A stretch of DNA of 37,219 nucleotides. Origin: Chloroflexia bacterium. Lineage in GTDB: Bacteria > Chloroflexota > Chloroflexia > QHBQ01 > JADMIH01. The position numbers and the translations under genes are program-made. The notes beneath the pieces were generated by a model. That model was not told where the DNA came from and ran no database searches. It saw only the letters and a list, made by a program, of their open reading frames with translations. The number at the start of each line of letters is the position of its first letter. The first letter of the stretch is position 1. Where the stretch lies: positions 1 through 37,219 of the forward strand of contig JBBRVL010000003.1 of the NCBI GenBank assembly GCA_038246925.1. Reading direction: 5' to 3'. Positions 1-37,219 of this stretch are shown here, piece after piece.

Positions 1-1029
1 GAGGCTGTCGGAGTAAACGCCTGTGCCGAGAACCTGGAAGAGGTAGCCGGAGAGATTGGGCGCCGTGCTGCTCAGGTCGGTGAGCCAGGGACCGGTGAGA
101 AAGTCGCCGCTTGTATCTATGAAGTTGAACTCTCCTGCGAGCCAGCCCTTGCCCGAGTTCGCGCCTGCATCTACGGCCAGAGCGTTGTGATCGAGGAGGA
201 AACCGCCGTTCAGGGTACCGAGGGTGGTGCCTGTGAATGTGGAGCGGGTGCTGATATGGCCCGGCGCTATCTGGCCCACCGCGAAGTCGGGCCGTCTGAA
301 TTGGGCGATCCTATCGGCGGCCTCGAAGCTGGTCGGCCTGTTAGGAGGCACATTTCGTGTTGCCAGCACGATCTCATTAAGAGCGCCCCCACCTGTATAG
401 AGGCGGCCAAAGACGCTGCCGTTGATAGTCATTGAGCCGCCGCTGGAGCTCATGATGCCGCCTATAATGGCCCCTTCGTACCTGTAGGGCGCATAACTCC
501 CGGAGGTGGACGTGCTATGGAGATAAGCGTTGAAGGTACGGGGGTAGTATGGCGGCACAGGAGAGGCCGCGAAGTCTACCGCCATAACCGCCGTGATCGT
601 GCCGCTTGCGCCTATTATGACAATATCGTTAAGCTCGATACCGCGTGGAGGGGTGAAAATGCCTTCGGGGTTCGTTATGAGTAACCCGTTCAGATTAGCA
701 AGAGCAAAGGTGCCTGTCACATCACCCGATACAGCGCCGTCGAAGTCGTTGTTTACCAGGACAAAGCCCATAGAGGAGGCAGTCGCAGTGATGGGTGGGG
801 CAATGAACTGCGCGAAAGTATCGCCCTCGCTAACCGTGAAGGGGCGCATTGCCCCGGCTGTGCCCGTTCCCGCTAGATTGAACGACAAAGGAGTGAAGAC
901 ACAGGTAGCATCCGGTGTATATGAGCCTGGGATAGGCTCGTGGGCTGCATCGGAGTTGCCGGTCTCCACAGTGAGCGCAGTCAGGCCCATGAAGAGCGTC
1001 AGGAACAATAACAGAGAGAAACGGCTCAT
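1..1029 (-). CDS. Secreted hypothetical protein with an internal two-fold repeat (3' end runs off the window)
   Basis: Absent from the ORF track because it has no stop in the window. Manual translation from ATG at 1029 (GGAG 7 nt upstream, in-frame TAG further upstream) stays open to base 1: MSRFSLLLFLTLFMGLTALTVETGNSDAAHEPIPGSY...LFQVLGTGVYSDSL. Signal-peptide-like N-terminus. Confidence 0.8.
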   Translation of the reverse strand, partial: MSRFSLLLFLTLFMGLTALTVETGNSDAAHEPIPGSYTPDATCVFTPLSFNLAGTGTAGAMRPFTVSEGDTFAQFIAPPITATASSMGFVLVNNDFDGAVSGDVTGTFALANLNGLLITNPEGIFTPPRGIELNDIVIIGASGTITAVMAVDFAASPVPPYYPRTFNAYLHSTSTSGSYAPYRYEGAIIGGIMSSSGGSMTINGSVFGRLYTGGGALNEIVLATRNVPPNRPTSFEAADRIAQFRRPDFAVGQIAPGHISTRSTFTGTTLGTLNGGFLLDHNALAVDAGANSGKGWLAGEFNFIDTSGDFLTGPWLTDLSSTAPNLSGYLFQVLGTGVYSDSL

Positions 1030-1087
1030 TGAAATCTCCAGGGATACGGAACAACATGCCAACGACAGATACTAATTTCGTATCGTA

Positions 1088-1116
1088 AGTGTACGGCTGC
1101 AAACGGTGAGTGTCAA
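1088..1116 (-). promoter_or_regulatory. Sigma70-type promoter for the 1..1029 gene
   Basis: Minus strand TTGACA-N17-TACACT, about 60 bp upstream of the ATG. Confidence 0.6.
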
Positions 1117-1179
1117 CACCACTGGGCGACGGCAAACCATTGATTATTTCGAGTAGTCCCATCTCTGACGCTGCAGGTG

Positions 1180-1842
1180 CTAGTGCAGCAGTACAGTCAG
1201 CACTCCCAGGGCGAGCATGACCAGTAATCCCGTCCGGCCTACTACCATAGCGCACTTGGCTACGCGTCCGCTCGCATCTATACCAGGCTCCTTGGACGCT
1301 ATTATTATGGCATATATAGCTTGAACGACTATGGGCGTGATGATCAGATGGGCCAGTCTCAGGTTGCGCGCTGGTGAATTCGTGCTCACGAGAGATCCGA
1401 GGAAAATGCCCGCGAATATAGCCGCTATGCTGACGATGGGGCAAAGTACAAGGAAGATCCACGCCCAGGTTGGCAGCTGATCGCTTGTTCCAGGGCTTAC
1501 TTGGAAGACCTCTGGAGCTATATCCAGCGGCTTGCCGCTCTGAACGGAGAGGCCGTCAACTGCAAGGTCATAGTTATAGACAACACCGTTAGACCGGATA
1601 TTGACTACGCAGTCATGCCCGTCTACCCTGAATAGATCATCGCTGCCCTTGCCGTATACTCCATAGCTCTTTATCTCCGAGAGGGGCACAAGCTGCTCGT
1701 CGAGGTATATGGTGCGCCGGGTGGTCCAGTAGTTATGTTGCAACTCAACGGTGTGGGTGCGGGGTCGCGGTGCAAATAGACTAGGCTCTCCCCCATGTCC
1801 GTCGTTCTCCCTTAGCTCAAAGGTCCAACTTTTATGGGCCAT
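1180..1842 (-). CDS. Membrane protein with an N-terminal FAIM1-like beta domain and about 3 C-terminal TM helices
   Basis: GGAGG RBS. Motifs WTFEL...HTVELQHNYWTTRRTIYLD...CVVNIRSNGVVYNYDLAVDG resemble FAIM (W-x-V-x-L...H-x-I-E-F-E-H...R-V-V-Y-V-D-G...Y-E-Y-T-L-E-I-N-G). Hydrophobic C-terminal half. Confidence 0.65.
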   Translation of the reverse strand: MAHKSWTFELRENDGHGGEPSLFAPRPRTHTVELQHNYWTTRRTIYLDEQLVPLSEIKSYGVYGKGSDDLFRVDGHDCVVNIRSNGVVYNYDLAVDGLSVQSGKPLDIAPEVFQVSPGTSDQLPTWAWIFLVLCPIVSIAAIFAGIFLGSLVSTNSPARNLRLAHLIITPIVVQAIYAIIIASKEPGIDASGRVAKCAMVVGRTGLLVMLALGVLTVLLH

Positions 1843-2128
1843 AGCGCCTCCTCATGTTATGCCTGCACAGGGAAGGGATGCGGTTTATATAACCTCTTTA
1901 GATATCTGCATGATATTTTGCGCTCGCCCACCTCTCCACTACTCACCTATTGCTATGGTAGACAATAGAAGCTCGTCCCGCTGGCGAACTTGAAGCGATT
2001 TATCCATGACTTGTGTATCTGAACTGCTATTTGTGAGGAGCCTAGCACTATTGTCCTGATTCTGGAAGAGTATTGCGGAGCATCAAGGTATTAGCACCAA
2101 CAAGACGTAATGATGCCCGGCGAAACAG

Positions 2129-5100
2129 CTATCTCGGCGGCCTGAATACCTGGATATTATGGTTAAGCCGGTCCAGGACGTAGATTCGGCCGTCTGCACC
2201 GACAGCAATGCCGCTTGGCTCTCCAAACTGGCCTGGCTTGCTGCCCGCTTCTCCGAAGTAGCTCATGCTACCGCTAAGTGTATCGAGGATCGCCACGCGC
2301 TTCCGGTCGGGGTCGCTCATGTACAACCTTGAGCCATTGGGGTTGATAGCAAGCCTGCTCCCACCAGCAGACGTGCCGACCGGTAACCTGTAAATGGTTG
2401 TCGTGCCGTCAGGGCTGATCCGTAAGATGCGATCCTTTATATCTACCGCATATACGCGTCCGGCGGAATCTACCGCTACGTCAAGGCACTGCTCCAACTT
2501 GTCTTGCTCGGCGATAGGCACTATCTCCACAGACTGGAGTGAGTTGTTGGGGGCAAGTGTCAGCTTTATTAGTTTGCTCAAAATCGTGTCTGCAATATAG
2601 ATATTGCCCCCTACTGACCAGGCATCGCCATTAGGGCCTGCCGTCTGCGTTATTGAGGCGTCGAACAAGCCAACGAAGCCTCCCTGCTTGTCGAATAGCT
2701 GCACGCGTCTGGCTTTGAAGTCGGTAACGGCTATTAGCCCCTCCTCGGAGACGGCAATATCCTGCATATCGAGAAATTCACCCGGTTGAAGGCTCTGCTC
2801 GTTACCGCTCTTACCCCAACTGCGCAGCGCCTTGCCGTCTGGAGAGAAGGTTACGATGCGTCCATTTCCCTTGTCTCCAACATAGAGATTGCCGTCGGCG
2901 TCTACGGCTATACCCTGTGGGTTGACCAGGCCCGCTCCTGCTCCAAAGACTGATTCCAGGGTAGCAGGTTCTCCTTGCGGTCCGGGTGCGCCGGGGGCAT
3001 CGGCCATCTCGCTGGGGAGCCAACTCCGTGCCGCGGGCGTAAGCACACTGGTAGGTACCAACCCGTAACGGCCGTCTGGTGTCCTCCAATACCACTCCAT
3101 AATCGCAGGCCCACTTCCCCAGGCATATCGAATCTCTACTGGATGATTTCCAGTAGAGAGAGGCAAGTACCCAGCCGACACACCGGTGTTTTGGCCGACG
3201 GCGGGGTCTCCTATTATAGTTCCGTCTATCAACAGCACGCTTGGGCCTTGTGAATTTAGTCTGAATACATACTCACCTGGAGAAGTTATATTAAGGCTAC
3301 CGCGCCAGCGCACCAGGAAAGGTGCTCCTCCAAAGGCTACGGTAGCCTCGCGGAAGCCGATAAAAGGATCGTTGCGCCGGGATTCTGGCTGGAAGCCGCC
3401 GAATGGGTCGTCTTCTTTCAGAAGTTCGGGGCTACCAAGCGGCCCTACCTCACCACTAAGCCCTCCCAGGATGCCTTCACGGCCGTAGCTGTTGTAGAGA
3501 TAGGCAGACTTAATGGGGCTTATCTCCCCTGTGCCCGACCAGCGCAGGCTCAACCGGCTCTGGGGGCCTCCGAGGGTTCCATTCAATCTTATTTCGTGAA
3601 TACCCTTTGCTAACACGACTTCTACTTGTCGGGGGCCTTGATTACCGCCCGCACCAGTGCGAAGTGGGAAATTACGGCCGTCTATCTCCAGTCGGGCATC
3701 TGGTGTGCCTTCTATCTCGAAGGTATAGGCTTTGTACGTTGGCGCCACAACCCCACTCTGCCAAGTTGCGGTGACCGGGTAAGTAACTCCACCTGGCGGC
3801 ACCCAAACAGCACCGTCCAGTCGTACGGTACCGAGGTTTGGCTCATCACGCGAAATAGAGGCCGCTCCTGCCGAAGTGTAAGTAGCACGAGAGGTCTGCA
3901 AGCGGCTTATTTGCTCACGCGTGATCTTGTATGAAGTAAAACGCTCAATACCGTCATCGCTTTTTACAACAGATTCCTCACCCCCCGGATAGAAGAGGCG
4001 GACGAGGGGCCTGTAATCATAGTTGTGCGGATAGATGAGGAATGCCGCGCCCTTGCCGCCGTTGTCAGTCACCGGAAAGAAATCGGCGGGCGCCGCGAGG
4101 TCCGCACCTTCAACACCCTTGGCAATAAAGCGAGTACTACCATAGCCGAAGAATACAGGGGGAGCGCCTATACCCATCTGGTAAACCTTGTAGTCCTGCC
4201 CCAGCGCTTGAACATATCGCGCCTGACTAGTGGAATCGCAATAGGGGCAACGTGACGCATAATGTACAAAATACTCGTGGTACGAATCGGCAGCCAAAAA
4301 GAGCAGCAGCCCGGCGATTGGCATCGTCGCCCACCGGCGCGCAAGCCTTATATTTAGAGGCCAGGCAGCAGCAAAGACCCGGTCCAACAGGGCAGCGGGG
4401 AAGAGCATGAGCAGAGGCCAGGCGCCGGCAAGACGCTGCACGCTGGGCGTGTCCATCGTGAGAGCCGCTCCCAACATCCCTCCCCAGAACATGATATTCA
4501 GCAGCCCGTACCCTTCATCCCAGAACTTCCATCCCCCATATACCAGCCCAAGCAAGGCAATCGCCGCCCACAAGGGCGCTAACATGGAGCCATTGTGTTC
4601 TGTGATTTGGTAAAACTGGGTAATATCGCCGCTCTTGTAAAGGACGTCCGTGGTGGCTCGCATTTGCTCGAACAAAAGTTGCCCCCACGATGACGGTTGG
4701 GCCATGAGATTCAGTAATAGTGGTTGGGCCGTCTGAGAGGGGTCATATGTTATGCCGTACCTGGCAAACGCTTGAGCCTGGTTCCAGGGCGAGAATATCG
4801 AAGTCTCCTGGGCCCGGCCCGTAAAGCCTTGCCAGGGGAGCTTCTCCTGAGCGGAAAAAAGGGCATAAGGCATGAAGGTCAGGCCAAACCCAAAGAGTAG
4901 CAGGACGAAGCCGGTTGCGTAATGCTTGAATAAACGCCTGCGCCAGCGCACGACACAATATAGGCCAAGCATGCCCACAATCGGTATTATCAGCTTACCA
5001 GCCGCGTAGAAATAGAGGCTGAAGCCCCAGATGATACCTGAGAGTGCCCAATCACTCCAGCGTAAGTGACGCAGGGCCATGAAGAAGTAATAAGCGCCCG

Positions 5101-6199
5101 CGATCCAGAGCGTGCCCGTGGGAGTACTTTCCCCGGCCAGGCGGCTGAACTGCAACGCGAGGGGTGATACAGCCAGCATGGACCCGGCGATCAGGCCTGC
5201 GCGAGGACCCCACAGCAGGCGCCCTGTCTTGTAGACAAACCATACAGACGCCACCCCGCTAATGACCGAAAGCATCCGGTCGCCCACCATGTTGTCGCCG
5301 AAGATGCGTAGCGTGAAGGAGAGCAGGTAGAAGTAAAGGTTGGGCACGCCCCACCAGCCATAGCCGAAGAGCAAAGTCGGCTTCCCTTCGTTGATGGCAC
5401 GTGCCTCCATGCCTCGCTCGCCCTCATCACCAAAGATGCCGGGCATCTGTTCCAGGTTGATGACTCGCAAGGCCAGGCTTAATACGAGTACGCCGCCAAT
5501 CAGCAAGGCCTCCCAGCGCCGGGGTAAAGCAGGCAGGCCTTGCGCAAAGAAATCGTCGGAAGGAGACCGGAGCAAGGATTTGACGCGGGGCCAGAGCGGC
5601 GCGACAATGGAGGTAAGTAGCAGCATTACGAGGGCAGTAGCCCACAGCCACCCGCCCAATGGATCGCTTATCCTTCGTTGCAATACAAACGCTGAGGTTC
5701 CTGCCAGGAAAAGCGTCAGGGCGGTTCCCAGCAGGGCAATGCGTCCATGCCACCTGGAGGCAGCCATTGCTCGCTCGGCGCTCAGCACCTGACCCTCCGA
5801 CCGACGCATAACAGGTCTGCCTGGAAGAGGACTCGGTGCAGCCGGAGCGCCCGACGCGGCATGCTTACGGACCGGTAGGCTTGTTGTCGTTGTCGGTAGC
5901 TGTATGGCTGCTGTCTGCGAGTAGGCTTGTGCATCTTTGCCCTGACTCTCTCTACGCCGTGCCAAACGTGGTTGAAGCATCGACAAGAGCAGCAAAACGA
6001 TTGCTACCGTGTAGAGCAGCCCGACTGTTGAGAGCCTGCCGCGTGTGATAAGCTCATATTGGGCCCATACGGCCAGGCCGATGGCCCCCAGACCTCCGAA
6101 GAAACCGCGGGCGCGCCACGCACGAGCCAGGTTATCTCCAGAACTGGAGAGAGCATCTGCAATGGGTGATTTGGAACGAATATCGCCAGTCGTGGACAT
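2129..6199 (-). CDS. GT-C/GT39 (PMT_2/ArnT-like) glycosyltransferase with two PA14-like domains and C-terminal NHL repeats
   Basis: Polytopic N-terminal half with LALRVINLEQMPGIFGDE (GT-C DE motif). PA14-like segments (VRWRGSLNITSPGEYVFRLNS...LIDG). NHL repeats (PQGIAVDADGNLYVGDKGNGRI; EPSGIAVGADGRIYVLDRLNHNIQVF). Confidence 0.85.
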   Translation of the reverse strand: MSTTGDIRSKSPIADALSSSGDNLARAWRARGFFGGLGAIGLAVWAQYELITRGRLSTVGLLYTVAIVLLLLSMLQPRLARRRESQGKDAQAYSQTAAIQLPTTTTSLPVRKHAASGAPAAPSPLPGRPVMRRSEGQVLSAERAMAASRWHGRIALLGTALTLFLAGTSAFVLQRRISDPLGGWLWATALVMLLLTSIVAPLWPRVKSLLRSPSDDFFAQGLPALPRRWEALLIGGVLVLSLALRVINLEQMPGIFGDEGERGMEARAINEGKPTLLFGYGWWGVPNLYFYLLSFTLRIFGDNMVGDRMLSVISGVASVWFVYKTGRLLWGPRAGLIAGSMLAVSPLALQFSRLAGESTPTGTLWIAGAYYFFMALRHLRWSDWALSGIIWGFSLYFYAAGKLIIPIVGMLGLYCVVRWRRRLFKHYATGFVLLLFGFGLTFMPYALFSAQEKLPWQGFTGRAQETSIFSPWNQAQAFARYGITYDPSQTAQPLLLNLMAQPSSWGQLLFEQMRATTDVLYKSGDITQFYQITEHNGSMLAPLWAAIALLGLVYGGWKFWDEGYGLLNIMFWGGMLGAALTMDTPSVQRLAGAWPLLMLFPAALLDRVFAAAWPLNIRLARRWATMPIAGLLLFLAADSYHEYFVHYASRCPYCDSTSQARYVQALGQDYKVYQMGIGAPPVFFGYGSTRFIAKGVEGADLAAPADFFPVTDNGGKGAAFLIYPHNYDYRPLVRLFYPGGEESVVKSDDGIERFTSYKITREQISRLQTSRATYTSAGAASISRDEPNLGTVRLDGAVWVPPGGVTYPVTATWQSGVVAPTYKAYTFEIEGTPDARLEIDGRNFPLRTGAGGNQGPRQVEVVLAKGIHEIRLNGTLGGPQSRLSLRWSGTGEISPIKSAYLYNSYGREGILGGLSGEVGPLGSPELLKEDDPFGGFQPESRRNDPFIGFREATVAFGGAPFLVRWRGSLNITSPGEYVFRLNSQGPSVLLIDGTIIGDPAVGQNTGVSAGYLPLSTGNHPVEIRYAWGSGPAIMEWYWRTPDGRYGLVPTSVLTPAARSWLPSEMADAPGAPGPQGEPATLESVFGAGAGLVNPQGIAVDADGNLYVGDKGNGRIVTFSPDGKALRSWGKSGNEQSLQPGEFLDMQDIAVSEEGLIAVTDFKARRVQLFDKQGGFVGLFDASITQTAGPNGDAWSVGGNIYIADTILSKLIKLTLAPNNSLQSVEIVPIAEQDKLEQCLDVAVDSAGRVYAVDIKDRILRISPDGTTTIYRLPVGTSAGGSRLAINPNGSRLYMSDPDRKRVAILDTLSGSMSYFGEAGSKPGQFGEPSGIAVGADGRIYVLDRLNHNIQVFRPPR

Positions 6200-6377
6200 T
6201 TGACTATTGGATACCTCTGGAGGTTGAACACCGTCGCTACTCGATTGTACCGGAAAGGCGAAATGTTTGCCGAAGAGGAAGCAAAGGCATCCACTGTGTC
6301 AACTAAGATATAGACACCCATAGATGAAGGGCAAGCAGAACTCTGCTTGCCCTATACCTGAGTGCGATAACTCACTA

Positions 6378-9302
6378 CTAGCGCGACGGTATGCTTGTTT
6401 GCTGGCACTCCGGGAAGAAGGTGTTAGCCACGATCTTAGAGGTCTGCCCGCGTGTGGCGTTGTTCTGTGGCCGGAAGTATGGCTTACCTGAGATGCACGG
6501 CTCATTCGGGCCACCGCAAGGATACCCGCTCATTATATTACGCGAGGCGAGTCTCTGCACCCATTCGTAGAAGGGATAGGTGGGCGGAACGTCTTCAAAT
6601 ATCTGCGCGCCTGGTGGGTTATTATAGCCCCTAGCATTGGACACGATCTTCGAGATTTGCCCGCGTGTGGCGTTAGCGTTGGGGCGGAAGTAGGGCTTAC
6701 CTGATATACACGGTTCATTGGGGCCACCGCACTCATAGCCACCCATGTGTCCCCTGGCTGCGAGGCGTTGTATCCATTCGTAGAATGTATAGGTCGGGGG
6801 CACATCCTCGAAGCGCTGTTCGCCTGGGTCTTCGGCAAAGCCCGCGCTGTTAGAAACTATCTTCGATAGCTGCCCTCTTGTTACTTCATTATTGGGGCGG
6901 AACGTGCCGTCAGCGTAGCCGGAGATAATGCCTCTGCATACCAGGCAGTGGATGAACGGATAGAACGTGTTGTCAGAGGGCACATCAGAGAAGGTGTAAG
7001 GAGTCGCCGGGGTAAAGCGTTCGGTCAGGGTAAACTTTGTCGTGTCCTGGTTATCGTATTCGCCCGCCATCCAGATGTCGTATCCCGTCGCGGCGGCAAC
7101 CCCGTAAAGGTAATTGCTGTATACAGTGGGATTCAGGCTGGGTACTACCCTCCATTCGCTGCCGTTCCAGTGCTCGACCAACGTGCGTGGGATGCCTCCT
7201 GTGTAATAGTTGCCGACAGCCCATATATCGTTAGCCGCTACAGCGTCCACTCCTAACAGGAAGCTAAACGTCCCGGCGTTGGGGCTTGGAACGACGCTCC
7301 ACTCAGTGCCGTTCCAATGCAGCACGAGTGTCTGCCCTGTCCCCCTGGGGCCATAGAAGCCGACCGCCCACACGTCGTTAGAGGAGATGGCAGTTACCCC
7401 GCGTAGGAGGTTGACATCGGACCCGACGTTCGGGCTAGGGATTTGGGTCCAGGCTGTGCCGTCCCAGTGCATTATAAGGGTCTCTTCGGGGAGGAAGCTA
7501 TCGGGCGTGTAGTTACCGACTGCCCATACATCGTTTGAGGAAATGGCCTCTACCGCCAGCATCCGGGCATCGCTGCTTGGCCTGAAGGTGGGGGAGGGTA
7601 TTATGTTCCACTGGGTGCCGTTCCAATGCATCGTGAGGGGCTGCCCGATGCCTGCGTGCTCGGTGCCTGAATATCCTACGGCCCAGGCGTCACTCCCTGA
7701 TATGACATCTATCCCACGCAAGAAGTTGCCCAATTCACCAGTAGTGTTTATGTTCGGGCTGGGCATAATGCTCCATTGCGTGCCATTCCAATGCATAGTC
7801 AGGGTGAGAAAACGAGTGCCTGTTGGGTCAGTAGGGTCTTTGTAGTGACCTGCTGCCCATGCGTTGCTGTCGGATGTGCCTGCAACCGCGAATAGATAGT
7901 TGTCGCGGGTTCCGACGTTTGGGGTGGACATTATGTCCCACCCCTGCCCATTCCAATGCTCTATCAAGGTTCGAGCGGGCGCCGGACCGCTGTGCCAGCC
8001 GACCGCCCACACATCGTTAGCTGTGACCGCCGCCGCTCCCCTGAACGTATTGGAGCTTGATGCGGTGTTCGGGCTTGAAACGATGTTCCCGGCAAGGTTG
8101 TCACACGTGGGAAGAGATGTGGCTACTATACGCTTGAGAGTGCCTGTAGTGTAGCCGCCATCCTCGATGTAATAAAGCGCGCCGTCAGGCCCGGTCTCGA
8201 CATCCATCTTGCAGGTGACGCCCTGGATAGTAGCGACGGTTGTTACCTGGGTGCGATCTTCATTCAAGTAGAAGCGGCGGAGGGCACCGTCGTTATATGA
8301 GCACATGAATAGCCCGTCCCGCCATGCCCCTATAGCGCTACCCCGGTAGACTTCTACGCCTGTGGGTGCTATAGGGTTGGGCGCATACCACAGGGGCGGG
8401 ATTGTGTTGTAGGTGGGATCGGGATTGGCGTCGTCACAGGGATAGTTTGCTCGCCAGCCATAGTTATATCCGCCTTCGACCCGGTTTAGCTCGTCGTCGC
8501 ACTCAGGTCCGTTTTCGCTGGCGAATATTCTGCCTGGCACGATGGTATCGAACGCGAAGCCGAACGGGTTGCGGAAGCCGATGGCATAAAGCGAGGGGAG
8601 CGCGCCCGTCTGAGTGAAGACAGGGTTATCAGGTGGTATGGTGCCGTCCGGGTTGAGGCGGTGTATCTTACCCGGCTTGACCGTCACGTTCTGCGCGTTT
8701 TCCCAGGTGTAGTTGTCACCTAACGAGATGTAGAGCTTGCCGTCGGGTCCAAAGTTGATGATGCCGCCCTGGTGGACCTGCTCGGTTTGGGGTGAAGTGA
8801 ATATATCGATGGGATTCGAGCCTACGCCATTGCTCTCGACGAAGCGCACCACCCTGTTGAGGGCAACACGGCATTCGGAAGGCTCGGTATAAAAGACATA
8901 GACGTAATGGTTGGTATTGAAGTTGGGGTCAACCGTGATGCCGAGCAGCCTGCTCTCGATGCAGGTCGTGCCCTGGTAGATGTTCGGGAAGGTAATTACC
9001 GGGCTGGCCTGAAGTAAGTCGTTGGTGAAGAGGCGCACCGCGCCCGACCTCTCGGTGTAGAAGAGCCTCCCCTGTGGGTCAAACGCCATGGCTACCGGCT
9101 GGTTCATGCCGGGCAGTATGGTCTGCACTATTGCGCCCTGCGGTAAAGGTTCGGTGGTGACGGTAGGAGATGCTTGTGTCTGCCGCGCTATGGGTGTAGC
9201 AACTGCTTTGGGTGCGGTCAGGGCCAGTACGAAAGTGACCGCGATGAGGCCAAGCAGAAAGGCAAAAGCCAGGTAGTGGTGTCGAGGGTATGGGGTTCGC
9301 AT
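6378..9302 (-). CDS. Secreted PQQ-dependent (GSDH-family) sugar dehydrogenase + 7 NDVWAVG propeller repeats + 3 SLH domains
   Basis: Signal peptide and AGGAG RBS. GSDH motifs HQGGIINFGPDGKLYISLGD, GFRNPFGFAFD, DELNRVEGGYNYGW. Seven W-A-V-G repeats. SLH motifs FSDVP...GIISGYADGTFRPNNEVTRGQ. Confidence 0.9.
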   Translation of the reverse strand: MRTPYPRHHYLAFAFLLGLIAVTFVLALTAPKAVATPIARQTQASPTVTTEPLPQGAIVQTILPGMNQPVAMAFDPQGRLFYTERSGAVRLFTNDLLQASPVITFPNIYQGTTCIESRLLGITVDPNFNTNHYVYVFYTEPSECRVALNRVVRFVESNGVGSNPIDIFTSPQTEQVHQGGIINFGPDGKLYISLGDNYTWENAQNVTVKPGKIHRLNPDGTIPPDNPVFTQTGALPSLYAIGFRNPFGFAFDTIVPGRIFASENGPECDDELNRVEGGYNYGWRANYPCDDANPDPTYNTIPPLWYAPNPIAPTGVEVYRGSAIGAWRDGLFMCSYNDGALRRFYLNEDRTQVTTVATIQGVTCKMDVETGPDGALYYIEDGGYTTGTLKRIVATSLPTCDNLAGNIVSSPNTASSSNTFRGAAAVTANDVWAVGWHSGPAPARTLIEHWNGQGWDIMSTPNVGTRDNYLFAVAGTSDSNAWAAGHYKDPTDPTGTRFLTLTMHWNGTQWSIMPSPNINTTGELGNFLRGIDVISGSDAWAVGYSGTEHAGIGQPLTMHWNGTQWNIIPSPTFRPSSDARMLAVEAISSNDVWAVGNYTPDSFLPEETLIMHWDGTAWTQIPSPNVGSDVNLLRGVTAISSNDVWAVGFYGPRGTGQTLVLHWNGTEWSVVPSPNAGTFSFLLGVDAVAANDIWAVGNYYTGGIPRTLVEHWNGSEWRVVPSLNPTVYSNYLYGVAAATGYDIWMAGEYDNQDTTKFTLTERFTPATPYTFSDVPSDNTFYPFIHCLVCRGIISGYADGTFRPNNEVTRGQLSKIVSNSAGFAEDPGEQRFEDVPPTYTFYEWIQRLAARGHMGGYECGGPNEPCISGKPYFRPNANATRGQISKIVSNARGYNNPPGAQIFEDVPPTYPFYEWVQRLASRNIMSGYPCGGPNEPCISGKPYFRPQNNATRGQTSKIVANTFFPECQQTSIPSR

Positions 9303-9359
9303 ATGTTCTCCTTCTATATATCAGAGATTTGCCGGGCAATCAATACTCTTAGGCTTCAT

Positions 9360-11414
9360 CTATGGTTTAGCTGGAGTATTACACTCCGGAAAGAAGGTGT
9401 TAGCCACGATCTTAGAGGTCTGGCCCCGAGTGGCGTTGTTCTGGGGGCGGAAGTATGGCTTACCTGAGATGCACGGCTCGCCCGCACCGCCGCAAGGATA
9501 GCCACTCATGATGCCTCTTGAAGCCAGTCGTTGTATCCACTCGAAGAAGGTGTGCGTTGGAGGCACATCCTCGAATATCTGCTCGCCTGGTGGGTTACTA
9601 TACTGTGCCGCGTTAGAAACTATCTTCGAGATTTGTCCGCGTGTCGCGTTGGCATTAGGACGGAAGTACGGCTTGCCCGATATACACGGTTCTCCCACAC
9701 CACCGCATTCGTAGCCACCTATGTGTCCCCTGGTGGCGAGGCGTTGTATGAAGTCATAGAAGGTGTGGGTTGGCCTTACATCCTCGAAGCGCTGTTCGCC
9801 TGGGTCTTCGGCGAAGCCTGCCGAGTTGGACACGATCTTGGAGAGTTGGCCTCTTGTCACCTCATTATTGGGTCGGAAGGTGCAATCACCGTAGCCGCTG
9901 ATTATGCCGTGCTCGACAAGGCACTGGACAAATGGGTGGAAAGTACTCCCTGGCAGAACATCGCTGAAGCTGCCGGGTGTACAAGGAGTGGGGCTTGGGG
10001 TTGGCGCGGGAGTATTAGTAGCACCTGGCGTACCTATCAAACAAGGGTTGTTGTACCGCTCGATAAGAGTACCTGTGTTGGTCTGATTATAAGTACCTAC
10101 AGCCCAGAGGTCGTTGGGAGAGATAGCTTCTGCTGAGAAGAAACGGTTTGATTGTCCTTCGACATTCGGGCTGGGGACAACACTCCATGCAGCGCCGTCC
10201 CAGTGCAATACCAGGGTCTGCTTGGTGCCGGTTCTCGGACCATAGCCTCCGACGGCCCATGCATCGGTCGCTGAGATGACTTCTACTCCTCTGAGATAGG
10301 AATCGCCTGTGCCAACGTTGGGGCTGGGCACCTCATTCCAATTGGTCCCGTCCCAATGCTTCGTGACGGTTTGCAGAGGCTCCTCAGTAGTGGGGCTGTT
10401 GCCTTTTTCGCCCACAGCCCATACGTCATTAGTCGATGCAGCCGCAGCCCCGTAAAGCCGAGCGCCGTGTACCCCGCCAGTGTCGAAAATGAAACTCCAC
10501 CGAATGCCATCCCAATGGTAGATTACGTCGTTGTAGCTATTGGCGTCCGAGTCGTGCTGACCTACTGCCCAAACGTCGTTGGCTGAGAGGGCAACGGCAG
10601 CATTCAGCCGGATGGAACCGATTTCAGGCGGTGGGTCATTAGTAGGTACTTCAACCCATTGCTCTCCGTCCCAGTGCAGAAAGGTGGGTTGAAGTCCGTA
10701 GTTACCTACCGACCAGATGTCGTTCGCGGATATTGCCGCTATTCCATTCAACCTGCCAGGGTCCGGCAGAGCGATAATGCTCCACTGAGTCCCGTTCCAG
10801 TGTTCTATTAGTGGAGCTACTTGAGTGCAGTCACCTGTGCAATGGTAGCCTACAGCCCACACATTATTGGCTGCCAGCGCCGCTACTCCGGTGAGATAGT
10901 TGTTACGCGACGGGACGTTGGCGCTGGGGATGATAGTCCATCGTTGGCCGTTCCAGCGTTGGACAAGTGTTTGAGCCACGCCCGCGCTGCTTGAATAGCC
11001 AACAGCCCAGACATCGTTAGCTGAGCTTGATGAGAGCGCGCTCAGAACGGTATCTCCACCTTCTACGTTAGGGCTAGAGACAATACCCCAGCAGCCGGAG
11101 ACGAGCGGGTTTTCTGAGATAGGTAGTCCCGCATTCCCCGCAAGAAACGCAATGCTTCCAGCCGCAAACGCTAACAAGCCGGTCATAGCCATTGCCATAC
11201 TGACCCTGAAACGGCTCCTGCTTGCGACCGGGGTCATTCGTCCCACTCCCGGCTGGGGAGATTCTGATTCTATATGTATAGGCGAGGGCGCGGCCTTGTG
11301 CGCTGAATAGCTGGCCTGTACTCGCTCTCTGATTGCGGGCCAGGGGTCTTTCCCAGTCGGCATATCTGCCTCAGCGTGCTCTCTGAGCACATCTCTCACG
11401 AAATCTTCACTCAC
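9360..11414 (-). CDS. Putative anti-sigma factor: cytoplasmic N-domain, single TM, 7 NDVWAVG propeller repeats, 3 SLH domains
   Basis: GTG start with GAGGAG RBS, directly downstream of the ECF sigma. N-terminus MSEDFVRDVLREHAEADMPTGKDPWPAIRERV is followed by a TM at about aa 71-93 rather than a cleavable signal peptide. Repeats and SLH motifs as in the neighbouring gene. The anti-sigma role is inferred. Confidence 0.7.
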   Translation of the reverse strand: MSEDFVRDVLREHAEADMPTGKDPWPAIRERVQASYSAHKAAPSPIHIESESPQPGVGRMTPVASRSRFRVSMAMAMTGLLAFAAGSIAFLAGNAGLPISENPLVSGCWGIVSSPNVEGGDTVLSALSSSSANDVWAVGYSSSAGVAQTLVQRWNGQRWTIIPSANVPSRNNYLTGVAALAANNVWAVGYHCTGDCTQVAPLIEHWNGTQWSIIALPDPGRLNGIAAISANDIWSVGNYGLQPTFLHWDGEQWVEVPTNDPPPEIGSIRLNAAVALSANDVWAVGQHDSDANSYNDVIYHWDGIRWSFIFDTGGVHGARLYGAAAASTNDVWAVGEKGNSPTTEEPLQTVTKHWDGTNWNEVPSPNVGTGDSYLRGVEVISATDAWAVGGYGPRTGTKQTLVLHWDGAAWSVVPSPNVEGQSNRFFSAEAISPNDLWAVGTYNQTNTGTLIERYNNPCLIGTPGATNTPAPTPSPTPCTPGSFSDVLPGSTFHPFVQCLVEHGIISGYGDCTFRPNNEVTRGQLSKIVSNSAGFAEDPGEQRFEDVRPTHTFYDFIQRLATRGHIGGYECGGVGEPCISGKPYFRPNANATRGQISKIVSNAAQYSNPPGEQIFEDVPPTHTFFEWIQRLASRGIMSGYPCGGAGEPCISGKPYFRPQNNATRGQTSKIVANTFFPECNTPAKP

Positions 11415-11512
11415 GGTCTTTCTCCTCTAGCAATCGTCACCGGGCTGCCTCAACTGATTCCATCGTCCACAGATCAAATCTTCCTGTTCGTTGGGGGATA
11501 GGAGGGTGAATA

Positions 11513-12061
11513 TCATTCCGCTCGGTGCGCGGGTAGCAACTTCCGCAGCCGCTTGCGCGCATCGTGCAATCTCCGCCTGATCGTGCCTGGGGGTACATCC
11601 AGCCTGGTGGCCGCTTCGAGGTCACTTATGTTCAGGTAATATTTCATAACTATGGCCGCACGCTGGCCGGGAGCTAGCTTGTACAAGGCTGTCAGGACTT
11701 CTTCCCGGGTCTCCGCAGCCTCAAGGACCTCTACGACATCAAGTTCAGGGGCCGGGATGTCCAGACCTGACCTTTCCGTGTAGGCATCGAGGGAAAGATC
11801 ACGCCTACCGGCAGCTACTTTAAGCGCGATGTTCACAACAGTACGCAGAAACCAGGGTGCGAACGGGCGGGAGTTGTCGAATGTGCCGATTCGCTCGTAG
11901 GCGTTCACGAAAGCCGATTGGGCCACATCTTCCGCCAGCATCCAGTCGTCTAATATCAGGTATGCGGCCTGCATTGCCTGAGTGTGATATCGTCGCACCA
12001 GCATTTCGAGGCCATCGATGTCATGAGCTTGTAGCTTCGCAACGGCTTCCTGATCCGTCAT
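11513..12061 (-). CDS. ECF (sigma-70 group 4) RNA polymerase sigma factor
   Basis: Region 2 (AEDVAQSAFVNAYERIGTFDNSRPFAPWFLRTVVN) and region 4 (LAPGQRAAIVMKYY...EAATRLDVPPGTIRRRLHDARKRLR). Start moved to ATG 12061, which has a GGGAGG RBS. Confidence 0.93.
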   Translation of the reverse strand: MTDQEAVAKLQAHDIDGLEMLVRRYHTQAMQAAYLILDDWMLAEDVAQSAFVNAYERIGTFDNSRPFAPWFLRTVVNIALKVAAGRRDLSLDAYTERSGLDIPAPELDVVEVLEAAETREEVLTALYKLAPGQRAAIVMKYYLNISDLEAATRLDVPPGTIRRRLHDARKRLRKLLPAHRAE

Positions 12062-12221
12062 GGGCCTCCCACCCGTCACGGTGTCCCCGAAACCGGTATT
12101 GCTATATTCTCTTTGAAGGTTCCTTCGATATACATTATCCGGTCACCCTCGATTCTGTTCGGGGTCAACTCGATAAATAATACAATTCTCAGTTAGACCA
12201 CAGTTTTAAGGATAAGCAAAT

Positions 12222-12247
12222 GTAGGGGCGGACCTGTGTGTCCGCCC
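12222..12247 (+). repeat. GTAG-family REP palindrome
   Basis: GTAGGGGCGGACCTGTGTGTCCGCCC; related copies at 16599, 16660 and 27700. Confidence 0.8.
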
Positions 12248-12348
12248 TGCGTTATGCCTTACCCTTTCTATCACGAGTCATGATAAACCGGGATGCAAAT
12301 GGAGCTTTGCTAACAGGCACTTCGATTAAGCTGCGGGATTGGTTCGGG

Positions 12349-12401
12349 AGCTGATAGCTGATAGCTGATAGCTGATAGCTGATAGCTGATAGCTGATAGC
12401 T
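12349..12401. repeat. Heptamer tandem repeat (AGCTGAT) x about 7.5
   Basis: Perfect 7-bp period read directly, 35 bp past the DUF881 stop. Confidence 0.95.
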
Positions 12402-12435
12402 CCGTTGAGGAACAGTGTATCCCGATTGGCTGTCG

Positions 12436-13131
12436 CTAGGGCGCAGGCTGAGAGTATGTCTGGGGGAAGTCGAGATTGCTCTTTGGGATACGCACCCACT
12501 TGGCTTTCTCATCGACGTGGTGGCGTATGACCTCTATCTGAAGGGAGGAGTTACCGGCCTGGAGAAGGGCTATCAGGCCGCCTTTGCGTTGGAGAGCAGG
12601 CGCCAGGGTGTCGGGGTCGCCTATTGCTTCGAGGCGATAGGGTCGAGAGAGGAGTTGGCGGTCGATGACTACCTGTCCCGTCTCGTCGCCGATCATGGCC
12701 GAGCGCGTCACAACTCGCACTCCGTTCACCGAGATCGCCTCGGCGGAAGCGTTACGCAGTTCGTTTACCAGGTCCTGCAACTCCAACACGCTGACTTCAC
12801 CACCGACGAAGACTGTCACTCCCGGCCCGGTAAGCTCGACTTCGCCGTTTGCCATTCGCAAGGTTTGCAGGTCGCGGACAACGCTGTCGTAGTTGGTAGT
12901 GCTGCCGGTGCCGCCCTGCTCATACCGGGCAAGCTCACCCGATAAATCGCTTACCTGGCTGCGAAGCCGGGTGTTGCTGTCGTAAAGCTGGCTGATGAAG
13001 GTCGCCTGGTCGCTCGCAGACGTGGGCACATCTTGCAGGGCGAGCCTGCGAGTGCGAAACTGGGTCACCAGCATCACACCGAGAAGCATGCAGAGCAGGC
13101 CGATTATTAGTTGTGAGTGTAATCTGTTCAT
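12436..13131 (-). CDS. DUF881 family protein
   Basis: N-terminal TM (GLLCMLLGVMLVTQF), coiled coil, GEVELTGPGVTV, LQDLVNELRNASAEAISVNGVRVV, PYRLEAIGDP. Confidence 0.9.
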   Translation of the reverse strand: MNRLHSQLIIGLLCMLLGVMLVTQFRTRRLALQDVPTSASDQATFISQLYDSNTRLRSQVSDLSGELARYEQGGTGSTTNYDSVVRDLQTLRMANGEVELTGPGVTVFVGGEVSVLELQDLVNELRNASAEAISVNGVRVVTRSAMIGDETGQVVIDRQLLSRPYRLEAIGDPDTLAPALQRKGGLIALLQAGNSSLQIEVIRHHVDEKAKWVRIPKSNLDFPQTYSQPAP

Positions 13132-13132
13132 T

Positions 13133-13200
13133 TTAGTTGTTAGTTGTTAGTTGTTAGTTGTTAGTACCGTTCTTGTCACTAAGAACTAACAACTAACAAC
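13133..13200. repeat. Inverted heptamer arrays (TTAGTTG) x about 4.7 / (ACTAACA) x about 3, forming a potential hairpin
   Basis: Fills nearly the whole 72-bp gap between the two DUF881 genes, with a 12-bp spacer. Confidence 0.9.
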
Positions 13201-13203
13201 CCG

Positions 13204-14110
13204 TCAAGGCGTGGTCGCGTATTTGAAGACCAGTGAGCCGTTATAGGCCGGGACCTGTACATCTCGGTTAAGCTCGACATTCACGGGTAGGTCGTATATC
13301 TGAGCGCGCTGGTTGAACTTCGCCATCTGGGGCGAGCCTGTCAGGGCAGCCCCAAGCGCTTCCGGCTCACCAATTGCCCGCACTTCGTAAGGAGGTGATA
13401 AGCGCGTGGCATTGCAAATCACGGTCGTACCGACGCAATAGAGAGAGGTGTTGCTTACTATTCGCTCGCCATTGAGGGCTATGGCTTCGGCACCTGCGGC
13501 CCAGAGGGTATTGAGGATGTCGCGCAAGTCGTAATCGTGCAGGATGTAGTTAGCCGGGTCTTCGTTCTCCGGCACAGAGCGAGCGGCGCTGTCATCGAAG
13601 GTCGCTGTAATACCTGGGCCGTGTACAGGTATCATGCCGGAGACCATACGCTGCTGCTCGATCTGTTGGTTGATATCCGACAAGCTCGTCTTTTGTTTGG
13701 CTTCGGTGGCCTGTACTTCGTTGAGGCGGGAGCGCAAGTCTGCGATCTGCTTTTTCAGGTCGGCTTGCTCATCTTCTAGCCTGCCTATGGTAGATACCAC
13801 GATCTCACGGCCTGATTGGCGAGTGACAGGGGAAGATGGAGTAGCACCCGCAGCCTGGGGCTGCCACTGGGTCGAGAGGAGAAGGCCGACTGAGATGCCA
13901 CCTAGCAGGAGCACTCCACTCAGCCAGAGGGTAGAAGGAGATGCGGTCGCGCGAAGGCGTGCCGTATGTAGTGCCGTACAACGCCTCCAAGAAGTTAGGA
14001 GATGCGGTCGCGCGAAGGCGTGCCAGCGGGGTTGTTACATGAGAAGATGAAAGAAGGTGCCCCACGTGGCGCTCGGCTGGCCTGGTGCTACGAGGTCGAA
14101 AGTTTGCCAT
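13204..14110 (-). pseudogene. DUF881 family protein, apparently frameshifted near its 5' end (intact domain in 13204..13914)
   Basis: DUF881 motifs GMIPVHGPGITATFDD, LRDILNTLWAAGAEAIALNGERI, SPPYEVRAIG. The RBS-bearing ATG at 14110 (GGAG-N5-ATG) is 196 nt (out of frame) from GTG 13914; removing the 61-bp repeat+spacer restores the frame. Could instead be translated from GTG 13914 or be an assembly indel. Confidence 0.6.
13936..14024. repeat. Perfect 28-bp direct repeat flanking a 33-bp segment
   Basis: AGGAGATGCGGTCGCGCGAAGGCGTGCC at 13936-13963 and 13997-14024; intervening GTATGTAGTGCCGTACAACGCCTCCAAGAAGTT. Confidence 0.95.
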
Positions 14111-14339
14111 AGTGTCTCCAACGGAAAGGCATACTACGAGTACGAAATAGGCCACGCCCCCGCACCGGAGGCAATGGTCCCTCCTAACATACTCCATTTG
14201 TACCACTATACTAACGCATGTGGCAGCAAAAAGGTGCGCAATAAGCAGGCCACTGTAAGACTGTAAGATTAAGAGACAGAAAATGCCAAAGACTAGATCA
14301 AGCCTTTGGTCATCAGCCTTGCGCCAGGCCAAATATAGG

Positions 14340-14425
14340 GGCGGAGAGAGTGGGATACGAACCCACGGACCTCATCGGTCATCCGTTTTCAAGACGGACG
14401 CATTCGACCGCTCTGCCATCTCTCC
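14340..14425 (-). tRNA. tRNA-Ser (anticodon TGA)
   Basis: GGAGAGA acceptor stem, D-arm, TCCGT-CT-TGA-AA-ACGGA anticodon arm, long variable arm, GTGGG-TTCGTAT-CCCAC T-arm, discriminator G. The 3' end reads GCCC, so the full CCA is not encoded. Confidence 0.95.
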
Positions 14426-14431
14426 ACGGTA

Positions 14432-14460
14432 ATTGTACCAAAGGGGGCAGTGGGCGTCAA
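14432..14460 (-). promoter_or_regulatory. Sigma70-type promoter of tRNA-Ser
   Basis: TTGACG-N17-TACAAT ending 6 nt before the tRNA 5' end. Confidence 0.7.
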
Positions 14461-14462
14461 CG

Positions 14463-14546
14463 GGGGTTAGGGGTTAGGGGTTAGGGGTTAGGGGTTAGGG
14501 GTTAGGGATTAGGGGTTAGGGATTAGGGGTTAGGGGTTAGGGATTA
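14463..14546. repeat. Heptamer tandem repeat (GGGRTTA) x12, potential G-quadruplex
   Basis: Nine GGGGTTA and three GGGATTA units between the dehydratase stop and the tRNA -35 box. Confidence 0.95.
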
Positions 14547-14558
14547 GGGATCGGAGAA

Positions 14559-15566
14559 TTAGCGCAGGAAGAAGCCTTCTGCTACCGGGTCGTTGGGGTC
14601 GACAAGCCACTGGGCGAACCCTACGATGTAACCCTGGCCCGATACCTCCGGGATAACGGCAGGCAGGTCGCCGACAGTTGTCTCTTCCAGCACCCGTCCT
14701 ACAAAGTGAGTGCCTATAATGCTCTCGTTGACGAACGACTGGCCTATTTTCAGCCGTCCGCGAGCGTACAGTTGGGCCACCCGTCCTGCTGTGCCCGTTC
14801 CGGTAGGCGAGCGGTCGACTTCCCGATCAGCGAAGATGCATATGTTCGCCTGGTCGGCTCCAGGCTGTGGAGGCGGGCCGTCGATGATGGTGCCGTAAAT
14901 GCCGCGCAGTTCAGGCTCTAACGGGTGGACCACCTGTATAGCTGCTTCGACTGCGTGCTTAACCTCCTCCCCAAGCTGGATCAATGAGCGGTAATCCGAG
15001 GGCCTGACTGCCAGCCTGGCCTGGGCAGCATCCAGGTATGCGTAAAATGCCCCGCCGAATGCTATATCTACCGTCAGCGCGCCAAAGCCCGGCGTTTCTA
15101 CCGTCAAATCTCGCGTGTATAGGAACGATGGCACGTTGCGGAAGCGGGTACGCCCCGTCCTCTCCCCATCCCATTCTACGAACGCTTCAACGAACCCAGC
15201 GGGTGTATCCAGCCCGACGCGTGTCTCAGGCGTCACGGCAGGCACCATACCGGTTGCCACAGCTACCGCTGCCAGGGCAATTACCCCATGCCCACACATG
15301 GTGCTGTAGCCCTCGTTGTGCATGAAGATTACTCCGAGGTCAGCTTCTGGCGTGACAGGCGGCGTTACATAGCAGCCGTACATGTCCGCATGGCCTCGCG
15401 GTTCGTGCATCAACGCTCGCCGCACGTGGTCGAGGTGCTCTTGTGCCCACCTCCGCCGTTCAAGAATAGTCGCCCCCTGGATTTGCGGCACCCCTCCGGT
15501 GACGACCCGCAAAGGTTCGCCAGCCGTGTGGCACTCAATAGTGGAATAAATGCGGTTGAATTGCAT
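14559..15566 (-). CDS. Proline racemase family protein, Cys/Thr type: probable trans-3-hydroxy-L-proline dehydratase
   Basis: HTAGEPLR, EPRGHADMYG, MCGH (Cys) and DRSPTGTG (Thr replacing the second catalytic Cys), the pattern of t3LHyp dehydratases. Confidence 0.88.
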   Translation of the reverse strand: MQFNRIYSTIECHTAGEPLRVVTGGVPQIQGATILERRRWAQEHLDHVRRALMHEPRGHADMYGCYVTPPVTPEADLGVIFMHNEGYSTMCGHGVIALAAVAVATGMVPAVTPETRVGLDTPAGFVEAFVEWDGERTGRTRFRNVPSFLYTRDLTVETPGFGALTVDIAFGGAFYAYLDAAQARLAVRPSDYRSLIQLGEEVKHAVEAAIQVVHPLEPELRGIYGTIIDGPPPQPGADQANICIFADREVDRSPTGTGTAGRVAQLYARGRLKIGQSFVNESIIGTHFVGRVLEETTVGDLPAVIPEVSGQGYIVGFAQWLVDPNDPVAEGFFLR

Positions 15567-15614
15567 ATGAGAGATTCCTTCGATGCGGCTACGTATGGGC
15601 TATAATAGCCTAGC

Positions 15615-16526
15615 ATGAAGGTACTCAATGCGCAAGAAACAGCGGCCTTATTGCCTTATCCAGCACTCGCCGAACAGCTGAGAGCAGTACTTGTCGATAA
15701 GCGTGCAGGTAGGGCCAGCGCGCCATCCCGCCTGCACGTTCCTCTCGCAGGCGGAGGCGTCCTGTTGCTTATGCCTGCCGCCGACGACGAGCTTACCATC
15801 ACCAAGTTAGTTACTGTGCATGCTCATAATGCGGCCCAGGGGCTGCCTAGCGTGCAAGCCGAGGTGATAGTATTCGATACACGCACGGGAGAGCGTCTAC
15901 TCTGGTTGGATGGGGTCACCGTTACGGCCCGGCGCACGGCAGCCTTATCTCTGCTCGCCGCACAGACGCTTGCCCCTAACCCCGCAGGACCACTGTTGAT
16001 TGTCGGCGCGGGAACGCAGGGCCGAACTCACCTGGAGGCTATGCCGCAGGGACTAGGGGTGCCGCAAGTTTATATCGCTTCACGGGACCTGTCCCATGCC
16101 GAGGAACTCGCCACTTACGCCCGCTCTTTAGGAGTTGACGCCCAGGCTATTTCTCGACCGGCGGACGTGCTTGCTCGCACGCCCTTGATTGTTACGGCCA
16201 CCACAAGTTCTACTCCGGTCCTCCCTGCGGAGGTACGTGCGGATGCCTTTATTGCAGCCGTAGGGGCCTTCCAGCCAGATCGTGCCGAATTGCCGTCTGA
16301 TTTAGTGCAGGCCGCACATCTCTTCGTGGACACGCTGGAAGGAGCAAGGGCAGAGGCAGGCGACTTGATCCTGGCGGGAGTCGATTGGGGGCGCGTTACT
16401 CCTTTGGAAGAGGCAATAGCTTTGCCCAGGCCAATCGATGGCCCGGTGATCTTCAAAAGCGTGGGCCACGCCCTGTGGGACCTGGCCGCCGCTCGTCTCG
16501 CTTGGAGTCGCCTGGATAAAAGCTAA
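15615..16526 (+). CDS. Ornithine cyclodeaminase/mu-crystallin family: probable delta1-pyrroline-2-carboxylate reductase (LhpI-like)
   Basis: LLMPA...KLVTVH, VTARRTAALSLLA, GAGTQG, AVGAFQPDRAELP, FKSVGHALWDLAAA; adjacent to the t3LHyp dehydratase. Confidence 0.85.
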   Translation: MKVLNAQETAALLPYPALAEQLRAVLVDKRAGRASAPSRLHVPLAGGGVLLLMPAADDELTITKLVTVHAHNAAQGLPSVQAEVIVFDTRTGERLLWLDGVTVTARRTAALSLLAAQTLAPNPAGPLLIVGAGTQGRTHLEAMPQGLGVPQVYIASRDLSHAEELATYARSLGVDAQAISRPADVLARTPLIVTATTSSTPVLPAEVRADAFIAAVGAFQPDRAELPSDLVQAAHLFVDTLEGARAEAGDLILAGVDWGRVTPLEEAIALPRPIDGPVIFKSVGHALWDLAAARLAWSRLDKS

Positions 16527-16598
16527 GGCGGGCATTTCATCACCTCATCTTGGGGCCACTGACCCCAGTGTTTAATCGTTCTCGATAGAGAAATGTAT

Positions 16599-16685
16599 GT
16601 AGGGGCGGACCCATGTGTGCGCCCGGTTCGCCTGCCGGAAAGATCGTGGGAAGGCAAGAGGGCGGACACATGGGTCCGCCCCTAC
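16599..16685. repeat. Inverted GTAG-REP doublet (REPIN-like)
   Basis: GTAGGGGCGGACCCATGTGTGCGCCC (16599-16624) and GGGCGGACACATGGGTCCGCCCCTAC (16660-16685). Confidence 0.85.
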
Positions 16686-16738
16686 GATTACACCTCCTTG
16701 CCGAGAATGATTATACCCTGACTGATCCCAAAGTCTGA

Positions 16739-16767
16739 TTGACACAAGACCCGCCAGTTGGTATGAT
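16739..16767 (+). promoter_or_regulatory. Sigma70-type promoter upstream of the DUF2087 gene and ispH
   Basis: TTGACA-N17-TATGAT. Confidence 0.65.
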
Positions 16768-16821
16768 TCATGTGTAAGATGAGCAGGCCCTTGCTTGTTT
16801 TTATGTAGGGGCGTGAAGAAG

Positions 16822-17436
16822 ATGGAAACATTGATAGGCGAGAAGAAAGATGCATCTGCAGAAGTAGCCGCCGATAACGGTGTCGAGGCGCTGGTCAATC
16901 TGGCGAGCGCGTTGTTCGATCTCGATAGGCTGCGCATCACTGCTGCCCTCTCGAATGGGCCTGCGAACAGGATGGAGCTTGCCGAGAAGGTAGGGCTTTC
17001 TCACAGAGAGCTTATCCGGCAGTTGGACCTTTTGCAGTACTTTGGGCTTGCCAGACAGGAGAACCCATCTGCGGGGCATCCCGACCAATATACGCGCTAC
17101 GTCCTTAACGAAGACGGCTTCCGGCAGGCGAGGCAGGCGATGGCGAAGTACCGTGGCCAGAAGCCGCGTCCGACCGACGCCCGCGAAATGACCCTTGAGA
17201 CCTTCATGCCGGGTGGCAAGTTGACCGTCTTCCCCAAGAAGCACGAGCAGTTGCTAGTGATCCTGGATGAAGTAGCGGAGAGATTCGAGTTCAAAAAGCA
17301 CTATAAAGAGCGAGAGATAAACGTTATATTAGAGGAAGTAAACGAAGATTACTGCACCTTGCGCCGTATGCTGGTTGATTACCAGTATCTTACTCGGGCC
17401 AAGGGGATATACAGCCGGTTGCCTGATGCGCTGTAG
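16822..17436 (+). CDS. ArsR-like wHTH + DUF2087 domain protein
   Basis: ALFDLDRLRITAALSNGPANRMELAEKVGLS (HTH). C-terminal GKLTVFPKKHEQLLVIL...YKEREINVILEEVNEDYCTLRRMLVDYQYLTR (DUF2087). ATG 16822 preferred over the track's TTG. Confidence 0.85.
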   Translation: METLIGEKKDASAEVAADNGVEALVNLASALFDLDRLRITAALSNGPANRMELAEKVGLSHRELIRQLDLLQYFGLARQENPSAGHPDQYTRYVLNEDGFRQARQAMAKYRGQKPRPTDAREMTLETFMPGGKLTVFPKKHEQLLVILDEVAERFEFKKHYKEREINVILEEVNEDYCTLRRMLVDYQYLTRAKGIYSRLPDAL

Positions 17437-17456
17437 GGGCTTGATGCATCAAGCCC
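17433..17456 (+). repeat. GTAG-type palindrome overlapping the DUF2087 stop codon
   Basis: GTAGGGGCTTGATGCATCAAGCCC; the TAG stop at 17434-17436 lies inside GTAG. Confidence 0.7.
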
Positions 17457-17490
17457 TTCCTTCGGTAGGTTTCTAGGCGGAGATATAAAA

Positions 17491-18468
17491 ATGTTAGAGA
17501 TAAAGATGGCAAAAGAGATGGGTATGTGCTTCGGCGTGCGCGATACCCTCAAATTGATTGACGAAGCGGGCCAGAGCAGGAAGCGTATCGATACTCTCGG
17601 CACGCTGGTGCATAACCCGCAGCTTGTGGACAGGCTTAATGCCCAGGGCGTGCGTGTGGTTGGCGGTCTCGATGTAGTAGATGCGCCTACCGTAGCTGTT
17701 ACTGCCCACGGTGCGGCCCCGGAAGTCTATAAGCGAGTCGCGGCGTCGGGCCTCGAACTGATAGATACCACCTGCCCCTTGGTTACCCGTGTGCAGCAGC
17801 TTGCGAAGACGCTGATGGAGCAGGGCCACTGGGTAATAGTGTACGGCGATGAGCCTCACCCGGAGGTGCAGGGCATCCTCGGCTGGGCCAATTCAGTTTT
17901 CGATGAGGTCACGGAAGGTTCTGGTGAGGAAGAGGGCGACAAGCCGAAGAGCAAGATCAAGAGCTACAGTGCCCGTCGCGCTATCTGCGCCAAGAGCGTT
18001 GAGGAGATAGACGCCCATCTGACCGCATCAGGCACCCCCGCCGCCAAGATACGTCGTATTGCCCTTATCTCGCAGACCACCCAGAACACCGAGTGGTACA
18101 AGGGCTTCGTGCGAGAGGTGATAGACCGCTTCCTGGAGCATGGCTGCGAGGTACACGCCCACAATACGGTCTGCCTGCCGACTGCCAAGCGCCAGCCTGC
18201 CGCCGTAGACCTCGCCAAAGAAGTAGACGTGATGGTGGTAGTCGGCGGCTACGAGTCGGCCAACACTCGCCACCTGCGCGACATCGCTTCTGAGTTCTGC
18301 CCCGCCTACCACATAGAACGCCCTGAGCAACTAGAGGAAGCATGGTTTGAGGGCGTGAAGACGGTAGGCGTCACAGCGGGCGCCTCTACGCCGGATTACG
18401 TTATCAAGGAAGTAGTAGATGCATTAGAGGAATTAAACGAGAGGATGCCAGTAGGCGTAACTGCATAG
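17491..18468 (+). CDS. ispH: 4-hydroxy-3-methylbut-2-enyl diphosphate reductase
   Basis: GMCFGV, VHNP, TAHG, DTTCPLV, HPEVQG, SQTT, NTVC-x-PT-x-x-RQ, SANT, GVTAGASTP: all three Fe-S Cys present. Confidence 0.97.
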   Translation: MLEIKMAKEMGMCFGVRDTLKLIDEAGQSRKRIDTLGTLVHNPQLVDRLNAQGVRVVGGLDVVDAPTVAVTAHGAAPEVYKRVAASGLELIDTTCPLVTRVQQLAKTLMEQGHWVIVYGDEPHPEVQGILGWANSVFDEVTEGSGEEEGDKPKSKIKSYSARRAICAKSVEEIDAHLTASGTPAAKIRRIALISQTTQNTEWYKGFVREVIDRFLEHGCEVHAHNTVCLPTAKRQPAAVDLAKEVDVMVVVGGYESANTRHLRDIASEFCPAYHIERPEQLEEAWFEGVKTVGVTAGASTPDYVIKEVVDALEELNERMPVGVTA

Positions 18469-18508
18469 TGCGCCAGTCGCTACTTAAAGCATACTCCAGT
18501 CAGTTACT

Positions 18509-19780
18509 TTAGCGCCTAGTCGATTTTGACTGGGCGTTCTTGTTCTTTTCGTTAATAACAATTCCTTTGTAAACAGCACTGCAAACTTGCCCACGAGTGG
18601 CTGGACTGCCGAATCCGAAGATACTATCTTCTAATGGAGAGATTATGCCGTTGTTGTAAGCTGTTTCTACATACTGAAAGAACGGATTGCTCAGAGGTAC
18701 GTCCCTGAAATGCGGACCTCCTGTGGAATTAGTCGGCCAGACTCCTGCTCGTATAATAATCTCGCACAACTGCTCTCTGGCAAGGTCATCAAAGGGCCTG
18801 AAATATGGCTTGTTGCTAGAAGGAACGCACGGTTCGCTTGGTATTGTGCCGCACGCATATCCTCGTACAATGTTACGTTCCGCTAAGCGGTTTATCCACT
18901 CGAAGAACGTGTTGCTTGGCGGAACATCTTCAAATATCTGTCCTCCGGAATCACCAGTGAATTCAAGTGTATTTGAAATTATTTTAGCAAACTGACCTCG
19001 TGTCATATTGCTTTCTGGACGAAATGTGCCGTCAGCATACCCGGTTACAGCGCCAATAGCGCAGAGATGTTGCACGGCATAATAATAGTCATCCGTGGGT
19101 GATATGTCTGAGTAGTTACAGTGAGAAGGGATAACTGTGCCCACAGCTCTTATCACGGTCGTTTGGTTAGTAGAAGAGTTCGTGCTCGAAGCTTGCTCTT
19201 CACTCGATCTGTCCGATAAGCCAGTGCTTTCGAAATCCTCCTGATGTTTGAGCAATGGCATCGGTCGTAACTGACCTAAGGCTGGTATTTGTACTTGCGG
19301 CTGGTTGGTTAAACGTCGATAAAGTTTCTCATATCCCTCTTCGCTGTACAGCATATATCTGGTCACGCTTTTCAGAACGCCGGGGATCGTATTGGCATCT
19401 TCTGGTGCAAACAGTAATGGTATGAACTTACTGTTGTTACCTTGTGCATCATAAATATCCTGTGTTATCACTGCACCTTCCCAAGTTGCTCCCAAACCCT
19501 TCCCTGAGGTTTCTTCCCCTAAGAATCTCCGCTCGTAATCTGCTGTACATATTACCAGAACAAATTTCGCTCTTTTGATCTGAGCCGCCATCCAACGTGG
19601 CCACCCTTCAGGAGGACCTGCTTCTTCGTACCGATCAATAAAGCAGTCGACTCCCTCTTTGCGTAACTTATCCGAAAGTTTCAAGACACGATCCATATGC
19701 ACTTTGGAGTCATGACTGTAGCTTATGAAGACTCGTGGGTGTTCGACTTCAGATTGAGACATCTCTACTCTCGCTGGCAT
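18509..19780 (-). CDS. SEFIR/TIR domain protein fused to three SLH domains; no signal peptide or TM
   Basis: RVFISYSHDS...V-x-x-L-x-x-x-LRKEGVDCFIDRY...PPEGWPRWM...FVLVICT...GLGATWEG (SEFIR), a Ser/Thr linker, then GAVTGYADGTFRPESNMTRGQ, FEDVPPSNTFFEWI and FRDVP...ATRGQ (SLH). Confidence 0.88.
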   Translation of the reverse strand: MPARVEMSQSEVEHPRVFISYSHDSKVHMDRVLKLSDKLRKEGVDCFIDRYEEAGPPEGWPRWMAAQIKRAKFVLVICTADYERRFLGEETSGKGLGATWEGAVITQDIYDAQGNNSKFIPLLFAPEDANTIPGVLKSVTRYMLYSEEGYEKLYRRLTNQPQVQIPALGQLRPMPLLKHQEDFESTGLSDRSSEEQASSTNSSTNQTTVIRAVGTVIPSHCNYSDISPTDDYYYAVQHLCAIGAVTGYADGTFRPESNMTRGQFAKIISNTLEFTGDSGGQIFEDVPPSNTFFEWINRLAERNIVRGYACGTIPSEPCVPSSNKPYFRPFDDLAREQLCEIIIRAGVWPTNSTGGPHFRDVPLSNPFFQYVETAYNNGIISPLEDSIFGFGSPATRGQVCSAVYKGIVINEKNKNAQSKSTRR

Positions 19781-19825
19781 TCTAGCTCTCCAATCATTAG
19801 TACCCTGCTAGATCGACGAGGGGTA

Positions 19826-20560
19826 TTACCTTCCTAGAAAATTACCCCTAGTTGTAGCATACAGTGCTATCCCCACAGCAAGCGGCAGGCTGAGCGAATC
19901 GATGGCACTGCTGTGGCGTATCGTGAGGCTTGTTCCCAACTCTGAGTACTCGGTGGGCAGACCTGACGACTCATTACCGAAGATTAGGCTGTAGGGATGC
20001 TCGAATTTGACTTCATCGAGCGTACTGGTGCCGCCTGTCATGAAGGGGTAGAGGTTGTGGTGTGTGTATCCTGACCTGTATTCGTCGAAGGTATTGAAGT
20101 AGTGGAAGCGCAGTTTGAAGATCGCCCCCATCGAGGCACGTACCACGCGGGGGTCGAATATGTCGGCGGCGGGCTTGACGAGCGCGAGGTCTGCCATGCC
20201 GAAGCCGAGCATGGTACGCGCTATCGTGCCGAGGTTGCCCATGTCGGATGGATTCACCAACACCACATAGTTAGTGTCGGCGTCTAGCTCCTGGGTGTAT
20301 TTGCGGAAGATGCCAATAGCGTAGTGGTTCTCTTTGGCCGAGATGCGCTCGATCAGCCTGTCATTGACTTCGGTGGCTATCTGCCTGCGCCTGCATATTT
20401 CTTCCAGCTTGCGCACGCCTTCGTTCTTGCCCCCGCGTGAGCTTACCAGCACCCGAACTACTTGCTCGGGCCTGGCTTGTAGTAACTCCAGGGTGGAGAA
20501 TACCCCAAACGAGTATGAGTGTCCGTATTCCTTCTTGTACTTCTTGAGCTCGATGTTCAT
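19826..20560 (-). CDS. TrmH/SpoU family RNA 2'-O-methyltransferase
   Basis: PSDMGNLGTIART...G, DPRVVRASMGAIF, LIFGNESSGL, DSLSL-x-x-A-x-GIALY. Start taken at ATG 20560 (MNIELKKY). Confidence 0.92.
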   Translation of the reverse strand: MNIELKKYKKEYGHSYSFGVFSTLELLQARPEQVVRVLVSSRGGKNEGVRKLEEICRRRQIATEVNDRLIERISAKENHYAIGIFRKYTQELDADTNYVVLVNPSDMGNLGTIARTMLGFGMADLALVKPAADIFDPRVVRASMGAIFKLRFHYFNTFDEYRSGYTHHNLYPFMTGGTSTLDEVKFEHPYSLIFGNESSGLPTEYSELGTSLTIRHSSAIDSLSLPLAVGIALYATTRGNFLGR

Positions 20561-20580
20561 AGTGATGCGCTCCGGCGCGC

Positions 20581-20610
20581 ATTGTCGCACAAGGCAAGGA
20601 AGGGTGTCAA
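20581..20610 (-). promoter_or_regulatory. Sigma70-type promoter for the TrmH gene
   Basis: TTGACA-N18-GACAAT, 20 nt upstream of ATG 20560. Confidence 0.5.
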
Positions 20611-20622
20611 ACGGTTTTGCAT

Positions 20623-20746
20623 TTCACCGCAGAGACGCAGAGGGCGCGGAGATTCCTTGTTGGGAAATTCCAAAGACGGGGCTATACCATTACTGAACTA
20701 CAAACCACTCATGGTAACTCTGCGCTCTCTGCGTCTCTGCGGTGAA
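20623..20746. repeat. 29-bp inverted repeat element (TTCACCGCAGAGACGCAGAG family)
   Basis: Arms 20623-20651 and 20718-20746 (2 mismatches) around a 66-bp spacer. Confidence 0.85.
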
Positions 20747-20766
20747 TAGATATTGTATAATCTACT

Positions 20767-22212
20767 ATGACCTCTGCACTCCGCGTCGAGGAGGCCGAAG
20801 AGAGTCCTCATGCTCCCACGGCCCCGCAAGACGCTTCCTCACAGGCACGCGGAGTCTCCTACCTCTCCCTCCTGCTCTTCTATTTACCTCTCGCCTTCAG
20901 TGGGCTGATGATGACGCTCGACCTCCCCATCGTGAACGGCGTGCTCAACCGCTTCCCTAATCCTGATAATTCAGTGGCGGCTTTGCGCGTGGCCTTCTCG
21001 ATGGCGTTGGTCTACGAGGCGTCCCATATTGCGATGATCGATATTTCGACTGCGCTGTCGTCCGACCTGACTGTGTTCAAAATGCTGAGGCGTTTCTATC
21101 TGATTATGGCGGGCGTGCTGCTTGTGCTGGCGTCCGTTATCGCCTTCTCCCCAATATATGACTTCATAGTGCGCGGCATAATGAACATCCCGCCGAGCGT
21201 GGCCGAATCTGCCAGACCTGCACTATGGGCGTTCCTTCTGTGGCCGATACCGATAGGCTGGCGGCGGCTCTACCAGGGCGCGCTAATCAAGCACGGCCAC
21301 CCCAAGGTAGTCGGTGCGGGCGGTCTGGTGCGCATGGGGTCGCTTATTGTGGCGCTTATTTTCTTCGGTTGGCTTGGCACGAGCGTCATTTACATAGAGC
21401 CTGCCGCCATAGCTGTGCTGGCGATGCTGGTGAGCGTGACCGCAGAGGCAGCCGCCGTGCATGGCTGGACAGGCCGGGTATTGAGGGCAATGCCCGAGTC
21501 CACACCGGGCAAAGCGCCTCCCACCTATGGCGACATACGCCGCTTCTTCTTCCCGCTTGCGGGCACCGCCGTGATGAGCACAATGATGCAGCCAATAGTA
21601 ACGGCGGGTATCGCATCGGCTGCGGTGGCATGGGCATCCCCCACCGGCAGCGTGGTGGCGGTCGCAAGCTATGCTATCGCCTGGAGCATGGCTTTCCTCG
21701 TCTTTGGCCCGACCTTGAGCATGACCCAGGCGTCTATTGCCTGGAACAGCAGCGCCGACCCGGAAACGAGGGAGAAAGGGCCTCGGGTTTTGATTGGCTT
21801 CGGCATCGGGCTGGCGGCGCTGATGGCACTTGCGACATTCACGCCGTTCTCGCACTGGCTCTTCACCACTATCATTCAGGCACCCCCACTCACCGCCGTC
21901 AGCGCCGTGGATGTGGCACACTGGCTCGTACCAATGCCGATCCTGCACACCTTTTCGTTCATGTTGCGTGGCAAACTGATCGCAAAGGGCAACCCCAAAG
22001 CAATAAGGCGCGCTCAACTTGTGGACCTGATAGCTATATTCGCCATAATCCAACTGGCAACGAACGGCCCACTGGTACCCCTGCTGCATGGCGCGCCCGC
22101 TGCTCCCCTGGCTGCTGTTGCTTACAACGCGATGCTCATAGTTGACATAATCATATTAGTTGTCAGTCTACGTGGGCTATCTGGCCGCACAGGGAACCTC
22201 ATCATTCCTTAA
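20767..22212 (+). CDS. MOP/MATE-superfamily polytopic transporter, ANKH-like
   Basis: About 12 TMs in two repeats (FYLPLAFSGLMM... and FFFPLAGTAVMS...); IAFSPIYDFIV...ARPALWAFLLWP...YQGALIKHG. TATAAT 5 nt upstream of the ATG. Confidence 0.72.
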   Translation: MTSALRVEEAEESPHAPTAPQDASSQARGVSYLSLLLFYLPLAFSGLMMTLDLPIVNGVLNRFPNPDNSVAALRVAFSMALVYEASHIAMIDISTALSSDLTVFKMLRRFYLIMAGVLLVLASVIAFSPIYDFIVRGIMNIPPSVAESARPALWAFLLWPIPIGWRRLYQGALIKHGHPKVVGAGGLVRMGSLIVALIFFGWLGTSVIYIEPAAIAVLAMLVSVTAEAAAVHGWTGRVLRAMPESTPGKAPPTYGDIRRFFFPLAGTAVMSTMMQPIVTAGIASAAVAWASPTGSVVAVASYAIAWSMAFLVFGPTLSMTQASIAWNSSADPETREKGPRVLIGFGIGLAALMALATFTPFSHWLFTTIIQAPPLTAVSAVDVAHWLVPMPILHTFSFMLRGKLIAKGNPKAIRRAQLVDLIAIFAIIQLATNGPLVPLLHGAPAAPLAAVAYNAMLIVDIIILVVSLRGLSGRTGNLIIP

Positions 22213-22400
22213 CAATCTCCTGTCCTTCTCTTAATTCTTCCGTTTTATACTGGTATTGTGATGAAATAGCCTGGACACTGCGTGAGCGGTGCGCAGGTGC
22301 ACTGAGATCGCCTTGGTCTCCCTTTCACACGATACTAGTAAACTTGTGCCTGGACTCTGCTCTTCGGAGTAGAAACAGTAATCAACTACGGAAGCAGAAG

Positions 22401-23814
22401 ATGACCATGAAGTCAGGAACAAAACCGAGAAAACCGTTGGTATCCAGGGACCGCCTGCGGGCGCACCTGGCGCTGGCGGCAGGCACGATTGCCGGTTGCG
22501 AGCTGGCCTTTATCTACGACCCTTCGGCTGTTTTTGCCGAGCCTCTCTCGGTGGGGCTGGGGTACGTTTCGCTCGTTTACCTGGTAGCGAGCTTGTTGAT
22601 CGGTCCCCTCTACCTGGCCCGCCAGCGGCGCAATCCGGTGAACCTCTATCTCAGGCGTGATGTTGGTATCTGGGCCGGTGTCACCGCCCTACTACACGTC
22701 TTCTTCAGCTTTCAAATCTACGCTCAGGGCCAGTTACTAGTTACTTCTCTATTTCTTCCAACAGGTCGGGGACCGCTACCTGCCGCAGTTGGACCTCTTC
22801 GGCTTGAGTAACTATGTTGGACTGCTGGCAACGATTATTATCTCTGTGCTGCTCGTGCTCTCGAACGATCGCTCGTTGCGTTGGCTAAAAGGGAAGAAGT
22901 GGAAGCGCGTTCAGCAGTGGACGTACCCGCTTATCGTGTTGACAATCATCCACACTCTCGGTTATCAACTCTATAACGAGCGGGACGGCCTCTTACTGGG
23001 CGCTCTGGCGACTCTTACTTTGATCGTGGTTATGGTCCAGGGGGCCGGCGTAATCGTCCACAGGCGTCGAGAGAGTATGCGTGTCCCGGCACCGGCGCGC
23101 CCCAGGGCGGCTGGGGAAGTGACACCGACACTGGTCCCCTGGCAGCCATCGACTGAAGATAGCTCGCCTGGCACTCTGTCACGCCGCCGCTTCCTGGTAC
23201 TTGGGGGAGCTACCCTACTAGCCGGGATCGCGGCCATCTCGTTTAAGGTCACAGAGGAGGTAATGGGGTCAACCGGCAGCGGTCCCGCTCCTTACAGGCC
23301 CCAGGCCAACAACCTGCCCGCAGCCGATAATACCGCCGTCCCCTCTCCCACAGCAGTGGCAGTAGACGACAAGCCGGCCGCGCCCCAGCCCACGGCACCC
23401 TCCTCAGATGATAACGCGAATAATGGCGCTAATACTCCGTCGCCGACCTCGCCTGCTGTAGCCGAGAACTCCCCTGCCCCGGCCGATCCTGGCACGGAGG
23501 CGAATAGCGGTGTTGTTTTGACCACCCTGGCCGCCTGTCCAGCGAACAGCGCCGTTACTTTCATTGCTCCTGACACGGGCGAGCCCGGCATCCTGGTTCA
23601 TGAGGCCGACGGTACGGTCAATGCCTTCAGTAATAACTGTACGCACAAGCCTTATCCATTGCAGTACGATGCGAACTCCCAGCTTCTGGTCTGTCCATTG
23701 CATTGGGCCTGCTTCAATGCCAAGTCAGGGAGGGTCACACAAGGTCCGGCGCGTCGTGCGCTGGCATCCATGCCTGTTCATGTCGATAGCCAGGGCAACG
23801 TCATCTACGGCTAA
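22401..23814 (+). pseudogene. MsrQ/ferric-reductase-like heme membrane domain + internal twin-arginine TM + Rieske [2Fe-2S] domain, frameshifted at 22732-22745
   Basis: Track ORFs 22344..22811 and 22789..23814 join when one copy of AGTTACT-AGTTACT is removed (...IYAQGQLLLYFFQQVGDRYLPQLDLFG...). Motifs LRRDVGIW...LLH, LSND...KKWK...IIH, SRRRFL, CTHKP...CPLH. Confidence 0.8.
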
Positions 23815-23953
23815 AGCTTACTGTGGAACTATTTGCGCTGGATAGACCCGCAATGTATCCTGAGCACGACCCTGCTGCTTCTCACACGTTATAGATTCAG
23901 ACTTACGGTCGCATCGTTCCACATTTGCGGCATACCCCTAGGAGGCTCCCCCT

Positions 23954-25471
23954 TTGAAATTGCGTGTTCCCGCTAATAAAGCGAGCCAGTTTGCAAGAAT
24001 CTCGGCTCTGCTTTCTCTTCTCTTTCTGGCCTTACCTATCTTCGCCTCGGCAGCACCGGCCGCGCAGCCTAAGCCTATACCCGACAACCCGTTCGGTGTG
24101 AACCTCTTCCTGCATAAAGAAGTCGAGCCGTGGAAGCTGGAAGAGACGTTACGCCTGGTCGCGGAAGCCAATATCGCGTGGGTGAAGCAGGAGTTCCCCT
24201 GGCAGGAAATTGAGTTCAAGAAGGGGTACTTTTACGACGACAAGTGGCAAAAGTCTTCCTGGGAGAAGTTCGACCGCATGGTAGACCTGGCCGAAAAATA
24301 CCACATAAACGTCATCGCCCGTGTAGATCATGCGCCTGGCTGGGCAAAGGCTGAGGCCGGTGGTAGCTCGCCTATCAAGAGCAACGCAGACCTTGCAGAC
24401 TTCGTGAACGCGCTGCTCGACCATTACAAAGGGCGCATCAAGTATGTCCAGATATGGAACGAGCCGAACCTGACGGGCGAGTGGGTCCCCGGTAAGGCTG
24501 TGGACCCGAAGGCATACGTCGATATGCTCAAAGCAGTCTACCCGGCGGTGAAAGCGGCGCACCCGAACGCCGTGCTGCTGACCGCGCCGATGGCGATGAC
24601 GACCGAGACGACGGCCTCTCGCGGCAACATGAACGAGATAGATTACTGGAACCAGATGTATGCCGCCGGGGTGAAAGGCAACTTCGATGTCGCTTCGGCA
24701 AATGCTTACGGTCTCGACCAGCCGCCGGAGGCACCACCCAGTCCAAGCGTGCTAAACTTCCGCCGAGTCGAGTTATTGCGCGACATCATGGTGAAGAACG
24801 GCGACACGGGCCGCCCTATATGGTTCGATGAGTTCGGTTGGAATGCCTCGCCCGACAGCCTACCCGAAGCCGAACGTAACTACTGGCGGCATGTCACCCC
24901 ACAGCAGCAAGCCGACTGGACGGTGGCCGGGGTGGAATACGCTCGGAAGAACTGGCCGTGGGCAGGGGTGGTCGCTATCTGGTATTTCAGGCAGGTCGGT
25001 GACATACCTCCCGAGAAGGCGGAGTATTACTTCGGTATGCTAAATCCCGATTTCGGTCCGCAGCCGGTCTATAACGCGGTCAAGGCGGCAGCCTCGAAGT
25101 ATCCCGGCCCCGTCAGCCAGCCAGCAGGCACACCCGTCAACCCTGCGCCTACCCGCACGAAGGCAGCGATACCCCCGACTATGCCTCCAAGCCCGACACT
25201 TGTACCGCCAACCTCCACAACAGCTCCCGCCGCAGCGACTCCCACCCTTGCGCAAGTAAGCCCCACTGCGGTCAGCCCTACTGTTTCCCCTACCAGGGAA
25301 ACAACACCTTCCCCACAGGTGACTTCTCCCGCGCCTACTTCTACGCCGCTAGCCTCCACAGCCGGAGCAAGCAACTCCAACCTGCTCCTCTACTTACTAG
25401 GCGGAACGCTGGTAATAGCGGGCTTGGGTGGCCTCGGCTATTACTACATGAGGGGAAGAAGCAGTATGTAA
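23954..25471 (+). CDS. Secreted clan GH-A glycoside hydrolase (GH5/GH39-like) with Pro/Thr linker and C-terminal TM anchor
   Basis: GGAGG RBS + TTG; signal peptide; WVKQEFPWQEIE, QIWNEPNL (acid/base), IWFDEFGW (nucleophile); C-terminal hydrophobic helix followed by RGR. Confidence 0.88.
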   Translation: MKLRVPANKASQFARISALLSLLFLALPIFASAAPAAQPKPIPDNPFGVNLFLHKEVEPWKLEETLRLVAEANIAWVKQEFPWQEIEFKKGYFYDDKWQKSSWEKFDRMVDLAEKYHINVIARVDHAPGWAKAEAGGSSPIKSNADLADFVNALLDHYKGRIKYVQIWNEPNLTGEWVPGKAVDPKAYVDMLKAVYPAVKAAHPNAVLLTAPMAMTTETTASRGNMNEIDYWNQMYAAGVKGNFDVASANAYGLDQPPEAPPSPSVLNFRRVELLRDIMVKNGDTGRPIWFDEFGWNASPDSLPEAERNYWRHVTPQQQADWTVAGVEYARKNWPWAGVVAIWYFRQVGDIPPEKAEYYFGMLNPDFGPQPVYNAVKAAASKYPGPVSQPAGTPVNPAPTRTKAAIPPTMPPSPTLVPPTSTTAPAAATPTLAQVSPTAVSPTVSPTRETTPSPQVTSPAPTSTPLASTAGASNSNLLLYLLGGTLVIAGLGGLGYYYMRGRSSM

Positions 25472-25496
25472 CCCTTATGAACTCACTTTATGCAGT

Positions 25497-25626
25497 GCCC
25501 GGCGAATAAATTCACGGGCTAATTGGAAGCAAAGTCCCCCTACGGGGACTGGCTTAAATATATTACCAACTCAGTCCGCGCAGGCGGACTTTGCTTCCAA
25601 TTAGCCCGTGAATTTATTCGCCGGGC
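25497..25626. repeat. 130-bp element with perfect 41-bp terminal inverted repeats and two internal hairpins (REPIN/MITE-like; may act as a bidirectional terminator)
   Basis: GCCCGGCGAATAAATTCACGGGCTAATTGGAAGCAAAGTCC at 25497-25537 and its reverse complement at 25586-25626; inner AGTCCCCCTACGGGGACT and AGTCCGCGCAGGCGGACT; lies between convergent genes. Confidence 0.9.
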
Positions 25627-25701
25627 TGGGTTTACCGATCAAGCTGCGTAACGTGAGATGGCAAGATTCCTGTTTAAGATCTTCACGATTTCCCCCTGAC
25701 G

Positions 25702-26454
25702 CTAAGGCAAGTTGAGGTGGAGTGTCTCCGGTAAATATGAAGGCCCACTCCCATAATCAACCCCTATGCGAGCACCTTCACGCAACAATGCACGGTCGAA
25801 TATGACAGTCATAACTCGGTCTCTTGCTTCGACTGCATTTCCTACGGGATTGTCATCAATCCAAATCATCCAAATGTTGTTGCCTGTCCAGAAAGGTCCC
25901 GGACCTAACACCTTAATACGCCAAAATCTATCAAATGTCCGGGTTTGCAACTGGAGATTATGCTCTGCAGGATTGGGCACTAGAACTTCCCAGGTTACTG
26001 CAGAAGTCAGGGTAACTTCTTCGACAACGTATGTAGTTATGGAAATAGGAAGAGTATCGCCTGGCACAGGCGTTGTGTTGGTTCCTTGTGCGATAACCGT
26101 CCCACGCTGGCTGTAAAAGGCGTCAGATAAATAGCGTCCCATTTCGTTCTGAGCAATTTCTGTGGGGTTAGGAGTTTCAAATGGCACATGCCCCCCCGGC
26201 GTCCATTCGGGTATTATCGTAGGAGTGATACCTGCCCGTGTGGGGGTGAGTGGTAAAGGCGTTGTGTTCGTGGGAGTAGTGCCTACCGTAGTAGAAGAAG
26301 GAGAGGGTGGCTGGGGTGTCATAGGTGTTGGCGACCCTTGCGCTTGCCCCAGGTTCGTCTTGGGAGGATTCGCCGAGAAGGAGAGTGCCACAGCTACGCC
26401 GACCAGCAACAGCAACAACATACCCATGATGGGGCTAAGCCTTGCAACATTCAT
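25702..26454 (-). CDS. Secreted/membrane-anchored hypothetical protein, paralog B
   Basis: GGAGGTG RBS, hydrophobic N-terminus, Pro/Thr linker, C-terminal beta-rich domain shared with 26598..27359. Confidence 0.85.
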   Translation of the reverse strand: MNVARLSPIMGMLLLLLVGVAVALSFSANPPKTNLGQAQGSPTPMTPQPPSPSSTTVGTTPTNTTPLPLTPTRAGITPTIIPEWTPGGHVPFETPNPTEIAQNEMGRYLSDAFYSQRGTVIAQGTNTTPVPGDTLPISITTYVVEEVTLTSAVTWEVLVPNPAEHNLQLQTRTFDRFWRIKVLGPGPFWTGNNIWMIWIDDNPVGNAVEARDRVMTVIFDRALLREGARIGVDYGSGPSYLPETLHLNLP

Positions 26455-26597
26455 ACGTCACCTCCTGAAAAGGTGTAACAACATGACAACGACCTAACAC
26501 TATCGACAGAGAATGGATGTGCTTCCAACAACAAGTCTGTCAGAAAGCAAACTGCCAAGTTTCTTTTGAGACTATTCTTCATGTTACCCTCCTGCTC

Positions 26598-27359
26598 TTA
26601 GGGCGCTATGTGAAGCGTTTCTGGTAACTCAATCCTCTGTAGAGGGTCGAACACTGGTATGCCTTCAGCTCCAATCTTCTCAGGCATGTTGCCATAACTA
26701 ATGCTGATGATCGCCCCCTCTCGTAATATTGTGCGGTCGGTTACTATGGCAATGATTCCTTCTCCTTGACCGTCTGGTGCCCCCACACCTATTGATGCAT
26801 TATCAATCCAGACGTGCCATCCTAAGGCACCCACCTCTGAAGATCCTAGTTGCCCTGTAACTACAAAACGCCACACTTTATCTACAGTGATATTTCTTCC
26901 TACTGCTTCAAAATTTGTGGGACCAGGGAGCGTAACCTCTTCTACATAGTAGCTTGTTGGGCCATTTGTACCAACTGGAGTAGCATTGGTACCCTGAGCG
27001 ATGATAGTACCCGGCTCCTGGTACAATAGGTGGAATAAATAATCTACTCTCTGTTGCGCTGCTATTTCTGTAGGGTCAGGGGTCGGACCTGGTACCCACG
27101 ATATAGTGGGATGTACTATGATCGACGGACTGATTTCAGGTATTCCGGTAGCAGTTGGGGATGGTCCAGCATTGGAAGGGGTAGGGGTGCCATTTACAGG
27201 CGTCGGGGGTGTTGGCTGAGGTGTCATAGGTGTTGGTGACCCTTGCGCTTGTCCCAGGTTCGTCTTGGGAGAATTCGCCGAGAAAGAGAGCGCCAGAGCT
27301 ACACCGACCAGCAACAGCAACAACATACCCATGATGGGATTAAGTCTTGCAGTGTTCAT
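26598..27359 (-). CDS. Secreted/membrane-anchored hypothetical protein, paralog A
   Basis: GGAGGTG RBS; first 49 aa differ from paralog B at only 4 positions; shared GTxIAQGTNxTPV, VEEVTL, WxxWID, DRxxLREGA, LPETLH. Confidence 0.85.
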   Translation of the reverse strand: MNTARLNPIMGMLLLLLVGVALALSFSANSPKTNLGQAQGSPTPMTPQPTPPTPVNGTPTPSNAGPSPTATGIPEISPSIIVHPTISWVPGPTPDPTEIAAQQRVDYLFHLLYQEPGTIIAQGTNATPVGTNGPTSYYVEEVTLPGPTNFEAVGRNITVDKVWRFVVTGQLGSSEVGALGWHVWIDNASIGVGAPDGQGEGIIAIVTDRTILREGAIISISYGNMPEKIGAEGIPVFDPLQRIELPETLHIAP

Positions 27360-27522
27360 ATTTCACCTCCTGGGAAGGTGTAAAAGCGACCTGACAATAC
27401 GTTAGAGGATGGCTGAACTGGCGACACCAGACTGTCAGAAACTGGGATAAGGTTTACGAGGGGAATTTAGTAGAAATGTAGAAGTAGAATCGGGAGAGAA
27501 CCTTATAGCGGCTGTAGTGGTG

Positions 27523-27551
27523 ATTATAGCCCTACTTACGGCTTGTGGCAA
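27523..27551 (-). promoter_or_regulatory. Sigma70-type promoter upstream of the paralog pair
   Basis: TTGCCA-N17-TATAAT on the minus strand. Confidence 0.55.
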
Positions 27552-27699
27552 TACTATATTTGTGCGTATAGAGAGCAGATTATGGCAAACAAATATACCT
27601 CATCCCTAATCTCCGGGGGTGCCTTATGAATACGTCTAACTCGCTCAAAGCATGCGCCAATCTAGTTAGCACAATCCCACATAGGTTATAACTAACACC

Positions 27700-27725
27700 G
27701 GGCGGACACACGGGTCCGCCCCTAC
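27700..27725 (-). repeat. GTAG-family REP palindrome
   Basis: GGGCGGACACACGGGTCCGCCCCTAC, one mismatch from 16660-16685. Confidence 0.85.
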
Positions 27726-27755
27726 AAATCACCAGTCAGCACCCAATAGCCCCGC

Positions 27756-28682
27756 ATGACAACACGCGTTCTCACCCACACCGACCGTCCTGCGCTTGAA
27801 GCGCTTCTTTTGCGCGAGCCTGCCCATAATGTCTTCCATTTGAGCGCCCTGGCGGATACTGGGCTGGAAGCGCCTGAAGAGCATGGCGGCTCGTGGGCAA
27901 TCGGCGTCTTCAGGGAAGAGAAGTTCGTGGGCGCTCTCTCGGTGCTTCGTGGCACAGGCGGTATCTACCACACTCCGGGCGACATTGAGACGCTCCAAGC
28001 CCTTGCAGATATTGTTGAAGTGCGTGGCAACACAGGCATGTTGAGCCTCGTCAGTGGGCACGCAGCTCAAATCGACCCTTTATTGCGTCTGGTTCGTGGT
28101 GTTGATACCCGCTTGGTAGACCGTTGCCACTTCTATATACTTGAGCCGCAAGACTTCTCAATACCACTGGCGCATGAGCAATACTTATCTAGAACAGCGA
28201 CCGAGGCCGACATCGAGCGCCTGATAGACTTCTACAGCGTGGGGTTCTACTCTCTGGCGAGGCTACCGTCGCGTGCTGCCTGGTTGAGCCGCCTTACCGA
28301 GCAGATTGCATTACGAACGCTCTTCATGGTCGAAGACGACGGCAAGGTTGTGTCGGCGGCGCTTTCGAGTGCCGAGGCCGGAGGGGTTAACGGCCCGTCA
28401 GTTGCGATGCTCGGCGGCGTGGCGACCCTCCACTCCTACAGGGTAAGAGGTCTATCGACGTTGTGTGTCGGCGGGCTGTGCGCTCATCTATTCGAGAAGG
28501 GGATCAAGCAGATAGGCCTTTTCTACCTGAAGGACAACATCTCAGCGGGCCGTGTCTACGATAAGTTAGGCTTCAAGCCTGGCGGGGAATGGCTTCTCGC
28601 TCCGGTGGGGTTGGGCGTTTCGTTCGCGCCGCTCATGCTAAGTGGTGAGGGATCAGGGATCAGGGATCAGGGATTAGGATAA
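27756..28682 (+). CDS. GNAT family N-acetyltransferase (two-domain)
   Basis: MLGGVATLHSYRVRGLS (acetyl-CoA motif A) and NISAGRVYDKLGF (motif B). Last residues GSGIRDQGLG derive from a heptamer array. Confidence 0.9.
   Translation: MTTRVLTHTDRPALEALLLREPAHNVFHLSALADTGLEAPEEHGGSWAIGVFREEKFVGALSVLRGTGGIYHTPGDIETLQALADIVEVRGNTGMLSLVSGHAAQIDPLLRLVRGVDTRLVDRCHFYILEPQDFSIPLAHEQYLSRTATEADIERLIDFYSVGFYSLARLPSRAAWLSRLTEQIALRTLFMVEDDGKVVSAALSSAEAGGVNGPSVAMLGGVATLHSYRVRGLSTLCVGGLCAHLFEKGIKQIGLFYLKDNISAGRVYDKLGFKPGGEWLLAPVGLGVSFAPLMLSGEGSGIRDQGLG
28648..28680. repeat. Heptamer tandem repeat (AGGGATC/T) x about 4.5 within the GNAT 3' end
   Basis: AGGGATC x3, AGGGATT, AGGAT. Confidence 0.85.
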
Positions 28683-28703
28683 TATTTTATACGCGCGGGA
28701 ACG

Positions 28704-28729
28704 GATCCTTCACTTCGTTCAGAATGACA
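28704..28729 (+). repeat. Degenerate REP-like element of the GATCCTTCGCTTCGCTCAGGATGACA type
   Basis: GATCCTTCACTTCGTTCAGAATGACA. Single copy in the window, recognised from memory of a widespread intergenic repeat. Confidence 0.5.
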
Positions 28730-28762
28730 AGGGGTATAGGGTTTGTGTCTCTTCAGGTTTCT

Positions 28763-28801
28763 ACTCACCACTCACCACTCACCACTCACTACTCACCACT
28801 C
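28763..28801. repeat. Heptamer tandem repeat (ACTCACC) x about 5.5
   Basis: Immediately after the lepB stop codon. Confidence 0.9.
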
Positions 28802-28802
28802 G

Positions 28803-29552
28803 CTAAGGCTTCTCTATCTCCGCGTAGGTTGGGTGGGGTAGAAGTCCCCACTCGCTTTGCGGCCAATACGATACAAAGGCCGTACCTATGATGCGCTCGA
28901 CGTTCAATGGCCCCTTGATATGGGAGTCGCTTGAGTTCCGCCTATTATCGCCAAGCACGAATATCTCATTAGGGCCGATCAAGGTCGGTGGGTAGTCGTA
29001 ATCCGGACGCTGCCGGATGTATGGCTCATTCAATTTAACACCATCAACATAAACCCCGCATTCACCGCAATCTCGTTTTGGGTCGCCCACCGGGTCCGCG
29101 TCCTTCTTTACTTCTACCGTCTCGCCCTCAACAGCTATCACCCGCTTGATGAAGTCACGCGGCTCGTCCCATGCCTCGAAGACCACTATGTCCCCGCGCT
29201 GAGGGCCGTGAAATAAATAGCGCATATCTGTCGGGGTTTCAGGACTGGAGACATGCTCCAGGAAGTTAGCGTCATACCGGAAGTAGAGGCCCTTGTTCAC
29301 CAGAAGGTACTGCTCACTATGCAGCGACGGCAGCATACTATCTCCCTCTACCTTGAAGTTTTGCACCACCGCGCGCACCACGAAGAATATCAGCAGCGTC
29401 AGCAATATTGTTTCCGCAACTTCACGCACCACGTTCGGGCGCGAGCCGCTGCTGTAAGACCCTTCCCCTCCTTGTTCACCATCATCGTCATAATCGCCCA
29501 AGTAAGGCGTTGGAGGTGTCGTGTGCCAGTAATTATCTTTCTCTACGCGCAT
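28803..29552 (-). CDS. lepB: Signal peptidase I
   Basis: TM, VEGDSMLPSL (catalytic Ser), RGDIVVF, FIKRVIA (catalytic Lys), GDNRRNSSDS. Confidence 0.95.
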   Translation of the reverse strand: MRVEKDNYWHTTPPTPYLGDYDDDGEQGGEGSYSSGSRPNVVREVAETILLTLLIFFVVRAVVQNFKVEGDSMLPSLHSEQYLLVNKGLYFRYDANFLEHVSSPETPTDMRYLFHGPQRGDIVVFEAWDEPRDFIKRVIAVEGETVEVKKDADPVGDPKRDCGECGVYVDGVKLNEPYIRQRPDYDYPPTLIGPNEIFVLGDNRRNSSDSHIKGPLNVERIIGTAFVSYWPQSEWGLLPHPTYAEIEKP

Positions 29553-29798
29553 TTATCTCTCTTTTGTGTTCAAACTTCTCTATGCCGCATTCGCACCACG
29601 GCTCCCCACCTGTAATTATAACGCAACAATCGGGCCATTGTACATGGAATGGTGAATTATGAATTGACGCTTCCCTCCGAGTTATACGTCCTAAACCCAA
29701 TTATCGATGTTGTTATCTTATCCTTTCGGGTAATAATAGAATGTAATTGGGGACAAAGCACTTCCATTATTAGTACTTATGTTCTATAATAACGCTTA

Positions 29799-30158
29799 TT
29801 GGAACATCTCAAGCGCCAGACTGGGCGCGGAAGGGATGGGACAGGCTTGGCAAACGATCCTATTGATGGGCTGCCCGAGCCATCGGTGGCAAAACAAGAT
29901 ACCACTAATTGGGCGATGCGGCTCAAGGCGGCTATGAGCCAAACTCGCCTCGACCGCCTCACCCCGCGCGAGCTTGAGGTATTAGCACTCGTTGCCCAGG
30001 GTAAAAGCAATAAGGAAATAGCCAGAGCCCTCTATATCACCGCCAACACCTCAAAGGCCCACATCCACAGCATCCTTCATAAGCTCGGTTTCGAGAGTCG
30101 AACGGAAGCTGCGGTGCTATGGACCCGCATCAATGGAATTATGAGTTATGAGTTTTGA
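29799..30158 (+). CDS. Small LuxR/GerE-type HTH transcriptional regulator without a receiver domain (start uncertain)
   Basis: LTPRELEVLALVAQGKSNKEIARALYITANTSKAHIHSILHKLGFESRTEAA. Confidence 0.88.
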   Translation: MEHLKRQTGRGRDGTGLANDPIDGLPEPSVAKQDTTNWAMRLKAAMSQTRLDRLTPRELEVLALVAQGKSNKEIARALYITANTSKAHIHSILHKLGFESRTEAAVLWTRINGIMSYEF

Positions 30159-30171
30159 ATTGAAGTTTCTC

Positions 30172-30225
30172 ACTAGACCGGTAACACTTCCTTATTCAAA
30201 ACTAGACCGATAAGACTTCCTTATT
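30172..30225. repeat. 25-bp direct repeat, 29-bp period
   Basis: ACTAGACCGGTAACACTTCCTTATT (30172-30196) and ACTAGACCGATAAGACTTCCTTATT (30201-30225), 2 mismatches. Confidence 0.85.
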
Positions 30226-30262
30226 TCCTAATTCCAGAAGGCGAAGTACTACTTGCATAATA

Positions 30263-30291
30263 CTGATTGGTTATGACTTTCAGCCAATCAG
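30263..30291. promoter_or_regulatory. Candidate operator (inverted repeat) upstream of the Tad cassette
   Basis: CTGATTGGTT-N9-AGCCAATCAG (9/10 symmetric), with a further ATTGGCTGA half-site at 30343-30351. Confidence 0.4.
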
Positions 30292-30505
30292 GGCAGTACC
30301 TAGTTCCCATTTTCCATTCCTCCTCTCATACCCATAATTAACATTGGCTGAGTGAATCCTCGGAATGGCTCTTGTGTTCCTGGCTTGCCGCCCACAACGA
30401 CGTCTCTCCGAGCTTTCCCGCCTTGTATATCACTAATACGAGTCGTTAGTTATTAGCGCACACAACCCGCACTAATAACCAATAACTCCCCGAAGGGGAA
30501 CGATT

Positions 30506-31915
30506 ATGAAACAGATAATAAGAACGGTAAAACTTTCATATCATACCGGTCTGAATAGGGCCAAGTCCAAGAACCCTTCCGTATCTTACCTGGGTCGGGT
30601 AAGGGTTCCAGATTCCCCAAGGCGCCGTACCCTGGGCCAGAGCATCGTTGAATTTGCCATCACAGCCCCTTTCCTATTTCTCATCCTCTTCGCCATTATC
30701 GACACCGCACGCCTCATTCAGGCCCAGGTTACAGTCAACAACGCAGCTCGCCAGGCCGTTCGCTTTGCCATCACCGGTGAGCAAAAGCCCGACCTCGTCA
30801 ATGGCGGTTATAAACCTCGTAGAGTTTCCATCAGAGAGACCGCCGATCAAGGCCTGACCGGCCTCGTCGTCTCCAATACGATCTTCCCCGACGAACTTGG
30901 CTGGCATGCAACCGACATCAACCCCAGGGACGGCGGCGCACCCCGCGGCATCATCTTTGTGACCGTCTATTATAACGTCGAAATGCTCACCCCCCTCATC
31001 AGCTCCCTCTGGCCCCGCGTTATGGTGCACGGTTCAGATAAGGGAATCAACGAGGAATGGGGCGCTGTACAGTCCTTCGACCGTGCCAACCTGCCTCCCA
31101 ATCCACCGCCCCTACCCACCTGGACCCCCGTCCCTACCCGTACCCCTACCCCGCCGCCTACCAACACGCCCACTATCACCATGACACCCACTCGTACTAA
31201 CACTCCTCTCCCAACCACCACCGGCACCGTTACTATCACCATGACTCCAACCAGGACAGGCACGCCTACCAGGACAGGCACGCCTACCAGGACCTCTACC
31301 ATAACCATGACCCCTACCATAACCATGACCCCTACCAGGACAGGCACACCCACAAGGACTGGTACTCCCACCAGGACCCCTACTATCACCATGACACCCA
31401 CAAAGACCAGCACACCCACAAGGACGGCTACCGTCACTCTAACACCGCCGCCCACTAATACCCCGACCAAGACGTCCACGCCCACCAATACCCCCACGCC
31501 GCTGCCGACGAATACGCCGACCAGGACCTCTACCAGCACTCCTACGCCTTCGCCAACGGCTACAGGTCGGATGTACATATCGGAGTTCCAGGCCAGAATA
31601 GAGACCGATAACGACGAGGGCGATTACCGCAAGCTTGATGTCCGCGCTAGAGTCCGTGATGTCAATACCGGCGCTGCCATCAGCGACGCCACTGTCGACG
31701 CTTACATTGTGAGGTCCGGCGGTATGCAGATACTCTGGCAGGGTGTCCTTCCTCCCATCCCTACCTCACCCGGCCGTTATCTCGTCTGTAATGTCGGTTC
31801 GTTCGCCCTTAGCACAGGCTCCTATACAGTCTTTATCGTCGTCACTCACCCGCTCTATGCTACCGTTAGCTCTTCCATGACGCCGACCCAGGGAGACGCA
31901 TCCGGTTGTCAGTAG
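30506..31915 (+). CDS. tadE: TadE-family pseudopilin with a long Thr/Pro repeat stalk and a C-terminal globular domain
   Basis: RRRTLG|[22 protein letters not shown]...[11 protein letters not shown]; about 150 aa of TPT repeats. Confidence 0.88.
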
Positions 31916-31917
31916 CC

Positions 31918-31947
31918 GTAGGGGCGCATGTGGTCCATATGCGCCCC
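31918..31947 (+). repeat. GTAG-type REP palindrome between the tadE genes
   Basis: GTAGGGGCGCATGTGGTCCATATGCGCCCC. Confidence 0.75.
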
Positions 31948-31975
31948 ATCTATAAATAGTAAAAGGTAAAGAACT

Positions 31976-32566
31976 ATGAAACAATCCATAATACAAAACC
32001 CAGACACCCGCAAACAGGTACCCGAAACCAAAAAGCGGAGGGGCCAGAGCGTAGTCGAGATGGCCCTCATACTCCCCCTACTTGTACTATTGCTTGCTAT
32101 TATTATTGACGCCGGGCTTGCCATAAGTGCCTGGCTCAGAGTTACTTCTGCAGCCCGCGACGCAACCCGCTTCACCATGGACGCCGGTCGCCCCGCTGAT
32201 ACAGCCAGCCTTGTGCTCAATAAACTGGCAGGCATCGAGTTTGGAACGAGTGGCACTTACACCCTGAGCACAGAGATCAATATCTACGTCATTACAGGCA
32301 CAACCAACTCCACGGGCGCTATCAGCGTATGGGCCCCAACACATATTTACGGCGCAGCACCCTCTAACGACCCCAATTACCCCAGGGTACAGCGCTCTGT
32401 TATACAGCAGCGCCTGGCAAGCGTTGGGCCTGAGCCAAACAGAAATATGCCTTTCACAATTGTGGAAGTCGATTACAACTATACGCCCATCATAGCCAGC
32501 CTCATTGCCCCGTATACAAGGCTGCCCATGACCGGTTTTGCCATTGTCCACCAATACGATTATTAA
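31976..32566 (+). CDS. tadE: TadE-family pseudopilin
   Basis: KRRG|QSVVEMALILPLLVLLLAIIIDAG...SAARDATRF; C-terminal VEVDYNYTPI. Confidence 0.9.
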   Translation: MKQSIIQNPDTRKQVPETKKRRGQSVVEMALILPLLVLLLAIIIDAGLAISAWLRVTSAARDATRFTMDAGRPADTASLVLNKLAGIEFGTSGTYTLSTEINIYVITGTTNSTGAISVWAPTHIYGAAPSNDPNYPRVQRSVIQQRLASVGPEPNRNMPFTIVEVDYNYTPIIASLIAPYTRLPMTGFAIVHQYDY

Positions 32567-32601
32567 CTGCCTCCTCAAGCGTAATCAACAGACTCTATAA
32601 A

Positions 32602-34527
32602 GTGAGAAAAGCCATGCCAGTGAAGAACAAAACTATTGTCGACCAGTCCAACTCACAACCTGAGACCACCCGGCAACGCGCAAGGTCTAAGGGCCAGGCC
32701 CTGCTGATCGTCGCCTTGATGATGAGCTTGCTCGTAATGTTTGTCGGCCTCGCTGTTGATGTCGGTAACCTGATGGGCAAACGTGCCAAATTGCAAAGCG
32801 CAGTCGATGTGTCAGCGCTCTCGGCGGCCCAGATGCTTGTCGCAAGTATACCTGTATCCGCCACGGTCAAAGCCGACCAGATGATGGAAACGAACGGCAT
32901 ACCAGCTGCACGGAGTGTCACGCAGGTAGAATACCCCGCGCCCAACCAGGTACTGGTCAGGGCTACATGGGATGTAGATACGTTCTTCATGCGCATAGTC
33001 CCCGCATGGCGTACCGTCAGGATAAGCGCCGAGGCTACTGTCGACATCAACTCCTATGCGGAGATGAATACCAAGCCATTTGGATATCCCGGCGTGGTCT
33101 CCGAGCTTAACCTCATGGTGTGGGGTGTCGACAGCTGGAGGAGGGGCGGTGACGCTTTCTCCCCGCGCTTTGATGGGAACAATGGAGGCGTGGGCATCAC
33201 AAATCCACTGTATGTTCAGCAGCCCTATGGTTACCTGTACAGGATAGACGTGCCCGCAAACTACACTAACGACTTTGTCACGGTAGAGATTTGGGATCCC
33301 GATTCCTACAACAAACCGGCCAGCGAAACACCACCAGCCTTCCCAACTCCACAACCACCCTGTTCTCCTCCATGCGTACCTCCACCCACGCCCACATTCA
33401 CCGCTGACATGTACGCACGTTGTGGCGATCCCAATTATAGGCCGGCTTCCGCCGGCGCTTGCACCAGCAATGCTTCAGCGGCCGACCCCGGCATGCACCT
33501 CCTGGCCTACCCCAACCAGCGGGATGTAAGGAACCGAACTGCCTTCTGGCGGGCCGATGAGTACAGAACTCCATATAACGACCCGTGCGGGATTTGTGGT
33601 CAGTATCAAAGTCCTCCCTCCACCAATGCTACGCAGACGCGATTCAGGATCTACCACTTCAACCCTCGCATCACCAGCGCTTTTGGTGACCCCGCAGTCC
33701 TTTCCGATTACACCAGCGGGGGCAATCCATATATCGCCGAATATATAGTTCGAGACGATGCCACTAAAGACCTTAGATGGTATCAACCGCCCGGTTTCAG
33801 CGTGCGGCTGAGGGGCGGAGGCTGTACCGGCGATAACGGTGATTGCTTTGAGCGCGAGCCTTCACCAACCGGCGGTTGGTACTTCTATCTCTACGTAAAG
33901 GGCATCGCCGGCTCAAGCGAGAACAACATGGACCTGCGCGTCGGCCCGCCTCAGACGGTAAGCTGCTCCAACCCGGCACAAAGGTGGTGCTACGTAAACA
34001 CGCTTTACTTTGACCAGTGCGGCGTCCCATGTAGATCGACGGGCACCGCGTGGCCTGACTGGAACGACGGCGGCGCGAGGATATTTGCCAAGCGTGCTTT
34101 GCCCCTCAACCTTGATACAGGTGATAGCTTTCCTCTGACGCTTGCCCAGATCAGCAAGAATGCCGCAGGTCAGAACCTCGGCATACGACACTTCGATCAG
34201 GATGATAACGGCGGAGTTGGCAGTCCTATGACCTACCAGATGCAGCTTTGTAATCCACCACCGGCCTGCGTCAGTCTGCTAGATCTAGCGTGCTGGGGTG
34301 ATGTTGCTACCGGGAATGTAGGACCAAACAACGGTTGGAGTTCGCCCGGTTATCCAGACCCCGACCGGGTTCGCATCCCGCTGGAAGGCACAGCCCAGTA
34401 TACGCTCTTCTTTGGGGCCTCGGGACAGTGTCCATCTTCCTGGTTGCGTATCAAGGCTAATCCGTCATACTCAGGCGACTCAACCGTTTGGGAGATGCCG
34501 TTCATCCGTCCACGCTTAATCAAATAA
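32602..34527 (+). CDS. tadG: TadG-like protein (Tad N-terminal domain) with a large Cys-rich extracellular domain
   Basis: RSKG|QALLIVALMMSLLVMFVGLAVDVG...LQSAVDVSALSAA; VDTFFMRI; many Cys in the C-terminal two-thirds. Confidence 0.82.
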   Translation: MRKAMPVKNKTIVDQSNSQPETTRQRARSKGQALLIVALMMSLLVMFVGLAVDVGNLMGKRAKLQSAVDVSALSAAQMLVASIPVSATVKADQMMETNGIPAARSVTQVEYPAPNQVLVRATWDVDTFFMRIVPAWRTVRISAEATVDINSYAEMNTKPFGYPGVVSELNLMVWGVDSWRRGGDAFSPRFDGNNGGVGITNPLYVQQPYGYLYRIDVPANYTNDFVTVEIWDPDSYNKPASETPPAFPTPQPPCSPPCVPPPTPTFTADMYARCGDPNYRPASAGACTSNASAADPGMHLLAYPNQRDVRNRTAFWRADEYRTPYNDPCGICGQYQSPPSTNATQTRFRIYHFNPRITSAFGDPAVLSDYTSGGNPYIAEYIVRDDATKDLRWYQPPGFSVRLRGGGCTGDNGDCFEREPSPTGGWYFYLYVKGIAGSSENNMDLRVGPPQTVSCSNPAQRWCYVNTLYFDQCGVPCRSTGTAWPDWNDGGARIFAKRALPLNLDTGDSFPLTLAQISKNAAGQNLGIRHFDQDDNGGVGSPMTYQMQLCNPPPACVSLLDLACWGDVATGNVGPNNGWSSPGYPDPDRVRIPLEGTAQYTLFFGASGQCPSSWLRIKANPSYSGDSTVWEMPFIRPRLIK

Positions 34528-34539
34528 TAATACTCTAGC

Positions 34540-36198
34540 TCAAAAGACGTGCCCTGCTTCCACTTTGGAGGCGGGGTTTCGTCTTAACCACAGGGCGAAT
34601 GCCGCGGCAACAAGGCAGATAATCCCGGCTATCAGGAAGCCGCCTGTGTAAACCTCCAGAGAGACGGCCTTATAAATAGCTGTGTATTCGGACTGGCGGG
34701 CGGCGAATGCTTCGGCGGTCTCCCCTGGATTAGCAAATATAACCGCCGGGTGATCTGCCATCCTCGATTGGAAATGGCGCAGACCAATGACCGTGAGCGC
34801 CGACAGGCTCAGCATCATCCCGACCATGCGGGACAGGTTGACCGAAGCCGCCGAAAGCGCGGCGTGACCGCGCCCGGCCCATTGGAGTGCGGTAGTTGTC
34901 ACGGGCGAAAGGAGCAGGCCAAACCCGGTCCCATTCAGCGCGAGGCCGAGCCAGGTCTGTGGGTAATCAGCAGATTCAGTGGTCCAGCCCGTCATCAGCC
35001 AGAATCCGGCGGTCGTCACGAGCAGTCCGGCTAGCGCAATCCACCTGTAAGGCAGACGCGTGCCAAGCAGCCCGCCCGCAACCGCCCCTACAGGGATGAA
35101 GGCCGTCATTCGCAGAAGCATCAGCCCGCCTTGCTCGGTAGTGCCGTCGAGCACGCTGACGACATAGAGTGGGGTGTTTATCATCGTGATAATCAGCGCC
35201 GCGCCAACAAGGAGATTCGTCAGGTTGGCGGCGACGAAGGGCCAGTTGCGCCTGGTAAAGAGGTCAGGTGGGAAAAGCGGGTCGCTTGTACGCCGCTGCC
35301 ACCAGACAAACGCCACGAAAAGGAGCAGGGAGAGTCCAAATAGCCCGATGCTCAAAGGCGTGAATAGATTATCTCCGCCTGGGCTGTTGGCGGCAGGTTG
35401 GGTATCGAGGCCAGCCCATGCGCCCACCGAGCCTGGGGTCGATAAGGCCAGCGACAAGGCAAAGAGCGCACCCCCCAGGAGGACTGCACCCGGCCAGTCG
35501 ATTTTGCCGGGATAGCGGGGCAAGGCCGGTGTACGCAGCATGAGGGCACCAAACAGGATGCCTAACGGCACATTCACCCAGAATATCCACCGCCATCCCA
35601 CGATGTCGAGGAACCCGCCCATCTTCATCACCATCGCACCCCAGAGTGGTCCGATCACCGCCCCTGCCTCAGCCACGGCTCCCAGCATGCCCAGCATGAA
35701 TGGGATGCGCCTGTCGGTGAAGAGGTGGCTCACCATCGCCATGCCGACCGGGAGGACGGCCCCACCACCTATAGCCTGTACGAAGCGCGCGCCGATCAGC
35801 CATTCCAGAGAGGGTGAAAGCGCGCAGAGGACCGATCCAATCGTGAAGATGGCGAGAGCCGCAAGGAATATCTTACGCTGGCCGTAGACATCAGCCACCC
35901 GGCCCATGAGGGGCAGCGCAACCGTGTAACCGAGGAGGTAGGCCGTCACCACCCATGCCGCTCTGTCCAGTTCGGTTACGGGGATCTGCAAATCGGTGGA
36001 GATGGGCCAGAGCGCGGTAACTACAACCGTCTGGTCCAGCGCGGTGAGGAAAATGCCCAGAGCCGCGACCACAATTGGGAAGATTTCATTTTGGATTTTA
36101 GATTTTGGATTTTGGATTTCGGGCACCCGCTTGCGGGTGTTTGGATCTTGGATTGTTGAGCGTAATCCAAAATCCAAAATCCAAAATCTAAAATTCAT
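34540..36198 (-). CDS. MFS transporter, 14-TM DHA2 type
   Basis: FLTALDQTVV, WVVTAYLLGY, GRVADVYGQRK, ARFVQAIGGG, WRWIFWVNVP, IDWPG. ATG 36198 is 7 nt after the upstream stop with GAGGAG nearby; the first 37 aa or so are repeat-derived. Confidence 0.93.
   Translation of the reverse strand: MNFRFWILDFGLRSTIQDPNTRKRVPEIQNPKSKIQNEIFPIVVAALGIFLTALDQTVVVTALWPISTDLQIPVTELDRAAWVVTAYLLGYTVALPLMGRVADVYGQRKIFLAALAIFTIGSVLCALSPSLEWLIGARFVQAIGGGAVLPVGMAMVSHLFTDRRIPFMLGMLGAVAEAGAVIGPLWGAMVMKMGGFLDIVGWRWIFWVNVPLGILFGALMLRTPALPRYPGKIDWPGAVLLGGALFALSLALSTPGSVGAWAGLDTQPAANSPGGDNLFTPLSIGLFGLSLLLFVAFVWWQRRTSDPLFPPDLFTRRNWPFVAANLTNLLVGAALIITMINTPLYVVSVLDGTTEQGGLMLLRMTAFIPVGAVAGGLLGTRLPYRWIALAGLLVTTAGFWLMTGWTTESADYPQTWLGLALNGTGFGLLLSPVTTTALQWAGRGHAALSAASVNLSRMVGMMLSLSALTVIGLRHFQSRMADHPAVIFANPGETAEAFAARQSEYTAIYKAVSLEVYTGGFLIAGIICLVAAAFALWLRRNPASKVEAGHVF
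36088..36198. repeat. Composite element: inverted (ATTTTGG)n/(AATCCAA)n heptamer arrays around a CACCCGCTTGCGGGTG palindrome
   Basis: Read directly; encodes MNFRFWILDFGLRSTIQDPNTRKRVPEIQNPKSKIQN of the MFS protein. Confidence 0.9.
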
Positions 36199-36205
36199 CC
36201 AGTCC

Positions 36206-37219
36206 TTACTCCTCGTCTTGCCTGGTTTTGTCTTTCTTGCGGAAGATGCGATTGCTGAGGTAATCGCCCATCATGCTGCGGAAAGGGGAAGCATTGCCAA
36301 TAGCTTCGCGTATATCAGCCCGGCGTGCGATCTCTGCTTTGTCAATGCCCTTGTTTTGTAGCACCCAATCCTCTCGTGCGTTACGCGCTCCGGTTATTGT
36401 CGACAGAATGGCCGCGCGGTCGTCGCGTGAGATGAGGTCGCGCATTTCAGCCAGTGCTAGCTGGTACTGGTCGATCCAGCGTAAAAGGGATTGACGATTG
36501 CCCAGCAGAGCATCGGTGAGAACAGCAGGATCGGCGGCTGCGGCCCCTGTGACGATCTTGAAGTACCCCTGAGCCAGACCGCCCATATCGGACCAGGTCG
36601 GGCTTTTGGTAGTCATTCGCAGGAGGGCGCTGCTTGCTACTATGGGCAGGTGACTGACCGCCGCCAGGAACGAGTCGTGCTCCTGGGGGTCTATAAAGAG
36701 AGGGTTTGCGCCCAGAGTTTCAACGAACCCGATTACGCCTGCGAAGGCGGCATCGGTTGTGGTTCGTAACGGCATGAGGCAGTAAGGAGCGTTGCGGAAC
36801 AGGTCGGCGCTTGGTACTGCGTCCTCCGGGGGAGTTTCGAGGTCCACCAACCTGGAAAAAGGGTGGCCGGAGACGAAGCTGTTGCTCGGGCCAAGAACCT
36901 CTCCCGCCCAGGCCATGACTTGTTCTTTGTAGGGGAGAGTATCTGTTACGGTCGTGCCCTCGTCGAGCAGGGGGCCGATTGCATCGAGCACTTCACGCGC
37001 CGCAGAAGCGGGGGTAGATATGACCACAAGTTGAGCGCCGCTTACCGCCCGTTCGAGATTGGGAGCTATAGAGTTGACGCTGAAGTACTTGCGCAGGGCC
37101 GTTTCTTCCTGCGAGCGATCAGGGTCGAAGCCTACAACTTCAATAACCCCCGCTGCACGCTCATGCCCACCCGCCGTCGCCTGTCTGAGCGCCATGCCGA
37201 TAGAATTGCCGATAAGGCC
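36206..37219 (-). CDS. tyrA: Prephenate/arogenate dehydrogenase (TyrA) family protein, 5' end outside the window
   Basis: The frame stays open to the window edge, giving GLIGNSIGMAL (Rossmann); FVSGHP, EHDSFLAAVSHLP. Some usual TyrA residues look substituted. Confidence 0.8.
   Translation of the reverse strand, partial: GLIGNSIGMALRQATAGGHERAAGVIEVVGFDPDRSQEETALRKYFSVNSIAPNLERAVSGAQLVVISTPASAAREVLDAIGPLLDEGTTVTDTLPYKEQVMAWAGEVLGPSNSFVSGHPFSRLVDLETPPEDAVPSADLFRNAPYCLMPLRTTTDAAFAGVIGFVETLGANPLFIDPQEHDSFLAAVSHLPIVASSALLRMTTKSPTWSDMGGLAQGYFKIVTGAAAADPAVLTDALLGNRQSLLRWIDQYQLALAEMRDLISRDDRAAILSTITGARNAREDWVLQNKGIDKAEIARRADIREAIGNASPFRSMMGDYLSNRIFRKKDKTRQDEE

Follow-up and report, generated by a model that had tools for sequence, protein, structure and literature searches.

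The window analysed here is a 37,219-nt stretch of contig JBBRVL010000003.1 (GenBank assembly GCA_038246925.1) from a Chloroflexia bacterium. On its reverse strand, positions 18509..19780 hold an open reading frame (ORF) of 423 amino acids plus stop with an ATG start, and by Pfam, PADLOC and structure modelling its product consists of a SEFIR domain, a linker and three S-layer homology (SLH) repeats. Gene and protein are referred to below as SEFIR-SLH. A Shine-Dalgarno-like GGAGAG (19786..19791, reverse strand) was read from the sequence 6 nt before the ATG, and 33 nt upstream of this start there is an in-frame TAG, so that an N-terminal extension hiding a signal peptide is impossible. As the preliminary description had stated, SEFIR-SLH is the only gene between ispH and trmH in the ORF list. 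The first of these (LytB; 17491..18468, forward strand; Pfam LYTB 6.5e-79) is convergent with it across a 40-nt spacer, and the second, a trmH-like SpoU methylase gene (19826..20590, reverse strand; Pfam SpoU_methylase), is co-oriented and lies 45 nt upstream. A promoter scan found no site in the 45-nt spacer, the only promoter-like site being at 20610-20581, upstream of trmH. No partner, holin or secretion gene was found by Pfam among the window neighbours, and with ispH and trmH as its flanks SEFIR-SLH stands as a single gene, as does the bSEFIR system. An association with defence islands, raised earlier as a point to check, was not seen at the level of the window, where the neighbours are housekeeping genes.

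The GC content was 0.456-0.492 along the SEFIR-SLH gene compared to 0.55-0.58 in its neighbours, and the GC at third codon positions was 0.44 in the head and 0.43 in the SLH module compared to 0.68 in ispH and 0.71 in trmH. The gene, which had been noticed as AT-richer than ispH, is compositionally foreign along its whole length and was horizontally acquired. Since head and module are alike in this foreign composition, the fusion is older than its arrival in the host. A 914-nt contig built independently from run X1 spanned 18896-19809 with 0 differences and bridged the junction between head and module.

The slot downstream of trmH, of which ispH forms one border, is variable and holds defence cargo in congeners. 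It was empty in G011 and carried a type II methyltransferase with a restriction endonuclease in G012, two tandem TIR genes in G009 and a patatin in G019; metabolic genes were found in it as well. The ispH of the window shared 72-77% nucleotide identity with those of congeners over full-length matches, and 83% with a shorter piece from G005. The 427-nt spacer between trmH and PhzF in G005 contained no remnant of the sequence encoding the SLH module.

The SEFIR domain occupies residues 16-160 (19301..19735, reverse strand) and is predicted to adopt a flavodoxin-like alpha/beta fold. Its place at the N-terminus, described earlier from the letters, was borne out by profile searches: hmmscan returned Pfam SEFIR over residues 16-147 (2.1e-16, 60.9 bits) with TIR_2 scoring below it (3.3e-13, 50.6 bits), and the PADLOC bSEFIR profile (PDLC03957) matched residues 7-225 at 2.4e-50. 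An NCBIfam search gave nothing above cut-off. PDB entry 5Y8E matched residues 15-164 (1.4e-11), the SEFIR block of the AlphaFold2 (AF2) model had a pLDDT of mostly 82-95, and Foldseek matched the head to 5Y8E, IL-17R/ACT1 and TIR NADases. According to the methods of the Millman preprint, bSEFIR proteins were chosen by an N-terminal SEFIR domain scoring above TIR, and SEFIR-SLH shows the same order with hmmscan in place of HHsearch. By these matches the head belongs to a defence-type family. The match to the bSEFIR family profile does not extend over its whole length: among the 412 profile positions, 35-235 were matched and the C-terminal half, 236-412, was not, being replaced in SEFIR-SLH by the linker and a three-repeat SLH spindle.

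The head kept every one of the 48 positions with at least 90% conservation among 204 SEFIR homologues, including D49 and W100-E101-G102. D49 was conserved in 99% of these heads and is probably the counterpart of D40 in the Bacillus SEFIR protein. The glutamate of the GATWEG motif, which the preliminary description had put at the apparent TIR catalytic position, is real: E101 (codon 19478..19480, reverse strand) was 98% conserved in the 204 heads, aligned with a Glu of BcSEFIR and sits in helix 96-111 of the AF2 model, and it is the candidate catalytic residue. Its equivalence to the TIR position was not confirmed, as hhalign (probability 97.5%) placed TIR Glu85 opposite V104, 3 residues from E101, with zero confidence, and the register is ambiguous.

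The C-terminal partners among the 120 best relatives of the head included FGE-sulfatase, PNP_UDP, WD40, TPR and AAA/STAND domains, and an SLH tail was absent both from these 120 and from the 150 best representatives. Six representatives matched over several stretches and two further single-stretch SEFIR matches combined SEFIR with TIR, PNP, STAND or CHASE2, none with SLH. Published work, including the Millman and Osterman preprints, credits the Bacillus SEFIR protein with defence against phi29 and with NAD+ depletion by its N-terminal SEFIR domain. SEFIR-SLH resembles that system (Bacillus sp. NIO-1130) in having the SEFIR head at the N-terminus, in keeping the family-conserved residues and in being a single gene, and by analogy NAD+ depletion would be expected of it.

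The head might instead be a non-enzymatic, homotypic interaction domain that holds a partner where wall polymer is synthesised or regulates envelope biogenesis, with no part in immunity. Yang et al. 2018, as quoted in the Millman preprint, proposed a general interaction role for the SEFIR domains of bacteria, the same preprint reports that the interface mutation D40A abolishes function, and the IL-17R/ACT1 signalling assemblies are among the nearest solved folds. However, the later work cited here treats SEFIR as an NAD+-depleting domain, a pure scaffold role leaves the invariant Glu of the WEG motif unexplained, the alternative head described below is a ThsB-like TIR that also has an invariant Glu, and there is no partner gene at the locus. 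An adaptor role appears very unlikely.

The linker (residues 165-220; 19121..19288, reverse strand) is rich in Ser, Thr and Gln and predicted to be disordered. The Ser/Thr character first ascribed to it held, with 9 Ser and 6 Thr among 57 residues, and the pLDDT was below 50 at residues 181-217. The SLH module follows at residues 222-420 (18521..19117, reverse strand). Pfam alone recognised just two SLH stretches (6.9e-17), whereas the AF2 model and Foldseek supported the three repeats counted originally, a full three-repeat spindle with TM scores of 0.79-0.82 to Sap (3PYW) and SpaA (6CWC/7SV4). TRAE-type motifs were present as TRGQ (R261), AREQ (R335) and TRGQ (R396), giving an equivalent of Arg43 in all three repeats; the equivalent of Gly29 in the GIIxG motif was kept in two of three, GAVTG and NIVRG retaining the Gly that GIISP lacks. 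SLH-Arg43 and SLH-Gly29 have ligand-binding roles (PMC6081394), and judging from these motifs and the model, the module looks ligand-competent. In the three-pronged spindle and in these residues it resembles the surface proteins B. anthracis Sap and P. alvei SpaA, from which SEFIR-SLH differs in having no signal peptide or transmembrane segment and in carrying the module C-terminal to a putative enzyme domain of cytoplasmic type. The host's own SLH modules were at most 58% identical to it. The Cys loop at C310-C318, CGTIPSEPCVPSSNKPYFRP, had been described as the same as in the SLH proteins at 6378 and 9360; the loops are of one type, but those of the host proteins read CGGPNEPCISGKPYFRP and CGGVGEPCISGKPYFRP.

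No hydrophobic segment was found in the SEFIR-SLH protein (best 19-aa Kyte-Doolittle window 0.79), and with the upstream TAG barring any extension, the reported lack of a signal peptide or transmembrane segment stands. SEFIR-SLH does not carry the export signal that goes with wall-anchoring SLH modules. The host genome (G000) encodes dozens of SLH surface proteins. Among its 52 other SLH ORFs, 37 had an N-terminal hydrophobic segment, 11 were cut by contig ends, 3 were fragments and 1 had a transmembrane segment at residues 73-95, which leaves SEFIR-SLH as the only complete one of 53 with neither a membrane nor a signal segment. The ligand known for SLH modules is found outside the membrane, and to our knowledge no cytoplasmic SLH protein has been described.

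These observations bear on the possibility that SEFIR-SLH is anchored to the wall. It would then leave the cell without a Sec or Tat signal, through a holin-like pore, by lysis of a subpopulation or by another system; the SLH trimer would bind pyruvylated wall polymer and the surface-exposed SEFIR/TIR domain would work outside the cell, either as an NAD(P) glycohydrolase or in protein interaction. The full spindle with its Arg and Gly determinants speaks for this, as do the wealth of SLH surface proteins in the genome and the Cys loop, which, being common to exported SLH proteins, suggests if anything a fold of extracytoplasmic type. Phage endolysins likewise combine a catalytic domain with a C-terminal wall-binding domain and no signal peptide; the likeness is one of overall layout only, as no homology was found and the N-terminal domain of SEFIR-SLH is not a muralytic enzyme. 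The genome also has one match to PF04230 (polysaccharide pyruvyl-transferase family, 61.8 bits), which is weak evidence for a pyruvylated wall polymer because 9 of 14 unrelated control genomes match this family too. Against anchoring stand the absence of any hydrophobic segment, the unique position of SEFIR-SLH among the complete SLH ORFs, the lack of an adjacent holin or secretion gene, and the partners found on relatives of both heads, which are typically intracellular (STAND NTPases, WD40, TPR, QueC). An origin of the module from the wall-binding domain of a phage endolysin was rejected, since tblastn gave 0 matches in 50,697 phage records and IMG/VR one weak match of 27 residues, and this too weakens the case for anchoring, which we regard as improbable.

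The SLH cassette of SEFIR-SLH was also found in metagenomes on a ThsB-like TIR head, in P0003 and in P0002 of contig L047. P0003 is an intact protein of 385 aa consisting of a TIR head and the SLH cassette; the PADLOC ThsB profile (PDLC00420) matched it at 3.2e-50, and its head retained 36 of 38 conserved positions, including the invariant Glu85. In L047 the TIR-SLH gene is broken by the end of a mobile element just before the conserved Glu motif. In blastn and base-by-base alignment, the sequence common to SEFIR-SLH and the L047 gene covers 18498..19141 (reverse strand) with 94.3% nucleotide identity; the homology sets in abruptly at 19141 and runs to 11 nt beyond the stop codon (18508-18498). 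The differences were unevenly spread. Over 18745..19141 (reverse strand) there were about 4 in approximately 395 nt (about 99% identity) compared to about 33 in the other approximately 235 nt of the cassette, marking a tract of recent recombination or gene conversion that stops precisely at the head junction. Comparison of the SEFIR and TIR alleles gave 12 changed residues of 210 and a dN/dS of 0.19 for the cassette, which is under purifying selection. The X2 contig was of the SEFIR type and the X3 and X4 contigs were of the TIR type, both of the latter diverging from the window sequence at 19135 into an L047-type linker, and near-identical copies of each allele type occurred in contigs of at least two studies. 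The alignments show that the predicted effector head, SEFIR or ThsB-like TIR, has been swapped on one SLH cassette.

The tails of P0003 TIR-head relatives were QueC, CHAT, TPR, WD40 and NB-ARC, and among the 120 listed only P0003 itself had SLH. In its arrangement of an effector head with a variable tail, SEFIR-SLH is like ThsB-like and other bacterial TIR proteins, as the match of the allelic P0003 head to ThsB illustrates, and P0003 differs from them in having no known ThsA-type partner, because its contig is too short to show neighbours. The tandem TIR genes in the slot of G009 were considered as the origin of the P0003 head and rejected (30% and 23% identity).

The cassette is rare. Its family comprised three proteins in the collections searched, each the sole member of its cluster at 90% identity, and the representatives carrying it were, among the matches listed, P0001 and P0002 only. 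A scan of genome contigs for further members gave 30 pattern matches with 0 relatives among them, a scan of metagenome contigs gave only L047, and the ESM Atlas gave no usable match. Among 40 relatives of the host none had the fusion, and SEFIR itself was present in only 3 of the 40 genomes from this order, among them the unpublished G022. The protein searches cover the best 120 or 150 of 953, 696 and 46,997 matches, and more distant fusions of SEFIR or TIR with SLH may exist.

Such rarity would suit a neutral or decaying chimera, a recent accident of domain shuffling in an accessory slot with no selected function. In its favour, each of the three proteins stands alone in its cluster, the fusion is missing from all 40 relatives, a mobile-element end cuts into one allele, and a search for shorter proteins gave 22 matches of which the best reached 54% identity. 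The allele comparison points the other way. Two intact ORFs join different heads to the same cassette, the dN/dS of that cassette is low, the conserved head positions are kept in full in the SEFIR head and nearly so in the TIR head, the fusion predates its arrival in the host, and near-identical copies recur across studies. Because other samples have the same cassette on a second head from the TIR superfamily, the fusion is no decaying singleton, the objection that the preliminary description had raised against itself; and because this sister version joins the cassette to a different immune domain, the SEFIR-SLH pairing looks functional rather than accidental. We consider a decaying chimera unlikely.

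The reading we prefer, with a probability of about 0.5, is that SEFIR-SLH is a cytoplasmic, single-gene NAD+-depleting abortive-infection protein of the bSEFIR class in which the SLH module replaces the usual C-terminal sensor. The N-terminal SEFIR domain would be an enzyme of TIR fold that starts to hydrolyse NAD+ when several copies meet, and the flexible linker would tether it to the C-terminal SLH trimer, which may take over from the bSEFIR C-terminal region as a trigger-recognition or regulatory module. A multivalent ligand on this module would cluster the heads, and the resulting NAD+ depletion would stop phage replication. Candidate ligands are precursors of pyruvylated secondary-cell-wall polymer at the inner face of the membrane, or an SLH-binding phage protein. 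The gene came by horizontal transfer, with the fusion ready-made, into the variable slot downstream of trmH. Recombination at the edge of the cassette would let its head be exchanged for one of the ThsB-like TIR type. We infer the NADase activity from published work on the SEFIR protein of Bacillus; that SEFIR-SLH stays in the cytoplasm, serves in defence and is activated by clustering is likewise proposed, as is the nature of its trigger. Several observations run against this abortive-infection reading: the interrupted L047 allele could mean that the gene is dispensable or costly, the Cys pattern of the module is that of exported paralogues and its known type of ligand is extracytoplasmic, the genes around it are housekeeping genes, the family is very rare, the C-terminal half of the bSEFIR profile goes unmatched, and the correspondence of E101 to the TIR catalytic Glu is ambiguous.

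According to the Osterman preprint, proteins of the DSR1/DSR2 type have an N-terminal NAD+-depleting domain that is activated when the C-terminal domain detects phage. SEFIR-SLH may work alike, as a single-protein NADase with a C-terminal phage sensor. It has no sequence relation to them; the NADase fold is SIR2 in DSR1/DSR2 and SEFIR/TIR here, and the putative sensor is a wall-polymer-binding module. What the sensor recognises defines single-protein NAD+-depleting defence proteins, and a more specific, rather doubtful version of the preferred reading concerns this point: the intracellular SLH trimer might be a glycan sensor. It would bind pyruvylated precursors of wall polymer, or else fragments arriving at the cytoplasmic side of the membrane once infection upsets envelope synthesis, and this repetitive, multivalent ligand would template the clustering of heads into an active NADase. 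If so, bacteria would have a counterpart of the way in which immune receptors of animals and plants detect wall fragments in the cytosol, with interchangeable effector heads on one sensor cassette.

A literature search, with some matches judged by title, found no paper on a fusion of TIR or SEFIR with SLH, nor on a wall-polymer-binding module as such a sensor; the homologue tables of the Millman preprint might list SEFIR proteins that have SLH tails. If the preferred reading is right, SEFIR-SLH would be a tractable case for ligand-clustered switching of a TIR fold, because of the small size of its module and the ligand chemistry already established for Sap and SpaA. Should the protein sit on the wall instead, the cell would be displaying on its surface a TIR-fold protein that was exported with no known signal, which would also be unusual. 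With a recombination tract that stops at the junction, the two alleles also provide a clear case from nature of how effector heads are swapped in bacterial immune systems.

The gene at 18509-19780 on the minus strand encodes, from an ATG start, a protein of 423 aa in which Pfam detected a SEFIR domain at residues 16-147 (2.1e-16) together with TIR_2 (3.3e-13) and SLH (6.9e-17); no NCBIfam model matched above cut-off. The PADLOC bSEFIR defence-protein model matched residues 7-225 (2.4e-50), the match being confined to the first half of the model (profile positions 35-235 of 412). An AlphaFold2 model built from a 38-row alignment (mean pLDDT 77.8, pTM 0.49) contained confident domains at residues 16-160 and 222-420, joined by a disordered linker with pLDDT below 50 at residues 181-217. 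When these domains were compared with the PDB using Foldseek, the N-terminal one matched the prokaryotic SEFIR 5Y8E and IL-17R/ACT1 assemblies, followed by TIR NADases (SPARTA TIR-APAZ, SARM1 and ThsB). The C-terminal one matched two SLH trimers, that of B. anthracis Sap (3PYW, TM 0.79) and that of P. alvei SpaA (6CWC and 7SV4, TM 0.80-0.82). The top PDB sequence match was also 5Y8E (1.4e-11, residues 15-164). The simplest reading, to which we give a probability of about 0.5, is that SEFIR-SLH would be a cytoplasmic, NAD+-depleting abortive-infection protein of the bSEFIR class, with an SLH trimer where such proteins usually have their C-terminal sensor; that its head belongs to a defence family is counted in favour. 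In the literature covered, which included passages of the Millman preprint, we found no description of SLH fused to either a TIR or a SEFIR domain. The combination has no published precedent that we could find, and both parent families were already known.

The SEFIR head retains 48 of the 48 positions conserved at ≥90% among 204 SEFIR-head homologues, including D49, W60, W63, R85 and W100-E101-G102, and from its sequence looks active. The Millman preprint reports that Bacillus sp. NIO-1130 has a SEFIR protein that gives protection against phi29, and that D40A inactivates it; the Osterman preprint presents SEFIR as a system made up of one protein, whose N-terminal domain causes NAD+ depletion. 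The preliminary description had placed the Glu of the WEG motif at the apparent TIR catalytic position. This Glu is present as E101, which aligns with a BcSEFIR Glu and is found close to the beginning of helix 96-111 in the AlphaFold2 model. E101 may correspond to the TIR catalytic Glu; when the SEFIR and TIR heads were aligned profile to profile (probability 97.5%), the TIR Glu fell three residues off E101, with zero confidence. A non-enzymatic adaptor, for which the IL-17R/ACT1 matches leave some room, seems very unlikely.

An in-frame TAG is located 33 nt upstream of the ATG, with GGAGAG 6 nt before it, so an N-terminal extension of the protein is impossible. The highest Kyte-Doolittle value in any 19-residue window was 0.79 and the mean over the first 30 residues was -0.68, confirming the earlier claim that signal peptide and TM are absent. 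The source assembly, a MAG (3.94 Mb, 505 contigs, completeness 85%), has 52 other ORFs matching the SLH module at E ≤ 1e-10. An N-terminal hydrophobic segment was found in 37 of them, 11 start at contig edges, three are short fragments, and in one (9360-11414 of the window) a TM spans residues 73-95. SEFIR-SLH is thus the sole complete SLH protein of the assembly with a soluble folded head and without a membrane segment. The SLH family is very large here (53 ORFs at this threshold, mostly 400-1700 aa with signal peptides), and a similar expansion is present in relatives of the order.

Pyruvylated ManNAc is held by SLH-Trp13, SLH-Gly29 (GIIxG motif) and SLH-Arg43 (TRAE motif), as described in PMC6081394. 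The three repeats of the SEFIR-SLH module carry TRGQ, AREQ and TRGQ at the TRAE-type motif and GAVTG, NIVRG and GIISP at the GIIxG-type motif. The Arg is kept in 3/3 repeats and the Gly in 2/3, as in SpaA, and the module looks ligand-competent by these residues. One polysaccharide pyruvyl-transferase family match was found in the source genome, which is weak evidence for such a ligand in the host since the family is widespread. The Cys loop CGTIPSEPCVPSSNKPYFRP was said earlier to be the same as those of the exported SLH proteins at 6378 and 9360; it proved to be of the same type as their loops and not identical. Both this exported-type Cys pattern and the extracellular location of the known SLH ligand are counted against the abortive-infection reading, and the Cys pattern would also suit anchoring in the wall after export by some unknown route; set beside them is the missing export signal, which is counted for the abortive-infection reading, and we regard wall anchoring as quite unlikely. 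In an abortive-infection protein, our preferred guess is that a multivalent ligand of the SLH module would cluster the heads. Candidates would be pyruvylated wall-polymer precursors at the inner membrane face or, alternatively, a phage protein binding SLH modules.

Among the best 120 of 953 protein matches, SEFIR-head relatives had many C-terminal partners (FGE-sulfatase, PNP_UDP, WD40, TPR, CarboxypepD_reg and AAA/STAND), with SLH in none. The C-terminal ~210 residues are shared with two proteins with canonical TIR heads, P0002 (a 310-aa fragment) and P0003 (385 aa), with BLAST identities of 82-85% where they match; 198 of 210 residues of this SLH cassette are identical in P0002. The P0003 head matched PADLOC ThsB (3.2e-50), and of its 38 conserved positions 36 are kept, the invariant Glu85 among them; its 119 other relatives among the matches listed have different tails, SLH in none. 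In the representative protein search (best 150 of 46,997), the cassette occurred only in the query and P0002, and no SLH was present in the eight listed matches that were scanned, six of which had several matched stretches. No further member of the cassette family came from a search among shorter proteins, and each of the three proteins is the sole member of its own 90% cluster. With one cassette on two kinds of head, the fusion is not a singleton. The modular-head logic, as in the ThsB-like allele, is counted for the abortive-infection reading and the great rarity of the family against it.

P0002 is encoded by a 1231-nt contig (L047) that matches the window only at 19141-18498 (94.3% identity), a stretch made up of the cassette and the 11 nt (18508-18498) past the stop, with homology beginning abruptly at the head junction. 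About four differing sites fall in the first ~395 nt of the cassette and about 33 in the last 235 nt, a pattern that on sequence grounds marks a tract recently recombined or converted, with the end of homology as its boundary. Cassette dN/dS was 0.19, from 20.5 synonymous against 14.5 non-synonymous differences, and 12 of 210 residues differ. The TIR head of L047 is interrupted immediately before its DIEL motif by a repeat terminus (L047:1-67) that also occurs in six contigs of the source genome (C141, C333, C412, C310, C253 and C105), ~74 nt from their ends. This multi-copy repeat is probably an insertion sequence; termini of this type break many contigs of the MAG. A neutral or decaying chimera would fit the mobile element in one allele, which is counted against the abortive-infection reading, and is unlikely given a cassette under selection, which is counted for it.

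The junction was also examined in sequencing runs. In X1, which may be the source sample, a 914-nt contig equals 18896-19809 with 0 differences and spans the head junction. X2, from another study, had pieces on either side of it, 18959-19150 (1 difference) and 19214-19422 (3 differences). In X3 and X4, from two further studies, the cassette was joined to the L047-type TIR linker and diverged from the window at 19135; X3 also held a SEFIR-head piece at 94% identity. In view of these contigs, a chimeric assembly is unlikely. None of the runs listed as carrying the sequence was an RNA run.

GC was 0.465 in the SEFIR head and 0.461 in the SLH module, and GC3 was 0.441 and 0.431, compared with GC3 of 0.68 in ispH, 0.71 in trmH and 0.68 in a host SLH gene and a genome GC of 0.56; the gene is indeed AT-richer than ispH, as first described. 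The L047 allele has a GC of 0.43-0.46 versus 0.56 in the adjoining fragment downstream, a PhzF-like gene start 94.5% identical to PhzF of the congener G005. Since head and module share a foreign composition, low GC extends to the L047 allele and no SLH gene of the host exceeds 58% identity to the cassette, we infer that the fusion predates arrival in the host and was not built from host SLH genes. It occurred in 0/40 relatives, and SEFIR in 3/40 genomes of the order: the source genome, G018 and the unpublished G022. The protein of G018, a congener (L011:1035-1655), is a stand-alone SEFIR of 206 aa, 56% identical to the SEFIR-SLH head, without a C-terminal domain; it matched PADLOC bSEFIR (2.8e-56) and is encoded at an unrelated locus.

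The ispH-trmH interval ranges from ~0.2 to ~3.8 kb in 15 congeners, and its contents were scanned in the 13 published ones. It is empty in G011 (L042; 57 nt between both ORFs), and nine genomes have PhzF adjoining trmH. Its contents include a type II methylase (1.3e-64) with a restriction enzyme (4.5e-59) (G012, L032:2242-4205), two tandem TIR genes adjoining ispH (G009, L038:3531-4412), a patatin (G019, L041:1892-3184), a DUF900 hydrolase (G005) and, in others, metabolic genes. Across the genus, this slot is variable. PhzF was not found by tblastn in the 85% complete source assembly, and a promoter scan found no promoter-like site in the 45-nt spacer after trmH. The accessory, foreign nature of the gene and the defence cargo in the congeners' slot are counted for the abortive-infection reading, and its immediate housekeeping neighbourhood against it.

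The remainder of the window consists of housekeeping genes. Further low-GC patches at 25501-27000 and 29501-30500 (GC 0.45-0.48) may be other foreign DNA; the ORFs at 25702-26454 and 26598-27359 have no Pfam match. In the 9360-12079 region, an ECF-type sigma factor (11513-12079) adjoins a 684-aa SLH protein whose N-terminus is cytoplasmic and which has a TM at 73-95 and three SLH repeats at its C-terminal end; this protein may be an anti-sigma factor anchored to wall polymer. A 1356-aa protein (2129-6199) with a PMT_2 glycosyltransferase region, PA14 and NHL repeats lies immediately upstream of an SLH-anchored glucose/sorbosone dehydrogenase (6378-9302).
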